Shown here: positions 1-64,000 of the stretch, piece by piece | Layout of the letters: each line of letters begins with the position of its first letter | Numbering within the stretch: position 1 is the first letter of the stretch | NCBI GenBank assembly: GCA_964392435.1 | Contig: CAYMOY010000001.1 | Location: forward strand, 77,259 to 141,258 | Direction: 5' to 3' | Origin: Candidatus Micrarchaeota archaeon | Lineage (GTDB): Archaea > Micrarchaeota > Micrarchaeia > Anstonellales > Anstonellaceae | DNA length: 64,000 nucleotides | The notes under the pieces: generated by a model | What the model was told of the DNA's origin: nothing | What the model saw: the letters and a program-made list of their open reading frames with translations, nothing else | The model's database searches: none | Made by a program: the position numbers and the translations under genes

Positions 1-421
1 CAAGGGGAAACGAGGTTCCGAAAACCCCGATGAATATCGTGTCCCCCCTATTCAATGCTCGGCCAACCATCTTCTTTTTGACAAACTGGTCAAAGCCAGG
101 CGAGTATTTCATGGGCTGCGTGGGGGCAAGCACCACCTTTTTCGCCTCTTTGAGCTCGGCTTTTTTGACCACCAGCTTGTCCCCCAGTCCAACCCCTGTG
201 TTTTGGCGCAAATAGCCGTCCATGCGCACAATGCTGAGCCCCTCATCCTGCGGGTGCGCCTGCCAGACAAGCGCGGCAGTGCTGCGCTTTCCTTTCAGCT
301 CAACTATGTCCCCGGTGGAGACATCCAGCTCCTTTCGCGCCTTGGAGTCTATCCTGACCAGCCCTCGCCCGACATCGTTTTGAAGCGCCTCGGCGACTTT
401 GAGTTCGATTGATTTTGCCAT
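1..421 (-). CDS. cdc48: CDC48/VAT AAA ATPase, N-terminal part (runs off window start)
   Basis: Manual translation from ATG at 421: MAKSIELKVAEALQNDVGRGLVRIDSKARKELDVSTGDIVEL...VRMDGYLRQNTGVGLGDKLVV, a typical CDC48 N-domain; absent from ORF track. Confidence 0.93.
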   Translation of the reverse strand, partial: MAKSIELKVAEALQNDVGRGLVRIDSKARKELDVSTGDIVELKGKRSTAALVWQAHPQDEGLSIVRMDGYLRQNTGVGLGDKLVVKKAELKEAKKVVLAPTQPMKYSPGFDQFVKKKMVGRALNRGDTIFIGVFGTSFPL

Positions 422-469
422 AAGACCACAACTCTTTCTTTTTTCCCAACTCCTAAAAGTGGCTCAAAA

Positions 470-479
470 CTTTATAAAG
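470..479. promoter_or_regulatory. Palindromic TATA box candidate between divergent genes
   Basis: CTTTATAAAG, a perfect palindrome about 50 bp upstream of cdc48. Confidence 0.5.
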
Positions 480-565
480 GGGCTCGGTTTTGCGCTGCGT
501 TGCGCCTTCAAAGGCTTCGGTTCTGGTGTGGGCTAAGGTATATTAACAAGTAGCGATAACAGTAT

Positions 566-1459
566 TTGGTGCAAAAGCAAAAACTCCACATTCTATTGTG
601 CTTCGGCCAGCACGGCAAGAGCAACTTCAAGAATCTCCTGCCCATAATTGAAAAATTCAAGCCAGATGTAATAGCCCCTGAAGGGGTGGATTATACAAAA
701 TCCCTGCGCAACAGGTCGGCTGATGCTTTTCGCATGATACGCGGGCGTATCAATCAACAGGCAGAAACTCCCCTCCCCCGCAACAGGATAAATCGCCTCC
801 TCGGCCCATTTCCGCTCAGAGATCCGCCATTTGCCGAATATGAATATCGTGAGGCACTGGCAAGGGGCATCGCCTATTTCCCGATAGAAGTCCACAAGCA
901 AACCCGTCAATTCATGGGCGCCCACGATGAATTCATCAGAGAGCAGTTCAGAATTTCGATTTTACTGTCCAACTGCCCATCGTGGAACTCCGTCTCAAAA
1001 GGCAGACTGGAAAAAACGGCTCAAAACTTCCTCTTAGCAAGCAAAAAATACGCAATTTCGAACATCGAACGCGAGAACGATATCATCCAGTCGATAGGCA
1101 GCTACCAAAGCGACCTGATTGGTTCCTATCCTGAACTGTCAAACAACAAGAAAATCCGCGTGTTCGCCCACTTTGGTACGTACCACGTCGGCATTCATTA
1201 CTTCGGCAAGCGTCATTATCTTGGCAATGGCGATATTCAGTTAAGCAGTTCCATGGCTTCTTTGGATTGCTCCGGCAACCTTTGCAGCCTGTTCATGCGC
1301 TTTGGAAAACTGCCTCCTGCCGGCATATTATACCATGATTTGATTTCTCTTTCCCAAATCTCCAAGCAGGCCTACTATTTCCTTCAAAAGAACGAGGAAT
1401 CCATAATCAAGGCGCTAAAACCGCTGGTTTGCGATTTGAAACCCATCCTGTTGCCCTAA
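566..1459 (+). CDS. Hypothetical protein, possible TraB/Tiki/ChaN-like fold
   Basis: 297-aa ORF with motifs FGQH, KPDVIAPEG, ERENDI, HFGTYHVGI. Confidence 0.6.
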   Translation: MVQKQKLHILLCFGQHGKSNFKNLLPIIEKFKPDVIAPEGVDYTKSLRNRSADAFRMIRGRINQQAETPLPRNRINRLLGPFPLRDPPFAEYEYREALARGIAYFPIEVHKQTRQFMGAHDEFIREQFRISILLSNCPSWNSVSKGRLEKTAQNFLLASKKYAISNIERENDIIQSIGSYQSDLIGSYPELSNNKKIRVFAHFGTYHVGIHYFGKRHYLGNGDIQLSSSMASLDCSGNLCSLFMRFGKLPPAGILYHDLISLSQISKQAYYFLQKNEESIIKALKPLVCDLKPILLP

Positions 1460-2727
1460 AAATCGCCAAGCGTCTTCTGCCCTTCCTCCATATCCGCATT
1501 CCCCTCCTTCTCGTCGAATATGATTATCCTTCCGTATTCCCCGTCGTAGCCTGCGACTTTCTTCACCTTTCCCTCCTCCACCCTTCGGATAGCCTCTGCC
1601 ACCCTTTCGCCTGCAACTTTTTTCAGCCTCGCAGGAGGGGCGTGGAGCACGGCAAACTCATTCCCGAAATGCTTTATGAGCCTGAAATAGTTCTCATCCA
1701 CTGCCTTGGTGGTGGATTTTTTGCCAATCGCCTCTCCTATCACTTCCTTGAGCGGCACTAACGACTCGAACGGGACGGAGTTTTTCGGTACAAATCCATC
1801 CTGCCTGTCTGCAAGCTGCTCCACTCTGGAAAGGACGCCGATAGTAAGCGGCTTTTTGCACACTGGGCAAATCCCGTTGCGCTTCTTCGTCTCCTCAGGC
1901 GAAAAGCTCACATTGCAGTTTCTATGCCCGTCAAAGTGGTATTTGCCCTCCTCGGGGTAAAACTCGTAGGTGCAGGCAAGCTTTTTCTTCTCCTTGTACC
2001 GTATCGCCTCGTAAAGCTCGTCATATCTGAGGTGGTCCAAGTCGAAAACATTGGCCTCCCTGCCTATTTTCTCGGGCGAGTGCGAGTCTGAATTCGAAAG
2101 AAGCTGCAATCTGTCAAGCTCGGAGAGCCTCCAGTTCATCGCCGGGTCGGAAGACAAGCCCGTCTCAATTGCGTAAATGCGCTTTTCGTATTCCCCAAAC
2201 GCCTCTGAAAGCGAGTCAAACCCGCTCATGGAGCCGAAAACCGAAAACCACGGAGTCCATATGTGCGCGGGGATTACGAGGTTCTTGTCAGAAACGCTAA
2301 GCACTATTTCGCATACCTCAATCGCGGACATCCCAAATATCGGGCGCCCATCCGACTTCAAATTTCCCCTCTTTCCAAGCGCCTCGTTTATCTGCGCAAC
2401 TATTTCGAGCGAGGGGGAGAGCAGCACAAGGTGCACGCGCCGTCCGTGCCCTCCCTGCGTGTAGATGCAGGACACTTCTGCTGACAGCACAAAATTCACG
2501 CCATCATACTGCAAAAAGCCCGAGTCCGACTCAATCGCCTTTGCCTGAAGCTCGGCAAACCACTCGGGGTGCGTGAAGTCGCCAGTGCCCAGGAGGTCAA
2601 TGCCCTTTATCTTCGCCCACTTGCTCAAAGTCTCCAGTTCCATTCCAGGCGAGGTCGCCCTGGAGTACTTGGAGTGCATGTGCAGGTCTGCGACTGCCTT
2701 TACCACGAAATTCCCCTCCCGTGCCAT
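1456..2727 (-). CDS. Endonuclease Q family (PHP domain plus Zn finger)
   Basis: ADLHMHSKYSRATS, HIWTPWFS, NSDSHS, GKYHFDGHRNC, CPVC. Confidence 0.9.
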   Translation of the reverse strand: MAREGNFVVKAVADLHMHSKYSRATSPGMELETLSKWAKIKGIDLLGTGDFTHPEWFAELQAKAIESDSGFLQYDGVNFVLSAEVSCIYTQGGHGRRVHLVLLSPSLEIVAQINEALGKRGNLKSDGRPIFGMSAIEVCEIVLSVSDKNLVIPAHIWTPWFSVFGSMSGFDSLSEAFGEYEKRIYAIETGLSSDPAMNWRLSELDRLQLLSNSDSHSPEKIGREANVFDLDHLRYDELYEAIRYKEKKKLACTYEFYPEEGKYHFDGHRNCNVSFSPEETKKRNGICPVCKKPLTIGVLSRVEQLADRQDGFVPKNSVPFESLVPLKEVIGEAIGKKSTTKAVDENYFRLIKHFGNEFAVLHAPPARLKKVAGERVAEAIRRVEEGKVKKVAGYDGEYGRIIIFDEKEGNADMEEGQKTLGDF

Positions 2728-2767
2728 TTTTATCCTCTTGCATTAATAATTCCTCCAGAATGATTCG

Positions 2768-5035
2768 ATGGTCATCTTTGCCACTAGAAAAACCGAAAAC
2801 TTGCCATTTCAGCCCCATGAGGCTTTGGGCCCAAACCCATTTCTGGGTCCAGCCTACTCAGAAACCATCAAAAACGAGCTGAACGCGCTTCGCCCCAACT
2901 TCTGCTCTGACAAAATGGCGGAAAACCTTGCAAAAAAAGTTCCAGAAGGCGGTCTGGACAAGTTTTTGGGCGAAATGAAAAGCCTGGTCTTGGTTATAGG
3001 GCAGAAAACAACAGACGATTCGGCGTTGATTTCACTTGGCAATCTTCTTTCTGATTCAAACTTCAAGCCCGAGTATCTTGCAACTGTCATGCGCATCAAT
3101 AAGGATAAAACCGGAAAAGAAGTATCTTGGAACATCGATGCCATCGCCAATCTCATTTCCAACTCGAATTTTAAGCCCGAATGCTTCGAAATGGCTGAAC
3201 AGCTTACGAAGAACGCAGGCAAGGATGAGACTTACCATGTTTTTCATGCCCTATCCGCTTTCATCTCCGACAACGGTTCCAGCACTGAAAACCTGAAATT
3301 ATTCGAAAAAGCGTTCGATTGGGCAATAAACAAGACAAATGAAAAAGATTCATTCCTGTGCGTCCGTTCTGCGGTTTCTCTTATTTCCGCACACGAATTC
3401 AAGCCAGAACATCTGGATTTATTCGTGAAAATCGCAGATTTGATAATCAGGAACACGCAGGGGGGCGACACTGGCGAAACCCAGTGGGCATTGATAAATC
3501 TTTCCGGAACGCTCTCCGAACCCAAATTCAATCCGGATTATCTTGAGCCAATGGCAGCTATTCTGAAGGGGAGGGGCAGGGCAGAAACATCCGGCATCCT
3601 AAAGGCGGTTTCAACAATGTTTTCCCATCCCGGTTTTGAGCCGGAAAAGCACAGGTTTTTTGAAAATCCCATGTCCATAAGCCTGATCCTAAACCAGTCA
3701 GGCAAAGAGGCGGTCTTTGCAATGGCCTCCTTCTTCGATCCCCGCATATCCGAGGACATCAGGAATAATTATCTTGCCGACCCACTGAAAAACATCCAGC
3801 TGCTTATGCCGCGCATTGTCGCCTATGGAGTGGCAACCGATCTTGGCGAGCCGATTGATTCTTTGCATGATGATGGACAGAACAGAAAGAAATATGTGGA
3901 CTCTCTGAATCTCTCGCAGGTTCTCGGGCTTCTAATGTCCGACCCTAACTTATTTTACACATCTTCCAACAATATGCTATTCGACCGCCTGAACAAGCTT
4001 CTCGGGGAAAATGGCGCCTCCCTGTCCCAATTCTTGCAAGAAAACCAGCTTATCGACACGAATCCAGACCTGGTCCGCAACCTGTTTTTCAGGGCAATGA
4101 ACTACGGCAGGCTTCACGGGGGGCCGGATTCCATATTGGATGGTGCTGGGTTCAAGCAGCTGGTGCCGCTTATCTTCGAGCCCATAAAATCCGGAAAATT
4201 CGATGCCAACTATTTCTATCTTCTCGGCAACGGGCTCGAGGCCATAAAGTCGCTTGGACTGGCAAAAGATTTGCTAAAGGCAATAGGCGAAACCGCCTCG
4301 GGCGACCAAAAATTCAACAGAGCCCGCGAGTTTGTTCGCAAGTACCTGGAAGGCACGCTTGAAGATTCTTCAAAAGCATTTTACAATCCCTCGCTTTTCT
4401 GCTCAAAAGACGGCAAGCAAGTGCTTGTCCAGGTTTTCGACAAAGAGGACAGCGGCAATGGCGAAGGCGGGAATTTTAAGGAGGCGATGCGGGACGCGCA
4501 GCTGCTGTGCGGGAAGCCCAAAAAAGGCGAGTATGGCGAACTAATATATGAAAATGGCAATAGGCGGATAATCCTCATCTGCCAAGAGGAAGGCACAAAC
4601 AGGCAATTTTTGGAAAACAGGCTAAAAACCGACTCGAACATGATACTGACTTTCAGGGGGCATAGCTACAGCCTGAATGACAACATTCCACCCGAGATTT
4701 TTGGTAATGTGGACGCGAATATCCTGTTTGTCATGGGGAGCTGCGGCAGCTCTGGGGCAGTGCCTAATTATATGGAAAAAAATCCCAAAATCAATTTTTC
4801 ATTCGTCTCAAACGAGAGCACTGGCAGGGCGGCCGTGACCCAGAGGGGATTAATCCCTGCGTTGCTCGACCAGAAAAGCAGCGGCAAGAAATATGCCGAT
4901 GTCTTGAAAAGCCGTGAGAAAGAGATCAAGGCGGGGCGCGGCGACCTAGAGACAATCAAAACCTACGATGACGGGCAATGGCTTTTGGATTATGTTCTGC
5001 GCAATGCCCCATCCACCTTAGCTTCACAATTATAA
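2768..5035 (+). CDS. Large hypothetical protein: about 6 helical repeats plus caspase-like (clan CD) C-terminal domain
   Basis: 755-aa ORF; repeated (N/E)FKPE motif; TFRGHSY and FVMGSCGSSG; start codon uncertain. Confidence 0.7.
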   Translation: MVIFATRKTENLPFQPHEALGPNPFLGPAYSETIKNELNALRPNFCSDKMAENLAKKVPEGGLDKFLGEMKSLVLVIGQKTTDDSALISLGNLLSDSNFKPEYLATVMRINKDKTGKEVSWNIDAIANLISNSNFKPECFEMAEQLTKNAGKDETYHVFHALSAFISDNGSSTENLKLFEKAFDWAINKTNEKDSFLCVRSAVSLISAHEFKPEHLDLFVKIADLIIRNTQGGDTGETQWALINLSGTLSEPKFNPDYLEPMAAILKGRGRAETSGILKAVSTMFSHPGFEPEKHRFFENPMSISLILNQSGKEAVFAMASFFDPRISEDIRNNYLADPLKNIQLLMPRIVAYGVATDLGEPIDSLHDDGQNRKKYVDSLNLSQVLGLLMSDPNLFYTSSNNMLFDRLNKLLGENGASLSQFLQENQLIDTNPDLVRNLFFRAMNYGRLHGGPDSILDGAGFKQLVPLIFEPIKSGKFDANYFYLLGNGLEAIKSLGLAKDLLKAIGETASGDQKFNRAREFVRKYLEGTLEDSSKAFYNPSLFCSKDGKQVLVQVFDKEDSGNGEGGNFKEAMRDAQLLCGKPKKGEYGELIYENGNRRIILICQEEGTNRQFLENRLKTDSNMILTFRGHSYSLNDNIPPEIFGNVDANILFVMGSCGSSGAVPNYMEKNPKINFSFVSNESTGRAAVTQRGLIPALLDQKSSGKKYADVLKSREKEIKAGRGDLETIKTYDDGQWLLDYVLRNAPSTLASQL

Positions 5036-5058
5036 AACTCCTCTCCGACTTTTGGATT

Positions 5059-5478
5059 ATGGAGATACGCAAGATGCGCGCAGGGGATTTGCCTGCGCTT
5101 TCGCGCATGGCATCAAAGATTTTCCAAGAGCCCTACCCAAAAATGGTACTAGCGTGGCTAACTGATTCCTTCAAATCCCGGGTGGAGGGCGCCTGCCTTG
5201 TGGCAGAGGACAATGGGAAGATGGCAGGCGCAATATTCGGGAACAAGCTGCTTACCACGCGCCCAGGTACGGCAAGAATAACCGAATTTTTCGTGGCAGG
5301 CGATTATCGTGGCAAGGGGGCGGGCAAGGCGCTTTTCTCATCCTGCATGTCCGCAATGAAGAAAAATGGCATGAAAAGCGTGTCCTTGCTGGTAAGGGAG
5401 AAAAACAAGCGCGCGCTTTCGCTTTACAAAAAAGCAGGCTTCAAGCCGTTCAGGCTCATGCTTTTGAGGAGATTTTGA
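5059..5478 (+). CDS. GNAT family N-acetyltransferase
   Basis: MEIRKMRAGDL; acetyl-CoA motif FFVAGDYRGKGAGKAL; NKRALSLYKKAGF; start refined from ORF track. Confidence 0.9.
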   Translation: MEIRKMRAGDLPALSRMASKIFQEPYPKMVLAWLTDSFKSRVEGACLVAEDNGKMAGAIFGNKLLTTRPGTARITEFFVAGDYRGKGAGKALFSSCMSAMKKNGMKSVSLLVREKNKRALSLYKKAGFKPFRLMLLRRF

Positions 5479-6563
5479 TGGCAAGCTCGAACATATTCAG
5501 GTCTTCAAAAGGGGAGAACAGGATATTCCGCGACGAGTCGGCCCTTCTTCCCGACTTTTTGCCAGATGAGCTTCCTGGCAGGGAACGCGAGATACGCGAG
5601 CTTGTCTATTGCCTTCAGCCTGCGGCGGAAAAGCGCCAGCCCGAGCACGCGCTTCTCATCGGAACGCCTGGCACAGGCAAGACATCCTCCGCGCGCTTTG
5701 TGCTCAAACAGCTCTCGGAGTACAGCCAGCGCCCTCTTCCCGTCTACATCAACTGCTGGGAGTATTCTAGCCGCTTTGCAATATTCTCCTTCCTGGCAGC
5801 CTCGCTTGGCGAGCCCATGCCCCGCCGAGGCATTGCGGCTGATGAGGTGTTTTCCCGCATTGTGGAAATAGCGAAAAAAGAGGAGCGGATACCCATTTTG
5901 GTGCTGGACGAGGCAGACAGGCTGGAGTCATCCGAAGAAGGCGTGCAGGTGCTCTACGACTTGTGCCGCGCAAACGAAATACACTCGCTCAAAACCGGCG
6001 TGATTGCGATAACAAACGATGAAGAATTCCACACCAGGCTGGATGCCCGCGTGCGCTCCTCATTCGTGCAGCACACGCTGAATTTCCCGGCATACACTGT
6101 CCCGCAGCTCAAAGAAATAGTCTCGCGGCGCGCCAAGCTTGCCTTTGCCCCGGATGTGCTTGATGCCGAAGTCGTCCCCCTCTGCGCGGCAATAGCATTC
6201 AAGAACGGCGGGGACGCGCGCGTTGCCCTCTCGCTGCTCTTGTCCGCTGGCAAGGCTGCCGAGCGGGAAAATGCGCCTCGCGTGTTGGTCTCCCATGTGC
6301 GGCAGATGGAAGGGCAGGCGCTGGGGGCATCCACAGTGAAAGCAGAGCGCAAGATTGCCGACCTTGACGAGATAGACCAAAAAATAGTGGAGGAGGCAAA
6401 AGGCGGCATAGAGTCAGGCCAGCTCTATTCAAGGCTAAAGAAATTCGTGCAGGAGCGCGCGCTTCGCAACAGAATCGAGCGCCTTGAGAAAAACGGGATA
6501 CTTGAGGTTCAAAGCAAAACGCTAGGGAAGGGCAGGACAAGGCTCATCAAGGTGAAAGGGTAA
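5475..6563 (+). CDS. cdc6: Orc1/Cdc6 replication initiator
   Basis: LPGRERE, Walker A GTPGTGKT, Walker B LVLDEAD, GDARVAL, C-terminal winged helix. Confidence 0.92.
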   Translation: MMASSNIFRSSKGENRIFRDESALLPDFLPDELPGREREIRELVYCLQPAAEKRQPEHALLIGTPGTGKTSSARFVLKQLSEYSQRPLPVYINCWEYSSRFAIFSFLAASLGEPMPRRGIAADEVFSRIVEIAKKEERIPILVLDEADRLESSEEGVQVLYDLCRANEIHSLKTGVIAITNDEEFHTRLDARVRSSFVQHTLNFPAYTVPQLKEIVSRRAKLAFAPDVLDAEVVPLCAAIAFKNGGDARVALSLLLSAGKAAERENAPRVLVSHVRQMEGQALGASTVKAERKIADLDEIDQKIVEEAKGGIESGQLYSRLKKFVQERALRNRIERLEKNGILEVQSKTLGKGRTRLIKVKG

Positions 6564-6564
6564 T

Positions 6565-7800
6565 CTAGCCAGCCTTTATCTTCTTAGCAGCCTCTTCAAG
6601 TTTCAGCATCTCTTCCTTCCCATTCGTAAGATTCCGCAGGGTGACTTTTCCCTCCTTTTTCTCCCGCTCGCCAACCACCACAATCCACTCGCAGCAGCCA
6701 GAAGCGTATTCCATCTGCTTTTTCAGGTTCCTCCTGTTCAGGTCGGTCTGCGCTGCGATGCCTGCGGCTCGAAGCTGTGATGAGACCTGCAGCGCATAGG
6801 GGTAAAACTCGTCTTTTGCAGCGGCAACGAAAACCCCGGTTTTTTCCTGCCCTGCCTTTCCCATCAGGGCAAGCAGCCGCTCTATCCCAAGCGAAATCCC
6901 AACCGCCGCGTCGCCCTGCCCGTACATGGCAAGCAACCCGTCGTATCTTCCTCCGCCTGCGACCGAGCCTATCTCCTCGCTCAGCTTTATCTCGAATATC
7001 GCGCCAGTGTAATAGTCCAGTCCGCGCACAAGGGAAAAGTCCAGCTCGACTTTTATCTTGTCCGAGTACTCCGAAACCAGCACCATGATGTCTGCCAGGT
7101 CCTTGGCGGCCTCGGGGGAATAAGTCATTGCCACCCTCAGCCTGCTCCCGTTATTTCCCGATGCAGTCAACTCGGCTAAGAGCTTTTTAGCCTTGCCTTC
7201 CTCAGCCCCAAGCTCCACGAACATCCTGATGGCAGCTTCATCACCTATTTTCTCCCGCTTGTCCAAAATGCGCAGTATCGCCCCTTCCTTTCCGGGCAAG
7301 AGCTTGGCGGCAATGGCCGAAATTATCCTCCTGTCGTTGATGCGCACTACCCCGCCAGAAAAGCCAAGCTTTTCAAGTGCGGTCCATGCGACTGCGATAA
7401 GCTCAGCCTCTGCCCGCACCGAGGGGCAGCCGATTATGTCCGCGTCAGCCTGGTAAAACTCGCGGAACCGCCCCTTCTGCGGCTCCTCGCGGCGCCAGAC
7501 AGGAGCAACGCAGTACCTTTTGAATGGCTTTTTGAAGGTGTTGGAGGATGCCACGCGCGAAAGCGGGACAGTCAGGTCAAAGCGCAGGGCAAGCCTGCCA
7601 TCATCCACCCTGAAAAGCTGCCCCTTTATCTCCTCGCCGCACTTTTTCTCCAGCACTTCGGCTGTTTCAAGCGCCGGCGTATCCATGGGCGCAAAGCCGA
7701 ACAAGCGGTAAACCGACCGTATCGTTCCTATGGCAAACTCCCGCCGGTTCATTTCATCCGGCAGAAAGTCCCGCATCCCTTTTGGCGCAGAGTAGTCCAT
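6565..7800 (-). CDS. hisS: Histidyl-tRNA synthetase
   Basis: PKGMRDF, LRFDLTVPL, RREEPQKGRFREFYQAD, VRGLDYYTG, GGGRYD. Confidence 0.97.
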   Translation of the reverse strand: MDYSAPKGMRDFLPDEMNRREFAIGTIRSVYRLFGFAPMDTPALETAEVLEKKCGEEIKGQLFRVDDGRLALRFDLTVPLSRVASSNTFKKPFKRYCVAPVWRREEPQKGRFREFYQADADIIGCPSVRAEAELIAVAWTALEKLGFSGGVVRINDRRIISAIAAKLLPGKEGAILRILDKREKIGDEAAIRMFVELGAEEGKAKKLLAELTASGNNGSRLRVAMTYSPEAAKDLADIMVLVSEYSDKIKVELDFSLVRGLDYYTGAIFEIKLSEEIGSVAGGGRYDGLLAMYGQGDAAVGISLGIERLLALMGKAGQEKTGVFVAAAKDEFYPYALQVSSQLRAAGIAAQTDLNRRNLKKQMEYASGCCEWIVVVGEREKKEGKVTLRNLTNGKEEMLKLEEAAKKIKAG

Positions 7801-7947
7801 GCGTTTATGGTGTCCGCTAGGCTATTTATCCTTATCCCCATTTGAGAGGATGCCAGGCTGGAAAAGGCGGGGGCTGGCTGTTGCTTGCATTCACGCTGCA
7901 AATGCTGCGCCCTGCCGGATTAAGGTGCGGGCTTCATCCTATTTTTC

Positions 7948-8259
7948 TCAGCCTTTCATGCTGGAGCCTATCCATTCCCTCAGGTTTTCCTTTGTGATGG
8001 CGCCCACGCGGTTGGCAATCACACGGCCGTCCTTGAAAAGCAGAAGGGTGGGTATGGAGGCGACCTCGAATTTCTCTGACAGCTCTGGCTGCTCGTCAAC
8101 GTTCACCTTGCCGAATCTGACCTCTTTCATCTCAAGCGAAAGAGCGTCCACAACAGGCCCCAGCATCCTGCAAGGGCCGCACCAGGGGGCCCAGAAATCC
8201 ACAAGCGTGACTCCCTTCCCGGTTTCCTTGTCGAAATTTTCTTTTGTCAGCGTAAGCAT
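7948..8259 (-). CDS. trxA: Thioredoxin
   Basis: VDFWAPWCGPC active site, SIPT cis-Pro. Confidence 0.97.
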   Translation of the reverse strand: MLTLTKENFDKETGKGVTLVDFWAPWCGPCRMLGPVVDALSLEMKEVRFGKVNVDEQPELSEKFEVASIPTLLLFKDGRVIANRVGAITKENLREWIGSSMKG

Positions 8260-8330
8260 CCCAACACCTCTCGTTTAGATGATGGCGCAATTAATTAAAA
8301 CCGATTACCCGGGTTTGCGCGCCCAAATGC

Positions 8331-8843
8331 CTATTCCGCCTTTGCCTGCCCGCCCTCCTCCTTGGGTGCTGAGGCCTGGCTGCCGAAATAAGCCTTGAAT
8401 TTTGGGGTGGTGGACAAGCTCTTTGTCCTGCCAGATTTTTTTTGCTGCACAAATCCTTTTTCGACAAGCTCCGCAATATCCTGGTATATTGTGGAGCCCA
8501 GCCGGTCTGCCAAAAGGGACTTCTTTATCCCCTCGCTTTTGGAGATGTAAGCCAGGGTGCGAAGCGCGTGTCGGGATATTTCCCCCTGCTGGGCAAAATC
8601 CTTCACATAATTCACATAGTCCGCGCGCAGCCTCATGTAATATTTGCCCTCCTCCAAGGCTATTTCAATCGCGCTCCCCGCGGAGTCGTATTTCGCCCTA
8701 AGCGCATCCAGCCGCTGTGACACAAAGCCTGGCGCGGCAACGCCAATAAGCTTGCCAAGCTCGGCAACAGACAATGGCTTGCTGCTCATGAAAAGCGCAG
8801 CCTCTATTATTCTTTCCGCCTGGGTCGAATCCATAAAAACCAA
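8331..8843 (-). CDS. scpB: SMC-Scp complex subunit ScpB
   Basis: IEAALFMSSKPLS, ALRTLAYI, TTPKFKAYFG; tandem winged helices. Confidence 0.9.
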   Translation of the reverse strand: MVFMDSTQAERIIEAALFMSSKPLSVAELGKLIGVAAPGFVSQRLDALRAKYDSAGSAIEIALEEGKYYMRLRADYVNYVKDFAQQGEISRHALRTLAYISKSEGIKKSLLADRLGSTIYQDIAELVEKGFVQQKKSGRTKSLSTTPKFKAYFGSQASAPKEEGGQAKAE

Positions 8844-8861
8844 CTCGCATGCTCTTTAATC

Positions 8862-9719
8862 TCACTTCGCCTTTGGCGCAGATTGCAGTTCCCCCTTCAC
8901 CCTGATGAAAATTTCCCCGAAGAACTTCTCCTGGAATATCGAGAGCTTCCTGTCCTGGACCAGGTGCAAAAGCGGCAGCAGTGTTGCGACAACCTGCACA
9001 GGTGTGCCGTCATTGACTATCCTTGAAAAGGTTGCAAGCCCCTCGCTGTCCTTTTCCTGGAGCACCCGTTCGTACACCTCAGCCATCCTCTGCTCTATGT
9101 TGAACTCCGGGAGGTGGATGTTTATCACGGCGGGTATCTCTATCTTCTGCGCCTTTTCTTCCCTTTTTTTCTGCTCATCAAAAACCTTCTCCATGGCAAG
9201 CAGCAGCTCGTCCAGCGTGACCATGCGCTTGGGGGGGATGCGGGTCTTGAGCTCCAGCACCGGTATCACTTCTGGCGAGGCATCCTCCTCCACATATGTT
9301 TCCTCGACCACGACTTGGGTCTCCTCTTCAAAGCGCAGCGCAGAGGCCTTGAACCGAACCAGTATTGCGGCTGCAAGTATCAGATTGGCAGGCACCCGCA
9401 AGTCCAGCATCTCCATCTTGTTTATGCGCTCGATGTAGCTCCCGGTTATCTCCACAATGTCTATGTTCCAGGGGTCCAGCTTCTTGGCCGCAACCAAGTC
9501 CAGCAGCATCTCCCTCCAGGTTGGAAGTGCGACTATCTTCTCCAGCTTCACATCATCGGATGTCATTTTAGAGGTGTCCACGCGTTCTTGCGCATCCGCA
9601 ATGTCCCTTTCCTCAGCCTGTGGCGCCACTGCATTAGCTTTTTTTGCGGGCGCACGTGCAAGTGTTTCATCTTCAGAAAACTCGCTCTCATCACCCTTGT
9701 TGTCCTTGCCATTGCCCAT
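8862..9719 (-). CDS. scpA: Kleisin ScpA
   Basis: LDPWNIDIVEIT, NLILAAAILVRFKA, VTLDELL, TLLPLLHL, QEKFFGEIFI; start refined. Confidence 0.9.
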   Translation of the reverse strand: MGNGKDNKGDESEFSEDETLARAPAKKANAVAPQAEERDIADAQERVDTSKMTSDDVKLEKIVALPTWREMLLDLVAAKKLDPWNIDIVEITGSYIERINKMEMLDLRVPANLILAAAILVRFKASALRFEEETQVVVEETYVEEDASPEVIPVLELKTRIPPKRMVTLDELLLAMEKVFDEQKKREEKAQKIEIPAVINIHLPEFNIEQRMAEVYERVLQEKDSEGLATFSRIVNDGTPVQVVATLLPLLHLVQDRKLSIFQEKFFGEIFIRVKGELQSAPKAK

Positions 9720-9869
9720 GCCGAAAATACTGCGCGCTCCCTTATATTTGTAGTGGGAATTCTGGTCGCAGCCAGTTTTCCCCGCATACAAAGCCCTGCC
9801 CGCCCATCATTGGCGCCACTCCAATAGTCAGGTTAAAAAATCCAAGCGCCGGTAATCAAAGCGGAGATT

Positions 9870-10364
9870 GTGATGGAAAAGAAAAAATCAGTCGACGAAA
9901 TCACAGATGAGGCGATAGGGCAGGGGGGCTGCCTCGCAATGGTGTATTTCGACTTGCATGCCCCGACATCGGAAGAGGTAAAAAATGTCATGGTTGGCTT
10001 CATAAGCAGGCTCACCAAGGAGCCTGGCGTGATATACGCAGTCGGTGAGATAGACCAGCCGGCTGAAAAGGACAACCTTTTCTCCACCTGGGCGCAAGTC
10101 AAACTCCTGGCGCGTGATTTTTCCACCCTTGTCCGAGTGTCTTCGCAATATTCGCCGATAGGGGTGGAGATACTCCGCCCCGATGAGGTGCGCATTTCCC
10201 TTGGCGAAGCGCAGGGGATGATTCTTGATGTTTCGCAGACCAGCCTGAATTTCACCCGCATGATAATGGAACGCGTCCTTTCCAAGGAAGAGGCTGAGCA
10301 GTACAAAAAGAAGATGGAGCAGCGTTCCGAGCTTGGCAGGAAGCTTTTGGAGAAAAAACAGTAG
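9870..10364 (+). CDS. Conserved-looking hypothetical protein
   Basis: 164-aa ORF with normal composition, alpha/beta N-terminal part and C-terminal coiled coil; co-oriented with KaiC-like gene and trpS. Confidence 0.75.
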   Translation: MMEKKKSVDEITDEAIGQGGCLAMVYFDLHAPTSEEVKNVMVGFISRLTKEPGVIYAVGEIDQPAEKDNLFSTWAQVKLLARDFSTLVRVSSQYSPIGVEILRPDEVRISLGEAQGMILDVSQTSLNFTRMIMERVLSKEEAEQYKKKMEQRSELGRKLLEKKQ

Positions 10365-10372
10365 GTGCTATT

Positions 10373-11110
10373 ATGGACGTGCCCAGGGTAAAATCCGGCA
10401 TTGCCGGGCTGGACAGGATGCTGGGGGGCGGCCTTCTCAAAAATAGTGTGGTCGCGGTTGCGGGCGGCACAGGTTCTGGAAGGACGGTCTTTGTCTCGCA
10501 GTTTTTGGTGAACGGGGCGATTGAGCAGGAAGAGCCCGGGCTGTTTTTGTCCTTTGACGAGCAGAAAAGCTCGATATACGCCAATCTTGCCTCATTCGGC
10601 TGGGATTTGATGGAGCTTGAGCGCAAGCAGAAAGTGGTCTTCATCGAATACCCCCAAAACGAGCTTTCCGCGTTCGTGGAGCAGGAAGGCGCCCTTCACG
10701 ACCTGATTGAAACCCTTGGCATAAAGCGGGTGGTGGTCGACTCAATAACCCCATACGCACTTTTGTACACCAATCCTGAGGAGAGGCGCACAAACACGTT
10801 GAAGCTGGTTTCCGCGCTGAAGGGGTGGAAGGCGACCTGCATGGTTTCATCTGAGGATGTGCCTGGCTCGGAGCACAGTTTTCCGCATACCGTTTCCGGC
10901 TTGGAGTCGTTCGCAGATGGCTTCATCCATCTGTCTTTTTTGCGCGAGGGGGGCAGGCGCAACAGGGCGGTTGAGGTAATAAAGATGCGCGGCTGCCGCC
11001 ACGAGCATGAAATCCAGCCAGCTTCAATCACTGACAGGGGATTTGTCATCGGCCCTGTGGGCGGGGATAAGAAAGAAGCCCGGAAAAAAAAGCCGTTTCC
11101 CCCCATATGA
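10373..11110 (+). CDS. KaiC/RAD55-family ATPase (single domain)
   Basis: VKSGIAGLDRMLGGG, Walker A variant GGTGSGRT, VVVDS, VIKMRG. Confidence 0.9.
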   Translation: MDVPRVKSGIAGLDRMLGGGLLKNSVVAVAGGTGSGRTVFVSQFLVNGAIEQEEPGLFLSFDEQKSSIYANLASFGWDLMELERKQKVVFIEYPQNELSAFVEQEGALHDLIETLGIKRVVVDSITPYALLYTNPEERRTNTLKLVSALKGWKATCMVSSEDVPGSEHSFPHTVSGLESFADGFIHLSFLREGGRRNRAVEVIKMRGCRHEHEIQPASITDRGFVIGPVGGDKKEARKKKPFPPI

Positions 11111-11122
11111 GGTTTTTGCAAA

Positions 11123-12205
11123 ATGGACAAGATTGACCCGTGGGCATCGGAGCAGTCATTCGACTACTCCAAGCTGTTCGAAGAGTTCGGCATGTCGAAG
11201 ATAAATCCGGAAATTGCCGCCCGGCTTGACTTTTACCTAGCGCGCCGCGGCATACTTTTTGCGCACCGCGAATTGGATTTGTGGCTGAAAGACGCCATGG
11301 AGGGCAAGCAGGTCGCCATAATGTCAGGCATCAAGCCGTCCTCCCAGTTCCATCTTGGCAGCAAGCTCACCGCGGACGAGATGGTCTTCTTCCAGAGGAA
11401 ATTCAAGGCAAAGGTGTTCTATGCAATAGCCGACCTTGAGGCATATGCTGACAACGGGCTTAGCATGGAGCAGACGCACGAGACAGCAATATCCAATCTT
11501 GCCGATTTCCTTGCCCTTGGCCTTGACGAGAAGAACGCATACATATACAAGCAAAGCCAGGAGCGGCGCGTCATGAACATGGCTTACGTCTTTTCCAAGA
11601 GGGCAACGCCAGCAATGCTCAAAGCGATATACGGCGATCGCAACTATTCGCTTTATTTCGCAGCGCTCACGCAAGTGGGGGACATATTGCTCCCGCAGCA
11701 CAAGGATTTCGGGGGCCCAAAGCGCGTCATAGTTCCGGTGGGCGTGGACCAGGATCCGCACATCAGATTCGCACGAGACATAGCATTCAAGGAAAAGCTG
11801 GTGCTGCCCGGGGCAACCTACCACAAGATAATGCGCAGCCTGAAAGGCGAGAGCAAGATGAGCAAGCGAGACCCGGCCACAACATTGTCACTTTCCGATT
11901 CTCCAGAGGTTGCGAAGAAAAAGCTTTCCGCGGTTCTTACTGGGGGCAGGACCACTGCTGTGGAACAGAAGAGTGCTGGCGGGGAAATAGGCAATTGCGT
12001 CTTTCACGAGCTTATGCGCTTCCACTTCATTCAAGACGAAAAAACTCTTGAGAAAATGCGCCTGGATTGCACCGGTGGCAAGGTGCTTTGCGGGGAATGC
12101 AAGGCGCTCTACTCGGAGCATGTGCTTGGCTGGCTTGCGGCCCATCAGGAAAAGAAAAGGAAGCTTCTTCCCAAGGCGAGAAAGATTCTCGAAGATGCAG
12201 TTTGA
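11123..12205 (+). CDS. trpS: Tryptophanyl-tRNA synthetase
   Basis: SGIKPSSQFHLG, PVGVDQDPH, KMSK. Confidence 0.93.
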   Translation: MDKIDPWASEQSFDYSKLFEEFGMSKINPEIAARLDFYLARRGILFAHRELDLWLKDAMEGKQVAIMSGIKPSSQFHLGSKLTADEMVFFQRKFKAKVFYAIADLEAYADNGLSMEQTHETAISNLADFLALGLDEKNAYIYKQSQERRVMNMAYVFSKRATPAMLKAIYGDRNYSLYFAALTQVGDILLPQHKDFGGPKRVIVPVGVDQDPHIRFARDIAFKEKLVLPGATYHKIMRSLKGESKMSKRDPATTLSLSDSPEVAKKKLSAVLTGGRTTAVEQKSAGGEIGNCVFHELMRFHFIQDEKTLEKMRLDCTGGKVLCGECKALYSEHVLGWLAAHQEKKRKLLPKARKILEDAV

Positions 12206-12251
12206 CTTCTTCAGAAAGGGTCTGTAAACCCCAAAACATACGGCACAATTC

Positions 12252-13292
12252 TCAATATTCCATTCCCTTTTTGGCCCTGGCGATGCGCGGCACAAAGGCG
12301 CATGCGACAGAAGCCTCTATCTGCTCGGCGCGGTGCATCATTCCATCTGAGAACCAGCCCAATGCTCCTTGCCTCCAGCCGATTTTCTTTATGCCGGTCA
12401 TTCCCCGCAGCGCCTCTGACAAATCGCTTTTCTTCGCAACTATGCGCCTGACAATCCGCTGGGGCACCACAAAGCCCATGCCGGTTCCGTAGCTTTCCTC
12501 TTTCCCGTCGTAAACGCAGCAGATGGTGATGTCGATGTGCATTCCGCGGCACATGCCTGAGAATAAGCCCGACTCAATGCCAAGCGCGTAGTCGCAACCT
12601 TTTCTTTTTGCAGCGCCGCCTCTTCTTCCCCGCGCATTCCCATTCGCCCGCTTCCAGGCTGCGTGCGCGCGGTTTTTTGCCCCTGCAAAAGTTTCCTCGT
12701 TGAACGGGTGCCTGCAAACGCGCGAGTCCTCGCAATGGTGCGTAATGGCGAATTTTTTCCCAAACACTCTGGCAAGCGCACTTGACGCGCCCTTGAGCTT
12801 GGTGGGGTTGTCGGTTGCCACCTGCACCATCAGGGGCCTTCTTAGTTTCCCTTCCGCGTCAATCTGCCCTTCAAATATCCTCGTGCAGGAAATCTTTCGC
12901 AAATCCTGCCCGTACAAAAGGGGAACGGCGATTATCTCCAGTGCGCGCAGGCCGCGTTTCCTCCTGCGCAAATTTATCCGCTTCGCAGCAGAGGCAGTCT
13001 CCTCGCTTACCACTATGGCATCCAAATCCTGTTCAGAATCCGCCCCGCCAGCCTCATCCTCTATCTTCACAATTCTTGTTTTTCGGGCAAGCCCAATCCT
13101 TTTTAGCGCCGCCTTCAGGCCCGCCAGCCTTTTCGAATAGGGGAGAGAAGGGTATATCTTGTGCCTGCGCACATACTCGTTGCTTGTCAGGCCGATAACC
13201 ACCCGGGTGAATTTCCTGCATTTTGAAAGAAGGCGCAGGTGCCCCTGGTGGACGTATGTGAATGTGCCTCCGAGTATGCAATTGGCTGCCAT
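12252..13292 (-). CDS. Fusion of phosphopantetheine adenylyltransferase and inosine/xanthosine triphosphatase (YjjX-like)
   Basis: GGTFTYVHQGH, AIVVSEET, then ATDNPTK, ETFAGAKNRA, GIESGL; start refined. Confidence 0.88.
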   Translation of the reverse strand: MAANCILGGTFTYVHQGHLRLLSKCRKFTRVVIGLTSNEYVRRHKIYPSLPYSKRLAGLKAALKRIGLARKTRIVKIEDEAGGADSEQDLDAIVVSEETASAAKRINLRRRKRGLRALEIIAVPLLYGQDLRKISCTRIFEGQIDAEGKLRRPLMVQVATDNPTKLKGASSALARVFGKKFAITHHCEDSRVCRHPFNEETFAGAKNRAHAAWKRANGNARGRRGGAAKRKGCDYALGIESGLFSGMCRGMHIDITICCVYDGKEESYGTGMGFVVPQRIVRRIVAKKSDLSEALRGMTGIKKIGWRQGALGWFSDGMMHRAEQIEASVACAFVPRIARAKKGMEY

Positions 13293-13297
13293 GGTTC

Positions 13298-14656
13298 CTA
13301 CCAGGTGTATTTCCTTCCTGAAAGCTCGTAGATGTATGCGACCATGAACACAAATCCGATGAAAATCGGATATACCCAGAGCATGCATAGCAATGGCAGG
13401 ATATGGCGCGGCTTCGGTTCCGTATGGGCTATCTCAAACGACTTTATCAGAAAATAGGCCCAGATTGCAAGCGAAAAAAGCCCCAGTATCCAGGCGGACT
13501 GGAATGTCAAAAGCCCGTTGCCAAGCCCGGCGAAGGTTGCGCTCATGCCTGCGGAAATGTTATATGTGAAAGGGGATATCCAATCGAAGAAATTCCTGCT
13601 CCAGCTCATCAGGGTCCATGCCATGAAAAGCGCGGCGAAGAATCCGCTGCCAAGGGTGGTCGGCAATATGAACAGCCCGAAATCGCCGTATTTTGGGTTG
13701 AAGAACAAGTCTATGTATTTTAGTATGTTCATGACACCGCCGCGGTACCAGCGCAGCCTTTGGCGATACAGCTTGTATATCGTGCCTGGCACATCTGTGA
13801 GGACAGAGGTCTCGTGGCATGCGCGTATCTTGTACCCGTTCTTCTGCATCCTAAGGGCGATTTCCATGTCCTCGGTGAGGTTCTGCTCGTCAAATCCGCC
13901 CAGGTGCTGCAATATGTCCTTGCGGTAAAGCGCGGTCGGGCCTGGCGTTACATACAGCCCGTCTATGCTGGCAATGGTGCGGAAGAAGAACCCGAACGAA
14001 ATCCAATATTCTATCTCCTGTATGCGCTGCAGTATTGTGCGCGGCTTGTTCACGCAGACGAATACCACCACCGAGGCGACTTTCTCATGCTCGTAAAAGT
14101 GCCTGACTGATTTTGAAAGCACGTCTTTGGCGGGATAGGTGTCCGAATCGATGCATGCCACTATTTCCCCCTTGCAGTTCCCTATCGCGTAATTGAGCGC
14201 AGATGCCTTGCCGCGGTTTTTGGTGTTGCGCAGCAGGCTGATGCCTGGGGTTTTCTGAAGCGTTTGATATGACCCGTCGGTGGATCCGTCGTCAATGACA
14301 AGTATGTCAAGCTTCCCCTCATACTCGATTTTTTTGCACGCGTCAATGGCCTCGAATATCGTCTGCTTGGAATTGTATGAAGGGATTATCACGGTCACAT
14401 CAGGCCAGCGCTTGGGGGCGGGCAGATGCGCCTCATCCTTCGCGCCCTCAAGCCACATGATGAGATACGCGCTGAATATGAATATTGACAGTATGGTGTA
14501 CCCGACGAATATTATCCGATATGATATTGAAAGGAAAAGGAACAGGCAAATCGCAATAAGTATCATTCCCAGGATGGCAAGCTCGCGCCTTTCAGGTATG
14601 TATATTGTGGAGCGCTTGAATTCTTTTTCCAGGGGTCTTTCCGCCAAGTGCAACAC
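13298..14656 (-). CDS. Processive GT2 glycosyltransferase with transmembrane helices
   Basis: DDGSTD, GKASALN, DSD, TEDME, QRLRW (QxxRW); hydrophobic helices at both ends. Confidence 0.9.
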   Translation of the reverse strand: MLHLAERPLEKEFKRSTIYIPERRELAILGMILIAICLFLFLSISYRIIFVGYTILSIFIFSAYLIMWLEGAKDEAHLPAPKRWPDVTVIIPSYNSKQTIFEAIDACKKIEYEGKLDILVIDDGSTDGSYQTLQKTPGISLLRNTKNRGKASALNYAIGNCKGEIVACIDSDTYPAKDVLSKSVRHFYEHEKVASVVVFVCVNKPRTILQRIQEIEYWISFGFFFRTIASIDGLYVTPGPTALYRKDILQHLGGFDEQNLTEDMEIALRMQKNGYKIRACHETSVLTDVPGTIYKLYRQRLRWYRGGVMNILKYIDLFFNPKYGDFGLFILPTTLGSGFFAALFMAWTLMSWSRNFFDWISPFTYNISAGMSATFAGLGNGLLTFQSAWILGLFSLAIWAYFLIKSFEIAHTEPKPRHILPLLCMLWVYPIFIGFVFMVAYIYELSGRKYTW

Positions 14657-14660
14657 CAGG

Positions 14661-15311
14661 CTAATTCTTGCTCAGGTGGGTTGCCACCCCATTCTCATCA
14701 GTCAGCCCCAAAAGCACATCCTTGTTGTTTATCACAAGGGCAGGCACCTGCGAAATGCCGTGGCGCTTCACAAACACATCGATGAACTGCAGATTGGTGT
14801 CATAGGGGAAGGCGAACACCCGCAGATTCGGTCTTGTCCTGCGCAGGTTGTCCAGCACCCCGCCCTGCGCCCGGCATTCCGGGCAGTCCTCTTTGATTTT
14901 GTAAAAGAAAAGGACGGTGTCATAAGGCGTGGTTCCGCAATATGTCTCGGCTGCGCGTATGTTGAGGTAAAGACCCATGTTCGAAAGGTAATATTGATTC
15001 CTTATTTTGTCATAATTCGCATCAGCCAGGTTGCTTTGCTCATAATACCTTATCTTTTCGGATAGTGCGTAAGCCTGGGAAGCCTTGGTCTGCGCAGAAG
15101 AATCCAGGTAGATGCATATTTCATCCGTGTCGTTGGACATCAGCTGCGAGTATGTGAAAAGCATGCGTTCGGCTTCGGACTGGAATAAGAGCCCCTCCAC
15201 CTCGGAACGAATTTCATTCGCCCTCATGGCATCAAGCTGGCTTATGAAAAAAAATCCAAGCGACACTATTGCTGCTGTCAAAAGCGCTGCTTTCAGGTAA
15301 GGACTTGCCAT
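14661..15311 (-). CDS. Membrane-anchored protein with C-terminal thioredoxin-like domain
   Basis: N-terminal hydrophobic helix; FFYKIKEDCPEC; QVPALVIN. Confidence 0.7.
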   Translation of the reverse strand: MASPYLKAALLTAAIVSLGFFFISQLDAMRANEIRSEVEGLLFQSEAERMLFTYSQLMSNDTDEICIYLDSSAQTKASQAYALSEKIRYYEQSNLADANYDKIRNQYYLSNMGLYLNIRAAETYCGTTPYDTVLFFYKIKEDCPECRAQGGVLDNLRRTRPNLRVFAFPYDTNLQFIDVFVKRHGISQVPALVINNKDVLLGLTDENGVATHLSKN

Positions 15312-15339
15312 AAGATTACCTTTCTGTGGAAAGGGTTAA

Positions 15340-16782
15340 TTAGCTGTGGCTTCCGCCTTTGCTATCTTCCCACATCCTGCGGATAAGGGAGCGCAGCTCC
15401 TCGCGCTTGCGTTCAAACTCGTTTTCCTCTTCTTGGGATAGTTTGACTTTTTCCACAAAAGATGGGGATTCGCCATCCGCCGCTCCGGAAATCCGCCCAG
15501 GTGCTGTTCCTTCTGGCTTTATTATCTCGAATTCCTTTATCAGCACCCTGACCCTCTGCTCAAGCAATGACTGTTCTCGCTTCAGCTCAGCAAGCAGGAA
15601 AGATGCCTTTTGCAGCTCGTTTTTGGGGATTCCTGCCTGGCCGCCTTCCTTGATTATCTCAAGGGCGGCCATCTGCGAACTTATAACCCGGCCAATCTCC
15701 TTTTGCTTGGAAAGCAGCGCCTCGTTTGCGCGGCTGACCTCATCTGCTATGTCAACATATTCGTTTTTCAGCTGCTCTAGCGTTTCAAGGCTCTTTCCCT
15801 GCTTTTGCGCGGTTGCCTCAAAGGCGGCCTGCTGCTTTTTGACTGCCTGCAAGGCTTCCTGGAGCTGGGACGCCACCGCGGTCTTTTGCCTTTTTGCATC
15901 CTCCTCCATCTTGGCAAGCTCCGCAAGCTGCCTCTTTCCAATTGAGCCTTCCTTGCCGGTGATTGATGCGAACTGGCCGCGCAGCTGCTCAATTTTCTGC
16001 TCAAGCTCCTTTTGTTCTTCCGAAACGGCTTCTATAGCCCCTGCAAGCTCTGTTTTCAGGTCGTCTATTTTCTCAAGCTGGTCCTTCATTTCATCTATGT
16101 CTTTCTGATATTCGCCGCTTTCCACATTTCGGCGCATCTGTTCGGATCTTGCTTCAAATGCCCCGAACAGGTCCTCGTTTTCGGAAAGCTGCTCTTTCAG
16201 GGCGGATTCGAATTTCTCCAAAAGCTCAATCTCGCCCATGAGGTCTCTTGCACCCTTTTTTCCAGCCCCCTGCGACAGCCCGCTCTTTGAGCCGAATGTC
16301 TCGACTTTTTTCTTGAGCTTTTCCAGCTTCCTGGCAGCCTGGCTGACCGCTTCTTCCTGTTCTTCTGAAAGCCGGGCAATCTCATCTTTGAGCCTCTGGA
16401 TGTCCTGCGGCGCCATAGCGGCCGCATTCTGGGCGCTTGCTATCTCGGCTTGCATCTCTGAGAGGTCCTGCTCGCCTTTTTCCACCTTGGAGAGCAGCAT
16501 TTCCAGCTCCTGCTTGGTCTGGCCCGCCTTTGCCTGTAGCTTTTCGCTTTTTTTAGCCAGATATTCCGGGCTTTGGGCCTTCCAGGCAAGATAAACCTTA
16601 GTCAGCTTGTATTCCACATTGATGAGCCCTTCCTCCTCTAGCACATGGGCCCAGTCCTCAACTGTGCGCAGAGGCAGGGAAAGCTCGCGGGCAGCCTGCC
16701 CCATCTCAATCTTTCCCCGCTCCCGCAAAAGCTTTATCAACTGGTCCACTCCAGTCGAAATAAGAAGATCATCAAGACCCAT
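15340..16782 (-). CDS. N-terminal winged-helix plus long coiled-coil protein
   Basis: GQAARELSLPLRTVEDWAHVLEEEGLI followed by about 350 aa of E/K/Q-rich heptads. Confidence 0.8.
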   Translation of the reverse strand: MGLDDLLISTGVDQLIKLLRERGKIEMGQAARELSLPLRTVEDWAHVLEEEGLINVEYKLTKVYLAWKAQSPEYLAKKSEKLQAKAGQTKQELEMLLSKVEKGEQDLSEMQAEIASAQNAAAMAPQDIQRLKDEIARLSEEQEEAVSQAARKLEKLKKKVETFGSKSGLSQGAGKKGARDLMGEIELLEKFESALKEQLSENEDLFGAFEARSEQMRRNVESGEYQKDIDEMKDQLEKIDDLKTELAGAIEAVSEEQKELEQKIEQLRGQFASITGKEGSIGKRQLAELAKMEEDAKRQKTAVASQLQEALQAVKKQQAAFEATAQKQGKSLETLEQLKNEYVDIADEVSRANEALLSKQKEIGRVISSQMAALEIIKEGGQAGIPKNELQKASFLLAELKREQSLLEQRVRVLIKEFEIIKPEGTAPGRISGAADGESPSFVEKVKLSQEEENEFERKREELRSLIRRMWEDSKGGSHS

Positions 16783-16881
16783 ATGTTTTCCGATGCAAAT
16801 CCAATCCTTATAAAGATTTGTGCGGAAGTCCTATTCTGCAGCAAGGCGATAAATCCGCCTTTTTTCCGCGCGGGGTTTTCC

Positions 16882-18093
16882 ATGGCAGGCTCAGATTTTG
16901 ACATCAAGCTGAAACGCGAGGCGCAGACCTCCCTCCAGGTTTTCAAGGACCAGTCATTGCTGCGCAGGAAATTCGGCGAGGAAGCGGTTAAGCTGTACAA
17001 CCTTATCGACAGCGGCAAAACTGCCCAAGAAATGATTGCACAGCTTGGGATGTCTGAGGAGCAGTTCATAGGCATCCTGGAATTCATGAACAACAATGCA
17101 ATGGTCAGCGTCATTCCTTCGGATTCAGCATCTCCAGAACCAAGGGGAGGCAGCCAGCTGCCATCGGATGCCAAAGGGCCCGCCGGGGCTGGAGAGGACA
17201 ACGAGCCGGATGAGAAGATGGACTCGGATTCGCTCTCCCCTCTGGAAAAGATACTCAACGACAATTACGGGGCGCTGGGGGTCCGCGTATACGGTTTGAT
17301 AGATGGGGAGAAAACCGCCGAGGAAATACTTCGGGAAACCGGAGTATCCGAGGCAAAGCTGGTTGAGATTCTCGAGTTCATGGACGAGCAGGGCATCATC
17401 AAACTCGAAAAGCCAAGTGAGAAAAGCGGCGCGAAAGATGGTTCGGATGATGCGGAAGATGGTTCGGACGCTAAAAAGGACGAGGAGGCTGCCCGCGAGC
17501 CGCGCTTCAAGCCCATGATAGAGGAAGAACCTGAGGAAAAGCCTTTCGAGCTCCCCAAGATCCCCGAAAAGCCCCAGCAACCTGAGAAGAAAAAGGAGGA
17601 AGAGCCGGATGAGGACATAATAATGGTCGATGTTCCCGCCATGGCAAAGCTCACACTTATGCAAAAGGCAGTAATTTTGACCGAGCTTTCCACCAAGTTC
17701 GGCAAAGGCGCGCGTGAGCTCGTGGATTTGGTCGACGGAAATCGGGATTTCGTTGAGCTTTCGCTTTCAACAAGGATGTCGTTTTTCGACATTGATTCGA
17801 TTATGGCTTATTTCGGGAAGAAAGGATTCTTCACTTTCCGTGTGCTTTCCAGGGAAGAGATAAAGAAGAAATATGGCGAAGATGGTTTTGCAATATACAA
17901 GCGTTATGGCAGGGATGGGCTGCTCCTGTATGAAATGATAGGCAAAGAAGCCTCGTTGAAGGACATAATAGCAAAAAGCAAGGTGGATGCCGACAGGGCA
18001 ATAGAGATATTCGTGTTCATCCACAAGGTTCTTGGGCTTGACATCCCGCTCGACCGAGACATCATCTATCGGCAGCTGGGATTGAAAAAATGA
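16882..18093 (+). CDS. Protein with four winged-helix-like repeats and acidic linkers
   Basis: Repeats (K/Y)xG..(Y)xLIDGxKTAxE...ILEFM; start refined to MAGSDFDIK. Confidence 0.8.
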   Translation: MAGSDFDIKLKREAQTSLQVFKDQSLLRRKFGEEAVKLYNLIDSGKTAQEMIAQLGMSEEQFIGILEFMNNNAMVSVIPSDSASPEPRGGSQLPSDAKGPAGAGEDNEPDEKMDSDSLSPLEKILNDNYGALGVRVYGLIDGEKTAEEILRETGVSEAKLVEILEFMDEQGIIKLEKPSEKSGAKDGSDDAEDGSDAKKDEEAAREPRFKPMIEEEPEEKPFELPKIPEKPQQPEKKKEEEPDEDIIMVDVPAMAKLTLMQKAVILTELSTKFGKGARELVDLVDGNRDFVELSLSTRMSFFDIDSIMAYFGKKGFFTFRVLSREEIKKKYGEDGFAIYKRYGRDGLLLYEMIGKEASLKDIIAKSKVDADRAIEIFVFIHKVLGLDIPLDRDIIYRQLGLKK

Positions 18094-18130
18094 CGGGGGG
18101 CAGGTCAGCTGGGAAAATCACCGCCCAGTT

Positions 18131-18565
18131 TCAGTTTCTTATCCTGGAAAGCGCCATCGCCTCAATCGCAAGTTCAGCTTCGCTGTAGCCGCCCTTTTTT
18201 TCCCCCCACTCTGATAGTGCAAGCGATTGGGCGCATGTCAGCTTCAGCTTCGCCTTCAGTCTGGCTATGGGAACCCTCCCCGGGCAAACAAGCACAAAGT
18301 CGTCCGGGCTTGCAGCCCCGACTTTTCTTGTGGCGGAGGAAAAGTTCACCTCTCGCGACAAGAACAGCAAAGCCTCGTTTGCTAGCTTTGGAGACAAATT
18401 GCCCCCCGAGGCGAAAGATTCCCGCGCCAGGCGGAAACACGCTTCCAATTCCTTTTCTGTCCTGGCGGCGGAAGGGGAGATCAGAAGCAAATCCCCTATG
18501 GAGGAGGAAAGCCCTACCAGCTCTTGCATGCTTTTTGCCGCTGATGAGCATCTTAGGACCATCAT
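18131..18565 (-). CDS. cgi121: KEOPS subunit Cgi121
   Basis: ARESFASGGNLSPKLANEALLFLS...VGA; about 144 aa; start refined. Confidence 0.7.
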   Translation of the reverse strand: MMVLRCSSAAKSMQELVGLSSSIGDLLLISPSAARTEKELEACFRLARESFASGGNLSPKLANEALLFLSREVNFSSATRKVGAASPDDFVLVCPGRVPIARLKAKLKLTCAQSLALSEWGEKKGGYSEAELAIEAMALSRIRN

Positions 18566-18646
18566 GTCATCATCGTCTGGTGGAACATTTAAAAACACAA
18601 GCCAGAAAATAGAGCCTGCATTCGTTATTCTTAAGGAGGTTATGCG

Positions 18647-19030
18647 ATGGAGAACTATCACGGGGCATCAGGCTCAACAATCAAGGGTACGGGGGGCAAG
18701 CGCGGTCACGCCGGAGACAAGAAGCTGCGATTGGTTGGCGGAACTTTCACTGCGACCAAGATTGGCAAGGAAGACATGCGCCGCGTCAAGCACAAGCGCG
18801 GCAATGTGCGGAAGATAAAGCTCAAGACGGCGAAATTCGTAAATGTCCTCACGAAGGGGGGCAAGATGCAGAAAGTGGCAATGAGGACTGTTCTTGAGAC
18901 TCCGGACAACCGCCACCACGCGCGTCAGAATATCGTTACAAAAGGCGCAATCGTAGACACTGAAATCGGCAAGGTGAAAGTCACCAACCGTGTCGGGCAG
19001 GACGGCGTGGTGAACGCCAAGCTACTGTAA
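18647..19030 (+). CDS. rps8e: 30S ribosomal protein S8e
   Basis: GTGGKR, RHHARQNIVTKGAIVDTEIG, VTNRVGQDGVVNA. Confidence 0.97.
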   Translation: MENYHGASGSTIKGTGGKRGHAGDKKLRLVGGTFTATKIGKEDMRRVKHKRGNVRKIKLKTAKFVNVLTKGGKMQKVAMRTVLETPDNRHHARQNIVTKGAIVDTEIGKVKVTNRVGQDGVVNAKLL

Positions 19031-19034
19031 GGGA

Positions 19035-19097
19035 ATGAAGTTCACCACAAGTTGCGCGCATCAGCGCAACTGCGTCGTCAACGCGAAGCTGCTGTAA
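19035..19097 (+). other. Degenerate duplicate of the rps8e 3' end, or a 20-aa sORF
   Basis: MKFTTSCAHQRNCVVNAKLL* versus eS8 tail VKVTNRVGQDGVVNAKLL*. Confidence 0.7.
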
Positions 19098-19313
19098 ACG
19101 TTGGCGAGACAGCCGTGTCGCAGCACCACGGGCGGATGGTGGACGCAAGCTTCTTTGAACAAGCAGGAATTGCCCTGCGCCGCGCTTGCAAATTCGCGTC
19201 CATCAGACGAGTCTCCATTTTTCACCCAGATTTTGGCATAGTTCGCGCACAGCAGCTTGCCATCCCCTTTTATTCCTTTCTAACCAGATTAGCCCACATA
19301 AAGAGGTGTGTGA

Positions 19314-19997
19314 ATGTCAATGGCTATAGCTAAAAACATGCCCGTTCCTGCGCAAGAATCTGCGAAGCTCAACATGCGTGTTCTTCAAAATCCGCAGGTG
19401 AGGCGGTTCAACAGGCAGTTCTTTTCCATCTGCAAGCTTGCCGATTTCGAACGGAAAATCGGGGTTGAATCTGGATTTTGGTCCGCGCAGGGCAATGTCA
19501 GCAACTCGTATAAGGTTGATCACAAGTTCTCTGTGCTTGCCAAATCCTCTGCGAATGCGGCATTCGCAGGGCATGGCGTGGGGGCCGGGCCCAACGAGAA
19601 CTTTGTGAAACAGGAGATTCTCGCCATTTCGTTTGATGGCGCCATGAATATCAGCAAGGAAAGCCTGCGCGCCAATACGCTGCGATACATATTCCAGCAT
19701 GGCGCAAAAAGCGCGGTAAATCTTTACCATGGCGGAGAAGATAAGAAAGCAATATTCCTCATAAGCAATCTGCTCCATTTTTTCAAGTCTGAAAAGGAAA
19801 TTCCAGATTATCTTCGGTCCGAGCTTCTGCCGCTTATCAAATCAACATTGGAAAGCGTAACTTTATTTGGGGGCAGGACGCTTCTTGACTTTCTTCCTGG
19901 TCAAGTGCGAGGCATTATGGATGACTTTTCCGGCGCAGCCGCAGGCTCAACAGTCTGGCGCGTGAAGAAAAGGCACCCGGCATTAAAGAATCTCTGA
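19314..19997 (+). CDS. Hypothetical protein
   Basis: 227-aa ORF preceded by GAGGTG SD; no recognised motif. Confidence 0.6.
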   Translation: MSMAIAKNMPVPAQESAKLNMRVLQNPQVRRFNRQFFSICKLADFERKIGVESGFWSAQGNVSNSYKVDHKFSVLAKSSANAAFAGHGVGAGPNENFVKQEILAISFDGAMNISKESLRANTLRYIFQHGAKSAVNLYHGGEDKKAIFLISNLLHFFKSEKEIPDYLRSELLPLIKSTLESVTLFGGRTLLDFLPGQVRGIMDDFSGAAAGSTVWRVKKRHPALKNL

Positions 19998-20007
19998 GCT
20001 TTCACAG

Positions 20008-21174
20008 CTAAAGCGAAAGCAGGATGGAGGGCACGATTATCAGCCCCATCACATGCGTTCTTCTTATCCCGAGCAAAGGGGGCAGCAGCCCTGCGGCGGC
20101 GCAAGTGGAGAAAAGAAGCAGACCAGCCCCTCCAGATATCACTGCGACCGCAAAGACCAGATAGGAGAGTATGCCGATGTTCAGCGCCCTCAAATCAAGG
20201 TTCTGCAGCAGGCTTGCTCGCTTGGAAAGGGCCATCAGCAAAAACGCGCAGACGCCTATTGAAAGCAGAAGGACTCCGATTACAGAGGGCAGGTCGCCAG
20301 GCAGGACAGGCCTTATCCCATTGAGAATGGCAATAGAGCCTTCCCTTGCCTTGCCTATCGAGAGCAGTGCGGCAAATGCGAATACTGTATGCGAGGCGGC
20401 AATCGAGGAGACCAGCGCCAGAAATTTCCGCGGTTCGCGCATAGACAGCACAACAGACGCAAAAACCGCTATTTGCGCAGGAGCCGCGATGCCTGGCAGC
20501 AAATCCGAGAGCATCCCCAGCAGCACGCCTGCCGCAACATAGGGCAGGAAATCCAGCCTTGTTTTTCCGGCAGCCTGCCTCGGCAGCGCCCGGGTGGCTG
20601 TAAATGAGAGCAATATCCCGCTTCCTGCGAAAAGCCCGCAAAAAGCCGGGAACAGGGGGTCGTTTATCGGCCCTCGAAGCGAAGCAATGCCAATTGCCCC
20701 TGAAAGCAGGAAAACAGATGCGGCCACCGCAATCTTTTTCCACTGCCCCTCAGAAGCGAGCAGGAATGAGGACGCCAGCACAAGCACGATTGCCATGTGC
20801 GGCTGCAATATGGAATATGCTGCGGGCAGGAAGTAAAGGGAGACTGGTATGAGCAGGGCAGAGGCAACCGAGGCAATCATCAACGATGAGGCGCAGACCA
20901 GAAGGGCTTCCCGCCCCCTGCCCTCAAGGGCCATCTGGTGCCCGGGCAGAACCGAAACCACTACGTTCTCATCCGGCACAGAAAGGAAAATTGATGGAAA
21001 GAACTGAAAAACCAAGTGCGCGCCAAGCACGGCCACTATAATGTAAAGGAGCATATCTGGCGCGATGGGGAGGGTGGCGACGATGGAGGCGATGGTGTTG
21101 GCATGGACTCCGGGAAGCAGACCTGAAAATATGCCAAGCAGCATTCCTGCGGCTATTGCAAGCGCCTGCAGCAT
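20008..21174 (-). CDS. DUF112 / TctA-like multi-pass membrane permease
   Basis: GIFSGLLPGVHANTI, VVSVLPGH, about 10-11 hydrophobic helices. Confidence 0.85.
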   Translation of the reverse strand: MLQALAIAAGMLLGIFSGLLPGVHANTIASIVATLPIAPDMLLYIIVAVLGAHLVFQFFPSIFLSVPDENVVVSVLPGHQMALEGRGREALLVCASSLMIASVASALLIPVSLYFLPAAYSILQPHMAIVLVLASSFLLASEGQWKKIAVAASVFLLSGAIGIASLRGPINDPLFPAFCGLFAGSGILLSFTATRALPRQAAGKTRLDFLPYVAAGVLLGMLSDLLPGIAAPAQIAVFASVVLSMREPRKFLALVSSIAASHTVFAFAALLSIGKAREGSIAILNGIRPVLPGDLPSVIGVLLLSIGVCAFLLMALSKRASLLQNLDLRALNIGILSYLVFAVAVISGGAGLLLFSTCAAAGLLPPLLGIRRTHVMGLIIVPSILLSL

Positions 21175-21178
21175 GTCT

Positions 21179-21571
21179 TTACCCGGGGGTTATTTCCTCT
21201 GCCTCGATGTACTTGTTCCACTTGTATTCTTTCACCCTTCCAGTCACAATCACCATCTTTCCCTCGTACAGTAGCGCTGAAGCCGGGAGGTCCTTTCCCC
21301 TCACGCTGATGCATATCCGGGTGCGCTGGGCTTTTTCAGCGCCAGCTCCAGAATTTCCCAAGCCAGCTTCAACTTGCTGGCAGAGAAGGAATTTTTCAGA
21401 TGTGACATTGGCGGCTTCCCCGTCAACCTTGACAAGCGTGTTGCTTTGTGCCACGATGGCTTGCGCCACGCTTGCGCTTTGGGGGCTTTCGGAAAGCAGA
21501 AAAAGAGCCAATGTCCCAACTATCGCAAAAGCAGCCGCAGCGATGGTCACATTCCCCTCTTCAAGCCGCAT
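21179..21571 (-). CDS. Membrane-anchored OB-fold protein
   Basis: N-terminal TM helix, LVKVDGE, GKMVIVTGRVKEYK...IEAEEI; start refined. Confidence 0.7.
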   Translation of the reverse strand: MRLEEGNVTIAAAAFAIVGTLALFLLSESPQSASVAQAIVAQSNTLVKVDGEAANVTSEKFLLCQQVEAGLGNSGAGAEKAQRTRICISVRGKDLPASALLYEGKMVIVTGRVKEYKWNKYIEAEEITPG

Positions 21572-21617
21572 AAGCATGATGTATACACTTAAAAATCGGA
21601 AGATTAAAACGCCTATC

Positions 21618-22880
21618 ATGTCACTGCTGATAAAAGGCGCCACATTGCTTTCCGGGAAAAAGTCAGACGTGCTTGTGGCTGGGGGGAAGATTGCGAAAAT
21701 CGCGCCCTTTATTGCTGCAAGGGCGGATGAAAAGCTGGATGCCTCGGGGAAGCTTTTGCTGCCAGGATTTGTCAACACCCACACGCATGCCGCAATGACC
21801 CTTTTCCGCGGCTCTGCCCAGGACATGTCTTTGGGGAAATGGCTCGCCACTGTGCGCAAAGAAGAGGAAAAAGTGACCCCCTCCCAAATCCGGGCAGGCT
21901 CCTTGCTTGCCTGTTCCGAAATGCTCAGAAGCGGCACCACCAGCTTCAACGACATGTATTTCCATATGGATGAGGTTGCGCACGCTGTGGCGCAGACAGG
22001 CATCCGCGCAACTTTGGGGTACAGCATGGTTGATATGGGGGTTGGCGCCAAGCGCAAGTCCGAGCTTTCAATCTGCGAGAAATTCGTCAAAGACTGGCAT
22101 GGGAAGGCAGGGGGCAGGATAAGATGCGCAATCCCCCCGCATTCCATCTACCTATGCTCAAAAGAGCTTCTGCAAAAGTCAGATGAGCTTTCTAAGAAAT
22201 ATTCCATTCCGCTGCACATCCACCTCTCAGAAACACGCAAGGAGGTTTTTGACTGCCTGCAAGAGCACAAGAAGCGCCCCGCCTATTACCTGGACTCGCT
22301 TGGCGCGCTCTCTTCGCGCATGGTTGCGGCGCACTGCGTCTGGCTCACAAAAGAAGAAGTGCGTCTCCTCGCCTCGCGCGGCGTTTCAGCCTCTCTCAAC
22401 CCGGTTTCCAACATGAAGCTGTCTGGCGGCGGGGCGGCACCCATGCCCGAAATGCAGGAGTTTTCCATGAATATTTCCCTTGGCACGGACGGCTCGGCTT
22501 CCAACAACTCGCTTTCAATGTTCGAGACAATGAAGACTCTCGGCCTGCTGCAGAAAAATTCGCGCTGGGACCCGTCTGTGGCAACGGACAGGGCAATATT
22601 TGAGGCAGCGACAGTTGGAGGCGCGAAGGCTCTTGGCATAGGTGCCGGAAGGATTGCGCAAGGCGCGTTGGCAGACATTATCCTTCTCGACTTGCGCTCT
22701 GCCAACATGGCGCCGGCCCACTCACTTGTGGCAAATGTGGTCTACTCCGCGCATGCAGGAAACGTGACTGACGTAATCGTGGACGGGAAGCTGGTTGTGG
22801 AAAACCGGAAGCTGCTAACTGTTGATGAGGGTAAAATAGCAGACTTTGCCCAAAGGGAAGCGGAAAAGATAGCTGGGTGA
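21618..22880 (+). CDS. mtaD: Amidohydrolase, MTA/SAH deaminase-like
   Basis: PGFVNTHTHAAM, HIHLSET, AAHCVWL, LGTDGSASNN; start refined. Confidence 0.85.
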   Translation: MSLLIKGATLLSGKKSDVLVAGGKIAKIAPFIAARADEKLDASGKLLLPGFVNTHTHAAMTLFRGSAQDMSLGKWLATVRKEEEKVTPSQIRAGSLLACSEMLRSGTTSFNDMYFHMDEVAHAVAQTGIRATLGYSMVDMGVGAKRKSELSICEKFVKDWHGKAGGRIRCAIPPHSIYLCSKELLQKSDELSKKYSIPLHIHLSETRKEVFDCLQEHKKRPAYYLDSLGALSSRMVAAHCVWLTKEEVRLLASRGVSASLNPVSNMKLSGGGAAPMPEMQEFSMNISLGTDGSASNNSLSMFETMKTLGLLQKNSRWDPSVATDRAIFEAATVGGAKALGIGAGRIAQGALADIILLDLRSANMAPAHSLVANVVYSAHAGNVTDVIVDGKLVVENRKLLTVDEGKIADFAQREAEKIAG

Positions 22881-22908
22881 ATGGCTGGTGTTCTCCAGCA
22901 TCAGCGCT

Positions 22909-23877
22909 TTATTTTTTCCCATGCCTTATTATTATCCTCGTGCTGGCATGCGGCACTCCAGCTCCGAATTTCTTTACCACCTCGGTTGCGAGCATGCCGC
23001 CTATTTTTCCGGATGAAACAGGGGAATAGCCCCTGCTAAGCCCGTAAAGAACTCCGGCAGCGTATGCGTCTCCTGCGCCAGTGGTGTCCAGCACCTTTGC
23101 CGAAAGAGCAGGTATTCCTGTTTTCTTTCCCCTGTGGAACAGGGCAGAGCCTTTTCTTCCCATCTTCAGGAAAACAAGCGCCGCTGGCTTGAAGGCAGCC
23201 AGTTTCGCCTCCGCATTCCTTCCGAGAAGCGCAGCTGCTTCCTCCTCGTTCATGAATAGAATATCCGCGTATTTTTTGGCAATCAAGAGAAGCCTGGCGC
23301 GGTTTTTCTCCACCATGGGCGGGCTTTCAAGCGAGATGGCCACGCGCTTATGTTCTTTTTTGGCAAGCTGCAGGTATTTTTCGGCAAGCTTTGCGGTGGC
23401 ACAGGGCACCCCCAGGGTTATGGAGGTCAGAAAAAGCATCCTTGCGCTTCCAAAAGCAAGTTTTTCTAGAAGGGTGCATTCCCCCGACACTCCCAAATCG
23501 GCGCAAAAGGTCCTCTGCCCATCTGGGGTCACAAGCGCCAGTATTTTTCCAGTCTTGCCTTTTTTTTGCTGAAGGAATGCCGCCACCCCGCATTTGGCGA
23601 GATTGGAGGCGAATTCCGCCGCTGCCCTGTCGCGGCCAGTCGCCCCGCAGTATCCGCAAAAGCCGCCAAGGGCCGCAAACCCCTCGCACACATTGCGCGC
23701 GTTGTCTCCGGGGTAGCGATAAGCTATGTTTTTCGACAAGCTGCGCTCCATCTTGGCAAGCTGCAAGGCGCTTACATAGCTGGTCGCTCCTTTCTGAACT
23801 TTCAATTCTGCAAGCTTCTTTTGAGAAACCCGGGCAAACAGGTCGATGGCGGGCGTGCCCAATGCAAAAAGCTCCAT
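22909..23877 (-). CDS. PfkB-family sugar/nucleoside kinase
   Basis: ILFMNEEEA, DTTGAGDAYAAG; start refined. Confidence 0.9.
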   Translation of the reverse strand: MELFALGTPAIDLFARVSQKKLAELKVQKGATSYVSALQLAKMERSLSKNIAYRYPGDNARNVCEGFAALGGFCGYCGATGRDRAAAEFASNLAKCGVAAFLQQKKGKTGKILALVTPDGQRTFCADLGVSGECTLLEKLAFGSARMLFLTSITLGVPCATAKLAEKYLQLAKKEHKRVAISLESPPMVEKNRARLLLIAKKYADILFMNEEEAAALLGRNAEAKLAAFKPAALVFLKMGRKGSALFHRGKKTGIPALSAKVLDTTGAGDAYAAGVLYGLSRGYSPVSSGKIGGMLATEVVKKFGAGVPHASTRIIIRHGKK

Positions 23878-23975
23878 GCAATGGATTGCGGGATATAGCA
23901 TTTTAAACAATCCCGCAGCATTCACAGTCGTGGGGCAGACTGCCCTATAGCTCTTGCTTGGAAGGGGGTTTTCAT

Positions 23976-25490
23976 ATGGTGGAACAAAAGAAGCGTCCTG
24001 CTGCCCGAGACGGCACAATCGACTCTTATGTCTATGACAATGAAGGCATACAGGTGCTTGCAAAAATCACTGCCAAGAGCGGCGATTACGTCCCCTTATA
24101 CGAGGTCAACGTCCGCGAGCTTTCCGAGGGCACGCGTTTGGTCCTAAACCAGCTCAAAGGGGAACTTATCACCACGGTCAAGCTGGACATAACCGATATA
24201 ATGGACCCGAAAAAGCGCGATGATGTGCGCAAGAAATTCGAGGTCCGAGCCAATTTCCTTCTGGGCAAGCATTTTCCCACGCTTTCAGAAGCTGACAAGA
24301 AGGTGCTCACCGCATACCTGCTGCAGAATTCTCTTGGCTTAGGCGAGATAGAATCCTTGATGCATGACAATAATCTTGAGGAGGTGGCCATCAATTCCGC
24401 CTCAGAGCCGATTTGGGTCTACCACAAGAAGCACGGCTGGTGCAAAACCAACATACAGCTCAAAAGCGAGGAATCCATATATGACATATCCGCCATGATA
24501 GGCAGGAGGATAGGCAAGCAGATAAACGTTCTCAATCCGGTCATGGATGCGCACCTTGCAACCGGCGACCGTGTCAACGCCACGCTGTATCCGGTCTCTT
24601 CCTTTGGCAACACAATAACCATCAGAAAATTCTCCCGCAACCCCTGGACAATACCCTATCTTATCGAGCTCAACTGTATCTCTTCGCAGGTTGCCGGCCT
24701 CATTTGGCTTTGCATGCAAAACGAGATGTCGCTTTTGGTCTCAGGAGGCACAGGCTCCGGAAAAACATCGTTCCTCAACGCAATGGCGTGCCTCATTCCG
24801 CCCAACCAGCGCGTGATTTCCATAGAGGACACCCGGGAGCTGACCCTGCCCAACTTCCTGCAATGGGTGCCCATGGTCACCCGCGAGCCGAACGCCGAGG
24901 GCAAGGGCGAGATAACCATGCTTGACCTGCTGGTCAATTCTCTGCGCATGAGGCCCGACCGGATAATATTGGGTGAGGTGCGCAAGCAGCGCGAGGCGGA
25001 AATACTCTTCGAGGCGATGCACACCGGGCATTCGGTTTATGCCACGCTGCACGCTGACAATGCGGCGGAGACAATCACCAGGCTGACCACCCCGCCCATT
25101 TCCATGCCGCGAGAGACACTCTCTGCGCTGGCTGGCATTGTAGTCCAGTTCAGGCACCGCAGGCTCAATGTGCGCCGCACTCTTGAATTTGCAGAGGTGC
25201 AAAAAGGAGGGGACATAAACACCCTTTATCGCTGGGATGTGAAAAGCGACAGGATAAACGAGGTCGGAAAGATGATCACACTGTCCCAAACGCTTTCACT
25301 TTACTCCGGCCTGACCCAAAAGGAAATAGACCAGGATGTTTCTGACAAGGCTAAGATATTTTCCTGGATGGTCAAGCGCGGCTTGAAAAGCGTGGACACC
25401 GTTGGCACCATAGTTTCCCAATACTATGTCAACCCGGATGACATACTTTCCCTGGCTACCAAAAATGCAGAATGGCATGGCCAGGAATGA
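23976..25490 (+). CDS. Type IV pilus assembly ATPase (TadA/VirB11 family)
   Basis: GGTGSGKT, SIEDTREL, LRMRPDRIILGEVR, TGHSVYATLHA. Confidence 0.95.
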   Translation: MVEQKKRPAARDGTIDSYVYDNEGIQVLAKITAKSGDYVPLYEVNVRELSEGTRLVLNQLKGELITTVKLDITDIMDPKKRDDVRKKFEVRANFLLGKHFPTLSEADKKVLTAYLLQNSLGLGEIESLMHDNNLEEVAINSASEPIWVYHKKHGWCKTNIQLKSEESIYDISAMIGRRIGKQINVLNPVMDAHLATGDRVNATLYPVSSFGNTITIRKFSRNPWTIPYLIELNCISSQVAGLIWLCMQNEMSLLVSGGTGSGKTSFLNAMACLIPPNQRVISIEDTRELTLPNFLQWVPMVTREPNAEGKGEITMLDLLVNSLRMRPDRIILGEVRKQREAEILFEAMHTGHSVYATLHADNAAETITRLTTPPISMPRETLSALAGIVVQFRHRRLNVRRTLEFAEVQKGGDINTLYRWDVKSDRINEVGKMITLSQTLSLYSGLTQKEIDQDVSDKAKIFSWMVKRGLKSVDTVGTIVSQYYVNPDDILSLATKNAEWHGQE

Positions 25491-25565
25491 GCCGGGCCTT
25501 AAGATGCGCATTGGCATCAGGGAAGGGCAGGCGTTTGCCTTTGCCCCTCAGCCGGATGCTATCGC

Positions 25566-28500
25566 GTGAAGGAGAATATTCGCATGGCGGCCAATGACAT
25601 TTTCCCCAGTTTCGTCGAATGCAGCCGGCAGGCTCGTGAAATCGAGCGCAAACTGCTGCCAGTCAAGCCTTCGCAGATTTCAGGCAAGCTCCGCCCGGAA
25701 GGCTCCACACAGATATTTCCCCGCGAGTTTGAGGAATACACCGTTGCTTACCTTGTTTCCGAGGCGCAAAAAGTAGAGCGCAAGCTTTTCGCCGCCAATT
25801 ACCAATCGGCTCCAAATGTCTCCGTGGCGCAAGCTTCTTCCAAGGTTGAGCTTGGGCAGAAAGTGGCAGATGAGCTGGGCCAGTTTGCCTCAGGGGCAGC
25901 CCAACAGCCTGGCTATCAAACCACGCCCAAGGTGCCAGGCATTCCCGCCAAAAAAGATGCTATCTGGGGCGGGGCAGGTGCTCAGGCTCAGCCAGAGGGG
26001 CCATCCTCGGGGGATGAAAAAATTTCCCCGCCAGCATTGCCATACCAGCAGGGCATTCCATCCGAGGTCCGCATTGCCAAGGAAGCCGAACTTGAGGCCG
26101 AGGCGAAGATGGCAAACGAGTCCGCCCATCACCCTGCGCAATTTGGGGGATATGGAAGCGGCGAGCCTGGCGATGCTTCGCGCAAGCTGCGCTTACAGGA
26201 CCAGCCCTCCTCGTCCGGTCTGATGTCCTCTTCAAAGCTTTCTCCAAGGCTCAGGGCTATAATCGAGGAGAAGCTGAGGAAAGAGGAACAAGCCGCCCAG
26301 GATGCGCCAGTGGAAATAGAAAAAGCATCTTATGAAAAAGAGGAGCAAGAAGAAAAGAATGAAGAGCCTCCCGTGCTCTCCTCGCGAGAGAGGCTGTTGC
26401 GGAAATTGCAGCGCGAAAGGCAGATTAGGGAGGGCGAGGCTCTGCTTCAAGGGCAGGAAAGGCAGCCTGCAAAAGTGCTTCCAAGAAAACTGCAAGAGCC
26501 TGCCGCTGGAGATGAAGAACTGCCTGAGCAAGAAGAGCAGGGGCAGCAGCCAGAGCAAGAGGGGCGGGAAGACTTGCAAAGGCCCCCTGAGGATGAGGAG
26601 GAGATTCAGGAGCAGGAAAGGCAGCCTGCCAGAGTGCTTCCAAGAAAACTGCAAGAGCCTGCCGCTGGAGATGAAGAACTGCCTGAGCAAGAAGAGCAGG
26701 GGCAGCAGCCAGAGCAAGAGGGGCGGGAAAACCAGCAAGAAGAGCAGGAGGTTTCAGGGCAGGCAGAAGGGGCGGAAGAAGAAACCCCCTCGCAAGTGGA
26801 GCAGCCGCTCGAGGTTGCCTCTGCAAAGGCAAGTGCCCCTGCCAAAAGCTCTATTTTGCAAAAGCAGCCTTTGGCATATGGGCAGGTGGCGCAAAAGGGC
26901 GCGTCCGCGCTCCCACCATCATCCCTAAGTTCTGGCAGAATACTCATAAAGCCCATTTTTGCCGGGCAGGAAAACGAGCAGGATGAAAACCAGGGGGCGC
27001 GGGACGATGGGGCGGAAAAAAGGATGGAGCGCATCTCACGCATAGTGCGGGAGCTGTCCCCGGACAGGTACAAGGCGCAGGCAATAGCGAAAAAACCAGA
27101 CGCCTCATCCGAAAAAGGCGATGCAAAGCCTGGCGAACCAGCTGCGCCTTTGCGGATGGAAAAGCGGCCAACCGCAAAACCGGTCCTGAAGAAAAAAGCC
27201 AAAATTCAAGTGAATGAGCAGCAGCCTTGGGAAGAGGCGCAAGAAGAACAGCAGGAGCCCCCATCAGATGCGGAAGGGCCGCAGGGGCAGGAAAACCCGC
27301 AAGAGGAGGCGCAGGAAGAGTCCGAGGTACGGCAAAGGCTCGGCTGGAACCAGCCTCAAGCGAAAAAAAAGCTGGCGCCAAAAGTTTCTGGGAAAAGACA
27401 GGGCGAATTGGCTAATGCGAAGAGAAAGAATTTGCCTGCTGGGGCGCAACAGCAGAAGAAGGCGGGAAAAGCGCAAAAGTCTTTGCCTGCGGCAAAGGAG
27501 CCTTCTGGGGGGAAAATAAGGTCCCAAGACCAGGGCGGTTTCCCTAAGAAGCAGCAGGTGGCTTTGCAAAAGCAGTCAAAATCGCCCCAAACCGCCCGGG
27601 CAAGGCAAGCGGCATCGCCCTCCAAAGAAGTTTTCCAATCCAAATCCCCTCCAATGCAATCAGCAAAGCGGCAGCTGCCACAGCCCCAAAAATCCGTGGC
27701 ATACGCACAACGCGGCACTCCTGTTCAATATCAGGATGAAAGACGCCCTGCCGCATCTTCGAGCCAACCATTGCCGTCCCGCCAAGTTGCGCCTGCTGCA
27801 AACAAGCCTCCAACCGTTTCTCGACCAAGCGTGGCTGCAAGTGCGCGACCAGTTTCACGGCTCTCGCCATATTCCGCGCCGCCTGCCAGGCCTGCCTCCG
27901 GTCCCTCCCTGGGGCGGCCCATCATGCGCCAGGTCCAAGCTCCAACAGCCTATCGCACTTCTCCCCAGCCAATTCCAAGGGCAGGATCCAGGCCGCGCAT
28001 TCTTCCGGGGGGTGCGCAACAGATGGCGCCACAGACATATCTGCCTCCAAGAAGAACGATAATCCGGCCGCAAGCTTTGGGGCAAGAATCTTTGGCTGTG
28101 GGGCAGCCAGAAGAGGATTCGCAACCTATGCGGGAAACTGGCGGATTGCCAAAAAGGCGCGCAGCATATCCGCAGCCTGGCAGTGGCGAGGCTCTGCTTC
28201 AAGGGCAGGAAAGGCAGCCTGCCAGAGTGCTTCCAAGAAAACTGCAAGAGCCTGCCGCTGGAGATGAAGAACTGCCTGAGCAAGAAGAGCAGGGGCAGCA
28301 GCCAGAGCAAGAGGGGCGGGAAAACCAGCAAGAAGAGCAGGAGGTTTCAGGGCAGGCAGAAGGGGCGGAAGAAGAAACCCCCTCGCAAGTGGAGCAGCCG
28401 CTCGAGGTTGCCTCTGCAAAGGCAAGGCTCAGCGCCATATCGCAGGTTTCGGGTCTCAAGCCCAGGAAAAACGTGCTTGACGAGCCGGTGCAAAAGACGC

Positions 28501-28967
28501 CTGAGCAGCTTGAGGAAGAAAAGCGCATTTCTCAAAAAGCGCAGGTGCTCTCGCAGATGGAGGGGCAAAAGCAGCACGAGATATCAGGTTCAGCTTCCCT
28601 TCCTTTGGAAGAGGAAGACTTGGAAGTGCCAAAGCCGCCGCCAGATGATTCCGAATCCGGGCAGCCGGATTACGATACTGCAAAATACGGGCTGCGGCGC
28701 AAGATGCAAGAGGATGACATCCGGGCGAAGACCAAGGAGGAGGTTGAGGCGATAATGGAGGGCTATGCAAAAGATAATCTTGTATGGCTCTATGAAATTT
28801 ATTCCATGGGCGGGATGCCCCGCGAGGACTTCCTGCAAAAAGTAAAGGAGAAAATGGCCGAGGAAAAAATCGCCCTGCCGCAAGTTGGGGGTGAGGAGCC
28901 ACCTCCGCCTTCCAATCCCGCCCTTGCTAATTTGGGCAAGGAAATAGACAAGAGATATAAAAAGTAG
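25566..28967 (+). CDS. Giant low-complexity Q/E/P/A-rich protein with internal repeats inside the pilus operon
   Basis: 1133-aa uninterrupted ORF; short folded-looking termini; start may be ATG at 25584. Confidence 0.8.
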   Translation: MKENIRMAANDIFPSFVECSRQAREIERKLLPVKPSQISGKLRPEGSTQIFPREFEEYTVAYLVSEAQKVERKLFAANYQSAPNVSVAQASSKVELGQKVADELGQFASGAAQQPGYQTTPKVPGIPAKKDAIWGGAGAQAQPEGPSSGDEKISPPALPYQQGIPSEVRIAKEAELEAEAKMANESAHHPAQFGGYGSGEPGDASRKLRLQDQPSSSGLMSSSKLSPRLRAIIEEKLRKEEQAAQDAPVEIEKASYEKEEQEEKNEEPPVLSSRERLLRKLQRERQIREGEALLQGQERQPAKVLPRKLQEPAAGDEELPEQEEQGQQPEQEGREDLQRPPEDEEEIQEQERQPARVLPRKLQEPAAGDEELPEQEEQGQQPEQEGRENQQEEQEVSGQAEGAEEETPSQVEQPLEVASAKASAPAKSSILQKQPLAYGQVAQKGASALPPSSLSSGRILIKPIFAGQENEQDENQGARDDGAEKRMERISRIVRELSPDRYKAQAIAKKPDASSEKGDAKPGEPAAPLRMEKRPTAKPVLKKKAKIQVNEQQPWEEAQEEQQEPPSDAEGPQGQENPQEEAQEESEVRQRLGWNQPQAKKKLAPKVSGKRQGELANAKRKNLPAGAQQQKKAGKAQKSLPAAKEPSGGKIRSQDQGGFPKKQQVALQKQSKSPQTARARQAASPSKEVFQSKSPPMQSAKRQLPQPQKSVAYAQRGTPVQYQDERRPAASSSQPLPSRQVAPAANKPPTVSRPSVAASARPVSRLSPYSAPPARPASGPSLGRPIMRQVQAPTAYRTSPQPIPRAGSRPRILPGGAQQMAPQTYLPPRRTIIRPQALGQESLAVGQPEEDSQPMRETGGLPKRRAAYPQPGSGEALLQGQERQPARVLPRKLQEPAAGDEELPEQEEQGQQPEQEGRENQQEEQEVSGQAEGAEEETPSQVEQPLEVASAKARLSAISQVSGLKPRKNVLDEPVQKTPEQLEEEKRISQKAQVLSQMEGQKQHEISGSASLPLEEEDLEVPKPPPDDSESGQPDYDTAKYGLRRKMQEDDIRAKTKEEVEAIMEGYAKDNLVWLYEIYSMGGMPREDFLQKVKEKMAEEKIALPQVGGEEPPPPSNPALANLGKEIDKRYKK
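26433..26570 (+). repeat. Intragenic repeat copy 1 (138 bp)
   Basis: Near-identical to 28185-28322; encodes GEALLQGQERQPAKVLPRKLQEPAAGDEELPEQEEQGQQPEQEGRE. Confidence 0.9.
26612..26833 (+). repeat. Intragenic repeat copy 2 (222 bp)
   Basis: Appears identical to 28205-28426 by manual comparison. Confidence 0.9.
28185..28426 (+). repeat. Intragenic repeat copy 3 (242 bp)
   Basis: 5' end matches copy 1; the remainder matches copy 2. Confidence 0.9.
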
Positions 28968-28995
28968 TGCCTAACAATTAATATAGAGGGAATGC

Positions 28996-29931
28996 ATGGC
29001 TGAAAACAAGGCAGGTCTGGCAAACGCTTCAAATTCAAAATCAAAGGTCTCCCAGCCGCTTATCACCCAGCCAATGAGGGATGTGGAAGGGCCGCAGGAC
29101 CCCTCCCAATTCAGGAATCTCATGCGTTCGCTGGCATCCCATTTTCCTGACTTGCGCAAGGACCTGGTGCGCGCAGACATGCAGTATACGCCAGCCGGGT
29201 TTGTCCAGTCCGCCCTCATAAATGCAATAACAATAGCCCTGGTCCTGCTCGTAATCGCCTATCTTTTCCTGCGCGGGCAGGAAATGGCGCCATTTCTGAT
29301 ACTGCTTCTTGCCCCAGTGTTTCTTTTCCTGGCTTTCTTCTACGCGATGTATTTTCCGAAGGCAAGGGCCCGCATGAGGGCAAAGCGCATGGAACAGGAG
29401 CTGGTGTTTGCGGGAAGGCACATGCTAATCGAGCTCAAAAGCGGAGTGCCCCTGTTCGACGCTATGCTGGGCATCTCTCAGGACTACGGCGAAATATCTG
29501 TGGAGTTCAACAAGATTGTGGAAAAAGTGACGCTGGGCGTTCCGCTTGGCGTGGCGCTGCACGAGGTTGCGGAGACCAACCCCTCCCAGTACTTCAAGCG
29601 GGTCATCCTCCAGGTGGCGAACTCGCTTGCATCAGGCTCGGATGTCGCAGCCGCCCTGGAAGCCGCGCTGGACCAGATTTCGCGCGAACAGGCAATAGAG
29701 CTTAAGGCATACGGGCAGAAGCTCAACCCCATTGTGATGTTCTTCATGATATTCGGGATAATCCTCCCTTCGCTTGGCATAGCATTCCTGATAATACTGG
29801 TGTCCTTCCTGGGCTCATCAGTCTCATTCGGCCCAACCGCGCTTTTCGGAGTGCTGCTTGCCATCGGGCTGGTGCAATTCATCTTCCTGACAATGGTTGA
29901 GGGTTCCAGGCCGAAGTTCGATATAGTATGA
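28996..29931 (+). CDS. Type II/IV secretion F-family (TadB/C) platform protein
   Basis: HMLIELKSGVPLF, EFNKIV...LGVPLGVAL, ELKAYGQKLNP, TM helices. Confidence 0.88.
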   Translation: MAENKAGLANASNSKSKVSQPLITQPMRDVEGPQDPSQFRNLMRSLASHFPDLRKDLVRADMQYTPAGFVQSALINAITIALVLLVIAYLFLRGQEMAPFLILLLAPVFLFLAFFYAMYFPKARARMRAKRMEQELVFAGRHMLIELKSGVPLFDAMLGISQDYGEISVEFNKIVEKVTLGVPLGVALHEVAETNPSQYFKRVILQVANSLASGSDVAAALEAALDQISREQAIELKAYGQKLNPIVMFFMIFGIILPSLGIAFLIILVSFLGSSVSFGPTALFGVLLAIGLVQFIFLTMVEGSRPKFDIV

Positions 29932-29940
29932 TGTGGTTCG

Positions 29941-31011
29941 ATGTCCAACGTTCTTTATGAAATGATCGGGCGGCTCTTCTCGCGCAGCCAGATGCGCAAG
30001 CTGGGGTTATTGCTTGAAACTTCCGGCATAAATTTCGTGCCAGAGGCATTCGCAGGCTTCATAGTGATACTTTCAGTTGTCCTATCCATTTTTACCTATC
30101 TGCTGCTCTCATCCATCTCAACCACCCGCAGTTTCATGTTCAGGCTTTCCTCAATGCTCTCGCCAGGCCTGACGCTCCAGTCGCCTGACTTTTTCCTCAT
30201 CGTTTCAGTTATTTTCTCAGTCCTGATTGCGACAGGATCGCTGCTGCTGGTTGTTTATGTCTGGCTGATGCTGCGGGCGGACAGCAGGCGCAGGAATGTT
30301 GAGGAGGTGCTGCCGGACTTCCTATCGCTTTCCGCAGCCAACGTTCGGGCGGGAATGACAATCGACCAGGCGATGTGGTATGCCGCAAAGCCCGAGTTTG
30401 GCATACTCTCGGTTGAAGTTGCTACGGTGGCGAAAAAGACATTCGGCGGGGTTCCGTTCAACCAGGCTGTCGACTACCTGACTGACAGGTTCAATTCCAA
30501 GTCAATCCGCAGGTCCGTGGCCCTCATCAAGCAGGGCATGGCATCCGGCGGGCAGCTTGCAGACATACTTGAGAGGACTGCGGAGGATGCCAGGCAGATG
30601 CATGTGCTCCAAAAGGAGATAGCCGCTTCGCTTCTGATGTATGTGATATTCATCGTCTTCGCAGGCGCCCTCGGCACCCCATTCCTATTTGCCATCTCCG
30701 GCAAGCTGGTGGGCATGCTGGAAAACGTGTTTGCCACGCTGCCAACCGACACTTCATCGTTTGCCGGCTCAATGCAGACACCCCTAATATCCGCGAGCCG
30801 CTCAGCAATCTCATCATCCGACTTTTTCCTCTTCACCATACTCTCATGCATAATGACCGCGATTTTTTCCGCTCTGATAATAGGGGTGATTTCCAAGGGG
30901 AGCAAAAGGGACGGCGTGCCTTACTTGCCATTCCTCCTGGTTGCTTCTCTGGCGATTTTCTTAATTGTCAGCGCCCTTCTGGACAGTTTCCTCTCCAATA
31001 TTTATGTATGA
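29941..31011 (+). CDS. Type II/IV secretion F-family (TadB/C) platform protein
   Basis: LPDFLSLSAANVRAGMT, GGQLADILERTAED, TM helices. Confidence 0.88.
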   Translation: MSNVLYEMIGRLFSRSQMRKLGLLLETSGINFVPEAFAGFIVILSVVLSIFTYLLLSSISTTRSFMFRLSSMLSPGLTLQSPDFFLIVSVIFSVLIATGSLLLVVYVWLMLRADSRRRNVEEVLPDFLSLSAANVRAGMTIDQAMWYAAKPEFGILSVEVATVAKKTFGGVPFNQAVDYLTDRFNSKSIRRSVALIKQGMASGGQLADILERTAEDARQMHVLQKEIAASLLMYVIFIVFAGALGTPFLFAISGKLVGMLENVFATLPTDTSSFAGSMQTPLISASRSAISSSDFFLFTILSCIMTAIFSALIIGVISKGSKRDGVPYLPFLLVASLAIFLIVSALLDSFLSNIYV

Positions 31012-31039
31012 ACTGATGGTAATCATTGAGGTGGTTGAT

Positions 31040-31537
31040 GTGTTGAACGGAAAAAAGAAAGGCCAGGCGGCAATGGAATACCTGATGACCTACGGCTGGG
31101 CTCTCCTGGTCATCGTAGTGGTCATCGCAATACTGCTCATCATAAATCCGCTTCAGCCTCCAGCAGGATGCCGTTTTGACACAATCGGCTTCACCTGCAG
31201 CGACCCGCTGGTTGCATCAAATGGAATGCTTTATCTGAAAATGACCAATGGCAACAGCAACAACATAGAAATCTATGGGCTGAAGTGCACAACTGACAAA
31301 TCGCCCAAGCCGCCAGTGCTCTCTGGTTCAGAAACCCTGGTAAAGAGGCTGCAGAGGCAGGAGCCCTACGAGTTCAACATAACCTGCACTGCCCCTGGCG
31401 TCGGGACAATCAGCCCGCAGCCCGGCTCGGACTTCTCAGGCAAGCTCTGGATATTCTACAAAAACGAGGAGGACGGTGCTGGCTATCCAATGCGCTCCAT
31501 AAGTGCGAATGTGGCCTCCAAGGTTGTTGCCTCCTAA
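31040..31537 (+). CDS. Archaeal type IV pilin (class III signal peptide)
   Basis: KKKG^QAAMEYLMTYGWALLVIVVVIAILL; GAGGTG SD upstream of GTG; start refined. Confidence 0.88.
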   Translation: MLNGKKKGQAAMEYLMTYGWALLVIVVVIAILLIINPLQPPAGCRFDTIGFTCSDPLVASNGMLYLKMTNGNSNNIEIYGLKCTTDKSPKPPVLSGSETLVKRLQRQEPYEFNITCTAPGVGTISPQPGSDFSGKLWIFYKNEEDGAGYPMRSISANVASKVVAS

Positions 31538-31557
31538 GCTAAGGCGGCAACTTCTCC

Positions 31558-31580
31558 TTTTTTTTCATTTTTATTTTTTT
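31558..31580 (+). terminator. Oligo-T terminator of the pilus operon
   Basis: TTTTTTTTCATTTTTATTTTTTT directly after the pilin stop. Confidence 0.65.
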
Positions 31581-31605
31581 ACACCTGTACGTGGGGTAGG
31601 TTTGA

Positions 31606-33012
31606 ATGGCAAGGGCAGAAGAGGATTTCATGGGCAGGGTTTCGGTTCCCGATGGCGCCTACTACGGCATCTTTACTGTGCGCGCGGAGGGCAATTTCAA
31701 AATATCAGGCGTCCGCCCCTCCGAAGACTTCATCCGCATGCTTGCCCTTGTCAAGAAAAGCTGCGCAGAGGCGAACATTGCGACCGGGGAGATGGACGCG
31801 AAGACTGGCAGGGCGCTTGTCAGGGCGGCCCAAGAGGCGGCCGAGGGCAAATTCAACAGCCATTTCATTCTTGATGCCTACACTGCAGGGGCAGGCACGC
31901 CTTTCAACATGAACATGAATGAGGTTCTCGCAAATCGCGCCGAGGAGCTTCTTGGGGGGAAAAAGGGGAACTATGCTCTGGTGCATCCGAACAATTCGGC
32001 CAACATGTCCCAGTCTTCAAACGACGTCATCCCAACGGCAATCCGCCTCACCCTTATCCATCAATCCGAATTGGTCACAGCTGAGGCGGAAAAGCTGGCA
32101 TCCTCAATCCAAGCAAAGGCAAAGGAGTTCTCCTCAGTTGTAAAGGCGGGCAGGACGCATCTCATGGATGCGGTCCCACTCGGAGTGGGCGACGAGCTTT
32201 CTGCATTCTCATCCGCATTGCGCAAGGATATTTCCCTAATCGAGTCTGCGGCAGATTCACTGCGCGAGCTTCCCATCGGCGCAACCGCGCTCGGCTCGGG
32301 CATCAACACGCATCCTGATTATGCCAAGCTTGCCATCAAGCGCATAGCCGCCAATACCGGCATTAGGGTAAGGGGGGGAGAAAACCTCTTCAGGCTCCTT
32401 TCAACCTCTTCAGACTTCCTAGCCTATTCCTCTGCGCTTTGTTCTCTTGCAACCACGATATCCAAGCTTTCAAACGACCTTAAGCTTCTCTCCTCTGGTC
32501 CAAATACCATGGTGGGCGAATACATTCTGCCCGAGGTGGAGCCGGGGTCCTCCATAATGCCAGGAAAAGTCAACCCTTCCATCCCGGAGTGCGCAGAAAT
32601 GGTCTGCAACCGCGTGCTTGGGCTGGGCCAGTCTGTGCAGCTTGCCTGCCTGGGGGGGCAGCTGCAGCTCAACGTGCAAACGCCGCTTATCTTGCAGTGC
32701 CTGACTGAGGCAAATGGCCTGCTTGCAGCCTGCTGTCTGATGCTGCGGAAGAAGTGCGTTTCAGGCTTGAGGATAAACAGGCAGAAGATGCAGAAGAACC
32801 TGGATGCCACCCTCATTTCCCTCACCGCTCTTGCTCCTTACTTCGGCTATGCGAAGATGAGCGGGCTTGTCAAGCGTGCGCAAAAGGAGGGGAAGAGTGT
32901 GCGGCAGGCGGTGCTCGATGAAAAGCTTCTTACTGGGGAAGAGTTTGACTCCCTGATGTCCCCCCAAAGGCTGACCCGCCCCTGCGTGAAAAAGAAAATA
33001 GGGAAAAAATAG
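31606..33012 (+). CDS. Class II fumarase / aspartate ammonia-lyase family
   Basis: GAGTPFNMNMNEV, SQSSND, GRTHLMDA, GSSIMPGKVNP; fumC versus aspA not resolvable by eye. Confidence 0.9.
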   Translation: MARAEEDFMGRVSVPDGAYYGIFTVRAEGNFKISGVRPSEDFIRMLALVKKSCAEANIATGEMDAKTGRALVRAAQEAAEGKFNSHFILDAYTAGAGTPFNMNMNEVLANRAEELLGGKKGNYALVHPNNSANMSQSSNDVIPTAIRLTLIHQSELVTAEAEKLASSIQAKAKEFSSVVKAGRTHLMDAVPLGVGDELSAFSSALRKDISLIESAADSLRELPIGATALGSGINTHPDYAKLAIKRIAANTGIRVRGGENLFRLLSTSSDFLAYSSALCSLATTISKLSNDLKLLSSGPNTMVGEYILPEVEPGSSIMPGKVNPSIPECAEMVCNRVLGLGQSVQLACLGGQLQLNVQTPLILQCLTEANGLLAACCLMLRKKCVSGLRINRQKMQKNLDATLISLTALAPYFGYAKMSGLVKRAQKEGKSVRQAVLDEKLLTGEEFDSLMSPQRLTRPCVKKKIGKK

Positions 33013-33021
33013 CCGTGCGCG

Positions 33022-33053
33022 GCCAATGCACGCCAATGCACTATTCTTTTAAA
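33022..33053 (+). promoter_or_regulatory. Candidate promoter of the psmA operon: 10-bp tandem repeat plus TATA
   Basis: GCCAATGCAC twice (33022-33041), then TTTTAAA (33047-33053). Confidence 0.45.
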
Positions 33054-33145
33054 CCCTCTCCCCTTCAATACAGGCGTAGACTAAGAAAAAAAGGGAGACG
33101 GCTTCCAGCATTGTCTTCTAATAGAACCAATCAGGGGTGAAATCT

Positions 33146-33853
33146 ATGTACCCTCCGCAACAGCAGGCATATGACCGTGCCATAACGGTGTTCTCGCCGG
33201 ACGGCAGGCTCTTCCAGGTGGAATACGCCAAGGAGGCAGTCAAGCGCGGCGCCACCGCCATAGGCATGATCTTCGATGGCGGCGTGCTTCTGATGGCATA
33301 CAAGAATGCGCCATCCAAGCTGCTTGTTCCAGAATCGATGAAAAAGATATTCGAGATAGACCGCCACATGGCAGCCACGGCGTCTGGCTTGATTGCCGAT
33401 GCGCGCAGGCTAGTGGACCTGGCGAGGATGGAATCTCAGCGGCACCGCCTGGCATATTCGGAGTCGGCTTCTGTGGAAGCCATTGCCAAGGAGCTTTGCG
33501 ACCTGATGCAGGTGTACACGCAATACGGCGGCATCCGCCCTTTCGGGGTTTCGCTTCTGGTTGCTGGCGTGGACAGCCAGCCCCATCTTTACGAGGCAGA
33601 GCCTTCAGGGGCATTGACCGGATACCTTGCAGACGCAGTTGGCTCCGGCAAGAAGGAAGTGGAGGAGTTCTTCGAGAAAGAATACAAGCAGAACCTGTCT
33701 CAGGACGAGGCAATCGCGCTTGCGGTGAAGGCGCTGAAAAAATCAGGCGATCTTACCATAAAGCCTGAGACGCTGGAAATAGCGGTTGCCACAATGAAGA
33801 AGAAGGAGTTTGTCATTCTCTCCCAAAAGGAAGTGGAAAAGTACCTCAAGTGA
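33146..33853 (+). CDS. psmA: Proteasome alpha subunit
   Basis: YDRAITVFSPDGRLFQVEYAKEAV, RPFGVSLL; GGGGTGA SD. Confidence 0.98.
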   Translation: MYPPQQQAYDRAITVFSPDGRLFQVEYAKEAVKRGATAIGMIFDGGVLLMAYKNAPSKLLVPESMKKIFEIDRHMAATASGLIADARRLVDLARMESQRHRLAYSESASVEAIAKELCDLMQVYTQYGGIRPFGVSLLVAGVDSQPHLYEAEPSGALTGYLADAVGSGKKEVEEFFEKEYKQNLSQDEAIALAVKALKKSGDLTIKPETLEIAVATMKKKEFVILSQKEVEKYLK

Positions 33854-33864
33854 GGGGCGCCACC

Positions 33865-34557
33865 ATGGCAAGCCTGGACAAGTCAATTACCGCGCATATG
33901 GACATCAACTCCGAGCGCTATGAGATACTGGTAGACCCCGATTTGGCTTACCTATACAGGATAGGGCAGAAAAAAGAGCTCAACAATGTGCTGACTGTCG
34001 AGGAGGTTTTCAAGAACTTCAAGAAGGGGGAGCGGCACACCACAAGCTCGCTGCAAAAGGCGTTCGGCACAACGGATGTGTGGCAGATTTCCGAGCGCAT
34101 ACTGAAAAACGGGGAGATACAGCTCACCACCGACCAGAAACGCAAGATGCTGGAGGAAAAGAAGAAGCAGGTCATCTCGATAATCGCGCGGGAGGCGATA
34201 GACCCGCGCACAGGGGCGCCGCACACGCAAATGCGCATCGAGCAGGCGCTTGAGGAGTCTCGTGTGCACATCGACGCTTTCAAGGATGCCGCGCAGCAGA
34301 TTGAAGATGTCATCAAGGCGATGCGCCCCATCATCCCGCTGAAATTCGAGCACGTGCGCATCGCTGTGAAAGTGCCTCCCTCATATGCGCAGAGGATTTA
34401 CGGCTCGCTGAAAGGGTATGGGATACAAAAGGAGGAATGGTCCCGGGACGGGAGCCTGATAGTTGTGATAGAGATGCCCGCAGGTATGCAGGGCGAGTTT
34501 TATGACCGGCTCAATAGGATGACAGCCGGCAGCGTGGAAACGAAAATATTGAAATGA
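33865..34557 (+). CDS. Ribosome maturation factor SBDS/Sdo1
   Basis: RYEILVDP, AFGTTD, GEIQLTTDQKR, DPRTGAPH. Confidence 0.95.
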   Translation: MASLDKSITAHMDINSERYEILVDPDLAYLYRIGQKKELNNVLTVEEVFKNFKKGERHTTSSLQKAFGTTDVWQISERILKNGEIQLTTDQKRKMLEEKKKQVISIIAREAIDPRTGAPHTQMRIEQALEESRVHIDAFKDAAQQIEDVIKAMRPIIPLKFEHVRIAVKVPPSYAQRIYGSLKGYGIQKEEWSRDGSLIVVIEMPAGMQGEFYDRLNRMTAGSVETKILK

Positions 34558-34607
34558 ATGGTGGGAAATTCAAAAAGCAAAGGAATAGTCGGGATTTACG
34601 GTGATTG

Positions 34608-35211
34608 CATGGCAGAAAGCAGAATAGTGATGCCCGGGGAGATTCTCTCCGAGCGAGAAGAGCGGATAAGCTATGCCTATGTGGATGGTGGCAAGACCTA
34701 CTCCACAGTGGTGGGGCTTTTCTCCGAGGGCAAATTGGTGCCGCTTGAGGGCCCATACGAGCCGCTGCCCGAAGACTACGTGGTCGGTGTGATTTCCGAA
34801 GTCAAGTTCTCCGGTTACAGTGTAGATGTCAACTGCGCCTATCCAGCGTTTTTGTCCAGCCGGGAAATACGCGAGCGCTTTTCAATGGGCGATGCGATTT
34901 TCGCCAAGATAATCAACATAAACGAGATGCGCGACTTGGAGCTTGCGGACGCCAAGAAGCTGCCCCCGGGCAGGCTGGTAAAAGTCTCATCTGTGAAAAT
35001 ACCCCGCATAATAGGGAAGAAAAACTCGATGATAGACATGCTCCAATCGGCGACTGGCTGCCAGATATTCGCAGGCCGCAATGGCTACGTCTGGATAGAT
35101 GGCAAGGGGAATGCAGGCCTTGCAGAGGAGGCGCTGCGCACCATTGAAGCTCAGGCGCACACGCACGGGCTTACTGATAGGATGGCAGCATTCTTGAAAG
35201 GGAAGAAATAA
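34608..35211 (+). CDS. rrp4: Exosome subunit Rrp4
   Basis: IVMPGE, YEPLPEDYVVG, KIPRIIGKKNSM, GRNGYVWI. Confidence 0.92.
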
Positions 35212-35230
35212 TTGGCATTGATTAGGTGAT

Positions 35231-35989
35231 TTGATGGGTGGAAATTCGGCAAACGCCCCGCAGCTTTTGTCTGGCGGGAAAAGACTGGACGGAAGGGGAA
35301 TTGAAGACCTGCGCCCGATAAAAATAGTGGCGCGAGTTCTCAACGACGCTGACGGCTCAGCATACATCGAGTGGGGCAAGAACAAGATACTGGCGGGCGT
35401 GTACGGGCCTTCGGAGTGCATTCCGCGCCACGACCAGTCGCTGTACCGGGCGATTGTGAAATGCCGCTACAACATGGCACCGTTTTCAGGCGCGGAGGAA
35501 CACGGGCGCAGCGGGCCTAACAGGCGCAGCAAGGAGCTTTCCAAGGTCATGCGCGAGGCGTTTGAGAACCTGATAATCTCCGAGAACTTCCCGAAAACGC
35601 AGATAGAGATATACGTGGAGGTGCTCCAGTCGGACGGGGGCACACGGTGCGCCGCGCTGACTGCTGCCGCAGTGGCTCTTGCCGATGCTGGGATACCGAT
35701 GAAGGATTTGCCCTGCGCAGTTGCGGTGTGCAAGATAGCGGGGCAGATGGCTGTGGACCCAGGCAAGGAAGAGGACAACTTCGGGGAATCCGACATGCCT
35801 ATCGCATTTGCGCCCCGAAACGGCGATGTGCTGCTGTTCCAGATGGACGGCCTGCTGACCCAGGAAGAGCTTTCCCGAGGCTTTGAGCTTGCAAAAAAAG
35901 CAGCCGTGGAGATACACAAGATACAGGTGGATGCGATACAAACGGTCTATCAGGAGCCCAAAGAGGAGAGGTTCCTCCTGATAAAGTAG
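35231..35989 (+). CDS. rrp41: Exosome subunit Rrp41
   Basis: RLDGR...LRP, ADGSAYIEWG, VLQSDGGTR. Confidence 0.96.
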   Translation: MMGGNSANAPQLLSGGKRLDGRGIEDLRPIKIVARVLNDADGSAYIEWGKNKILAGVYGPSECIPRHDQSLYRAIVKCRYNMAPFSGAEEHGRSGPNRRSKELSKVMREAFENLIISENFPKTQIEIYVEVLQSDGGTRCAALTAAAVALADAGIPMKDLPCAVAVCKIAGQMAVDPGKEEDNFGESDMPIAFAPRNGDVLLFQMDGLLTQEELSRGFELAKKAAVEIHKIQVDAIQTVYQEPKEERFLLIK

Positions 35990-36010
35990 CGCTATTGAAG
36001 ATGTGATAAC

Positions 36011-36787
36011 ATGGAAACAATAAACGAGATAAAACGCGACACGCTCTCCGCGCTTTTGAGCGCGGGCAAGCGCCCGGATGGCAGGGGCATGCACGACTAC
36101 CGCAAGATTTCAGTGCAAACAGCGCCTCTGCAAAACGCCGAGGGCTCATCACTGGTCTCAATCGGCAAGTCCCAGGTGATGGCTGGAATAAAATTCGACA
36201 TAGCCACGCCTTTCGCAGACAGGCCGGAGGAGGGCGTGCTCTCGACCTCTGCAGACCTGCTGCCGCTCGCATCGCACCTGTTTGAGACTGGCCCGCCATC
36301 CGACGAGTCGATAGAGCTTGCGCGCGTGGTGGACAGGGGCATACGAAGCTCGAACACAATAGATTTGAAGTCCTTTTTCCTGGAGGAGGGCAAGGTGCTT
36401 GCGCTTTACATCGACATATTCATCCTTGACCACGATGGCAACCTGATAGACGCGTCATCGCTTGCCGCAATGGAGGCATTGCTTTGCGCCAGGATGCCAA
36501 AAGTGGAGGGCGGCAAGATAGTGCGGGGGGAATACTCGGGAAAGCTCCCGCTGAAGGACAAGGTGGTGACCTGCACTTTCGGGAAGCTTGCCGGCAAGAC
36601 CTTCCTTGACCCCTGTTTGGATGAGGAAAAGGGCATGGACTGCAGGCTCACATTGGCAACCACGCCCAAGTACATCTGCGCAGGACAGAAGGGGCGCTGG
36701 GGCGCGATTTCGGAAAAGGATTTAATGGAGTTGGCGGATATATCGATGAGGAAAGGCAACGAGCTGCGCTCATTGCTCTCGGATTGA
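36011..36787 (+). CDS. rrp42: Exosome subunit Rrp42
   Basis: GKRPDGR, AEGSS, FETGPP, ARVVDRGIR, DHDGNLID. Confidence 0.96.
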   Translation: METINEIKRDTLSALLSAGKRPDGRGMHDYRKISVQTAPLQNAEGSSLVSIGKSQVMAGIKFDIATPFADRPEEGVLSTSADLLPLASHLFETGPPSDESIELARVVDRGIRSSNTIDLKSFFLEEGKVLALYIDIFILDHDGNLIDASSLAAMEALLCARMPKVEGGKIVRGEYSGKLPLKDKVVTCTFGKLAGKTFLDPCLDEEKGMDCRLTLATTPKYICAGQKGRWGAISEKDLMELADISMRKGNELRSLLSD

Positions 36788-36799
36788 TTGGTGGTTGAA

Positions 36800-37039
36800 A
36801 TGTCAAACAGAAACGTAAGATACGGCGCAGAGCTCCGCAAGCGCGCAGGAAAGATTGAAGCGCTCAAGTCCTCCAAATTTTCCTGCCCAAAATGCGGCAA
36901 GAAAAATGTCCGCCGAAACGGCAACTCCCGGTGGGAGTGCAAATCGTGCAAAGCGATTTTTGCCGGAGGCACTTACTCGCTATCCACGCCTGCCGGGGAA
37001 GCGGCGGTCAGGCTCATAGACGAATACAAAAAGAGGTAG
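36800..37039 (+). CDS. rpl37ae: 50S ribosomal protein L37Ae
   Basis: RYGAELR, CPKC...WECKSC, FAGGTY. Confidence 0.95.
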   Translation: MSNRNVRYGAELRKRAGKIEALKSSKFSCPKCGKKNVRRNGNSRWECKSCKAIFAGGTYSLSTPAGEAAVRLIDEYKKR

Positions 37040-37043
37040 TCGC

Positions 37044-37175
37044 ATGTACTCGTGCCCAAAATGCAAGAAGAAAATGCCTTCAATAGACGGGAAATTCACC
37101 CGCTGCCCGCATTGCGGCAACCGCGTGCTTTTCAAGGACCGCGAGCCTGTTGCGCGCGATGTCTCCACCGATTAA
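37044..37175 (+). CDS. rpoP: RNA polymerase subunit P (Rpo12)
   Basis: Manual translation MYSCPKCKKKMPSIDGKFTRCPHCGNRVLFKDREPVARDVSTD*; expected operon position; below ORF-track cutoff. Confidence 0.92.
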   Translation: MYSCPKCKKKMPSIDGKFTRCPHCGNRVLFKDREPVARDVSTD

Positions 37176-37185
37176 GCTGGTGCGG

Positions 37186-37653
37186 ATGCTCATCACGACT
37201 GGCAAGAGCAATGGCAAATCCAACAGGGCAATAGCCTCTGCACTGTTCCTTGCAACTCCCGGCTCGCTTTTTTGGGGGCGGGGGAAGCGCACCCTGGCAG
37301 CCCTTGTCCGCCAAGCGAAGAAAAAGCGCTTTTCCCGAATATGCGCAATCTACAGCCGAGGAAAAGCCGGGCAGAGCATCAATTTCCTCTCTCTTGAAGG
37401 GGGGCAAACCCGGTGGCTTTCGCCAAAAATAGTCGTGCAAACATTGTCTGCCCCAAAAAGGGCGCATTTGCCCCGTTCCAGTTCCCTTGCCCTGTCCGGG
37501 CCAAAGGCCAAGGTGCTGCGCAGGCTCATGGGTTTTTGCCCAAGGGCAAAGGCAGGCAGATGCAAATCAAAGATATCCGCCAGCGCCAAAAAGCTTTCAT
37601 TTTTCATTGGGGGAAAAAAAGCCCTTGAATTGGGGGTGTCTTATGAAAAATGA
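37186..37653 (+). CDS. Brix/Imp4-domain rRNA maturation protein
   Basis: MLITTGK, RGKRTLAALVRQA; canonical position after rpoP. Confidence 0.75.
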   Translation: MLITTGKSNGKSNRAIASALFLATPGSLFWGRGKRTLAALVRQAKKKRFSRICAIYSRGKAGQSINFLSLEGGQTRWLSPKIVVQTLSAPKRAHLPRSSSLALSGPKAKVLRRLMGFCPRAKAGRCKSKISASAKKLSFFIGGKKALELGVSYEK

Positions 37654-37957
37654 AAAAAAGCCCAAGAATGTCTGCCGCGGACCCCAAGCTGGCGGCAAAG
37701 GCCCCATGGAAAAGCAGATAAAAGGCAGGGCGACCCTCTCGCTTTTCTTCCCATCGCTCTGTTCTGCAAAGGCAGCGTACGATGGTCTGCTTTCCGAGGC
37801 TGACTTTTCGCACAGGGGCGGCTCCAAGGTGTTCTTATCCGGAAAATCCGTGCGGGTGGAAATTGAGGCGGATGACCCGGTCAGCTTGCGCGCCTCGATA
37901 AATTCCTATCTTCGCCTCATGCAAATCATTAAAACCCTTGACCAAGATAGTGGATAA
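37643..37957 (+). CDS. pcc1: KEOPS subunit Pcc1
   Basis: IEADDPVSLRASINSYLRLM; operon context. Confidence 0.88.
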   Translation: MKNEKKPKNVCRGPQAGGKGPMEKQIKGRATLSLFFPSLCSAKAAYDGLLSEADFSHRGGSKVFLSGKSVRVEIEADDPVSLRASINSYLRLMQIIKTLDQDSG

Positions 37958-38001
37958 CGGGAGGAGCCGCGTCTCATTGCGCACATTTAGGAGGTAATCA
38001 T

Positions 38002-38361
38002 ATGGCACAACCGCTTAGGAATCAGGAAGAATTGCAGAAAAGCCTTGCAGAGTTCCAGGAGCTTTCCCGCCAGATGCAAATGATGGCTTCCCAGCGCCAG
38101 CAGCTTTCGATGCAGGTGGAGGAGCTGAAAATCGCGGAAGAGGCGCTTGGCAAGGCTGAGAAAAGCGCAATCTACAGGGCAATCGGCCCCATACTCGTAG
38201 AAACCTCAAGGACTGACGCGAGCGCCGACTTGAAGGAAAAGAAGGACCTTTTCGATATGCGCATCGGAATGCTGGTCAAGCAGGAGGAGAAGCTCAAGCC
38301 GCGCATGGACCAGCTGCGCGCAGACCTTGAAAAGGCGATAAAGGAGAGCCGGCAGAAATAA
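38002..38361 (+). CDS. pfdB: Prefoldin beta subunit
   Basis: Helical hairpin with IYRAIGPILVE. Confidence 0.93.
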   Translation: MAQPLRNQEELQKSLAEFQELSRQMQMMASQRQQLSMQVEELKIAEEALGKAEKSAIYRAIGPILVETSRTDASADLKEKKDLFDMRIGMLVKQEEKLKPRMDQLRADLEKAIKESRQK

Positions 38362-38386
38362 GGAGCTGCTTTTCCAAGGCGCGAAA

Positions 38387-39394
38387 ATGGCGACAAGGCA
38401 GGGCAGCCGCATCCAATCTTCCACATCATCATCCCAAAGGCTTATTCTAAACCTTAAGCGCAGGCGCACCATCATCACTTTCCACTCTCTTGGCGACCTT
38501 GATGCGGCTGGATCGGCAATCGCCCTTTCCCGCTTCCTTGGGAAAAAGTCGCTCATCTGCCCGCCAGACCAGCCCTCCTCCCCGGCTCGCCGCCTGTTTG
38601 CCTACACACAGACTCCAACCGTGCTTTTTTCGCAGGCTAAGCGCAGCCCGGATGATGCCTTAGTGGCGCTGGATTCCTCATCTCCCCGCCTGCTTGCGCA
38701 CCTTGCCGGGCTGGTTCCAGACCTGGCAATCGACCACCATTCCCGCACAGGCGGGGAAATTCCGGCAAAGGCGATCATCAACGACCCTTCAGCATCCTCG
38801 ACATGCGAGATGCTCTATTTCCTTCTCAAGCCAAATGACAAAATTTCGGCAATCGCCCTTCTGCTCGGGATAATTTCTGATAGCGCGGGCTTCCAGAACG
38901 CCACCAGCCGGACATTCGAGGCGGTTTCCTCGCTCCTTGCCCTCTCCGGACTTTCTTATTCACAGATAAAGCAGCTGTCATTCGCACCCGAGTCGCTCTC
39001 AGAGCGGATTGAGGCGCTGCGCTCCTGCCAGTCCGTTTCAGCTGAGCGGATTGGCGAGCACATAATCGCCACAGCAATCGCAAAGAGCCACGAGGCGCAT
39101 TTCGCTGAGATGCTGGTGCGCACCGGGGCAGACCTTGCTTTCGTTGGGTGCGCTGGGGAGGATGGCAGGATTTCCGCCAGAATGCGCCAATCAATCAGGG
39201 GCAAGGTGAGCCTGGAGCGGATAATGTCCGAGGCTGGCAAGGTGCTAGGTGGTTCTGGCAGCGGGCACGAGCTTGCCGCAGGGGCATCAGGCGGGAAGGA
39301 AAACCTGCTCCCCGCGCTTGGCATCTGCGTGAAACTGGCGGAGTCCCAGCTCCTCGCATATGAGGGCGGCAAGATAAAGAAAATAGAATGGTGA
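38387..39394 (+). CDS. DHH family phosphoesterase
   Basis: TFHSLGDLDAAGS, IDHH, GIISDS, GGSGSGH. Confidence 0.88.
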   Translation: MATRQGSRIQSSTSSSQRLILNLKRRRTIITFHSLGDLDAAGSAIALSRFLGKKSLICPPDQPSSPARRLFAYTQTPTVLFSQAKRSPDDALVALDSSSPRLLAHLAGLVPDLAIDHHSRTGGEIPAKAIINDPSASSTCEMLYFLLKPNDKISAIALLLGIISDSAGFQNATSRTFEAVSSLLALSGLSYSQIKQLSFAPESLSERIEALRSCQSVSAERIGEHIIATAIAKSHEAHFAEMLVRTGADLAFVGCAGEDGRISARMRQSIRGKVSLERIMSEAGKVLGGSGSGHELAAGASGGKENLLPALGICVKLAESQLLAYEGGKIKKIEW

Positions 39395-39398
39395 GCCC

Positions 39399-40172
39399 TT
39401 GCCGGACTATGATTCCCAATCCAAGTCCTACGACCTCCTCTATCAAGGCTATTGCGAGGATATCCCATTTTACCTCTCAGAGGCAAAAAAAGCCCGCGGC
39501 CCAGTTCTTGAAATAGGCTGCGGCACAGGCAGGCTGCTTTTGAAATTCTTGCAAGCCGGGGTGGATGCGCACGGCATCGACATTTCGCCTGGGATGATTT
39601 CCCGCCTCATAAAAAAAGCAAAGGCACTTGGGATGGCGGCTGAGGGCAGGGCAAAAGTTGCAGACATGCGCAATTTTTCATCCAGGAGGAAATTTGCCCT
39701 GATAATAGTTCCCTTCCGTGTGTTTTTGCACCTTCTTTCAAGCGATGACCAGCTGTCCTCCCTTGCCTGCATGCGCAGGTCACTTTCGCCTCATGGCAGG
39801 ATAATCATGAATTTCTTCCTGCCCTCATCTGCGTTTATCGCAAAAAATTATGGCAAGCGGGTTTCCTGGGTGGCATACCACGACCGTGCGCACCTTGGGC
39901 GCAGCAAGGGGCTTGCGGAAAAGGGGCTCAGGGCGGTGGATTATGCCCGATACATAGACGAGCCAAACCAGGCAATCAAGGTGTCTCAGTCGCTTTACCG
40001 CGGGCAAAAGAGGGTGGCAAGGTATGATTACCGCCTGTCTTTGGTCTATAAGAAAGAGTTCGAGCTTTTGCTGCGCCTTGCGGGCTTTTCGAGATGGCGC
40101 GTTTACGGCGGATTTAAAAAGAAGCGGCTGGTATCATCAAAGCAGGAAATGGTGTGGGTAATCGACAAATGA
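39399..40172 (+). CDS. Class I SAM-dependent methyltransferase
   Basis: VLEIGCGTGR, GIDIS, ADMRNF. Confidence 0.9.
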   Translation: MPDYDSQSKSYDLLYQGYCEDIPFYLSEAKKARGPVLEIGCGTGRLLLKFLQAGVDAHGIDISPGMISRLIKKAKALGMAAEGRAKVADMRNFSSRRKFALIIVPFRVFLHLLSSDDQLSSLACMRRSLSPHGRIIMNFFLPSSAFIAKNYGKRVSWVAYHDRAHLGRSKGLAEKGLRAVDYARYIDEPNQAIKVSQSLYRGQKRVARYDYRLSLVYKKEFELLLRLAGFSRWRVYGGFKKKRLVSSKQEMVWVIDK

Positions 40173-41495
<1,323 letters not shown>

Positions 41496-41515
41496 GCGGC
41501 TTAAAATTAATTTAA

Positions 41516-41668
41516 GCCCCTGTAGCTCAGGGGTAGAGCGCGTGCATGGTAGAACCCTTTTTCCGCCTCCAGGCTAATGCGGCGAAAAAAGCGTTCACGG
41601 AAAACCTGTTGGTTCCGCGATTGGCTCCATCAAGCACGAGGTCGAGGGTTCAATTCCCTCCGGGGGCT
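41516..41668 (+). tRNA. tRNA-Thr(GGU) with 81-nt intron at 37/38 (41552-41632)
   Basis: Acceptor GCCCCTG/CGGGGGC; anticodon stem CGTGC/GCACG; T-arm GAGGG-TTCAATT-CCCTC; BHB core ATGG/CCAT; U73; no CCA encoded. Confidence 0.93.
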
Positions 41669-41669
41669 T

Positions 41670-42572
41670 TCAATTTTTACCCAGTTTTATCTTTGCCAGC
41701 AGCTGCAGCGTCTCGCTTTTCCCCTGCTCTGGGTCGATGTAATAAGCGCTGTCCTTGAGGTAAACTTCAACCACGAGGCTGCCCGACGCGGCTTTGCCTG
41801 GCGCAACGGCAATCTCGAATCTTCCTTCCCCACCCGGCTCCAGGAAGCATTCCTTGGGCTCTGATTCAAGCGCAATCTTGCTTCCATCCTCCAGCTTCAA
41901 GAAGGCCACCATCAGAGCCTCCTCTTTTTTCTGCCGCATGTTCTTGCCAACAAGTGTTACGCGCACTGTTTTGCCGGCCTCAATCTCATCTGGAAGCCCT
42001 TTTTCAACCAAGAGCGAAAAAGGGCGGGGCTGGGCATCCTCCCGCATGTCCAGCCTGAATTCATATGGGTTATTTTTTTTCTGGGGCTTATTCTCCTCCT
42101 GGTCGCTTTTTTCAGCCCTTGCAGCGCTCCATTTTTTTGCCTGGCGCTGCTGGTCGAGCGGGATTATGCCGTTTCCTTCGTATGCGCTTCCTGAGCCTGA
42201 GAAGGAGAAATTCTGGCTGACTGGCTTGCCAAAGGTCCGCTGGTGCATCAGCTCGTGCCTTTTTTGCTTTTTCTGCGCCTGGGCATCCCTCTCAAGCTTC
42301 AGAATCTCCCGCCGCTTCATCTCCTCTGCAACCCTTCTGCGCTTTAGCTCCTGCATTTCATCCTTTCGTTTCCTTTCAGACTCGCGGATAAGCCTGTCCC
42401 GCATCAGCTCGCGCTTCTCCTCAATCATTTTCTGCTGGCGCTCAGCCTCCTCCCTTCGTTTAATATCGTCTTTCTGCTTCACAAACTGGAAGCAGTTGGC
42501 GCAGTAGTCCATTCCGTTGTAAAAGCCGCCGCTTTCGTATTCCGCCCTGCACCTGTTGCAACGGTGGGTCAT
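41670..42572 (-). CDS. Hypothetical: Zn ribbon, coiled coil and beta-sandwich-like C-terminus
   Basis: CNRC...CANC, charged helix, beta-rich C-terminus. Confidence 0.7.
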   Translation of the reverse strand: MTHRCNRCRAEYESGGFYNGMDYCANCFQFVKQKDDIKRREEAERQQKMIEEKRELMRDRLIRESERKRKDEMQELKRRRVAEEMKRREILKLERDAQAQKKQKRHELMHQRTFGKPVSQNFSFSGSGSAYEGNGIIPLDQQRQAKKWSAARAEKSDQEENKPQKKNNPYEFRLDMREDAQPRPFSLLVEKGLPDEIEAGKTVRVTLVGKNMRQKKEEALMVAFLKLEDGSKIALESEPKECFLEPGGEGRFEIAVAPGKAASGSLVVEVYLKDSAYYIDPEQGKSETLQLLAKIKLGKN

Positions 42573-42649
42573 CTTCTCAAGCCCCTCTTTCGGGCAGACT
42601 CTCTTGCCGGTTTTTCATATTTAAGGCACATCTGCCAGCGCAGAAGGGA

Positions 42650-43888
42650 TCATACATCTATCGTTTCCCCAAGCGAAGGGGCGTATGCTTCAAAGCCCTC
42701 CAGCTTCAGCTCCTCTGCGAACTGTGGGCAGGCATCTCCGTGCATGCATAGAACACGGTCGGGCTTGAGCTTCTCGCAAAGCTCGAACAACTCTTTGCGC
42801 CCGGCGTGCGCCGAGAAATCCAGGTAGGAGTATTGCGCCTTGGGCGTTATTTTCACGCCATCATACTCCACAAATCCCTTGTTGAGCAGATTGTAGCCAT
42901 TGGTCTCCTCCACGCAATAGCCAGTGAAAATCGCGCGGGATTCTGGCTCCATCTGCAAAAGGTAGGAAAGCGCGGGCCCGCCCTGCAGCATTCCCGCGGT
43001 GGCTATTATCACGCAGGGGCGGCGCAGCACCTTTTTCCTGTCGTTCTTGTGCAATATAGGGGTGCAGGTCGCCATGTCCTGCCTGAAGCGCTTGAAATCC
43101 TTTGTGTATGCCGAATAATGCGCCAGCTCGTCTGATACCCTCCAGCCCATGCCGTCCACGAATATCTCCACGTCATGGTTGACCGAGCGGACAATGCGCA
43201 CCAATTCCTGCGTCCTGCCTATCGCGAACGCAGGGAAAAGCACGGTGCCACCCTGCTCCAGCGTTTCGGTCATCTGCCTGCCAAGCTCAGTCTCCAGCTC
43301 CTTTCTTGGCGGATGGTCCCTCTGCGCATAAGTGCTTTCCACCATCAGCACATCGGGCTCCTTGCGCGGAGGTTCGGATGCGAAGGTGGTCTTGGTCTCC
43401 TCGCCCTTGAAATCTCCGGAGTAAACCACTCGCTTGCCATCCATTTCCAGCTCTATCATGGATGCTCCGGGTATGTGGCCGGCATTGTGCAGCGTTACTG
43501 AGGCCCCGCCAATCTCATGGACTTTTCGATAAGACAGGTGCGTTGTGTTCTGTTCCATCCTCCTAACATGGCTTGACTTGAAAGGAAACTCGCCGCGCTT
43601 TGCCATTATCCTGATGGAGTCCTCTATTATTATCTTCCCGAGGGCAAGGGTTGGCGGGGTGCAAATAAGCTCCGGAGTGCCTTTCTTGAAAAGGGATGGT
43701 AGGAAACCGGTGTGGTCCAAATGCGCGTGCGAAGCCACCACAAAATCCGGTATGTGGGGGGGTGCAAGCGGCAGGGTGCTGTCCGAATGTATCTTCAGCC
43801 CGCAATCAAACATGACGTTCTCTTCCCCTGCGACAAGAACGCTGCTCCTTCCGACTTCCTGCGCTGCCCCAAGAAACGTTATCTCCAT
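42650..43888 (-). CDS. Beta-CASP metallo-beta-lactamase ribonuclease (KH-less aCPSF-like)
   Basis: FLGAAQEVGRS, SHAHLDH, AGHIPGA, YSGDF, ESTY, FSAHA, MHGD; start refined. Confidence 0.92.
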   Translation of the reverse strand: MEITFLGAAQEVGRSSVLVAGEENVMFDCGLKIHSDSTLPLAPPHIPDFVVASHAHLDHTGFLPSLFKKGTPELICTPPTLALGKIIIEDSIRIMAKRGEFPFKSSHVRRMEQNTTHLSYRKVHEIGGASVTLHNAGHIPGASMIELEMDGKRVVYSGDFKGEETKTTFASEPPRKEPDVLMVESTYAQRDHPPRKELETELGRQMTETLEQGGTVLFPAFAIGRTQELVRIVRSVNHDVEIFVDGMGWRVSDELAHYSAYTKDFKRFRQDMATCTPILHKNDRKKVLRRPCVIIATAGMLQGGPALSYLLQMEPESRAIFTGYCVEETNGYNLLNKGFVEYDGVKITPKAQYSYLDFSAHAGRKELFELCEKLKPDRVLCMHGDACPQFAEELKLEGFEAYAPSLGETIDV

Positions 43889-44092
43889 AGGAAAGGCTTC
43901 GGGTGCTAAGGCTATAAAGGCATGCGGCTTTGGCAAAAAGGGCTCGCATCTGAATTTGGGAAAATGCTCGCACATCATATGCCCTGCCCATCAGGCCGTA
44001 TCGCCCTGCTGCGCTTTCCCGCATGGCTTATCGGCGCAGATGGCATGCCCCCATAGGTTAAGCTCTTAAAAGTTAGCGCCCAATTCCATCAG

Positions 44093-44959
44093 ATGAACGA
44101 GCTTACTTTTCTGGACCTGGTCATTCTCAAAAAGGTGGACCCCGACTCCACAGTGGAAAAATTCGGGAGCTTGATAAACACCTCGTTTTTCGAGACTGCA
44201 AACCTCCTTGGCACCATCAAGATAAAAGGCTATATCAACATCGAGTCTTCTGTGGGCGGCGTTTCCCAAGTGGGGCTCACCGATGCTGGCAAGAGCCTTC
44301 TTGTCTTTGCCGAGCAGAAGGCAAAGGAGCCAATCGAGCCTCTGGATAATGCGATATTGCACTCTCTTGCCGGGGGCGCGCGCGAGCTTGAAGCGTTGCA
44401 AAACGCCCTGAATATCCGCAGCGGCGATTTGGCGTATCACATAAACAAGCTGGTCGGGCAGGGCTTCATGGATTTCGAAGTCCGCTCTGCCAAGGTGTAT
44501 TTTGTATTGACTGAGATGGGCTTCAACGCAACCGGCGGGGTCAGAGTGCAGCAAAGCCTTTCTTCAGAGGTAAAAAAAGAGGAAAAATCAGGCTCTGCTT
44601 CCGAATCCAGCGGAAAGCCAGCATCTCAAATCGCTGGCGCACCCGAGTCGGCTCCGCCCTGGGTCAATCCATCTGATTTAAGGCAAGAAAGCGGCAAGGG
44701 CGGTTCAAAAAAGGATGTTGAGCACATAATTGGGGAAAAGATGCATGTGCCCAAGCCGGAAAAGCAGCATGCCGACCAGAAGAAGCCGCACAAGCGCGAG
44801 CTGACTGCTGAGGAGATGAAGCAGCGCGAAAAGGCAAGGAGGCTTTTCTCCAAGGCGCAGTACTATATCGTGGAATATGCGCCTTACCTGGTGCTAATTG
44901 CAATGGTTCTGGCAATTTTCGCAGGCGCGATTTTCCTTTCACTCACCAAGCTCGTATGA
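44093..44959 (+). CDS. Hypothetical: two winged-helix domains, linker and C-terminal TM anchor
   Basis: LGTIKIKGYI...LTDAG; LAYHINKLVGQGFM...LTEMG; hydrophobic tail. Confidence 0.7.
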   Translation: MNELTFLDLVILKKVDPDSTVEKFGSLINTSFFETANLLGTIKIKGYINIESSVGGVSQVGLTDAGKSLLVFAEQKAKEPIEPLDNAILHSLAGGARELEALQNALNIRSGDLAYHINKLVGQGFMDFEVRSAKVYFVLTEMGFNATGGVRVQQSLSSEVKKEEKSGSASESSGKPASQIAGAPESAPPWVNPSDLRQESGKGGSKKDVEHIIGEKMHVPKPEKQHADQKKPHKRELTAEEMKQREKARRLFSKAQYYIVEYAPYLVLIAMVLAIFAGAIFLSLTKLV

Positions 44960-44968
44960 GGGATTCAT

Positions 44969-45583
44969 TTGGATTTTTCCCTTCTTTCAAAATACAAGAT
45001 AAGCTACCCGCCTTCAGTTCTCTGCTCGTCATCAGCAGCAGCAGTAAAGGCAGCCGATGAATTCGGCTACCCGGTGGTCCTCAAGCTGATTTCCCCCCAG
45101 GTGCTGCACAAGTCTGACAAAGGCGGGGTCATATTGCGGCTGGGCAACCAAGAAGAGGTGGCAAAGGCATACGAGCTTCTCATAAAGAGGTTCAGGGGTT
45201 TTCTGGTGGAAGGCGTGCTGGTGCAGAAGATGGTGGCGGGGCAAGGGCCTGAGCTTATTGTAGGCGGCAAGAAAGACGCCCAGTTCGGGCAGCTGATAAT
45301 GCTGGGGCTGGGGGGCATTTTTGTGGAAGTTTTCCGGGACGTGACATTTAGGGTCTGCCCGATTGCCAAGGGGGATGCGCAGGAGATGATCCGGGAGCTT
45401 CGCGCCTACCCCATATTGGCTGGCGCCCGGGGCCGCAAGCCAATAAGCCAGACTGCCCTGGTTGGGACATTGCTAAAGGTTTCCAATCTTCTGATGGAAG
45501 AGGACCCTCTGGAATTCGACCTCAACCCATTGGTGGCCGGGGAAAAAGACTGCGTTGCTTTGGATATGAGGATTCTGCGCTGA
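44969..45583 (+). CDS. ADP-forming acyl-CoA synthetase beta subunit
   Basis: GYPVVLKLISPQVLHKSDKGGV, GLGGIFVE, DLNP. Confidence 0.92.
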   Translation: MDFSLLSKYKISYPPSVLCSSSAAAVKAADEFGYPVVLKLISPQVLHKSDKGGVILRLGNQEEVAKAYELLIKRFRGFLVEGVLVQKMVAGQGPELIVGGKKDAQFGQLIMLGLGGIFVEVFRDVTFRVCPIAKGDAQEMIRELRAYPILAGARGRKPISQTALVGTLLKVSNLLMEEDPLEFDLNPLVAGEKDCVALDMRILR

Positions 45584-45598
45584 GGCGGGGATAAAAAA

Positions 45599-47026
45599 AT
45601 GGCAATCCAGAAAAAAGTGAAGAACCTTGAATCGGTTTTCAATCCCCTCAGCGTGGCTGTCATAGGCGCCAGCCGCGAGCCGAACAAAATAGGGCATGTG
45701 ATAGTGAAAAACTTCGTGGACGGGGGATTTGCGGGCAAAGTGTATCCAATCAACCCGAACGCGGAGGAGATACTCGGTCTGCGTTCCTACAGGTCTGTGC
45801 TTGAAATAGTGGAAAAGGTGGATTCCGCAGTGATAGCCGTCCCAGCGGCAGCGGTTGAGGGGGTGCTGGAGGAGTGCGGCAAGAAAGGCATCAAGGGCGT
45901 TGTGCTGATAACAGGCGGCTTTTCCGAAGTGGGGAACAAAGAAGGCGAGGCGCGAATAGCTGAAATCGCAAACCGCTATGAAATGGCGCTTATAGGCCCA
46001 AACTGCATGGGTGTGATAACCCCTGCGAGCAGGGTGGACAGCGTTTTCCTTCCCATCTACAAGCTGGGCAGGCCGCGTGTTGGCGGCATATCGTTCATCA
46101 GCCAGTCAGGAGCCGTGGGCGGCTGCATAGTCGATCTTGCTGCCCGCGCAGGCATAGGCATGAGCAAGTTCGTTTCTTACGGGAATGCCGCAGTTGTAGA
46201 CGAGTGCGATTTGCTGGAGTATCTTGCTGCTGACAAGGAAACCGAGATAATAGTCGCTTATCTTGAGGGAGTGAAAGACGGGCGGAAATTCCTGGAAACC
46301 GCTCGGAAAATCACCCACAAAAAGCCGATTGTTGTTCTCAAGGCTGGCAGGAGCGCGGCAGGGGCAGAGGCGGCGCAATCGCACACAGGCTCGCTTGCTG
46401 GCACCGCGGAAGCTTACACTGCGGCATTCAAGCAATCCAGGATAATCGAGGCCGCCACATTGGAGCAGCTCTTTGATTTCGCCAAGATATTCGACCAGGT
46501 GCTGCCCTGCGGCGGGCGGGTGGGCATAATCACCAACGGGGGCGGCATGGGCGTGCTTGCCACAGACTCACTTGAGGATGAAGGGCTTGAACTTGCCCGG
46601 ATTTCCGATGAGACCAAAAAGCTGCTGCGGTCATCCCTGCCCCAATATGCCAACGTTCGCAATCCCCTTGACATAATCGGGGATGCCGATTCGCACCGCT
46701 ATGAGGTGGCGCTCAACGCCATGCTAAAGGATGAGGGCGTAGACATCATACTTCTGATAATACTTTTCCAGACCGCAGGCATAGACAGCTCGGTTGTAAA
46801 TATCGCCATCCGGGCATCCGACCAAAAGAAAAAGCCCATAATAGCCGTCTGCACAGGGGGGGAATACACCGAGATGCACAAGCGCATACTTGAAAGCTAT
46901 GGGGTTCCGACCTACGCCTCCCCCTCATCCGCAATGCGGGCAATCTCGCGTTTTCTCATATATTCAAAGCATTACTCGAAATACAACGACGTGAAATGCC
47001 CAACGCCGATAAAGAAGTCCAAATAA
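45599..47026 (+). CDS. ADP-forming acyl-CoA synthetase alpha subunit
   Basis: VAVIGAS, IGPNCMG, SQSG, AQSHTGSLAG, NPLDIIGDA. Confidence 0.94.
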   Translation: MAIQKKVKNLESVFNPLSVAVIGASREPNKIGHVIVKNFVDGGFAGKVYPINPNAEEILGLRSYRSVLEIVEKVDSAVIAVPAAAVEGVLEECGKKGIKGVVLITGGFSEVGNKEGEARIAEIANRYEMALIGPNCMGVITPASRVDSVFLPIYKLGRPRVGGISFISQSGAVGGCIVDLAARAGIGMSKFVSYGNAAVVDECDLLEYLAADKETEIIVAYLEGVKDGRKFLETARKITHKKPIVVLKAGRSAAGAEAAQSHTGSLAGTAEAYTAAFKQSRIIEAATLEQLFDFAKIFDQVLPCGGRVGIITNGGGMGVLATDSLEDEGLELARISDETKKLLRSSLPQYANVRNPLDIIGDADSHRYEVALNAMLKDEGVDIILLIILFQTAGIDSSVVNIAIRASDQKKKPIIAVCTGGEYTEMHKRILESYGVPTYASPSSAMRAISRFLIYSKHYSKYNDVKCPTPIKKSK

Positions 47027-47083
47027 GGCTCATCCGCCTCAATGGCTTGCCCATTGGTTCCTGCCCGGGCTTGGGCGCGCGAT

Positions 47084-47785
47084 TCAATCCTTTTTACTTC
47101 CCTTCACAGCCTTGTGCCCTTTTTTGGTCTTCAGGTACCTGTGTATCGAGTAGAGGCACGCCACAATCGCAGTGACTATGACCGGGCCTATGAGCAGCCA
47201 CAGCCGAAGGTCTCCCTGCACCACCAACCCCACCAAGGCCAGGGCGCAGCATATCCAGAACAGCTTGCCCGCAAGCCTGTTGGTTTTTTCCCATATCTTC
47301 TCATCGGCAAGCCTCCAGGGCGTGCGCACGCCAATGAAATAGTTGCGCTTGGTGAAGTTCAGCATGTAGCCAACATAAAAGAAGAGGAGGGCAATCGCGA
47401 AAATGGTTATCAGGGACGGGTCAAAGTTGCCCCAATACCCCAAATTCGGGATGAGCGTTGCCACATAGATTACGCCCATGACAAAAACGAGCAGCACCCG
47501 AAAACCCCAAAACTGTTTTTCGAATTCTCTGATATTGCCCTGGTAGATGCCTATTCTGGGTATGACCAACAGCCCCAAGTATATTATCAGCGTAATTATG
47601 GGGATAAGATAAACGCCCACCGTCTTGCTGCCCCAGCCATCAGCGTTGCCGCTCAGACCCCAGTGGGTTATCACTTCTCCATTTTCATTTGTCTGTACGA
47701 GCGGGTCAGCATAGAACGCGATTGCGAACATCAGAGCGATTATGAGCAGCGGAAGTATGTCTTTGTGCACTATTCCACCCCGCAA
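47084..47785 (-). CDS. SdpI/DUF1648 family membrane protein
   Basis: THWGLSGNADGW, RNYFIGVRTPW, WEKTNRLAGK. Confidence 0.88.
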   Translation of the reverse strand: MRGGIVHKDILPLLIIALMFAIAFYADPLVQTNENGEVITHWGLSGNADGWGSKTVGVYLIPIITLIIYLGLLVIPRIGIYQGNIREFEKQFWGFRVLLVFVMGVIYVATLIPNLGYWGNFDPSLITIFAIALLFFYVGYMLNFTKRNYFIGVRTPWRLADEKIWEKTNRLAGKLFWICCALALVGLVVQGDLRLWLLIGPVIVTAIVACLYSIHRYLKTKKGHKAVKGSKKD

Positions 47786-47832
47786 AACATACTCTGATAA
47801 GGAATATAAAGGGCTGCATCTGCAGCATAAGC

Positions 47833-48372
47833 ATGGCAGATGGGCAAGCTCCGCTTTTCACCCGCAAAAACGCACTTGCGCTTTTCTTCGCCTTGGCAAT
47901 GGCGGCTGGGGCAGCGGTTCTTTTCCACCAGTTCGCATTCCTGCAGAACATCGGATATGCTGAAATATTCGCAGTTTCCCTCCTTTCATCTGCGACAATC
48001 CTGCTGCCCCTTCCTGGGTTTGCACTTGTTTTTGCCGCCGCGCCCTACCTCAACCCCTTCCTGCTTGGCATTGCCGCAGGATTGGGCTCGGGCTTGGGCG
48101 AAATCTCAGGTTATTTGGTCGGTTTTGCAGGGCACAATGCGGTGGAACGCACCAGGATTTTCCGCTCGCACAAAAAGCAGATTAAAAAATACGGGGCGCC
48201 ATCGGTGTTCATCCTCGCCCTCATCCCCAATCCCGCATTCGATATGGCCGGCATTGCGGCAGGGGCAATGAAGATGAGGTGGTGGGAGTTCCTTGCGGCA
48301 ACAGTGGGGGGCAAGACCATCCGCTATATCCTGCTGGCATACGCAGGCAATTTCTCAGCAGGATGGTTCTAG
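47833..48372 (+). CDS. VTT/DedA (SNARE-associated) membrane protein
   Basis: ATILLPLPG, GSGLGEISGY, IPNPAFDMAGIAAG, GKTIR. Confidence 0.85.
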   Translation: MADGQAPLFTRKNALALFFALAMAAGAAVLFHQFAFLQNIGYAEIFAVSLLSSATILLPLPGFALVFAAAPYLNPFLLGIAAGLGSGLGEISGYLVGFAGHNAVERTRIFRSHKKQIKKYGAPSVFILALIPNPAFDMAGIAAGAMKMRWWEFLAATVGGKTIRYILLAYAGNFSAGWF

Positions 48373-48430
48373 GTAAAAGCGACAATAATAAAAAATTGGT
48401 CTGAAGAGGGCTTTAGGGTGCTTCAAAGCC

Positions 48431-48970
48431 CTAGTCCTTCTCGTAATGCTTGAGCATGGAGATGTACTTCTCGTGCGCCATGCCTGCGTCGAACTCATGG
48501 CAGCTTTCAAGCATCCGCGCGCGCTCATCTGCAGTGAAATATTCCATGGAGGCTGGGAAAAATTCCTTGTCCTCCTTTTGTATGTGCGGGGGATAAAGCT
48601 CAACAAGTCTTTTGAGGTGGGTTGAAATGTGGGCAACCGCGTCCATGTCTCCCTTTTCGTACATCTGTACGGCCTCGTTAAGCCTCTTGACCTCCTCTCG
48701 CGCAGTGCTGTGCTCCCGCAGGAGCTGTTTCACGACTGATTCGTGCTCCGGCTTTATCCTTTTTTTCGCAAGCTCGCGAAAGAGTATGCCTTCCTCCTTT
48801 CCATGGTGCGTCATGTCCGCATAGTTTTTGAAAAAGTCCACTGCGGAATAAATGAATGCCGGGTTTGCAGTATGCCGCAGCTCCTCTGCGCCTACCTCTT
48901 TTTTCAGATAGGAGATCATCCTCTCTATTATCCGGTGTTCAGCCATCAGCACATGGATAATTTCCATCAT
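48431..48970 (-). CDS. Hemerythrin-domain protein
   Basis: EHRII, HHGKEEGILF, EH, HIQKEDKEFF; start refined. Confidence 0.9.
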   Translation of the reverse strand: MMEIIHVLMAEHRIIERMISYLKKEVGAEELRHTANPAFIYSAVDFFKNYADMTHHGKEEGILFRELAKKRIKPEHESVVKQLLREHSTAREEVKRLNEAVQMYEKGDMDAVAHISTHLKRLVELYPPHIQKEDKEFFPASMEYFTADERARMLESCHEFDAGMAHEKYISMLKHYEKD

Positions 48971-49030
48971 ATCACCTGCGCAAATAACTGCGGGCCAGAA
49001 TATAACCTTAACTTTGGGGGATTGACAAAG

Positions 49031-49240
49031 ATGGCGCAGTGCATTGTCTGCCAAACCAAACTCAAGATGCACTATGGGCTTTGGCAGCATTTAGAACATA
49101 AGGATTTCATCAAACCCATAAGATTGTTCTTTGCCGACTCTGGCTTGGAAAAGCCAGCGCATTATCCGAATATGGGTAAAGACAGGTTTACATGGAAGTA
49201 TAATTTCCAAAGCCCTGCCATTTATGCAGTATGCTTGTGA
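49031..49240 (+). CDS. Possible small Zn-finger protein (69 aa)
   Basis: CIVCQTKLKMHYGLWQHLEH resembles C2H2 spacing; fills an otherwise empty gap. Confidence 0.4.
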   Translation: MAQCIVCQTKLKMHYGLWQHLEHKDFIKPIRLFFADSGLEKPAHYPNMGKDRFTWKYNFQSPAIYAVCL

Positions 49241-49310
49241 AGAAACTTGGGGGAACAATGTCTCAAACAGGGGAAAAATTGCATGGGATAAACTGCACTT
49301 TTAATAAAAA

Positions 49311-49514
49311 TGGGCCGGAAGAGATTTGAACTCTCGACCTTTCGATGCCAAAACCTCCAGCGGGTTTTTCAGCGGTGTTCCGCCGCTTCCTCCCCACGCT
49401 TTGCGTGTGGATGGCGAATCTTGCGCCCTTTCCCTCTGGCAGTTTATCAGTCGAACGCTCCAACCAGGCTAAGCTTCCGTTGGCATTTGAAGATTCAAGT
49501 GCCATTACCGGCCC
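49311..49514 (-). tRNA. tRNA-Ile(GAU) with introns at 9/10 (31 nt, 49475-49505) and 37/38 (98 nt, 49347-49444)
   Basis: Spliced product GGGCCGG-TA-GCTTAGCCTGGTTGGAGC-G-TTCGA-CTGATAA-TCGAA-AGGTC-GAGAGTTCAAATCTCTT-CCGGCCC-A; both junctions form relaxed BHB motifs. Confidence 0.9.
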
Positions 49515-49572
49515 ACCAATTGGCTGGACAGGTTGTTTAGCCCATGATGATTTTAAAAAGCGTTGCTGGCGG

Positions 49573-50481
49573 CTAGTATTCAGGAACCTCTGTGCGGTAG
49601 GCTTGCTTCTTGTATATCTTTGCATTCTCGGACAGGTCAATGCCGCGCACCAGTTCAGCCCTCCTATGGAGCGCAGCCAGATAATCTCCCTGTATCTTGT
49701 CAAAATAGACCGATTCCTCCTCGGTAAGCTTGCGCGCCTGCTTCTCCGCAGACTTGGACTGTATTTTCGCCAGAAGCCCGGCTATCACCTTCTCGTTCGC
49801 CTCAAAATCCGGAGCTTTTTGCGCCTCCACCCAGATAACTCGCCCGCCAACGTTTCTTTGCACCTCGTCAGCGGCCCTCAGCTCTGCCAGTTCAGCTTTT
49901 TTTTTATCAAGGGAAAAGCTGCCTGAAAAGACGCAGCAGACCCTGCCCAGGCGGGCTGCGAGATTGACCAGTTCCTGCTGCTTTTCCTTCGGCATAAATG
50001 AGACATCCACATCATTGCCCTGGTTTTCCTCTATCACCGAAAGAAGCGCCTCCCCCTCTTTGCGCGGAAGTGTGTTCAAAAGTATGGTGAGCCTTGCAAT
50101 GTCCTCGCGCCTTTCATAATTGTTCTTTACGAAAACAGCGCGCTTTTTCATCAGCTCATAAGCCTCCCCGCTCTTGCCTTTCACTGCAATATCAAGCTCC
50201 GCGCGAGAGTACCTGTTTATTTTCTCGGTGTATTCGGAGATTTCCTTCCGGTTGGGGACCAGCGTGAGAAGGTCTGCAACCTCAAGCTTCTCGGCAATCG
50301 GAGACAGCTTCTGGTCCACTGCGGCAAGCTCTTCAGTAATGGCCTTGAGGTGCAAGTCCCCCTCCTTTGCCCCGGTGCGCAGCAAAAAGTCGCGCTTGAA
50401 CGACAGCTCGTTTCTCTTGCGTGAAAGCACGGCATGGTCAACAAGCTCTCGGCTGGAGATCATAACAGTCCGGTCGTCCAT
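49573..50481 (-). CDS. Hypothetical helical/coiled-coil protein
   Basis: 302-aa ORF with upstream TATA-like TTAATATAAA; no recognised family. Confidence 0.75.
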   Translation of the reverse strand: MDDRTVMISSRELVDHAVLSRKRNELSFKRDFLLRTGAKEGDLHLKAITEELAAVDQKLSPIAEKLEVADLLTLVPNRKEISEYTEKINRYSRAELDIAVKGKSGEAYELMKKRAVFVKNNYERREDIARLTILLNTLPRKEGEALLSVIEENQGNDVDVSFMPKEKQQELVNLAARLGRVCCVFSGSFSLDKKKAELAELRAADEVQRNVGGRVIWVEAQKAPDFEANEKVIAGLLAKIQSKSAEKQARKLTEEESVYFDKIQGDYLAALHRRAELVRGIDLSENAKIYKKQAYRTEVPEY

Positions 50482-50555
50482 GTTTCATGTTCTCAAGTAA
50501 GATTTATATTAATCCTTATTTGTGGCCCCCTCAGGCCAACAACCAGGAGGCATTA

Positions 50556-50699
50556 TTTTGGGGAAGGGGGGCGCAGATAAAAGTAGGGTGTGGGAGGTGA
50601 ATAATGGCGCCCCCGGTTCCCCAAAAACATTTGGTCGCCTTGCAATCTCTTGCAAGAATGACGTCGAGCCGCGCCCATCTTGCTTCTCTTGCCGGGCGC
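50556..50699. ncRNA. Candidate structured RNA or cis-element
   Basis: 18-bp stem 50556-50574/50607-50626 plus two further hairpins. Confidence 0.35.
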
Positions 50700-50734
50700 T
50701 GCTTGACGGTGGTGATTTTACGAATCCTTCATAG

Positions 50735-51214
50735 TCATTTTGCCGAGTACAGCACCGCCCTGCCCACCTGCCGCTTTGCAAGCAGGCCAAGCTCGAACAT
50801 CCTGTTCAGGCGCGAACTGGCCGCATTTTTCCCCCTGTATCCGAACCTCCTGCGGACCTCTTCCGCAGAAACATGCCTTTTCTCCTTCACGAACTTCAGT
50901 ATCTCCTCGTCCACAGACGGGAGGAGCACTTCCTCCGCGCCGCCTTCAGGAGCATGAACGCCTGATTCCACCAACGCCAGTCTGCGGTCGACTTCTGCGA
51001 ATTTCTCATCCAGCCGCTCTATCAGGGTCTTCAGCAGCCGGTTGGTGTTCTCCCGCTCGGTAGCCGCGGTGTGCATCAGTGCCGCGAGCACCACGGGGTC
51101 CCGGAGTTTCTGGATGTCATTTTCCAGCGGCGAGAGAACCTCATTCCGGAGTTCCTCAATCGCCTGCTTTCCCGACCCCTCCCCGATAGGCTTATATTGG
51201 TCTTCTTTCTTCAT
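50735..51214 (-). CDS. Coiled-coil plus C-terminal winged-helix protein
   Basis: EEILKFVKEKRHVSAEEV...ASSRLNRMFELGLLAKRQVGR. Confidence 0.78.
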   Translation of the reverse strand: MKKEDQYKPIGEGSGKQAIEELRNEVLSPLENDIQKLRDPVVLAALMHTAATERENTNRLLKTLIERLDEKFAEVDRRLALVESGVHAPEGGAEEVLLPSVDEEILKFVKEKRHVSAEEVRRRFGYRGKNAASSRLNRMFELGLLAKRQVGRAVLYSAK

Positions 51215-51362
51215 GTTCCCACGTCCGTGATGATTTCATCATGGAGGTGTCAGGTACTTGTCACGACTTAATCATGACAATATATATAAATGCCTATGGT
51301 TCACCGTCGTGAAAAAATGCAAAAAAATTGACACACAATTCCTCTTTTTAACATGTGATTGC

Positions 51363-51914
51363 ATGCCACTTTCGTTGCAGGAAACCGCGCTTTTAATCTC
51401 AAACGCCCTGCGCGAGCGCGATGTGCGCTCAATGCGCAAAATAAACAGCAGGTGCGTTCAAGAAACAGCGATAAAATTCGAGCAGCACACCTATCTTTTT
51501 GCCCTAACCACATATGTGCTTTCCAAGGTGCTAAGCAAACCCCGATACTTTTCCCAAAAAAAATACAAGGGCGCGCTTGAAAAAATCCTAATGCTGCTGG
51601 GGCAGTGCGAGTCGCAGGCAAAATCGGCCTCATACCCCTCTCTTGCAAAAACACAGACCAAGATACTCCTGGCAATAGAGAGGATGGATGACCAGGACAG
51701 GCGGTTTGTCAAGGGCATTTTGCAAAAGGGGAAGCTCAAAATAGCCACCACTCTTTATGCCCAGGGGATTTCCCTTGGCAATGCGGTGGAGATAACCGGT
51801 GTGGACAAGCGCGAGCTCCTCTCCTATGCCGGGCAGACAATGATGTTCGACCGGCTTCGCGAGAAAAAAAACATAGAGGAACGAATGAGGGACTTGAGGG
51901 AGATATTCTCCTAG
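51363..51914 (+). CDS. Helical protein with C-terminal UPF0175-like HTH
   Basis: LYAQGISLGNAVEITGVDKRELL; start refined. Confidence 0.7.
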   Translation: MPLSLQETALLISNALRERDVRSMRKINSRCVQETAIKFEQHTYLFALTTYVLSKVLSKPRYFSQKKYKGALEKILMLLGQCESQAKSASYPSLAKTQTKILLAIERMDDQDRRFVKGILQKGKLKIATTLYAQGISLGNAVEITGVDKRELLSYAGQTMMFDRLREKKNIEERMRDLREIFS

Positions 51915-51922
51915 GTGCTCTG

Positions 51923-52612
51923 ATGCCGAAACTTTCCGGGCAATCCATAGTCTGCGATGCCAGCTCTCTCATATCTCTTACCGACTCCTGCTTTGTCCAC
52001 GTTCTTTATTTTTTGAAAAAAAAGCACAAGGGGCATTTTATCATTCCGCCAATGGTTGAAAAGGAGTGCGTGGAGCAGCCGCAATCGCTGCGCATGCACG
52101 CGCTCCACGCCATCCGCCTCAAGCGCGCAATATGCGACGGAATGATAGAGGTGGTGGGCCTCAACTACCCAAAAAAAGCAGAGGAGCTTAGGTGGCTAGC
52201 CAACAACATCTTCTACGCATCCGGCACTCCCCTGCGCCTGCTGCACCAGGGCGAGGCTGAGATGCTCTCGCTTGCTCTGGAGACAGGGGTGGACAACCTG
52301 CTTATCGACGAGCGGACCACCCGCATGCTCTGCGAGGACCCAGAGGCGCTTCGGCTCCACCTGGAGCGCGAGTTTTGCATCCCGATAACCACCGACACCG
52401 AAAACCTCTATGCGTTTTCCCGCCTCACATCCTGCATGCGCTTTTTCCGGAGCAGCGAGTTATTGCTGCTTGCTTATGAAAAAGGCTATTTCAAAGACTA
52501 CGGCGAACTTGAAAACGAGGCAATCGAGGCTTCGCTTTACCGCCTAAAATACGCCGGCTGCGCGGTCGGCATGGGCGAAATAGACGGATATGTGCTAAAG
52601 CACATAAGGTAG
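51923..52612 (+). CDS. PIN-domain protein
   Basis: IVCDASSLISL, GEAEMLSLA, LLIDERTTR. Confidence 0.82.
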   Translation: MPKLSGQSIVCDASSLISLTDSCFVHVLYFLKKKHKGHFIIPPMVEKECVEQPQSLRMHALHAIRLKRAICDGMIEVVGLNYPKKAEELRWLANNIFYASGTPLRLLHQGEAEMLSLALETGVDNLLIDERTTRMLCEDPEALRLHLEREFCIPITTDTENLYAFSRLTSCMRFFRSSELLLLAYEKGYFKDYGELENEAIEASLYRLKYAGCAVGMGEIDGYVLKHIR

Positions 52613-52621
52613 GGTGCTGGT

Positions 52622-53287
52622 TTGACTGCTGGGAAAAAGCCAAAAATATTTGTGGACAACCGCGAGCCCGATGGGGTGTGCGACGCCCTGGAGGCTGCCG
52701 GCGCTGAAATAGAGATTTCCCAGCTTTCGCTTGGCGACTACCAGGTCTCAGACCGCCTAGTTGTGGAGAGGAAAACGCGGCAGGACTTCGAGTCCTCCAT
52801 AGTGGACGGCAGGCTTTTCTCCCAAGCCACAAGCCTGTCCGCCTCGGTGCCCCGCGCAGTCATCATCGTTGAAGGCTCCCCTGACTCCGAATCGCGCCTT
52901 TCCCGTTCAGCCCTGCTGGGCGCATACTCTTCCCTTATAGCCGACCTGGGCTGCTCGATTTTCTTCACCCGCTCGCCCTCGGCAACAGCCGAGCTGGTCT
53001 TCGCGCTTGCCTGCCACGAGCAGTTTTCGAAAAAACAGCCTCTCTCAGTATATGCAAAGCGCCGCTTCCGCACCCTTTCCGAGCAGCAGCGTGCTGTGGT
53101 GGAGGCGCTTCCAAGCGTTGGTCCCACCCTGGCCCGCGCCCTCTTGGAATACTTCGATACGATTGAAAATGTGATGGGCGCGCCTGAAAGCGAGCTTAGG
53201 GCGGTGGGCAAAATCGGGGAAAAAAAGGCAAAGGCGCTGCGGCAGCTTCTTACCAGCCGCTACAAAGCCGAGCAGGACCTGCCTTAG
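52622..53287 (+). CDS. Short-form XPF/ERCC4 nuclease with HhH
   Basis: VDNRE, GDY, VERKTRQDF, LPSVGPTLA, IGEKKA. Confidence 0.92.
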   Translation: MTAGKKPKIFVDNREPDGVCDALEAAGAEIEISQLSLGDYQVSDRLVVERKTRQDFESSIVDGRLFSQATSLSASVPRAVIIVEGSPDSESRLSRSALLGAYSSLIADLGCSIFFTRSPSATAELVFALACHEQFSKKQPLSVYAKRRFRTLSEQQRAVVEALPSVGPTLARALLEYFDTIENVMGAPESELRAVGKIGEKKAKALRQLLTSRYKAEQDLP

Positions 53288-53407
53288 TCTTCCCGATGGC
53301 ATCTTATCCAGCTATAGCCATTAAATATAACTTTTTTACAGTCAGCTATATAAGCTTCTTCGCCGTAAAAGCGGGCTATTGTCTATTTGCAGTTGAAAGG
53401 TGGTAAT

Positions 53408-53920
53408 ATGGACGAAAAAATACTCAAAATAGTCGCTGGAAAGCTTCGCCACTACGAAGGTCAGCCCATCAGCCAGGAGCGCCTTGAGGCCATACGCTCC
53501 GCGGTATATTCGGCAACCAAGACCAACAAGTTCGCATCATTTTCCAACGTGAAAAAGTGGATAAAGGCAGCGCGGGGGATGATGAAGCGGCAGGACAATC
53601 AGGCGAAGAAAGCTGCAAAGAAAGTGGGCAAGGCCAAGCCTTCTCATCACGTCCTCCACGCGCACTTCGCGCCAGTCCGCGAGGTGGCGATACCCGAGGT
53701 TTCCCGCAAGGTGGAAGACTCGGTCAACCTGATAAAGGAAGAGGCCGCGCCAGTCCCTCCCATGCAGGAGGTCGCACTGCCCAAGCCCCAGATTGTCTTC
53801 GACAAGATTTATCTGCAGAGCATCAAGTTCGAGATTGCTGGCATCCGCCAGACCATGGAGCGGGTCAGCAGGCAGCTTGACAAGATGGAAAGGGAGCTTA
53901 CCTCACACGCCGAGGATTAA
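53408..53920 (+). CDS. Hypothetical protein with C-terminal coiled coil
   Basis: ORF preceded by GGTGGT SD-like element and TATA-like tracts. Confidence 0.65.
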   Translation: MDEKILKIVAGKLRHYEGQPISQERLEAIRSAVYSATKTNKFASFSNVKKWIKAARGMMKRQDNQAKKAAKKVGKAKPSHHVLHAHFAPVREVAIPEVSRKVEDSVNLIKEEAAPVPPMQEVALPKPQIVFDKIYLQSIKFEIAGIRQTMERVSRQLDKMERELTSHAED

Positions 53921-54075
53921 AGCGCAACTGCCCGGAGCCTCTGCCAATCCGGATGGCATCTTCTCTCCCGATTCCCCCGGGTTTTCCATCCCGTTGCGCC
54001 AGACAGCCAATCCCCTGCCATTTGGCAGCATAGTCATCCTTTTATTGTTTCCACACGTTCTTTTTCTGCGATCAG

Positions 54076-55062
54076 ATGCTGCGGCAGGGCAAGCTTGAAG
54101 TTGATGGTATAAGGATAGCCTTAGATGACGCCAGCTCAGACGTGTGCTTTGTCTCTCATGCGCACACAGACCACACCGCCGCATTTTCCAAAAAGCGGAG
54201 CATAATCGCGTCTGATGAGACATTCATGCTTTTGGGAAGCGAGCCCTCATCATGCCCCTTGCCGGGCGGGTTGAGCATTCACCCTGCTGGGCATATGCTG
54301 GGCGCCCGCCAGCTGCGGGCAGAAACGCCTTCAGGGGTGTTCGTCTATACGGGCGATTTTTCCCTCCATCAGTCATACACCGTTCCTGCAGCCTCGATTC
54401 TCCAGTGCGACACCCTGATGATAGATTCCACATACGCCCTGCCCCATCTCCGCCTTCCAAGCAGGCATGAAACATCCCGGAAAATGGCGCATTTTGTGAA
54501 GGAGAATGAAGGCAGGATATTGGTGTTTGGCGCCTATATCCGGGGGAAGACGCAGGAGCTGGTGCGCTTCCTCAACATCGAGTGCTCTGTCTCGCCAATA
54601 GTGAGCGCGCCTGCTGCAAAGCTATGCGGCATATATGAAAAATGCGGGGTCAGGCTGGATTATATAGAGGCAGGCACTTCCGAGGGGGAGGAGGCAATGC
54701 GTTCGCCTTTTGTGGCAATAATGCCCTCCGGCATGGTGAATTTTTCATTCGGCTCCAGGCTCTCAGAGGCATTCGGGCGAGAGGTTCGGACCTCGCTGGC
54801 GACCGGCTGGGCAACAGTTTCGCGCTTCCCTGTGGATGCGGCTTTCCCATTTTCCGACCATGCCGATTTTCGCGACACCATGCGCTATATATACGACTCT
54901 GGCGCGAAAAGGGTAATCTGCGCCAACTCAAGCGAGGCAGAAGCCGCCTCGTACCTGCGCACACTTGGGATAGACGCAATCGCCAAGTCTGAAATGAGGA
55001 TGGAAACGCAGACGACCCTGGCAAAGGCATGGGGCGAGCCCCAGGCAGCGCTGAGGATTTAA
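54076..55062 (+). CDS. Metallo-beta-lactamase / beta-CASP-type exonuclease
   Basis: FVSHAHTDH, PAGHMLGA, YTGDF, IDSTY, FSDHADF. Confidence 0.88.
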   Translation: MLRQGKLEVDGIRIALDDASSDVCFVSHAHTDHTAAFSKKRSIIASDETFMLLGSEPSSCPLPGGLSIHPAGHMLGARQLRAETPSGVFVYTGDFSLHQSYTVPAASILQCDTLMIDSTYALPHLRLPSRHETSRKMAHFVKENEGRILVFGAYIRGKTQELVRFLNIECSVSPIVSAPAAKLCGIYEKCGVRLDYIEAGTSEGEEAMRSPFVAIMPSGMVNFSFGSRLSEAFGREVRTSLATGWATVSRFPVDAAFPFSDHADFRDTMRYIYDSGAKRVICANSSEAEAASYLRTLGIDAIAKSEMRMETQTTLAKAWGEPQAALRI

Positions 55063-55089
55063 ATCTTATTCGGTAATTCAGACGGAAAG

Positions 55090-55428
55090 GTGATTTTCAT
55101 GGCATCCAAGGCGCAAAAGGACGACTTACTAGGCGAGATAAGCGGAAAGGTTCTGCTTTACGGCAACGGGCTGGATGCATCGGGTGAAATAATACTTTGC
55201 GAAGGGGGCTTGATAGTGCGGGCCGAGGGCAACACCATCAAGGCGCCTTTCAGGTATGTGACTATGTTTGAAAAAAGCAAGGAGCTGCCGCTTGGCAAGG
55301 TCGGCGTGGAAATGGATGTCTATGACCAATCCGGCATAAAGCATTACTTCCATGTGGGCATGGCGGAGCAGCATTTCGTTGCGCTCAAAAAGGCGATTTT
55401 GGGCAAGGAAAAGCAAAGCCAAGAATAG
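55090..55428 (+). CDS. Hypothetical small protein (possible PH-like fold)
   Basis: 112-aa beta-rich ORF with terminal helix. Confidence 0.6.
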   Translation: MIFMASKAQKDDLLGEISGKVLLYGNGLDASGEIILCEGGLIVRAEGNTIKAPFRYVTMFEKSKELPLGKVGVEMDVYDQSGIKHYFHVGMAEQHFVALKKAILGKEKQSQE

Positions 55429-55525
55429 GATTTTATACTCTAGCTGAGGAATGGGGCTTATGTCAAAAATGCGCAAGCAGGCGACTGAGTGCCATCCGGG
55501 CACTTCTTGCCTGAAAGGTCGGGCA

Positions 55526-56056
55526 GTGATTGAGTTGCCTGCGGCAACTGCTCACCGCCTGCGCGGGCAGGCTATGATGGAATATCTGGTGACCTACGGA
55601 TGGGCGCTTTTGGCGCTTTTCCTGGTGATCGCATTGCTTTTGGCCTCCGGCGCATTCTCTCCAAACAGCTTCTCAGTGCAGGAATGCACTTTCCAGCCAG
55701 GACTGCCTTGCTCCCCGTTCATAATCTACAAAAATTCCAGCAGCGGCCAAACCGTGCTGCGCTTCACCCTGGCAAACGGCTTGGGATTCCCGATAAACGT
55801 GACTGGGGTGAACTATACTGTCACCGACCTTGGTGCTGAAGGGCGGCGTCAGATTTCTGGCATCGTTCCGTCAAGTTATGCGGTTTCGCAGGGCAGCAGC
55901 ATGAACTTCGAGCAGAACTTCTCAGGCCCCAGCCAGCCAGAGCCCAAGACATTCAGGACAATCTACGCCACGATTTTCTACATCAACTGCAAGAATTCTG
56001 TCTGCAGCGGGCCTTACCAGTCTTCGGGCAGGATTTCAGCCGTTGTGGAAGGCTAG
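55526..56056 (+). CDS. Second archaeal type IV pilin
   Basis: RLRG^QAMMEYLVTYGWALLALFLVIALLL; start GTG at 55526 or TTG at 55535. Confidence 0.85.
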   Translation: MIELPAATAHRLRGQAMMEYLVTYGWALLALFLVIALLLASGAFSPNSFSVQECTFQPGLPCSPFIIYKNSSSGQTVLRFTLANGLGFPINVTGVNYTVTDLGAEGRRQISGIVPSSYAVSQGSSMNFEQNFSGPSQPEPKTFRTIYATIFYINCKNSVCSGPYQSSGRISAVVEG

Positions 56057-56306
56057 CAAAGGGCGCTGAGGGGCGATTTTGCCCCAAATCAAAACCCAAC
56101 ACAACATGGCCAGTCAACAAAGTCAGTCGGCCCAAACAGGCTCAAACGGTTACTTTTTGAGCAAGGCTCGCTGCGGCGCACTTTTTTAAATTCTAACCTC
56201 GTATTTTGCCTTGCAGGATGCGGCAGGCGGCCAATGGTTCTGTAAACAGGCACCGAGGCGAGTTTCCGCAGTCTGTGAAAGGCGACACAACAAAGGTAGA
56301 AAACCA

Positions 56307-59300
56307 ATGGTTTATATCAGGGGCTTGAAATTCCGCGGTTTCAAGTCATTCCGCCGCGCAGAAGCGAACTTCCCCCAGGGATACGTCTGCCTGGCAGGTC
56401 CGAACGGAAGCGGCAAAAGCAACGTGACAGACGGCATACGCTTCGCACTTGGGGAGGGCAGCCTCAAGGCGCTGCGCGCCAAGAAAGTTTCCGAGCTTAT
56501 CAACACCTCCTCCAGCTTCGGCGAGGTGACCCTTTACATCGATGGCGAGCGGCAGTATGAGATACGCCGGGCGATAAAGGTTGATGGCAAGGATGTCAAG
56601 ACCTTGTACCGGATAAACGGCAAGCGCTCCACGCGCACGCTGGTGATGGAGGAATTGCGCCCCTATGGGCTTGAAAGCGGCAGCCACAACATAATCGCGC
56701 AGGGGCAGGTGCAAAAAATAGTCGAAATGTCCTCCAAGGAGCGAAGGCAGATAATAGACGGAGTTGCTGGCATTTCTGAGTATGATGCGAAAAAAGACGA
56801 GGCGCTAGGCGAGCTTGCCCGCGTGGATGCCAAGATAAACGAGGCAAACGTGGTGCTGGGTGAGAGGCAGGGGCTTCTGACCGAGCTTGAGCGCCAGAAG
56901 GCGGAGGCGCTCTCCTACATGGAGGCCCAGGAGAATTTCCGCCGTTCCAAGGCTTCAATGGTGAACGCGGAATACTCGAAGCTCAACCGACAGCACACTG
57001 ATACTGTCCAGAAATACGCAGCCATAAAATCGGAATCCGACGAGCTTGAGCGCCAGTCCTCGGTGCTATCTTGCCGGCTAGGCGAATTGGCTGCGCAGCA
57101 GAAAACAGTCACCGACAAGATAACCTCAAGCGGCAGCCGCGAGGCCGCCATGCAGGATATATCTTCTCTCAAGGAATCGATAGGTTCGGACAGCGCCACT
57201 CTCTTGGCTCAGAAAAAGGAGATCGAGCGTCTGGAATCGCTGCTGGCTGCGCTTCACTCCCAAGTGGAATCCGCCCGCAAATCGCAAAAGGAAACCTCAT
57301 CTCAAAGCAAGCTGTTATCCGACCAGATCTCGGAGGTATCCTCCAAAATTGCCGAGCTTGAGAAAAAAACCACATCTGGCAACATCCAGCATGAGGAGAT
57401 TGCATCCCGCCTCGAATCGCTCTCCTCGAAAATAGTCTCGCTCAAGGAGCAAAAGGCATCTTCCGAAACATCGCTTCGCAGCGCCGAGAAGATGCTTGAG
57501 ATGAAAAGGCAGGAAAAAGACAGGCTCTCTTCAGCTGTTGGCAAGATTGCCGATGAGAAGCTCTCAGGAGAAGCTTCGATATACAAAAAGGAAATACTGT
57601 CGCTGCAATCAGAGCTGGACGCGCTTTTCGATTCTGAAAAAGAGATAAACCGCTCGCTGCCAGAAGTGGAGAAACGGCTTTTCTCGGCAAAGGACAGGGC
57701 AGCTACGCTTCGCGCCTCCATAGCCCCTTCAGCATCAAGCATGGCGGTGCGCGCAGTTGAGGAAATGAAGCAGAATGGGATGAAGGGGATTTACGGGCAA
57801 GTGGCGTCCCTTCTCACCTGCGACCCGAAGCACTCGATTGCAATTGAGGCTGCTGCGGGGCAGCGCCTCTCATACGTTGTGGTGGACAACACCGCAACCG
57901 CAATGAAGGTAATTGACAAGCTCAAGGAGGGCAGGAGCGGCCGTTGCACCATAATCCCGCTGGACCTTCCGCGCCTTTCATCCAGGGAAAAGCCTGAAAA
58001 AGGGGCCGGCTGCTTAGGCCCCCTCCTGGATTTTGTGGAATATGACGCTGCGTTCCAGCCAGCAATGGACTATGTCTTCTCAGACACCCTGCTTTACGAT
58101 ACGGCGCCAAACGCGCGCAAGGGGGGCTACGGCAGATGCAGGATGGTTACTCTGGAAGGCGAGCTTTTCGAGCGCTCCGGTGTCATCACGGGCGGCTCAA
58201 TGAAAGGCTCTCTCCTCTCAAAATCCGCACTTGACAAGGTGGAATCCGAAGCAGAATCTCTCAAGAAGGAAAAAGACGCGCTTTTTGCCCGGCTGTATTC
58301 CCTCCGCGAGGAGATGAACGCCAAGCGAAGGGAAAAGGCGGAGGCGGAAGTCAAGCTCAAGGGGCTTGAGATAGAGATGAAGACCGCGGAGGAAAAGAGG
58401 TCCAGCCACAAACAGGCTCTCGAGGCCATAGGTGAAATAGAAAAGGAAATCCTGGCAACGGACCTTGAAATGTCCCGCATCAAAAAGTCATCCGAGCTCC
58501 TGCAGTCGCAGCTCCTATCCTCGATTTCTGAGCATGAATCCCTCAAAGGGAGGCTTTCCTCCGAGCAGGAAAAAGCGAAGAAAGCGGATGTTGAGTCAAA
58601 CAAGAAGCTGACTTCTTTGCACTCATTGCGCTCCTCGCTTGACGCGCAGCTGAAGGCCAAAAACGATGAGTTCGAGAGGCTATCGGCGTTTTATTCGGAA
58701 AAGGAAAAGGAGTCGAAAGGCGCGCAGGAGGAGCTTTTCGAGTGCAGAAAGCAGGTTTCAGCCCTGCAAAAGCTCATCTCTGAGAACACCAAACTGCTCC
58801 AGGAAAAGGAAGCCAAACTTTCGGAGTTGAGCGCAAGCAGCAGCAAGCTCATGGCCAAGCTCAAGGAAATAGAGGGGCAGTCTGCAGAGCTTGCGCAGCA
58901 AATGGGCAAACTCAAAGTGGAAATCGACCGCAAGGCTCGCGAGATTATGGAATTGGAAGTGCGCCGCCAGACTGCGGAGACGCGGCTGGTTGACCTTAAG
59001 GCTGCGCTTGAGGAGTATTCCGGGGTTCCGACCATCGATGCAAGCAGGCAGGAACTGGAGGCGCTTGCCAAAAAGAGCGAGGAGACGATGAATTCACTTC
59101 CCACGGTAAATCTCAAGGCGCCTGAACTTTATGATCAGAAGAAAAAGGAAATAGACGACATACGCACCCGCGTGAATTCTCTGGACTCGGAGAAAAAAGC
59201 GGTCTTCCACATGATGGACGAGATAGAGGCGAAAAAGCGCGCAATCTTCATCTCATCATTCACTGCGGTAAACGACAACTTCAAGCGCCTGTTCTCCTAT

Positions 59301-59714
59301 GTTTTCAAAGGCGAGGGCACGCTGCTTTTGGAAAATCCCTCGAGCCCATTCGACTCAGGTCTGCTGGTGAAAGTGCGCGACGAGGGGCACGAGAAATATC
59401 TGGATTCCATGTCTGGCGGGGAAAAATCCCTGCTTGCGCTCATATTCATCTTTTCCATACAGATGCACAAGGCAGCCCCATTCTACATACTTGACGAGGC
59501 TGACGCTGCCTTGGACAAGGAGAATTCCAAGAAGCTGGCCGACCTGATACGCCAGCTTGCCGGGAAAACCCAATTCATAGTGGTCACCCACAACGACACC
59601 ATTCTTTCGAATGCCGATGTCGCGCTCGGGGTCACTCGCACAGAGGACGGCTCAAAAATAGTCGGGGTGCAGCTCACTTCGGCGGCGGTCGTGGCGCGCC
59701 AGAAAAAAGCCTAA
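56307..59714 (+). CDS. smc: Chromosome segregation protein Smc
   Basis: FKSF, GPNGSGKSN, hinge GIYGQV, MSGGEKS, LDEADAALD; start refined. Confidence 0.97.
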   Translation: MVYIRGLKFRGFKSFRRAEANFPQGYVCLAGPNGSGKSNVTDGIRFALGEGSLKALRAKKVSELINTSSSFGEVTLYIDGERQYEIRRAIKVDGKDVKTLYRINGKRSTRTLVMEELRPYGLESGSHNIIAQGQVQKIVEMSSKERRQIIDGVAGISEYDAKKDEALGELARVDAKINEANVVLGERQGLLTELERQKAEALSYMEAQENFRRSKASMVNAEYSKLNRQHTDTVQKYAAIKSESDELERQSSVLSCRLGELAAQQKTVTDKITSSGSREAAMQDISSLKESIGSDSATLLAQKKEIERLESLLAALHSQVESARKSQKETSSQSKLLSDQISEVSSKIAELEKKTTSGNIQHEEIASRLESLSSKIVSLKEQKASSETSLRSAEKMLEMKRQEKDRLSSAVGKIADEKLSGEASIYKKEILSLQSELDALFDSEKEINRSLPEVEKRLFSAKDRAATLRASIAPSASSMAVRAVEEMKQNGMKGIYGQVASLLTCDPKHSIAIEAAAGQRLSYVVVDNTATAMKVIDKLKEGRSGRCTIIPLDLPRLSSREKPEKGAGCLGPLLDFVEYDAAFQPAMDYVFSDTLLYDTAPNARKGGYGRCRMVTLEGELFERSGVITGGSMKGSLLSKSALDKVESEAESLKKEKDALFARLYSLREEMNAKRREKAEAEVKLKGLEIEMKTAEEKRSSHKQALEAIGEIEKEILATDLEMSRIKKSSELLQSQLLSSISEHESLKGRLSSEQEKAKKADVESNKKLTSLHSLRSSLDAQLKAKNDEFERLSAFYSEKEKESKGAQEELFECRKQVSALQKLISENTKLLQEKEAKLSELSASSSKLMAKLKEIEGQSAELAQQMGKLKVEIDRKAREIMELEVRRQTAETRLVDLKAALEEYSGVPTIDASRQELEALAKKSEETMNSLPTVNLKAPELYDQKKKEIDDIRTRVNSLDSEKKAVFHMMDEIEAKKRAIFISSFTAVNDNFKRLFSYVFKGEGTLLLENPSSPFDSGLLVKVRDEGHEKYLDSMSGGEKSLLALIFIFSIQMHKAAPFYILDEADAALDKENSKKLADLIRQLAGKTQFIVVTHNDTILSNADVALGVTRTEDGSKIVGVQLTSAAVVARQKKA

Positions 59715-59749
59715 GCCAATAAATGCTTCTCCTCAAGAATCGGGAAAAA

Positions 59750-60829
59750 TCATTTCGCTGCTGTGACTTCGTATATTGAAAATCCGTCGCTATAAACGCG
59801 CACAGTGCCGTCGCGGTCTGTTCTCCACACCTTAATTCCTCGAAGCGAAAGCCGGGTCAGGGCGGTCTGTGAGGGCAGCCCTGCGCTGTTCTCCCCGACA
59901 GATATAATCGCCTGCTCGGGCGGGTAGTTCTCAATAAGAAGAGAGGGGGTGGGCCTTCCCTCGCCATGCTTGAAATATGATATCACCGGGCACTGCAGGT
60001 CGCCGCCCTTGCCAATAAGCGAGCCCTCGACCTCCTGTACGGTCGGATTAAGGAGCAATGCGCAGAAATTGTTGAATGAGATTTTCACCACTATCGAATC
60101 CACGTCCGGATTTCCCCGCATCCTTGGAGTTTGCGGGTTGAGCACGGATATGTCCATGCCGCTGACCGAAACGCTTTCGCCTGCCTGGGGGTGCTTGACG
60201 ACTATCCCCATCTCCTTCACTTTCGCAAGAAGTTCTGAATACTTTGTTGATGCTGGGGCCAGAGCCACCAGGTTAGGGTTCGACTGCACGTCATTCTCCC
60301 AGAATTCCTCCACAGGATAGGCATCCAGGATGTCTGCAATCCCGTCTATCGCCACTGGCGAGTCCCTCGTGGCTACCAGAACATTGAGGTATGTCATGCC
60401 CCTGTTTTTCAAAAATTCAAGCACCTGAGGCGAGCTTCCCGCGTCAATCAACATGTAAAACTCTCCTTTGTTCACAAGCACGGAATCGGAATGCCCGTCA
60501 TCTATGAAATAAATATTCAGGGGGGCCCCTGGCAGCTCGTTTATCCTGAACTGCCCGTCCGCTATCCTGTCCGACTGGTTGCGGGGGGGTATTCCTGCGA
60601 AGGGGTCTGGCCGCTCAATCGGCTTTATAGTGGTCTTGTTCTGGCGTATCACAGTCTCATTTTTAGCGGCATTGCTATGGTTGGCAGTCGTATTCTGGCC
60701 GAATGCTGTGCCATTTTGTGGCGCAACCTGCGCAGGTTTTTTCGGTTCAGGGGGATTCTGCTCCCATGGCATGGCACAGCCCGCGAAAAGCAGGACGCAA
60801 ATCGCAAGCAATGCCGCAAAGGCCTTCAT
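59750..60829 (-). CDS. Lipoprotein with ComEC-type metallo-beta-lactamase fold, metal ligands lost
   Basis: Lipobox LLFAG^C; LIDAG; DSIVVK; IISVGENSAGLP; WRTDRDGTV; HxHxDH replaced by RDSPVA. Confidence 0.8.
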   Translation of the reverse strand: MKAFAALLAICVLLFAGCAMPWEQNPPEPKKPAQVAPQNGTAFGQNTTANHSNAAKNETVIRQNKTTIKPIERPDPFAGIPPRNQSDRIADGQFRINELPGAPLNIYFIDDGHSDSVLVNKGEFYMLIDAGSSPQVLEFLKNRGMTYLNVLVATRDSPVAIDGIADILDAYPVEEFWENDVQSNPNLVALAPASTKYSELLAKVKEMGIVVKHPQAGESVSVSGMDISVLNPQTPRMRGNPDVDSIVVKISFNNFCALLLNPTVQEVEGSLIGKGGDLQCPVISYFKHGEGRPTPSLLIENYPPEQAIISVGENSAGLPSQTALTRLSLRGIKVWRTDRDGTVRVYSDGFSIYEVTAAK

Positions 60830-60920
60830 TTTCGCGCTTTCGCAAGCCAGGTTTTAATCCCTTGCGGATTGGTTTGGCCCCCACCCTCCCCTGCGCGCCG
60901 CAAGACCTGCGTGCCATTGC

Positions 60921-62279
60921 CTAAAGCACCCCAAAATACCTTTCCTTTTCCCAGGGGGTTACCTGCGTCTTGTAACAATTCCAGTCCTTCTTTTGTATTT
61001 TCAGCAAATATTCGGTGGTGTGGGCGCCCAAAGCCTCTGTGATAACCTTGTCCGCTGCGAATTCCTTGCTGGCTTCGACAAGCGATCCGGGCAGGGTGCC
61101 TATGCCAAGCAGTCTGCGTTTCTCCTCCTCATATCCGTACACCCTTTCCTCAACCGCTTTTGGCGGAACCAATTTGTTCTGTATCCCGTCCAGACCTGCC
61201 GCAAGCATAGCCGCAAAGGCAAGGTAAGGGTTGCAGGAGGGGTCGGGAAAGCGGCATTCTATCCGCGTTCCCTTTTCCTTGCCGGCAAGATTCCTGGGTA
61301 TCCTTATGAGTGCCGAGCGGTTAACCCTGCCCCAGCAAATGTATACTGGCGCCTCGTAGCCAGGCACCAGCCTCTTATACGAGTTCACAGTGGGGTTGGT
61401 GATTGCCGCAAGCGCCCTGGCATGCTCCATTATCCCGGCGATGAAGCTCAAGCCTGTGCTGGAAAGCCAGTATTCGTTGCTGCCATCGTAAAATAGGTTT
61501 TTGTCCCCCTCCCAAAGCGACTGGTGGACGTGCATCCCTGAGCCGTTTATTCCGAAAACCGGCTTGGGCATGAATGACGCGTATAAGCCGTATTTTTTCG
61601 AAAGCGTCTTCACAGTTGTCTTGTATGTGAGCACAGAATCCGCTATGGAAAGCGCGTTTCCATACTTAAAGCCAATCTCGTGCTGGCCTTGGGCGACCTC
61701 GTGGTGGCTGCGCTCTATGGTCATTCCCATCTTCTCAAGAGCAGGGACTATCTCCTGCCTCAGTTCCACCGCCTCGTCGCGCGTGGCCAGGTCGAAGTAG
61801 CCCGCATTGTCATGCACCTGGGCTGCTTCCGGGTCCCCATTCCCGTTCATCCCCTTGAATATGAAAAACTCAAGCTCCGGGCCAACCTTGTAATCAAAGC
61901 CCATTTTCTTGGCACGGGCAAGCTGGCGCTTGAGTATGCTTCTTGGGTCCCCGGCAAAAGGCGTCTTCTCGTCCACATAAACATCGCAAATAAGCCTCGC
62001 AGTCCTGTTGCCAGTCCAGGGCAATGTCGCCCATGTGGACGTGTCAGGCACAAGAAACATGTCCGATTCGGCAATTCTGGCAAATCCTTCGATGGATGAC
62101 CCGTCGAACCAGGTGCCGTCGCTCAGCACGTCCTCAAGCCGCTTTGCCGTTATCTCGCACATCTTGGGTGCGCCTTGTATGTCCACGAATTCCAAGTCGA
62201 CAAACTCTACTCCCTTTTCCTTGGCTTCGGAAAGCAGCCGCCCTATCTCCTCTTTTGGAATATCCCCCAGCATAAACAT
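60921..62279 (-). CDS. glnA: Glutamine synthetase type I
   Basis: FDGSSIEG, GPELEFF, HHEVAQGQHEI, FMPKP, NGSGMHVHQSL, RIECRFPDP. Confidence 0.98.
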   Translation of the reverse strand: MFMLGDIPKEEIGRLLSEAKEKGVEFVDLEFVDIQGAPKMCEITAKRLEDVLSDGTWFDGSSIEGFARIAESDMFLVPDTSTWATLPWTGNRTARLICDVYVDEKTPFAGDPRSILKRQLARAKKMGFDYKVGPELEFFIFKGMNGNGDPEAAQVHDNAGYFDLATRDEAVELRQEIVPALEKMGMTIERSHHEVAQGQHEIGFKYGNALSIADSVLTYKTTVKTLSKKYGLYASFMPKPVFGINGSGMHVHQSLWEGDKNLFYDGSNEYWLSSTGLSFIAGIMEHARALAAITNPTVNSYKRLVPGYEAPVYICWGRVNRSALIRIPRNLAGKEKGTRIECRFPDPSCNPYLAFAAMLAAGLDGIQNKLVPPKAVEERVYGYEEEKRRLLGIGTLPGSLVEASKEFAADKVITEALGAHTTEYLLKIQKKDWNCYKTQVTPWEKERYFGVL

Positions 62280-62307
62280 CCCCCCGTTGGGCTTTGCTAG
62301 AGTTTAG

Positions 62308-62392
62308 GTTATATATATAACAATCGCAGTTTTTTTTGGACATAATAGCAAATAGTTTTTAATCAAATTGTTCAAATGTCTATTTATTATGC
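62308..62392. promoter_or_regulatory. Divergent glnA/lrp promoter region
   Basis: 14-bp palindrome GTTATATATATAAC (62308-62321) and an imperfect inverted repeat GACATAATA...TATTATGCC. Confidence 0.5.
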
Positions 62393-62417
62393 CCCAAGGC
62401 AGCAAAAAGGTGTTCAA

Positions 62418-62864
62418 ATGTTGGACAAGACAGACGCGGCAATACTTTCCGAGCTGAGGCAAAACGCACGCAGCTCATTTCGGAGCATTTCCTCAAGGCT
62501 TTGCATGCATCCCACCACGCTTATCTCCCGTGTTGAAAAGCTGGAGAAGTCCGGTATCATCAGGGGCTACGGGGCGAACCTTGACCTGACATCGCTCGGC
62601 TATGAATTCATGGGGATTGTCCAGATAAAAATAGCCAAGGGCAACCTTCTGGTCGTGCAGGAGAAGATAAGCCGCCTGAAAGGCGTGGTGGCGGTATATG
62701 ACGTGACTGGCGAATACGACAGCGTCGCCATAATCGCCGCAAAGACGCGCGAGGGCTTCTCAAAGCTGATAAAGTCTTTTTCGCACCTGCCCTATGTTGA
62801 GCATACCAACACGCAGGTGGTGCTAAACGTGGTCAAGGCAAGCTGGCAGTTCGAGGCAGTGTGA
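62418..62864 (+). CDS. Lrp/AsnC transcriptional regulator
   Basis: LDKTDAAILSELRQNAR, RVEKLEKSGIIRGY, YDVTGEYD. Confidence 0.94.
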   Translation: MLDKTDAAILSELRQNARSSFRSISSRLCMHPTTLISRVEKLEKSGIIRGYGANLDLTSLGYEFMGIVQIKIAKGNLLVVQEKISRLKGVVAVYDVTGEYDSVAIIAAKTREGFSKLIKSFSHLPYVEHTNTQVVLNVVKASWQFEAV

Positions 62865-62876
62865 TTCTCCTGGCAA

Positions 62877-63449
62877 TCAACGCATTTTCGCCCTGACCAG
62901 TTCGCTTCGAGCCTGCTCGGTCTGCGAACGGGCCACATCCTGCTTCTTTCTGAAGTTGGGCAGAAGCGAGTTGGAGAAGCGGATGGGCTGGAGCTCCTCG
63001 TAAATCGCGCTCATCAGCTCAAAGTAGCGTTCGGCTTCCTTCCTGTTCCCCTTCTTGAGCATCTCCAGCATTTCCCTTCTCAATTCGCCTGCAAAGTCGC
63101 AAAGCCCCAGAAGGTAAGGCTCGAATGGCATCCCCATCTCTTCCCAGCCCGGCAGCGGCTTTTTCTCAACTGCTGCCAAAAGCAGCCTCGCCTCCGCAAT
63201 TTCCTGGTAGGGCTGCGAAAGCAGGTACTCAAACTTCCTTGTCCTGGAAAACGGGGCTATCTTCTTTTCCGCCTGCGAAACCTCCAGCTTCGCCTTCTTC
63301 ACTTCCCCGGCGTGGATGAGCTTTATCCCGTTTGCGCAATGGCGTATGATTTCGCGCACTGAGCCCAGTATGGCATCCTGTTCCTTTTCACGCCCCTCAA
63401 GCTCCTTCACAACAGCTCCAATTTTGGCTGAAAATTTGTCCACTGCCAT
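62877..63449 (-). CDS. Translin/TRAX family protein
   Basis: YQEIAEA, YLLGLCDFAGELRR, FRKKQDVAR; start refined. Confidence 0.85.
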   Translation of the reverse strand: MAVDKFSAKIGAVVKELEGREKEQDAILGSVREIIRHCANGIKLIHAGEVKKAKLEVSQAEKKIAPFSRTRKFEYLLSQPYQEIAEARLLLAAVEKKPLPGWEEMGMPFEPYLLGLCDFAGELRREMLEMLKKGNRKEAERYFELMSAIYEELQPIRFSNSLLPNFRKKQDVARSQTEQARSELVRAKMR

Positions 63450-63518
63450 ATTCTCCCCCCACGGTACGTTGATGATGGGAGAATGAGGGTTTAAAAATCT
63501 GCATAGCAAACTAACCTT

Positions 63519-64000
63519 ATGCAGCCTATTGTGGTTCTCTCTTTAGGGGGTTCGCTGGTAAATCCCGGCGCCCCGGACTCCCAATACGTTTCCTCGCTTT
63601 CCCGCCTGCTGCGTTCCACCAAGTACCGTTTCGGCATAGTGGTGGGCGGGGGGAAGCTGGCGCGAAAATGGGCTGAGGCGGCGCGCAAGAAAGGAGCCTC
63701 AGAATTCGAGGCAGACGAAGCTGCGATTGATGCCACAAAGAAAAACGCGCAGTTCGTGATAGATATCCTGAAGAAAGACGTCAACCGCGTCCCGTGCAAC
63801 ACGTTCGAGTCTGCGCGCGAGCACTCGAAAAAGCACCGCTTTGTTGTGATGGGCGGCACCATTCCAGGAATAACTACTGATAGCGATGCCACGCTTCTGG
63901 CGGAGTGCCTTGGGGCGAAAAGGCTTCTGAACCTGTCCAACATAGACGGTATTTATTCGGACAATCCTGTGCGCAACCACGATGCGAAAAAATTCCAAAA
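63519..64000 (+). CDS. pyrH: UMP kinase (runs off window end)
   Basis: Manual translation MQPIVVLSLGGSL...IVVGGGKLAR...GGTIPGITTDSDA...NIDGIY; absent from ORF track. Confidence 0.93.
   Translation, partial: MQPIVVLSLGGSLVNPGAPDSQYVSSLSRLLRSTKYRFGIVVGGGKLARKWAEAARKKGASEFEADEAAIDATKKNAQFVIDILKKDVNRVPCNTFESAREHSKKHRFVVMGGTIPGITTDSDATLLAECLGAKRLLNLSNIDGIYSDNPVRNHDAKKFQ

Follow-up and report, generated by a model that had tools for sequence, protein, structure and literature searches.

The window analysed here, a 64,000-nucleotide stretch of DNA from a Candidatus Micrarchaeota archaeon, contains a single copy of a gene on the positive strand (positions 2768 to 5035), listed as an open reading frame of 755 aa with an ATG start in a mechanical ORF list. 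An identical 755-aa product is also called on an independent Logan contig. The genes flanking it within the window are housekeeping genes, and the flanks of 26 loci of the family described below consist of aminoacyl-tRNA synthetase, Suf, lysine/arginine biosynthesis, Orc1 and similar genes with no partner or neighbour recurring across them, bearing out an earlier description made from the letters alone (the sequence-only reading) that the gene stands by itself among housekeeping genes. Signal peptides and transmembrane segments are absent in 75 of 82 members of this family, the present protein included, and the product is most likely a stand-alone, cytoplasmic protein.

An exhaustive HMMER search identified a family of about 129 clusters (E<1e-3), 91 of them below 1e-30, that share a C-terminal module of 420 aa located behind variable helical-repeat N-termini. 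The protein encoded in the window matches the profile of this module over its full length (765 bits, profile positions 1-441) and carries its R-G-H-S, G-S-C-G-S and S/T-G loops, as is characteristic of the family. The named members are all annotated as "hypothetical" and come from Micrarchaeota and Iainarchaeota/Diapherotrites (DPANN), with an additional distant bacterial branch; the gene belongs to a previously undescribed, uncharacterised family found mainly in symbiotic DPANN archaea. Conservation counts given below refer to 82 full-length members, and the domain alignment comprises 60 sequences, including bacterial members.

The N-terminal 25 residues (2768 to 2842, positive strand) are predicted to be disordered, with pLDDT below 50 for residues 1-25, and begin with MVIFA, similar to the MFIFQ-type start of about 10 homologues. 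In the full-length AlphaFold2 model (pLDDT 83), residues 24-530 are all-helical and form helix-turn-helix repeats in residues 60-330, the helices of which are modelled with pLDDT 70-85. This array of about six units of 36-43 aa (2945 to 3757, positive strand; aa ~60-330) is delimited by a recurring motif, a shuffle test and the model. The loop motif [SN]xF[KNE]P[ED] is located at aa 90, 126, (165), 202, 245 and 281, the third unit (FISDNGSSTEN, aa 165) being weak, and all six motifs spaced 36-43 aa apart in the sequence-only reading were recovered. The six units have a mean pairwise local alignment score of 33.4, far above the 17.0 +/- 0.9 obtained in 500 shuffles, although motif anchoring of the units inflates the corresponding z of ~17; a BLASTP self-comparison gave no off-diagonal repeat matches, the repeats being visible only in the motif-anchored comparison of units. 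Array length and copy number vary among homologues, with N-termini ranging from 0 to about 960 aa. The repeats of relatives (F..NPE.F..IA...G) gather summed partial matches to the STI1/XPC-binding repeats (PF09280), and in the PDB the profile of the family picks up helical repeat proteins designed de novo; however, the PF09280 matches are sums of fragments of ~20 aa, and the protein itself has no Pfam match. These designed-repeat matches, together with the Pfam XPC-binding and HP1451_C matches in relatives, were rejected as compositional because they are sums of short fragments with no single stretch over threshold; the resemblance to PF09280 and to designed repeats is compositional or motif-level and does not amount to membership.

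The repeat array is followed by an all-helical middle domain (3809 to 4372, positive strand; aa 348-535), delimited by profile matches and conserved columns, in which helices are modelled with pLDDT 85-95. Its conserved polar residues are D364, H367, R373, S391, T398, S399, N401, R407, R442 and N488. This domain invariably accompanies the alpha/beta domain downstream, with profile positions ~7-433 matched in most members.

The C-terminal domain (4373 to 5017, positive strand; aa 536-750) is a Rossmann-like alpha/beta domain, for which a separate model reached pLDDT 94.6 and pTM 0.91. Its strand elements in the AlphaFold2 model are b1 (551-557), a hairpin (592-595/599-604), strands at 625-630, 651-656 and 676-682, and a short strand at 730-732, each element being followed by a helix. 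Conservation is concentrated in the loops after these strands. The loop after b1 contains Asp561 (codon 4448 to 4450), which 71/82 members share and which, judging from the alignment, is a candidate for a third residue of the active site or for a metal ligand. Directly after strand 625-630, which stops just ahead of His632, lies the motif R630-G631-H632-S633 (4655 to 4666), with column counts of 80/82, 77/82, 77/82 and 73/82, respectively. Strand 651-656 likewise ends just ahead of Cys659, which is part of the motif G657-S658-C659-G660-S661 (4736 to 4750) between that strand and helix 661-671; GSCGS is a nucleophile-elbow-like small-x-Cys-x-small turn. Cys659 is kept in 80/82 full-length members and does not vary across the 60-sequence domain alignment, distant bacterial members included. 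A third loop, S681-N-E-S-T-G686-R-A-A-V-T-Q692 (4808 to 4843), follows strand 676-682 and contains G686, kept in 79/82 members and also invariant in the domain alignment. The family consensus of this loop is SNTSTGRGQVTN, from which the protein deviates at three positions, including consensus G688 and N692, and it also lacks the DHW motif found in the family after strand 1. All four loop motifs lie on the positive strand.

The sequence-only reading had described helical repeats followed by a beta-strand-GH and then a beta-strand-SC element, which is correct as a description; the His632 codon (CAT, 4661-4663, within TFRGHSY) and the Cys659 codon (TGC, 4742-4744, within FVMGSCG) lie where it placed them, and the strands appear in the AlphaFold2 model. 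The conservation of both residues in homologues (His 77/82, Cys 80/82) indicates that the pair is not a chance occurrence, and conservation of the pocket extends to the bacterial branch at about 15-20% identity. Spatial adjacency of His632 and Cys659 is predicted only from the consecutive beta-alpha-beta units of the model and its doubly wound fold class. Four members carry Asp or Glu in place of His632; in all three with the H632D change, position 635 is His, a residue otherwise found there in 6 of the 77 members retaining His632 (hypergeometric p about 0.001, an association that may reflect one lineage), suggesting that an imidazole is needed at this site. The bacterial branch carries HRGHSYH (HxxHxxH) here; in the DPANN branch, conservation is limited to a single Cys and a single His. 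In a single member, P0090, the Arg, His and Cys are lost together.

Searches of Pfam, PADLOC, NCBIfam and PDB sequences with the protein, 66 full-length members and 60 domain sequences identified nothing relevant, and the protein itself has no match in Pfam (E<=1), NCBIfam, PADLOC or PDB sequences. A weak DUF6981 match in P0112 (E 0.008, below cutoff) was not reproduced among other members. Foldseek searches with the domain model returned generic G-domain, flavodoxin-like and Rossmann folds, with best matches to Arf/EngB G-domains, periplasmic binding proteins, NAD(P) reductases, type II dehydroquinase (prob 0.99, TMt 0.50) and MTAN, all at TM-scores of 0.5 or below. The best E-value was 6.7e-4, to Arf1, followed by Asgard Arf, EngB and GIMAP. 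The linear order of elements, b1-a1-b2/b3 hairpin-a2-b4-a3-b5-a4-b6-a5, is that of Ras/Arf-like G domains; however, TM-scores to these are only 0.34-0.43, a resemblance of topology alone, and the protein lacks a P-loop (GxxxxGK[ST]) after b1 as well as DxxG and NKxD. A P-loop GTPase reading was rejected because these motifs are absent; the loops in question read FDKEDT, FMGE, RGHS, GSCGS and SNTSTGRG, and there is no Pfam GTPase match. The domain also resembles class I glutamine amidotransferases/DJ-1/PfpI and alpha/beta-hydrolases in its strand, small-x-nucleophile-x-small turn (G-S-C-G-S) and helix, and in a doubly wound parallel sheet with the active site at strand C-termini. In those enzymes, however, the nucleophile precedes the His in sequence, and these families are absent from the top Foldseek matches and the Pfam matches.

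We regard the protein as a probable thiol enzyme of a new kind, with covalent thiol catalysis the most likely mechanism, a reading for which our confidence is about even. It would consist of three parts, namely the variable repeat array, the conserved helical domain with its invariant Arg, Asn, Ser and His, and the Rossmann-like alpha/beta domain, in which the strand-end loops would form one pocket comprising Asp561, Arg630-Gly-His632-Ser, Gly-Ser-Cys659-Gly-Ser and Ser-Asn-x-Ser-Thr-Gly686. The proposed nucleophile is Cys659, whose small-x-Cys-x-small turn connects a strand to the N-terminus of a helix, and the proposed general base is His632 at the end of the neighbouring strand; substrate binding or stabilisation of an oxyanion would fall to Arg630 and the Gly/Ser/Thr loops. 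With such a mechanism the protein would be a hydrolase or transferase whose target is an amide, peptide or (thio)ester bond, and the repeat array would be where a protein partner or substrate docks; catalysis itself, the class of substrate and what the repeats do are what we infer. The concentration of conserved residues at strand ends (R630, H632, C659, G686 and D561) is consistent with this reading, as is the joint loss of Arg, His and Cys in P0090, a pattern that would fit a pseudoenzyme, and the Foldseek neighbours have doubly wound parallel sheets that set consecutive strands side by side. Against it, no sequence or structure match to a characterised thiol enzyme family was found, the Arg/Ser/Thr/Gly-rich pocket and the invariant arginines of the middle domain would equally suit a phosphate or nucleotide site, the Asp/Glu replacements of H632 and the bacterial HRGHSYH look more like metal ligands, and the protein departs from the family in its third loop and its missing DHW motif. 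With its invariant Cys/His/Arg pocket and the absence of relatives from Pfam, NCBIfam and the PDB, the protein is a concrete, testable candidate for a lineage-specific enzymatic function. The proposed thiol enzyme would be analogous to the clan CD peptidases, a relationship to them not being demonstrable.

A more specific form of the thiol-enzyme reading is put forward tentatively, namely that the family represents a novel cysteine-peptidase or thiol-hydrolase clan, largely confined to symbiotic DPANN archaea with reduced genomes (Micrarchaeota, Iainarchaeota), that would have arisen independently of caspases on a G-domain-like/flavodoxin-like scaffold and whose variable repeats would pick out target proteins, perhaps in host interaction or proteome control. 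If the protein is a peptidase, the new clan would have a caspase-like His-then-Cys geometry on a different scaffold, an instance of convergent evolution.

It is possible, if somewhat doubtful, that the pocket is instead a metal site (Zn or Fe, with His632, Cys659 and Asp561) or a phosphate/nucleotide site, in which case the protein would be a metallohydrolase or would transfer phospho or nucleotidyl groups. The replacement of His632 by Asp or Glu and the bacterial HxxHxxH are consistent with the former, and the GSCGSAGS and SNTSTGRG loops at helix N-termini, the invariant R373, R407, R442 and R630, and the nucleotide-binding folds (G-domains and NAD(P) reductases) among the top structural neighbours point to the latter. 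The single Cys and His conserved in the DPANN branch offer few ligands for a metal, however, and the sequence contains none of the recognised signatures of nucleotide-binding proteins or phosphatases, such as a P-loop, GxGxxG after b1 or CX5R, nor does any family model match. A metal- or nucleotide-dependent enzyme would still represent a new domain family.

The sequence-only reading assigned the protein to the clan CD-type cysteine proteases, and a very divergent true member of this clan, acting as a His632/Cys659 dyad endopeptidase regulated by helical repeats, is unlikely. The caspase-hemoglobinase fold of clan CD is an alpha/beta/alpha sandwich around a six-stranded sheet of order 2-1-3-4-5-6, and according to MEROPS descriptions its signature dipeptides are His-Gly and Ala/small-Cys; xGH[S] and SCGSxG resemble the motifs of metacaspase, legumain and separase. 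The part of the assignment that stood is the arrangement of the dyad, in which a conserved His precedes the Cys and each directly follows a hydrophobic strand (ILTFRG-H632 and ILFVMGS-C659) within successive beta-alpha units of a domain with three alpha/beta/alpha layers. Read along the sequence, the elements run b-a-b-a-b(His)-a-b(Cys)-a-b, in agreement with the caspase core, and the query Cys is surrounded by small residues (SCGS; compare DSCHSG and ESCESG in the clan). In the alignments to legumain 6dhi (E=0.94 in a PDB profile search) and caspase-3, the strand bearing the catalytic Cys coincides with the GSCGS strand; however, both alignments are non-significant, and hhalign against verified caspase-3 gave a probability of 0.3%. 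Fold and profile comparisons gave the assignment no support: no caspase, legumain, gingipain, separase, CHAT or other clan CD chain is among the best 50 Foldseek matches of the pLDDT-94.6 model to the PDB, which includes at least 188 distinct caspase-related sequences, and G-domain and flavodoxin-like folds rank on top. No Pfam match at E<=1 to Peptidase_C14, C13, C11, C25, C50, C80 or CHAT occurs in the 60 domain sequences. A weak Peptidase_C13 match in P0110 covers residues 246-364, remote from the family module at 1127-1292, and therefore does not link the module to legumain. The Ser-Cys-Gly of the family has a small residue preceding the Cys, and its Gly-His-Ser stands where His-Gly is typical of clan CD. 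The family further differs from the clan in a His-Cys spacing of only 27 residues in the query, an extra beta-hairpin that gives a G-domain-like strand layout, an obligatory helical domain of 190 aa fused upstream, and an invariant Arg two residues ahead of the His. A literature search on DPANN or Micrarchaeota and caspase returned no paper mentioning caspase in such a context.

An improbable alternative to the thiol-enzyme reading is a non-enzymatic scaffold or adaptor, in which conserved residues would maintain a binding surface or the fold and the protein would act solely through protein-protein interactions of the repeats. The long and variable N-terminal arrays, the missing enzymatic family match and the retention of P0090 despite its loss of Arg, His and Cys are consistent with such a protein; however, near-invariant Cys, His, Arg and Asp residues gathered where the strands of a Rossmann-like domain have their C-terminal ends are a canonical active-site signature, and their conservation persists into the distant bacterial branch.

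The lowest probability falls to a protease of anti-virus defence on the model of TPR-CHAT/Csx29 or other sensor-protease systems, a role suggested by the sequence-only reading; what speaks for it is only an analogy of architecture, with a His/Cys domain of catalytic type C-terminal to a helical-repeat region, an arrangement also found in TPR-CHAT and separase. TPR-CHAT/Csx29-type proteases carry a CHAT domain (PF12770) and are associated with CRISPR type III-E or other defence genes; here the housekeeping flanks and the lack of a PADLOC match, a CHAT or TPR Pfam match or a conserved neighbour in 26 loci largely refute a defence role, and a defence-island reading was rejected because of this context and the PADLOC result. 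The ligand gating proposed with it is speculation. A "beta-strand-GH ... beta-strand-SC" pattern read from raw sequence can thus mark a real conserved site without caspase homology or defence function.

DPANN archaea have very small genomes in which a large share of genes is unannotated; numerous Micrarchaeota and Iainarchaeota nevertheless keep this large protein of 600-1,400 aa, some of them with two copies.

The ORF at 2768-5035 (+) was confirmed by ORF listing, with an ATG start and a 755-aa product, and an independent public contig (Logan SRR12133403) yields a call for the identical protein. The sequence-only reading quoted six repeat motifs, which lie at residues 90, 126, 165, 202, 245 and 281, spaced 36-43 aa apart, and its TFRGHSY and FVMGSCG motifs are present as claimed, with the codon for His632 (CAT) at 4661-4663 and that for Cys659 (TGC) at 4742-4744. 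For repeat units of 38 aa, pairwise local alignment scores averaged 33.4 vs 17.0 +/- 0.9 over 500 shuffles, a statistic that is inflated because the units were anchored on the motif; unit 3 is weak, and plain self-BLAST of the protein gave no off-diagonal matches.

The protein had no match in Pfam (E<=1) or PADLOC and no relative among PDB sequences, and a word-indexed search returned one homologue, P0002, with 34% identity over residues 358-745. Exhaustive HMMER searching of 1.84 billion cluster representatives with an alignment of the C-terminal region recovered 129 clusters at E<1e-3, 91 of them at E<1e-30. These proteins, 400-1,377 aa in length, have in common a C-terminal module of ~420 aa comprising a helical and an alpha/beta domain, while their N-terminal regions differ greatly in length. 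The module has no Pfam or NCBIfam assignment in any member, and every named member, whether from Candidatus Anstonella stagnisolia, Anstonellales, other Micrarchaeota or Diapherotrites, is labelled "hypothetical protein". The family lacks annotation in Pfam, NCBIfam and PADLOC, is without a solved relative and is concentrated in DPANN archaea, and it constitutes a well-defined, testable family of protein dark matter.

A scan of GTDB species-representative genomes identified 21 loci, nearly all in Micrarchaeota or Iainarchaeum MAGs, with two copies each in two genomes. One member lies on a Pseudomonadota-binned contig (L021, JAZDOG010000040.1), all other close relatives being from DPANN archaea; this placement probably stems from misbinning, failing which it reflects transfer. 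A distant bacterial branch (14-20% identity) includes P0125 from an Omnitrophota MAG, P0094, whose gene adjoins GidA and Lhr, and P0116, which carries a signal peptide and has T9SS-tailed and OmpA genes as neighbours. At the Bacteroidota-like locus of P0116 (L027), an unannotated 989-aa gene at 4054-7023 (+) overlaps the P0116 start by 23 nt, which suggests translational coupling in this branch. Most members (75/82), including the Micrarchaeota protein described here, lack a signal peptide or transmembrane segment, while in a few the N-terminus clearly resembles a signal. Approximately ten members share a near-identical hydrophobic N-terminus (MFIFQ, MFVFQ, MFLFQ or MIIFQ; homologues P0003, P0004, P0016, P0022, P0032, P0037, P0065, P0075 and P0085), corresponding to MVIFA in our protein (2768-2785, aa 1-6), which supports its annotated start codon. 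As the N-terminal regions otherwise vary, this conserved start might serve in processing, sorting or autoinhibition; the AlphaFold2 model shows residues 1-25 as disordered.

The full-length AlphaFold2 model (66-sequence alignment; mean pLDDT 83, pTM 0.76) is entirely helical from residue 24 to 530, with helix-turn-helix repeats within the first 330 residues, and folds as an alpha/beta domain over residues 536-750. Modelled alone from 60 sequences, this domain reached a pLDDT of 94.6 and a pTM of 0.91. Strand b1 (551-557) and a hairpin (592-595/599-604) are each followed by a helix, strand 625-630 by Gly-His632 and a helix, strand 651-656 by Gly-Ser-Cys659-Gly and a helix, strand 676-682 by an SNxSTG loop and helices, and a short strand (730-732) by a last helix. 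Each conserved motif therefore falls where a strand ends C-terminally, on the edge at which doubly wound alpha/beta folds canonically carry their active site. The topology predicts that His632 and Cys659 are adjacent, and the G-S-C-G-S sequence matches the small-x-Nu-x-small pattern of a nucleophile elbow. Among 82 full-length modules, the retained residues are Arg630 (80), Gly631 (77), His632 (77), Ser633 (73), Gly657 (78), Cys659 (80), Gly660 (74), Gly686 (79) and Asp561 (71), and conserved polar residues in the upstream helical domain are D364, H367, R373, S399, N401, R407, R442 and N488. Cys659 and Gly686 are both invariant in a set of 60 sequences that includes the bacterial branch. In three members His632 is replaced by Asp, and all three have a His one helical turn further along, at 635, a residue shared by 6 of the 77 members in which His632 is retained (hypergeometric p ~0.001, although the three could descend from a single ancestor).

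The protein thus combines helical repeats with an enzyme-like Cys/His domain built on a Rossmann-like scaffold. The best-supported reading, which we hold at about even chances, is a new family of thiol enzymes, in which Cys659 at a strand-helix turn would be the nucleophile and His632, at the end of the adjacent strand, the base. The pocket would be made up of Arg630, Asp561 and the Gly/Ser/Thr loops, with the conserved helical domain serving as a cap or substrate-binding element and the variable repeat array as a protein-docking module. Unlikely, though with several observations in its favour, is a metal- or phosphate/nucleotide-binding site in place of a thiol nucleophile. Consistent with such a site are His-to-Asp/Glu swaps, the HxxHxxH motif of the bacterial branch (HRGHSYH at the His632 site), the many arginines and the nucleotide binding of structural neighbours.

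The caspase-like domain of the sequence-only reading stood as to the order of His then Cys on consecutive strands, which is shared with clan CD, but did not stand as to fold or profile. Foldseek against the PDB gave best E-values of 0.086 (full-length model) and 6.7e-4 (domain model), with query-normalised TM <=0.39, to Arf, Sar and EngB G-domains, periplasmic binding proteins, HTPA and imine reductases, type II dehydroquinase (TMt 0.50) and MTAN/PNP. The best 50 matches of either model contained no caspase, metacaspase, legumain, gingipain, separase, CPD or CHAT chain, and matches in a viral library were likewise generic. A PDB profile search placed legumain (6dhi) at E=0.94, and hhalign gave the domain profile 0.3% probability against human caspase-3, whose sequence was checked against PDB chains over residues 1-277. 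The sole piece aligned in either comparison is a hydrophobic strand and Cys (ILFVMGSCGSS vs LFIIQACRGT and IVFYVESCESGS), which is a motif resemblance and no evidence of homology. Clan CD membership failed both the fold and the profile test run here; a true clan CD peptidase, undetectably divergent, is rather improbable. A 1297-aa metagenomic protein, P0110, has a copy of the family alpha/beta domain at its C-terminus (1127-1292) and a weak, below-cutoff Peptidase_C13 (legumain-like) match at residues 246-364 (E 0.0012); if real, this match would place a clan CD domain and the family domain in one protein.

The Cys is absent in two members: P0055, whose sequence becomes unrelated at that position, probably through a frameshift, and P0090, in which Arg, His and Cys are all lost together. 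A non-catalytic scaffold is very improbable.

The gene lies 40 bp from a divergent upstream PHP-domain gene (1456-2727, -) and is followed on the same strand by a GNAT acetyltransferase gene (called at 5074-5478, +), then by Orc1/Cdc6 (5478-6563) and HisRS, thioredoxin and ScpA/B-like genes; SMC and ADP-forming acetyl-CoA synthetase are also encoded in the window, which holds no second family copy. By its gene content the window is archaeal, and the distribution of the family makes a Micrarchaeota-like DPANN genome probable. Clustering of the complete ORF sets from 26 loci (the window, four exact look-up loci and 21 GTDB loci) left the family as the one shared element, and no neighbour recurred in more than three; at other loci the flanking genes include those for LysW-type lysine/arginine biosynthesis, Suf, aminoacyl-tRNA synthetases and NurA. 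With no PADLOC match and no such recurrence (>3/26 loci), nothing supports a defence island or multi-gene system, and a defence protease is scarcely credible; caspase fold, ligand gating and defence, as originally proposed, are all without support. At the two loci of P0002, the closest homologue, an unannotated 542-aa gene (L001 6209-7837, -; L002 324-1952, -) lies divergently beside the family gene, and the two together form an insertion within a LysW-type cluster for lysine/arginine biosynthesis; other loci lack this neighbour.

Upstream, the PHP gene is adjoined by a 297-aa ORF at 566-1459 (+) that matched nothing in Pfam or PADLOC; with its His-rich strand-end motifs (CFGQHGKS and VFAHFGTYHVGIHY) it is another unannotated enzyme-like protein. 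At 41516-41668 (+) Rfam places a 153-nt tRNA (50.7 bits) that is not called by ARAGORN and in all likelihood is an archaeal tRNA with an intron. Large ORFs without a Pfam match at E<=1e-5 are found at 15340-16782 (-, 480 aa), 16645-18093 (+, 482 aa) and 25566-28967 (+, 1133 aa), the last coming after a T2SSE-type secretion/pilus ATPase gene (23958-25490).

Follow-up and report, generated by a model that had tools for sequence, protein, structure and literature searches.

How can the last codons of a ribosomal protein gene come to stand a second time directly behind that gene, in a different spelling, and what keeps the second set readable? The question arises at rps8e, the gene of ribosomal protein eS8, in the window (here the whole stretch of 64,000 nucleotides that was analysed). 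The gene, taken from the list of open reading frames (ORFs), occupies positions 18647-19030 of the plus strand and encodes 127 aa; homologues were found, and Pfam family PF01201 (Ribosomal_S8e) matches it at 3.8e-20 up to the last profile position. Its C-terminus, VVNAKLL*, is encoded by GTG GTG AAC GCC AAG CTA CTG TAA. An ORF of 20 codons at 19035-19097, which starts four bases past the rps8e stop and lies in the +1 frame relative to the gene, ends with GTC GTC AAC GCG AAG CTG CTG TAA and thus again with VVNAKLL*. An earlier note on this DNA had reported the synonymous recoding, and the comparison confirms it: the two ends share 20 of 24 bases, and all four differences (G>C, G>C, C>G and A>G) are third-position and synonymous. 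A repeat search of the window returned a slightly longer direct repeat, 19002-19030 against 19069-19097, with 24 of 29 positions identical.

A chance match as the origin of the copy was ruled out by a control over all ORF ends in the window. For this, each of the 360 ORFs that encode 80 aa or more on either strand had its final 24 nt compared with the 200 nt downstream. The best downstream match was at most 16/24, except for rps8e (20/24) and one antisense ORF, which sits within an internal repeat of another gene. No tRNA or tmRNA gene adjoins the rps8e locus, and Tandem Repeats Finder did not report the array described below, its units being too diverged.

The answer that we put forward, and hold to be slightly better founded than all others together, is that the 'ORF' of 20 codons makes up unit 1 in a short array of structured modules that stand in tandem 3' of rps8e, and that its ending is a displaced spare gene end (pseudo-end in the following). 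The parts of this array and its surroundings in the window are as follows.

19007-19073, plus strand: proximal module M0, 67 nt, made up of X0, tail0, spacer, X'1, hairpin B1 and linker; absent in the related locus L121.
19007-19015, plus strand: X0, the Val-Val-Asn codons GTGGTGAAC, 5' arm of hairpin A; a perfect 9-bp complement of 19040-19048, with third-codon positions that covary with the partner across genomes.
19016-19039, plus strand: loop of hairpin A, comprising the four final codons, the stop TAA (19028-19030) and 9 nt of spacer; read from the sequence.
19040-19048, plus strand: X'1, GTTCACCAC, 3' arm of hairpin A; reverse complement of GTGGTGAAC.
19050-19071, plus strand: hairpin B1, with a perfect 8-bp stem and a 6-nt loop; helix B shows compensatory changes in 6/8 pairs across 17 modules.
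19074-19097, plus strand: pseudo gene end 1 (X1 and tail1), GTCGTCAACGCGAAGCTGCTGTAA, VVNAKLL*; shares 20/24 bases with the gene end of the window, 22/24 with the functional L121 end and 20/24 with pseudo-end 1 of L126.
19098-19158, plus strand: decayed unit 2; identity 73% with the one unit of L121, 65-67% with the second unit of L126.
19099-19108, plus strand: X'2 of unit 2, CGTTGGCGAG; pairs with X1 through a G.U pair.
19113-19131, plus strand: hairpin B2 of unit 2, weakened.
19136-19158, plus strand: pseudo-end 2 of unit 2, ATGGTGGACGCAAGCTTCTTTGA; with an Asn-to-Asp change and a 1-nt deletion.
19218-19234, plus strand: first T-runs past the array (TTTTT, TTTT); candidate archaeal terminator of the rps8e transcript, proposed from its sequence.
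19314-19997, plus strand: ORF of 227 aa between array and tctA; context, outside the array; no family.
20008-21174, minus strand: tctA (PF01970, from Pfam), convergent on rps8e.

The 8-bp hairpin at 19050-19071 had been seen in the earlier note and is present as described. The same note had compared the first residues of the small ORF (MKFT) with VKVT in the gene. This similarity is better described as an inverted copy: the segment read as 'MKFT' is X'1, the exact reverse complement of X0. A covariance model built on 17 such modules recovers 19004-19076 at 71 bits (E 7e-18) as its sole real match in the window. Decayed unit 2 falls below the thresholds of both this model and nhmmer. Rfam holds nothing similar, with no match at gathering score in the window and none at E up to 5 in 18600-19400.

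To place the array among relatives, 128 loci around eS8 homologues were gathered from genome, metagenome and other assemblies (numbered L below). The eS8 protein places the window in the Micrarchaeota (DPANN archaea). One or two intact units stand directly after rps8e in 14 other Micrarchaeota genomes, and decayed units in three more (L006, L007 and L012). Intact arrays are carried by the window, L008 (=L067), L013, L014 (=L070), L016, L020, L061, L062, L063, L066, L069, L071, L072, L121 and L126. Each extra end in these relatives reads VVN[G/A][K/R]L[L/I]* and follows rps8e directly on its 3' side. An assembly artefact is unlikely: the same arrays recur in independent assemblies (L008/L067 and L014/L070), and L121 and L126 carry orthologous ones.

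A search with an nhmmer unit profile and the covariance model, covering the 64-kb window and the 128 loci (about 0.6 Mb), found full units solely directly 3' of rps8e and in Micrarchaeota only. On the eS8 tree the arrays are patchy, scattered among relatives without one. In many lineages the array has been lost or has decayed, so any function must be dispensable. In most relatives tctA is convergent on rps8e, with a gap of 0-30 nt or an overlap with rps8e or the array, and the array occupies the gap between the rps8e stop and a T-rich terminator or tctA itself. Directly behind the final pseudo-end comes a T-tract; array-less genomes have one in exactly the corresponding place behind the gene stop. 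In both L008 and L072 the stop codons of the final pseudo-end and of tctA even overlap. What sets the window apart is a further 0.85 kb between array and tctA, which contains the 227-aa ORFan. The genes around the locus in the window have housekeeping roles (KaiC-like ATPase, Trp/Tyr-tRNA synthetase, glycosyltransferase, Cgi121, TctA, amidohydrolase, PfkB kinase and pilus ATPase).

The units measure 55-68 nt and align well with one another. Each runs from a stop codon through a spacer of 0-11 nt, X', hairpin B and a TGTGT/CGTGT linker to a pseudo-end. X' repeats in inverted orientation the Val-Val-Asn(-Gly/Ala) codons a short way upstream, and X and X' together form hairpin A, 9-13 bp long, whose loop contains the last codons and the stop codon. 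Hairpin B is GC-rich and has 7-8 bp. The pseudo-end that closes the unit is a direct copy of the last seven codons and the stop.

These pairings are maintained. Across the 17 modules standard pairs fill 86% of the paired cells, a share that falls to 74% in shuffles and to 25-42% if the partner is slid along; changes on both sides are seen in 11/21 pairs, and the covariation score was reached in 0/500 shuffles. The third positions of the Val-Val-Asn codons covary with X' through all four combinations (CG/GC/UA/AU); in L072, for instance, AAT pairs with ATT. RNAalifold independently predicts both helices A and B. The array is a conserved structured element, whose base pairs are kept through compensatory changes across species. 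Folding energy by itself does not set it apart, as the window array has z-scores of -1.6 (plus strand) and -1.8 (minus strand), which are unremarkable.

Within the helices G.U pairs number 21 against 10-13 A.C mismatches, a mild excess with many such cells in one column. Together with the position of the array between stop and T-tract, this favours a sense-strand RNA structure, as far as the sequences tell. Since the excess is mild and many of its cells share a column, the conserved pairs may instead reflect a hairpin at the DNA level or a structure in an antisense transcript.

Could the small ORF nevertheless be translated? According to the earlier note it might be a mini-peptide that mimics the C-terminal strand of eS8. 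The unit in the window does begin with an ATG four bases past the stop and stays open for 20 codons, and the last seven codons and the stop are conserved in a codon-like manner. Across 18 units in 14 genomes, however, the ATG at the unit start is found in the window only; four units lack any ATG, GTG or TTG, and several have internal in-frame stops. The frame is equally inconstant: the unit length modulo 3 is 0, 1 and 2 in 6, 7 and 5 units, respectively. The peptide upstream of C/R-V-V-N is not conserved either, conservation being limited to the last 7-8 codons, and the units have no Shine-Dalgarno sequence at a usable distance. With neither start nor frame nor peptide conserved, a conserved small ORF after rps8e is not what the relatives show, and we give a translated micro-ORF hardly any credence. 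The same data dispose of an extension of eS8 itself. The earlier note was right that the copy is out of frame and not reached by readthrough. Readthrough or a fixed frameshift is ruled out, as the copies lie at frame offsets of 0, 1 or 2 across units and several units contain in-frame stops. Small ORFs annotated after rps8e in these genomes are thus pseudo-ends rather than genes.

Pseudo-ends nonetheless diverge like codons without being independently translated. This follows from counts over 20 alignable copies in 15 genomes. Between gene and copy the differences at codon positions 1:2:3 number 31:28:92, and between copy and copy 7:3:19. The stop is kept in register in 19 of the 20 pseudo-ends, with TAA, TAG and TGA all in use. 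Identity to the own gene end averages 16.5/24, or 69%. The amino-acid changes are mostly K/R and L/I swaps, as among real eS8 ends, and L008 encodes the same Arg as AGG, CGC and CGT in its three ends. In L014, L016, L062 and L126 the peptides encoded by the tails are not the same. Terminal copies are decayed more often than internal ones.

Independence of frame, absent starts, codon-like conservation and retention of the stop would all be explained together if part of the rps8e message skipped the module and joined the gene body to the downstream end, by a bulge-helix-bulge intron, by take-off and landing of the ribosome or by realignment of the polymerase. Micrarchaeota are rich in unusual introns, and the window itself contains a tRNA gene interrupted by a long intron. 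A strict scan for bulge-helix-bulge motifs (helix, 3-nt bulge, 4-bp helix, 3-nt bulge, helix) came back empty for the window and for L008, however, and at other loci gave only scattered, non-conserved and out-of-frame matches; no consistent motif emerges. Moreover, the product would be identical to the unspliced one, with no obvious benefit. We therefore regard message skipping as very improbable.

A different source of codon-like divergence is suggested by relatives of the window. L121, whose eS8 is 88% identical to that of the window, carries one unit. Its working end, GTCGTCAACGCGAAGCTGCTCTGA, matches pseudo-end 1 of the window at 22/24 and the working end of the window at only 18/24, while its single unit is 73% identical to the decayed unit 2 of the window and 55% to unit 1. 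Adding the 67-nt proximal module (19007-19073) to a locus like that of L121 therefore gives the arrangement of the window. To judge from these sequence matches, pseudo-end 1 of the window is orthologous to the working rps8e end of L121, so that real and pseudo ends do swap. A similar pair is formed by the terminal pseudo-end of L062 and the working end of L077, a locus without an array (22/24).

L126 (87%) has an intact two-unit counterpart of the window array, with the ends VVNARLL*, VVNAKLI* and VINAKLL*. Unit 1 of the window is 74% identical to unit 1 of L126 in the hairpin part and 83% in the tail, whereas the genes differ at 56% of 4-fold sites. At such divergence the likeness means that the unit is constrained or was exchanged later than the genomes split. 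L060 and L061, finally, show differences at only 16% of their 4-fold sites, and a single clean indel of one 67-nt unit at the stop codon; here the proximal tail is the orthologous one, unlike in L121 versus the window. As both indel registers are seen, deletion with variable crossover points would account for them by one mechanism, whereas insertion only would need two.

Displaced gene ends are also what an integrating element leaves behind, and the earlier note had offered the scar of such an element as its second explanation. The part of this claim that stands is the displaced or alternate gene end, for which the 22/24 match with L121 speaks. The remaining parts (an element between the copies, an integrase, a viral counterpart) fail. 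As a remnant attL/attR pair of a virus, plasmid or island that targeted the rps8e 3' end by means of an integrase and brought a replacement end, the array would show the general logic of a recoded working end and a displaced native one, and the gene content of the flank 3' of rps8e is indeed variable (the 227-aa ORFan in the window, a 116-aa ORF in the contigs carrying P0002). No element flanked by two rps8e ends was found among relatives, however: some 45 distinct loci with flanks of 2.5-3 kb, and the entire 64-kb window, contain no further gene-end copy. There is no integrase, transposase or reverse transcriptase within 9 kb and no cas gene among the neighbours. A protein scan and a DNA-pattern scan yielded no viral contig with an rps8e end, the sole pattern match being a chance one inside an unrelated phage protein. 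The repeats also have no identical core, being 69% identical on average and 20/24 in the window, and the roughly 40 nt between copies are two conserved covarying hairpins of uniform size rather than debris. The 227-aa ORF was considered as a cargo gene and rejected: it has no Pfam, NCBIfam or PHROG match and no homologue in any related locus. We conclude that the att-site scar reading has already been largely refuted, and grant it a very small chance, on a par with message skipping. The array is neither an independent peptide gene nor the att-site scar of a large integrated element.

The main rival, which we rate as unlikely although above all others, is a much smaller mobile entity: a non-autonomous module of about 65 nt that targets the rps8e end at its Val-Val-Asn codons by homing. 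Since it would bring a synonymous gene end along, the insertion would be harmless and would push the native end downstream, so that the newest insertion stands nearest to the gene; this part we find equally doubtful. Several observations suit it. The distribution is patchy, even between L060 and L061 with their small divergence; the window differs from L121 by precisely an extra proximal module whose pseudo-end equals the L121 working end; and the terminal pseudo-end of L062 likewise matches the working end of L077. That terminal copies are decayed more often fits too, and the X/X' arms are like terminal inverted repeats. Modules within a single array can differ in subtype, and three eS8 subclades (L062, L066 and L071) have proximal modules that resemble each other (AACGGGCGC...GCCCGTT); both observations would also suit a mobile module. 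Upstream of the module in these three loci a donor-like recombination tract was sought, and gave no signal in a gene too conserved and saturated to resolve one.

Against homing stands the orthologous proximal tail of L060 and L061, so that insertion needs two registers. No second target site is present in the 0.6 Mb of the window and 128 loci; seen as a MITE-like element, the module is confined to a single locus there. Nor was any transposase, integrase or reverse transcriptase found nearby, or a viral counterpart. The GGGCGC/GCCC shared by the three subclades could be convergence for a longer stem, and that the window and L126 have orthologous arrays of two units speaks for vertical inheritance over a long time.

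Alternatively, the array might be a neutral by-product of a slippage-prone gene end, with tandem duplications of the last ~60 nt that come and go. It would then have no function at all, and the apparent constraint would stem from the youth of the copies and the way in which they were found. The last 57 nt of rps8e are in fact quasi-palindromic (TCACC/GGTGA, ACC/GGT and CGTC/GACG). L020 shows a recent unit duplication, decay is visible in L006, L007, L012 and unit 2 of the window, and many lineages miss the array. Yet units in distant genomes have derived features in common that are absent from the gene, namely the linkers (TAAGT/TAGGT ... TGTGT) and the perfected hairpin B, and helix B covaries in 6/8 of its pairs. 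Furthermore, third positions are near saturation while first and second positions have changed little, whereas neutral copies would be expected to be near-identical if young and scrambled if old; and unit 1 is far more alike in the window and L126 than their 4-fold sites. The neutral by-product, in its origin as in its lack of function, is accordingly improbable in our judgement, somewhat more so than homing. In decreasing order the rivals thus rank as homing module, neutral slippage, a jump at the RNA or translational level, att scar and micropeptide.

Summarizing, the reading that we prefer, by a modest tilt in its favour, is a conserved array of structured modules behind rps8e in a clade of Micrarchaeota, which evolves by recombination between direct repeats. 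Recombination or slippage between the direct X-tail repeats would remove modules. A crossover at the 5' edge would promote the pseudo-end to working end, as in L121, and one at the 3' edge would leave the previous end in place, as seen in L060; modules would be gained by unequal exchange, perhaps across diverged lineages. Each pseudo-end, then, recently was or can become the end of an essential gene, and internal pseudo-ends would double as 5' arm and loop of the next hairpin A. We infer that this interchange with working ends, together with the role in the next hairpin A, is why differences in pseudo-ends are mostly synonymous and why the stop is kept. Under a deletion-only model there is no direct selection on pseudo-ends in array-bearing lineages, yet they are intact across saturated synonymous divergence. 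Intact pseudo-ends imply either a high flux in both directions or some other constraint.

The hairpins themselves would be kept by selection, most likely within the rps8e transcript. Judging by their placement, they may protect or terminate the 3' end or insulate the two genes of a compact convergent pair; this is the weakest step of the proposal. Archaeal termination is thought to rely on T-tracts, and is not known to need hairpins.

For annotation the consequence is immediate, as annotators are warned that small ORFs after rps8e in these genomes are pseudo-ends. Beyond this, the modules make up a family of structured repeats, tied to one locus and lacking from Rfam, that had not been described before; very little is known about regulatory RNA and genome dynamics in their hosts, the DPANN archaea. 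Gene-end copies that are untranslated and still evolve like codons provide a natural test case of short-repeat recombination imposing protein-level selection on non-coding DNA. Should the hairpins set or protect the 3' end of the message, a hairpin-based 3' element would be added to archaeal gene expression. There is also an outside chance that the array is a tiny selfish module with its own synonymous end or, more broadly, that spare codon-perfect ends are kept usable by jumps between repeats at the DNA or RNA level. If true, either version would show repeated DNA residing within an essential gene in a novel manner, with no enzyme encoded for the purpose.

How does the array compare with known systems? 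In the literature searched, on rps8e and on repeats of Micrarchaeota, this feature did not appear, and we know of no described family with this combination of features. A CRISPR array comes to mind because of the period of ~60-68 nt, the direct repeat of 24-29 nt and the more degenerate distal repeats. Here, however, the 'spacers' are mutually homologous and structured, and there are at most three repeats, the first being the end of a protein gene. As the inter-repeat segments align with one another and no cas genes are found among the neighbours, a CRISPR array is ruled out. Diversity-generating retroelements likewise have a near-copy of a gene 3' end just downstream, beside a hairpin. The rps8e repeat measures only 24-29 nt, though, and its differences are synonymous instead of diversifying. 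This candidate too is rejected, the differences not being adenine-specific and a reverse transcriptase not being found within 9 kb. Translational bypass elements, such as phage T4 gene 60 and the mitochondrial 'byp' inserts, combine a stop codon atop a hairpin, a gap of ~50-65 nt and matching flanking codons. The rps8e array resembles them in its hairpin with a stop on top, its gap and its matching codons, but differs in that the eS8 protein is complete at the first stop.

Two further systems come closer. Integrative elements that target gene 3' ends (tRNA, tmRNA and some protein genes) also leave a working end and a displaced, non-identical direct copy, and as with these elements the displaced rps8e copy is orthologous, by its sequence, to the working end of a relative. 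Differences are that only about 40 nt of conserved hairpins lie between the rps8e copies, that no integrase, element or extrachromosomal form was found, and that arrays of one or two units show both indel registers. With bacterial REP/BIME-like elements and terminator or stabiliser hairpins the array shares small, GC-rich, covarying tandem hairpins between convergent genes, a variable copy number and a patchy distribution. It departs from them in being limited to one locus per genome, in having one coding arm and a stop codon in the loop, and in closing every unit with a copy of the gene end that preserves its codons. Overall, the array is best filed where two known themes meet, the direct repeats at gene 3' ends and the intergenic hairpin repeats.

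The array of hairpin-forming units that follows rps8e (the eS8 gene) is separated from the convergent tctA gene by an open reading frame (ORF):

19314-19997, plus strand: ORF of 227 aa with a plausible ribosome-binding site (GAGGTG)

Searches of this ORF against Pfam, NCBIfam and PHROG gave no match, and no homologue was found in the 128 related loci. The insertion between the array and tctA is confined to this genome. In the contigs encoding P0002, an eS8 homologue with 90% identity, the same position is taken instead by an opposite-strand ORF of 116 aa.

Upstream of rps8e the following genes are located:

16645-18093, plus strand: acidic, low-complexity protein of 482 aa with repeated motifs (G.T..E.I....G.SE..L..ILEFM)
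18131-18661, minus strand: homologue of the KEOPS subunit Cgi121, divergent from rps8e

As listed, with a GTG start, the Cgi121 ORF overlaps the start of rps8e. Since the product is annotated as 144 aa in relatives, the true start probably lies further in. The position of the 482-aa protein upstream of Cgi121 is conserved among relatives, and its repeated motifs produce weak TrmB-like helix-turn-helix matches.

Further downstream in the window a larger ORF is found just before type IV pilus-like genes (T2SSE/T2SSF):

25566-28967, plus strand: ORF of 1133 aa without a Pfam match

It contains a direct repeat at approximately 26600-27200 (22/24 match, spacing 159 nt), which was detected on antisense ORF ends. 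Rfam also yields a tRNA match at 41516-41668 (plus strand, 50.7 bits); ARAGORN reports zero tRNAs over the whole window. Given the 153-nt span of the Rfam match, this gene probably carries a long intron.

Among the eS8 homologues, P0012 is a 146-aa variant in which the usual stop is absent and 19 further residues follow (…VVNGILLSGDSPITAKTPGVYNPRHS), possibly a stop loss that reads into the downstream region. In L020, another array-bearing Micrarchaeota locus, the two units (2139-2255) have nearly the same sequence, and both end in the non-consensus tail VNRRRI*. This pair is a recent tandem duplication of a unit that had already decayed, and whole units can therefore duplicate in place.

Follow-up and report, generated by a model that had tools for sequence, protein, structure and literature searches.

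An OB-fold/TctA-like gene pair of Micrarchaeota as a candidate nucleic acid import module

Two adjacent genes of a Candidatus Micrarchaeota archaeon, one coding for a membrane-anchored OB-fold protein and the other for a TctA-like permease, raise the question of whether they might form a system for the import of DNA or nucleotides and, if so, whether such a system is related to the ComEC channel of bacteria. The pair was analysed within a 64,000-nucleotide stretch of DNA, which is called the window in its entirety.

The gene pair, its neighbours and its conservation

The OB-fold gene (21179-21571, minus strand) codes for a protein of 130 amino acids with one transmembrane (TM) helix and an OB fold. 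It is followed on the minus strand by the TctA-like permease gene (20008-21174; 388 amino acids; PF01970, formerly DUF112). On reading the sequence, the TAA stop codon of the OB gene, four nucleotides (AGAC) and the ATG of the permease gene at 21174 were found in direct succession. The coordinates and the 4-nucleotide gap given in the initial annotation, which had placed a TM-anchored OB gene 4 bp upstream of a DUF112 permease gene, are thus confirmed. An alternative start codon of the OB gene, an ATG at 21577, would yield a protein of 132 amino acids, which is the length found in one database copy (P0003).

A nucleoside deaminase, a PfkB kinase and a pilus operon had also been placed beside the pair, and family matches bear out all three. 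The MtaD/DadD-type amidohydrolase gene (21618-22880, plus strand) is divergent from the OB gene, and its product matches Amidohydro_1 in Pfam (E 8e-69) and PRK06038 (E 2.4e-139) and 5'-deoxyadenosine deaminase (E 6e-99) in NCBIfam. The PfkB-family kinase gene (22909-23898, minus strand) is convergent with that of the deaminase; its product matches PfkB in Pfam (E 1.5e-40) and, weakly, ribose-1-P and nucleoside kinases in NCBIfam. The type IV filament operon (23958-31537, plus strand) lies 2.4 kb from the pair and comprises, all on the plus strand, a T2SSE ATPase gene (23958-25490; Pfam T2SSE, E 5e-39), the gene of a low-complexity protein of 1133 amino acids (25566-28967), two T2SSF/TadC-like platform genes (28996-31011; Pfam T2SSF, E 1.7e-17 and 1.2e-13) and a pilin-like ORF (30965-31537).

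A contig search yielded 80 loci, mostly from DPANN, with Methanobacteriaceae present and no Methanococcus. The OB and TctA-like genes are paired in all seven Micrarchaeota loci, over which the identity of the TctA-like protein falls from 74% to 36%, and in one of them (L008) the pair is kept despite a ParE-type toxin gene (weak Pfam match) and an 81-amino-acid ORF between its two genes. A small TM+OB gene is located directly upstream of the TctA-like gene at 23 of 85 loci, among them loci of Woese-, Pace-, Aenigmat-, Alti- and Hydrothermarchaeota and one of a metagenome-assembled genome labelled Methanosarcinales. The spacing of 4 nucleotides, or an overlap, recurs across phyla in the absence of other common synteny. 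These observations support the view that the two genes are a conserved operon-like pair. The Micrarchaeota loci contain a single OB domain, and a YdjM/DUF457-like third gene was looked for beside their pair and not found.

The adjacency might also be explained by gene order inherited in a small genome, the OB protein having a function that does not involve the permease, such as that of a stress or adhesion protein at the cell surface. The OB gene is indeed missing within 3 kb at 58 of the 85 TctA-like loci, those of Methanobacteriaceae included, and a related TM+OB gene (L010) adjoins the gene of an unrelated 426-amino-acid protein. However, mere inheritance does not sit well with the recurrent spacing or overlap across phyla, nor with the fact that loss of either gene alone gives the same null phenotype in Methanococcus maripaludis (PMC10133366), and we give this explanation little probability. 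A distant TM+OB protein (P0245) was rejected as a member of the pair, as no TctA-like gene adjoins its own.

In each of the six Micrarchaeota loci with a readable upstream gene (L003-L008), the gene divergent from the pair codes for the deaminase; this arrangement was absent from the 80 loci of other phyla. It suggests a functional link between the deaminase and the pair, but it could also be simple inherited gene order confined to Micrarchaeota. L004 and L005 likewise have a PfkB kinase gene in the vicinity of the pair. The ATPase of the window's pilus operon adjoins the pair in L004, and Methanobacteriaceae (L079, L086 and L088) have an independent T2SSE/T2SSF cluster at a distance of 1-3 kb from their TctA-like gene. 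Genes for the ATPase and platform of a type IV filament thus occur near the TctA-like gene in two lineages that are far apart, one represented by the window and L004 and the other by Methanobacteriaceae, and the operon is a candidate for the machine that would capture DNA in partnership with the pair.

The OB-fold protein and its permease partner

The product of 21179-21571 has a short N-terminus predicted to be cytoplasmic, a predicted TM helix at approximately residues 5-26 and an OB fold of ~100 amino acids. In its AlphaFold model (pLDDT 88) the TM helix is followed by strands beta1-3, a helix and strands beta4-5, which together form a five-stranded OB barrel. A Foldseek search with this model returned Ten1, RPA14/32, YgiW, the LysRS anticodon domain, PriB and SSB (E 9e-6 to 8e-4). 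Ten1 and RPA14, which matched best, are OB-fold subunits that serve mainly in protein-protein interactions. Compared alone to PF01336 (tRNA_anti-codon), the window protein gave a weak, sub-threshold match (E 0.11, 12.9 bits, cut-off 27), whereas matches among its orthologues and relatives reached E values of 1.2e-5 to 3.5e-12, with 46.5 bits for the L065 relative against the same cut-off. The matches of the relatives, the predicted model and the Foldseek result together confirm the assignment to an OB fold of the nucleic-acid-binding PF01336 type.

A first iterated HMM of the OB family was discarded because it had begun to pick up the OB domain of DP1, the small subunit of PolD, together with unrelated 310-amino-acid proteins; rebuilding it from ORFs of at most 200 amino acids gave a clean model without match to the latter. 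The family profile reaches bacterial BOF/YdeI proteins, with a match of ~1e-10 to a BOF protein. The likeness to the BOF family (YgiW/YdeI, PF04076) lies in the small extracytoplasmic OB fold, YgiW being one of the top structural matches (E 1.9e-4). BOF proteins differ in that a signal peptide is cleaved off on their secretion and that their genes are not known to form pairs with TctA-like genes, and we know of no nucleic acid ligand for them.

On which side of the membrane the OB domain lies matters for any role in import, and a domain on the wrong side had been named in the initial annotation as an argument against one. Lysine and arginine residues are biased to the N-terminal side of the TM helix (87 versus 13 of the 122 family members) and at least two ectodomain cysteines are present in 82 of the 122, so that a type-II membrane topology with an outward-facing OB domain is predicted. 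Two cysteines, C64 and C87, are invariant in the family alignment, within which only the window copy carries a 21-amino-acid insert in the loop between them. The OB ectodomains are mainly acidic or neutral, with a median pI of 5.0; that of the window copy has a pI of 6.6 and a net charge of 0.

The permease matches TctA over practically the whole profile (PF01970; E 1.9e-33, 116.2 bits, cut-off 28.9, positions 2-422 of 423), a family that also bears the identifiers COG1784 and arCOG04469. It is 31% identical to a Methanobacteriaceae TctA-like protein over the full length (E 9e-47). Its AlphaFold model (pLDDT 86.9, pTM 0.87) contains ~11 long membrane helices. An internal repeat of two homologous halves was detected with hhalign (probability 91%, E 1e-6); each half opens with a G-x-LPG-(V/I) motif, and two arginines, R277 and R372, are invariant in the TctA-like alignment. 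Searching the PDB library with the model gave no significant structural match (best E 0.018, TM 0.23), and the profile of the TctA-like alignment found nothing meaningful in the PDB.

The TctA family is otherwise known for secondary carboxylate transporters, and bacterial TctA is ~500 amino acids long. With the TctABC system (TTT family, TCDB 2.A.80) the window permease shares the full-length PF01970 domain and the two homologous halves; it differs from it by its length of 388 amino acids, its ~11 helices, where bacterial TctA has up to 12 (PMC10133366), and its single-TM OB partner. The initial annotation had seen no TctB or TctC partner in the window, and this holds, as none of the ~45 window ORFs scanned matched either family, nor did the gene listings of the Micrarchaeota loci contain one.

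An alternative view is that the pair is a conventional secondary transporter, coupled to ions, that moves a small anionic solute (a carboxylate, nucleoside, nucleobase or nucleotide), in which the OB protein would be an extracytoplasmic accessory or capture subunit replacing TctC/TctB, and that the transformation defect of the methanogen mutants described below is indirect. The full-length family membership, the two halves with their LPG motifs and the invariant arginines are as expected of anion carriers, and arCOG04469 proteins have been predicted to be carboxylate transporters (Makarova et al. 2015, PMC5898192). The acidic ectodomains and the reach of the OB profile to periplasmic BOF proteins point in the same direction, and the deaminase neighbour in Micrarchaeota and the nearby PfkB kinase would suit nucleoside import. 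However, carboxylate-metabolism genes are absent from the Micrarchaeota locus, the OB fold is of the nucleic-acid-binding type, and the TctA-like gene is found beside genes of type IV filaments in two lineages far apart. Moreover, both deletions in M. maripaludis abolish transformation and are complemented, and deletion of the TctA-like gene has the same effect in a second genus (PMC10133366). A small-solute carrier is therefore seen as a possible but doubtful explanation of the pair.

The MBL-fold lipoprotein and the comparison with ComEC

The window also contains, at 59750-60829 on the minus strand, the gene of an MBL-fold surface protein, described in the initial annotation as a stand-alone ComEC-type MBL lipoprotein. 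Part of this description stands, as the protein has a lipobox-like N-terminus (LFAGC) and a sequon-rich stalk and is similar to the MBL domains of ComEC: it matches 9ic4_A (E 9.4e-15) and residues 535-789 of ComEC 30bt_A (E 6.9e-12) in the PDB, and positions 442-663 of TIGR00361 (E 6e-10). The metal motif, however, is degenerate. In ComEC this motif is H-x-D-x-D-H, and mutating H598, D602, H603 or D700 abolishes the nuclease activity (PMC12455585). In a residue alignment with ComEC, the window protein shows R155-D-S-P-V-A160 instead, the equivalent of D700 is P262 and only the equivalent of H725 (H288) is kept, so that, of the five metal ligands probed by mutation in the ComEC nuclease domain, four are missing. 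The same degenerate motif is present in four relatives of the protein. The gene is located 38 kb from the pair, in a conserved glnA-MBL-smc arrangement that includes neither an OB nor a TctA-like gene, and the MBL lipoprotein is probably outside the OB/TctA-like module. Judged by these residues, the tempting inference that it supplies a nuclease is wrong.

It had been proposed that the OB protein, the DUF112 permease and the MBL lipoprotein are the disassembled homologues of the three domains of ComEC. An outward-facing OB fold beside a polytopic membrane protein, in a genome that also encodes a ComEC-MBL-like domain, is indeed reminiscent of ComEC/Rec2, and the outer OB domain, membrane protein and MBL domain mirror its functional layout (PMC12455585). 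The closest solved relatives of the MBL lipoprotein are ComEC MBL domains, and faint matches to DUF4131 (PF13567), which represents the N-terminal TM+OB part of ComEC, were obtained for orthologous or related OB proteins (E 0.02-0.06), namely the L005 orthologue (E 0.02) and the BOF protein P0175 (E 0.056); the window OB protein had no match to this family in the Pfam scan. The membrane part, however, is not homologous, as the permease matches PF01970 only and not the competence domain PF03772. No ComEC chain was among the 50 structural matches listed, although ComEC chains are present in the PDB sequence set. The window parts are, moreover, separate genes, and the MBL component is both unlinked and devoid of metal ligands. 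A split ComEC is considered extremely improbable.

The methanogen transformation genes and a possible role in import

The OB/TctA-like pair itself has a counterpart of known phenotype. [quoted passage not shown] 2023, PMC10133366). In the same study the TctA-like gene of Methanoculleus thermophilus (SAMN04488571_104187) was also found to be essential for transformation, complementation not being possible in that organism, and Methanothermobacter marburgensis (Methanobacteriaceae) was placed in the same TctA-like family.

The window pair has the same features, with a single-TM OB protein and an adjacent, co-oriented TctA-like gene whose product has ~11 TM helices and ~400 amino acids. The two-gene architecture, the adjacency, the permease Pfam family and the lack of a TctB/TctC partner are shared with the M. 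maripaludis pair, and both organisms encode type IV-like pili. The correspondence is one of architecture, from which we infer that the two pairs are orthologous; the 31% identity of the window permease to the Methanobacteriaceae protein is the one link in sequence, and an indirect one. Among the matches to a profile of 15 OB partners, none bore a Methanococcus name. The hosts differ, M. maripaludis being a euryarchaeal methanogen and the present organism a member of the DPANN Micrarchaeota, whose pair is known from its genes alone and is tied to a nucleoside deaminase gene close to a pilus operon. Its use in Micrarchaeota is likely to be scavenging rather than genetic transformation. New here are the occurrence of the pair in Micrarchaeota and other archaeal phyla, the deaminase neighbourhood and the prediction of an outward OB domain, and a literature search found no paper linking TctA-like proteins to DPANN, one apparent match being due to a primer sequence.

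On balance, we are slightly inclined to regard the pair as the Micrarchaeota version of the OB-fold/TctA-like module that M. maripaludis needs for natural transformation. Archaeal DNA or nucleotide import would then be its best-supported function, because the same architecture is essential for transformation in M. maripaludis; the conservation of the pair, the predicted outward position of the OB domain and the methanogen genetics together make nucleic acid import the best available reading. Of the initial proposal that these parts form an archaeal DNA or nucleotide import system, the OB/TctA-like part is thus retained by analogy with the methanogens, but the split ComEC and the MBL component are not.

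In such a system, the OB ectodomain would be held on the outer face of the membrane by its single N-terminal helix and probably be stabilised by a C64-C87 disulfide, and its co-transcribed partner would be the two-repeat polytopic TctA-like protein with its two invariant arginines. Type IV pili, encoded by the nearby operon, might bring extracellular DNA to the cell surface, where nucleic acid, whole or fragmented, would be received by the OB ectodomain or positioned by it at its TctA-like partner. The latter may translocate it, or entry into the cytoplasm may depend on this protein in some other way. For a genome-reduced DPANN cell, nucleotide salvage would be the main destination of what is imported, a use that the divergent nucleoside deaminase and the nearby PfkB kinase would fit. 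The substrate, the cooperation with the pili and the link to salvage are all conjectural. [quoted passage not shown] The two-repeat LPG architecture looks like that of an ion-coupled small-molecule carrier and not like a wide pore, which weighs against the import reading, as do the acidic or neutral ectodomains, the protein-binding OB proteins among the structural matches, the reach of the OB profile to BOF proteins, the carboxylate transporters of the TctA family and the many loci that lack the OB gene. No TctA-like protein is known to conduct DNA.

CPR bacteria use ComEC plus a type IV pilus. Archaea, as far as we are aware, are without ComEC, and the Methanococcus OB/TctA-like pair is the only genetic lead on the passage of DNA into archaeal cells. 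As a tentative extension, the OB/TctA-like module, and not ComEC, could be the general route by which DPANN archaea import environmental or host nucleic acid, wired in Micrarchaeota into nucleoside salvage by a divergent promoter shared with the MtaD/DadD deaminase. If so, it would be the archaeal counterpart of the CPR system and a second, evolutionarily independent solution for moving DNA across a membrane, derived from a secondary-transporter fold. If the function carries over from the methanogens, it would explain the nucleotide supply of ultra-small, biosynthetically poor cells and provide a compact two-gene system (130 and 388 amino acids) for biochemical reconstitution.

The region in which such a shared promoter would be located, between the OB and deaminase genes (21578-21617, no strand assigned), is only 40 nucleotides long as read from the sequence. 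It contains two A/T-rich boxes, GTTTTAAT and TTTTTAAG, each ~25-30 nucleotides from one of the two start codons, which suggests a putative back-to-back promoter giving rise to leaderless transcripts.

Organisation and conservation of the gene pair

The TM-anchored OB protein and the TctA-like permease are encoded on the minus strand by ORFs of 130 aa (21179-21571, ending in TAA) and 388 aa (20008-21174, starting with ATG). The two are separated by 4 nt, as the initial annotation had stated. Started from the in-frame ATG at 21577, the OB protein would have 132 aa, the length of the database copy P0003. The permease had been labelled DUF112, and indeed it matches Pfam TctA (PF01970, formerly DUF112) from end to end (E 1.9e-33). 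Convergent on its gene lies an ORF without family match (19314-19997, +). ORFs of 174-177 aa, also without family match, occupy the same position in two comparison loci (L001:2127-2651 and L003:6171-6704).

The window belongs to a Micrarchaeota (DPANN) archaeon, a label shared by close homologues. Micrarchaeota conserve the TctA-like protein very well: dozens of metagenomic relatives are 65-74% identical to it. All seven Micrarchaeota contigs examined have a gene for a 111-142-aa TM+OB protein ahead of the permease gene, across permease identities of 74% to 36%. The pair is present on an eighth contig (L002) as well, its permease gene running past the contig end. In L008, from a MAG labelled Parvarchaeota, the two genes are both intact but separated by an insertion (2436-3023) of a ParE-type toxin gene (weak Pfam match) and an 81-aa ORF that may encode its antitoxin. 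Eighty further loci were obtained by a one-genome-per-species scan with an Aenigmatarchaeota-type query. The set analysed comprised 85 loci: these 80, the seven from Micrarchaeota and an Aenigmatarchaeota-type locus obtained earlier, less three whose upstream sequence was too short. An HMM trained on small OB proteins served to find the partners. A TM+OB gene was adjacent in 23 of the 85 and within 3 kb in 27. Adjacent genes were found in Woesearchaeota (5/7), Altiarchaeota (2/2, with two OB genes each), Hydrothermarchaeota (2/2), Pacearchaeota (1/1), Aenigmatarchaeota (3/27) and a MAG labelled Methanosarcinales (1/1). None of four Methanobacteriaceae loci had one, the upstream gene there being EF-1beta. 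The two genes form a genuine, conserved module; modules of this kind were first described in 2023.

Fold and topology of the two proteins

Because the match of the OB protein itself to PF01336 is sub-threshold (E 0.11), its assignment was put to independent tests. An AlphaFold model computed with the alignment of 11 orthologues (pLDDT 88) places a TM helix (residues 5-26) before three strands (beta1-beta3), a short helix and two more strands (beta4-beta5), the classic order of an OB fold. Foldseek searches of the PDB with this model retrieved OB folds of the nucleic-acid-binding superfamily, namely Ten1, RPA14, RPA32, YgiW, the LysRS anticodon domain, PriB and SSB (E 9e-6 to 8e-4), and a profile search of PDB sequences gave weak matches to RPA32 and YgiW. 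PF01336 scores better in orthologues and relatives (E 1.2e-5 in L005; 46.5 bits, above the gathering score, in L065), and the proposed OB-fold identity was therefore confirmed.

The hydrophobic N-terminal helix, cysteines C64 and C87, and G111 are invariant in the alignment. A disulfide between C64 and C87 could form, since both sit on neighbouring strands. The loop between them (OB residues 66-86, window 21301-21363) holds a 21-residue Gly/Ala-rich insert, QVEAGLGNSGAGAEKAQRTRI, modelled with lower confidence (pLDDT about 60); among the 11 aligned sequences, only this copy carries an insert of such length. In the 122 family members whose TM helix is clear, a K/R excess lies before the helix in 87 and after it in 13, and 82 of 122 have at least two ectodomain cysteines; the predicted topology is therefore N-in, OB-out. 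At E ≤ 1e-3, the OB profile matched 636 of 1.84 billion representative proteins. The majority are single-TM proteins of 105-145 aa; some are bacterial BOF/YdeI proteins, and some are giant proteins in which the OB domain is repeated in tandem up to 11 times. Three of the latter, P0135 (1352 aa; PF01336 E 1.8e-29), P0136 (1417 aa) and P0142 (1891 aa), contain 6-11 tandem copies of the same OB family.

The permease model (pLDDT 86.9, pTM 0.87) has about eleven long helices. According to hhalign, its two halves are homologues (probability 91%, E 1e-6). A G-x-LPG-(V/I) motif opens each half, and R277 and R372 are invariant in the permease alignment. In the PDB, Foldseek found no solved structure resembling the model (best E 0.018, TM 0.23). 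ComEC chains were absent among the 50 matches listed, although full-length ComEC is in the PDB sequence set, and a profile search of PDB sequences with the permease family gave nothing meaningful.

Genomic context and proposed function

The deaminase, PfkB kinase and pilus operon said to lie beside the pair are all present. An MtaD/DadD-type amidohydrolase gene (ATG at 21618) diverges from the pair, followed by the kinase gene and a type IV filament operon encoding a T2SSE ATPase and two T2SSF proteins. No gene resembling YdjM adjoins the pair in Micrarchaeota. The 40-nt spacer (21578-21617) contains two A/T-rich boxes, GTTTTAAT and TTTTTAAG. As each box is about 25-30 nt from one start codon, this suggests putative back-to-back promoters for leaderless transcripts. 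In each of the six Micrarchaeota loci with an identifiable upstream gene, the divergent neighbour is this deaminase, which has that place in none of the 80 loci of other phyla; the link is therefore phylum-specific and could be inherited gene order. The same T2SSE ATPase adjoins the pair in L004. Independently of this, three Methanobacteriaceae loci (L079, L086 and L088, about 6200-10300) have the TctA-like gene 1-3 kb from genes for a T2SSE (PilB3-like) ATPase and a T2SSF platform protein, with EF-1beta upstream and no adjacent OB gene.

The architecture is the same as that published for MMJJ_13020 (single-TM OB-fold) and MMJJ_13030 (TctA-like, 11 TM) of Methanococcus maripaludis, in which in-frame deletion of either gene abolishes natural transformation and both deletions are complemented in trans (PMC10133366). 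Deletion of the TctA-like homologue also abolishes transformation in Methanoculleus thermophilus, in which no clear OB homologue was found (PMC10133366). MMJJ_13030 was proposed as a possible archaeal DNA transporter by Fonseca et al. 2023 (PMC10133366); Makarova et al. 2015 had earlier filed arCOG04469 as probable stand-alone carboxylate transporters (PMC5898192). Shared architecture and family, together with the link to Methanobacteriaceae, one TctA-like protein of which is 31% identical to the permease over its full length (E 9e-47), suggest orthology with the Methanococcus pair. Chance adjacency of the two genes is improbable, because the pairing recurs across phyla and the Methanococcus genes share matching phenotypes.

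By analogy, we somewhat favour the view that this pair represents the archaeal OB/TctA-like transformation module in Micrarchaeota. Pili would capture nucleic acid, which the pair would import, probably for nucleotide salvage. The main alternative, a conventional carrier of small anions or nucleosides in which the OB protein is an accessory subunit, seems rather unlikely but has several points in its favour. Elsewhere, TctA proteins are known to carry carboxylates, the neighbouring gene encodes a nucleoside deaminase, and the OB ectodomains are acidic or neutral (family median pI 5.0; 6.6 for this copy). The family profile also reaches BOF proteins, and Ten1 and RPA14, which gave the best structural matches, are OB-fold subunits that mainly mediate protein interactions. 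The locus extends to DPANN archaea the sole genetic lead on how archaea import DNA, and it offers a minimal system for testing.

The MBL lipoprotein

The import function guessed in the initial annotation was a good guess, but its ComEC framing, with the MBL lipoprotein (59750-60829, -) as a third component, failed the homology tests. The lipoprotein itself has an LFAGC lipobox-like signal, an N-terminal stalk containing six N-x-S/T sequons and a stand-alone ComEC-type MBL domain (TIGR00361, E 6e-10), the closest solved relatives of which are ComEC MBL domains (9ic4_A, E 9.4e-15; 30bt_A residues 535-789, E 6.9e-12). Its metal motif is degenerate, R-D-S-P-V-A instead of H-x-D-x-D-H; in the residue alignment, T-R-D-S-P-V-A corresponds to ComEC T-H-P-D-A-D-H, and P262 to the aspartate (D700) of S-A-D-I-E. 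In the Moorella glycerini ComEC domain, where the motif is H598-x-D600-x-D602-H603, each of the substitutions H598A, D602A, H603A and D700A kills nuclease activity (PMC12455585). The degenerate ATRD/ATKD motif is common to four metagenomic relatives (L091-L094, 41-64% identical). This conserved surface protein therefore has an MBL fold but probably lacks the capacity for two-metal nuclease catalysis; it could be a pseudo-enzyme of the cell surface or bind DNA. All four relatives carry the gene between glnA and smc, with no OB or TctA-like gene nearby in their loci, and nothing links it to the pair. A literal split ComEC is highly improbable.

Other nucleic-acid enzymes encoded in the window, namely a RecJ- or nanoRNase-like DHH/DHHA1 phosphoesterase (38387-39394, +), a canonical beta-CASP MBL RNase (42650-43978, -) and an ERCC4-HhH2 nuclease (52622-53287, +), appear to be cytoplasmic housekeeping proteins.

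Follow-up and report, generated by a model that had tools for sequence, protein, structure and literature searches.

In a Micrarchaeota-related (DPANN) archaeon, the gene for tRNA-Ile(GAU) is interrupted by a 31-nt insert between positions 9 and 10. The features of the gene and of its relatives make it highly probable that this insert is a genuine BHB intron, removed by the splicing endonuclease from an alternative fold of the precursor tRNA before the 5′ leader is taken off. We infer that cutting occurs, which enzyme acts and that splicing runs ahead of leader removal; the architecture of the gene, its conservation among relatives and the predicted pairings on which this reading stands are laid out below.

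The window, by which we mean the whole 64-kb stretch of DNA that was analysed, has an archaeal gene content (Orc1/Cdc6, a proteasome-SBDS-exosome cluster), and its nearest named relative places it with Micrarchaeota (NCBI: phylum Microcaldota, kingdom Nanobdellati). The tRNA-Ile(GAU) gene lies on the minus strand at 49514..49311, with three collinear exons within 204 nt (Table 1). Read on that strand, it consists of GGGCCGG TA, a first insert of 31 nt (ATGGCACTTGAATCTTCAAATGCCAACGGAA), the segment GCTTAGCCTGGTTGGAGCG TTCGA CTGATA, a second insert of 98 nt, and A TCGAA AGGTC GAGAG TTCAAAT CTCTT CCGGCCC A TTTTT. The limits that a first-pass annotation had assigned to the first insert, 49505..49475, are correct to the base. 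In silico deletion of both inserts leaves 75 nt, which ARAGORN folds as a tRNA-Ile(GAU) whose 7-bp acceptor stem is perfect and whose D-, anticodon and T-arms are normal. No second tRNA-Ile was detected within the 64-kb window by Rfam, the sole other tRNA being a tRNA-Thr(GGU) at 41516-41668. The collinear exons, which occupy neither separate loci nor a reversed order, set the gene apart from split and permuted tRNA genes, and the first insert, only 31 nt long and matching no Rfam intron family at gathering score or at E≤1, does not qualify as a group I or group II intron, whose catalytic cores span hundreds of nucleotides.

Table 1. Features of the tRNA-Ile(GAU) gene and its flanking sequence; coordinates are positions in the window.
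Feature	Coordinates	Strand	Description
Promoter-like A/T box CTTTTTAAAA	49551..49560	-	37-46 nt upstream of G1; relatives carry AAGCCTTTTTAAT at the corresponding place
5′ leader	49515..49529	-	segment UCCAGCCA (49528..49521, -14..-7) complementary to the D-loop
Exon 1: G1-G7 (acceptor 5′ strand), U8, A9	49506..49514	-	from sequence and ARAGORN
Intron 1, 31 nt, 9/10	49475..49505	-	hairpin UGGCA-C-UUGA/UCAA-A-UGCCA, then tail ACGG-AA
Exon 2: G10 to A37 (D-arm, anticodon-stem 5′ strand, anticodon GAU)	49445..49474	-	
Exon 2 segment UGGUUGGA	49466..49459	-	predicted leader partner in the splicing fold; C11-U13 pair with G3-G1
Intron 2, 98 nt, canonical 37/38	49347..49444	-	BHB with a central U33·U mismatch and a long inner helix; pairing read by hand
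Exon 3: A38 to discriminator A73	49311..49346	-	CCA not encoded
T run directly past A73	49306..49310	-	taken, from established knowledge, as a likely archaeal transcription stop

The first-pass annotation had also predicted that scanners would fail on this gene, which holds for both detectors tried, ARAGORN and the Rfam tRNA model. ARAGORN reports no gene on the unspliced sequence, either by default or with introns allowed, and recovers it only once intron 1 has been deleted. The Rfam model gives the unspliced gene 25.7 bits, below its gathering score of 29, and aligns to model positions 5-66 only. At gathering score it calls only tRNA-Thr in the window, and the tRNA-Ile gene emerges at E≤1 in truncated form, with an alignment that begins inside the intron because the intron tail ACGGAA (49475-49480, minus strand) mimics acceptor bases 4-9, CCGGUA.

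Every pairing put forward for the insert is found on the minus-strand sequence. Exon bases G1-G3 face C11-U13 as G·U, G·U and G-C. The central helix, in a 3-4-3 register, is made of C4-G, C5-G, G6-C and G7·A; the 3′ bulge is A-A-G10, the 5′ bulge is U8-A9-A, whose third base is the first base of intron 1, and the inner stem is UGGCA/UGCCA. The cuts that had been proposed, after the second base of each bulge, restore U8-A9-G10 and regain the cloverleaf exactly (ARAGORN), with predicted joined ends GGGCCGGUA^GCUUAG, also written GGGCCGGUA^GCUUAGCC, where ^ marks the junction. The two 3-nt bulges lie on opposite strands and read U8-A9-(A/U) and A-A-G10 in 27 of the 27 intron-bearing genes described below. 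As an internal control, the same second-base cutting rule, applied to intron 2 and to the intron of the neighbouring tRNA-Thr, yields their 37/38 junctions. When the 31-mer is shuffled 2,000,000 times, a fraction of 2.6e-4 reaches at least three of the four central pairs together with a 5-bp inner helix in register. The fold thus exceeds chance expectation, and the comparison with relatives, given below, is the stronger evidence. Because G7 faces an invariant A, the central helix falls short of the four Watson-Crick or wobble pairs of a strict BHB, and the 9/10 motif counts only as a relaxed one. The outer helix had been given as GGG/CTT; those pairs are present but weak, and the description was incomplete, since pairing between leader and D-loop provides 8 bp more. 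The complete outer helix thus consists of G1-G3:C11-U13 and the leader:D-loop duplex, in which variation is visible on one side only. The motif uses the acceptor 5′ strand, as the first-pass annotation had recognised, and with that strand occupied in the BHB, cutting requires a fold other than the cloverleaf. An alternative cut at 8/9, with a matching shift of the 3′ site, gives an identical mature RNA; this junction was rejected because its central helix is unworkable, G3 having to face a G.

When species-representative genomes were scanned with the T-arm and acceptor, at least 120 loci matched, and no 9/10 insert occurs among the matches listed. The nearest exon matches among the matches listed are L100 (Candidatus Micrarchaeota MAG SKW311), L025 (archaeon DeMMO2_26) and L063 (Micrarchaeota), all of which carry GGGCCGGTAGCTTAGCC, uninterrupted at 9/10. 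L100 has an intron-less allele (GGGCCGGTAGCTTAG) with identical exons, and its collinear genes show 63-75% amino-acid identity; since this value lies within the range of the intron-bearing relatives, we regard L100 as a close relative in which the uninterrupted allele occurs naturally. A metagenome scan, with a pattern that left 14-44 bases free to vary from GGGCCGG to the D-arm, returned 30 loci. Of these, 26 are tRNA-Ile(GAU) genes interrupted at the identical junction by 30-35 nt, and 4 are chance matches upstream of ordinary genes. Together with the window these amount to 27 genes and 20 distinct introns. Their collinear flanking proteins are about 40-81% identical to those of the window (tblastx), a divergence which indicates that the intron-bearing genes come from different organisms. 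Exact-protein look-up of the neighbour genes returned one 1.9-kb contig (SRR12133403), identical to the window and of no comparative value.

All 20 introns start with A or U, followed by U, and all 20 finish with ACGGAA, at positions that the search pattern had left free. In the proposed fold, the CGG of this tail pairs with C4-C5-G6, the A before it faces G7 and the final AA forms part of the 3′ bulge. The inner helix (alignment A1) comprises 11 pairs, 6 of which have compensatory changes on both sides, with 91-94.4% of cells paired; sliding the partners by 1-3 columns reduces pairing to 16-46%. Its covariation score was matched by 0 of 500 shuffles, a control that overstates independence, as the sequences are related. 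The search pattern fixed the exon sides of the central and outer helices, which therefore cannot show two-sided covariation, and support for them takes the form of the invariant intron tail and the exact 3-4-3 geometry. No paralogous 9/10 insert was detected in other tRNA genes with a covariance model of the intron and its flanks (R1) over 0.7 Mb, nor did a script run over about 1 Mb detect, in other tRNAs, a 9/10 insert with a tail complementary to acceptor bases 4-6. The 9/10 intron is kept without the 37/38 intron in L123 and L129, and the reverse holds in L100 and L025, from which we conclude that the two introns are independent.

When the 20 upstream bases are folded together with the 5′ part of the gene, the leader pairs with the D-loop in every intron-bearing gene. 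In the window the leader segment UCCAGCCA and its exon 2 partner UGGUUGGA form 8 bp, with pair probabilities of 0.84-0.996 in the ensemble fold. The relatives' leader motifs are GUCCAAUCA, AACUAGGC in another register, CUCAACC, and ACCAG abutting G1, so that the complementarity is reached by at least four different sequence or register solutions among the intron-bearing genes. UCCAAUCA differs from UCCAGCCA at two positions, and both differences are pairing-neutral (A-U to G·U, U·G to C-G). No leader complement to the D-loop is present in the intron-less L100, L025 and L063. The mean energy of the leader:D-arm duplex is -12.1 kcal/mol in 20 intron-bearing genes versus -5.9 kcal/mol in 84 insert-free genes (Mann-Whitney p=2e-9, a value that overstates independence because the genes are related); shuffled leaders give -7.75±2.7 kcal/mol. 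The promoter box is conserved upstream of the relatives' genes, and lies about 8-10 nt further upstream when the complement is at -14..-7 than when it is ACCAG at -5..-1 or in L100. The distance of the box from G1 tracks the position of the leader motif, and is smallest in the intron-less L100. The usual archaeal promoter spacing puts the transcript start near -15 for this box, just before the motif, so that, with a start inferred in this way, the leader motif would be transcribed.

Fold energies bear on the role of the leader. For the whole precursor without leader, the splicing fold has an energy of -67.8 kcal/mol, as against -81.5 kcal/mol for the most stable, cloverleaf-like fold; with the leader included, the corresponding values are -80.3 and -83.9 kcal/mol. 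The leader thus nearly offsets the cost of leaving the acceptor and D stems unformed. For the 5′ fragment with leader, the 3-4-3 model has an energy of -25.5 kcal/mol versus -28.3 kcal/mol for the most stable fold, and the 3-4-3 model without the leader helix has -10.2 kcal/mol. The most stable fold of this fragment favours a shifted central register (C4-G10, G7-C, U8-A) with 2-nt bulges, 2.8 kcal/mol below the 3-4-3 model; we rejected it as the likely substrate because the cuts that it requires would be asymmetric.

We propose the following route. The gene's own promoter would yield a transcript that begins with a leader of about 15 nt, and the 5′ part of this transcript, made some 150 nt before the acceptor 3′ strand, could fold first. 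Before or instead of the cloverleaf, an alternative fold would form in which leader positions -14..-7 pair with the D-loop and G1-G3 with C11-U13 as the outer helix, the CGG of the intron tail pairs with C4-G6 and the conserved A stands opposite G7 as the four-position central helix, and the intron hairpin serves as the inner helix, leaving U8-A9-A and A-A-G10 as 3-nt bulges on opposite strands. A splicing endonuclease, probably one of broad specificity such as the epsilon2 type known from Micrarchaeum, would cleave past the second base of each bulge, and an RtcB-type ligase would connect A9 to G10, the 37/38 intron being excised independently. The RNA would then refold to the cloverleaf, RNase P would take off the leader and CCA would be added. 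On a stronger version of this proposal, which we advance tentatively and with slightly less than even confidence, the splice site requires the 5′ leader as a cis-acting component: pairing of the leader with the D-loop would keep both the acceptor 5′ strand and the D-stem within the BHB fold, intron removal would have to precede RNase P, and leader, promoter spacing and intron would evolve as one unit, gained and lost together, as the intron-less L100 suggests.

The enzyme type is assumed from the lineage, given that no endonuclease gene was found in the window or in the relatives' loci. Pfam searches identified no splicing endonuclease domain among about 60 window ORFs, and tblastn with an approximate Methanocaldococcus jannaschii sequence as query gave no match in the window or in about 1 Mb of the relatives' loci; the gene is probably located elsewhere in the genome. 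Micrarchaeum (ARMAN-2) has many non-canonical tRNA introns, and its epsilon2 endonuclease cuts relaxed motifs in vitro (Fujishima et al. 2011, PMC3239211; Kaneta et al. 2018, PMC5829648).

The leader-assisted fold has to be weighed against another route, in which the endonuclease splices the insert from a cloverleaf-like precursor via a relaxed half-motif composed of acceptor stem, bulge and intron hairpin, and the leader:D-loop complementarity serves another purpose (delaying RNase P or folding) or is incidental. The full-length fold with an enforced acceptor stem is indeed 3.5 kcal/mol more stable than the BHB fold, and both epsilon2 and (alpha-beta)2 enzymes cleave motifs without one of the bulges (PMC3239211; PMC5829648). 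We nonetheless judge this route unlikely: no 4-bp helix would set its 3′ site (AA^G10) facing the 5′ site, it assigns no function to the invariant ACGG tail and the complementarity of that tail to the acceptor 5′ strand, and the leader complement is confined to intron-bearing genes.

Two further readings dispense with splicing altogether. A conserved and covarying hairpin would also suit a structural arm, and the 31 nt might accordingly be retained as an extra hairpin between A9 and G10 of the mature tRNA. Such an arm would disrupt the U8/A9/G10 core of the tRNA L-shape, and it leaves unexplained the ACGGAA tail, the exact 3-4-3 spacing and the leader complement; a close relative has the same exons free of the insert, and ordinary BHB introns occur in the same gene and in its neighbour, all of which makes retention very improbable. 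The gene might also be a decaying pseudogene, with a functional tRNA-Ile(GAU) elsewhere, which is in keeping with its not being called by scanners and with a view of the genome restricted to 64 kb. To this reading we assign the lowest probability, on account of the intact exons and perfect cloverleaf, the flanking promoter box and T run, the retention of the arrangement in 27 genes with flanking proteins about 40-81% identical (tblastx), and the presence of the 9/10 intron as sole intron in 2 of the 27. A BHB intron spliced from the alternative fold is the reading on which we base the considerations that follow.

If correct, it implies that an archaeal splicing signal can be built from the acceptor strand, the D-arm and the 5′ leader, and it predicts splicing before leader removal. 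U8, A9 and G10 are core positions that are commonly modified; with the intron placed among them, their modifications would wait for splicing. The existence of close relatives with and without the intron offers a clean case for intron gain or loss alongside change in leader and promoter spacing. As tRNA-Ile(GAU) reads the common AUU and AUC codons, its concealment also matters for annotation: both detectors miss or truncate the gene, so that genomes of this DPANN clade will appear to lack it. Incomplete DPANN tRNA sets have been observed, and manual searches urged (Kaneta et al. 2018, PMC5829648). Should 9/10 be uncatalogued, it would constitute a new insertion site that hides an essential tRNA, in a Micrarchaeota clade, from the scanners tried. 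One more non-canonical site would not by itself astonish a specialist; the conserved family, the leader-assisted fold, the order of processing and the effect on annotation add weight.

Several observations concern other introns and loci. The tRNA-Thr(GGU) gene (plus strand) contains an 81-nt intron at 37/38 (41552-41632), with a perfect 3-4-3 motif and the central helix AUGG/CCAU. The 5′ part of this intron (AGAACCCTTTTT-hairpin-AAAAAGCGTTCACGGAAAA) recurs in the tRNA-Ile anticodon intron of L025, and looser versions appear in L127, within the T-loop intron of its tRNA-Ile, and in L133, within intron 2. By sequence resemblance, this looks like one intron family across different tRNAs and positions, a situation reported for Thermoproteales. 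In L127 (Ga0180431_10018166, minus strand of locus 6413-6633) the tRNA-Ile(GAU) gene has three introns, at 9/10, 37/38 and about 59/60 in the T-loop. The anticodon-loop intron of tRNA-Ile is 98 nt long in the window versus 0-75 nt in the relatives, the excess apparently consisting of extra internal hairpins. Its helices display compensating changes between the window (CUGCCAG/CUGGAGG) and L122 (CCGUCGG/CCGGUGG), and L122, the one relative checked for the U33·U mismatch, is also mismatched at the same position. Among the genome loci, L017 (CAYIBO010000110.1) matches the T-arm and the acceptor 3′ strand, but in the 400 nt upstream no acceptor 5′ strand can be recognised; it may represent a tRNA gene that is split, permuted or heavily disrupted. 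Elsewhere in the window, a 1133-aa ORF without Pfam match (25566-28967, plus strand) stands between a T2SSE-type ATPase gene and two genes for T2SSF-type membrane proteins, and the region 23958-31011 looks like a pilus- or archaellum-like cluster.

Non-canonical introns in Thermoproteales and ARMAN lineages, which the first-pass annotation had mentioned, are documented (PMC4090602, PMC3239211). For Thermoproteales and other archaea, the Yoshihisa review (PMC4090602) names BHB sites at 3/4, 20/21, 22/23, 25/26, 29/30, 30/31, 45/46, 53/54, 56/57 and 59/60, and 9/10 is not in this list. Like those introns, the one described here is short and located outside the anticodon loop, has its splice sites in helix-flanked bulges, may coexist with a 37/38 intron, belongs to genes with up to three introns, and would be cut from a splicing fold that competes with the cloverleaf (PMC4090602). 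Unlike them, it places the acceptor 5′ strand in the central helix, with a conserved G·A at G7, and its outer helix combines the 5′ strand of the D-stem with the leader:D-loop duplex. Candidatus Micrarchaeum acidiphilum (ARMAN-2), in which 56% of tRNA genes are disrupted (PMC3239211; PMC12397907), shares the phylum of the window, judged by similarity to MAGs labelled Micrarchaeota; its examples in the main text of the ARMAN-2 study are at 37/38, 53/54 and 59/60, with no 9/10 intron in that part of the publication (PMC3239211).

The same tRNA, tRNA-Ile(GAU), bears an insert in its 5′ third in Bathyarchaeia and Nitrososphaerales (L010, L028, L054, L061, L078, L081, L101, L106), where the inserts fall within the D-loop, after position 15 or about 20, and are unrelated in sequence to the 9/10 intron. 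Matches from Bathyarchaeia and Nitrososphaerales commonly have introns in the D-loop or the anticodon loop, and L093 and L106 contain several inserts. With respect to the leader, the parts of the literature drawn on here contain no description of an ordinary 5′ leader recruited into a splice helix in a collinear gene. The closest parallel is provided by the split and permuted tRNA genes of Nanoarchaeum, Caldivirga, Thermofilum and Cyanidioschyzon, in which leader and trailer pair to build the splice-site helix (PMC4090602). In both systems, exon-flanking sequence absent from the mature tRNA is recruited into a helix beside the BHB. In split and permuted genes, however, one flank pairs with the other, bridging two transcripts or a permuted junction, whereas in the 9/10 case an ordinary leader would pair with the D-loop in cis.
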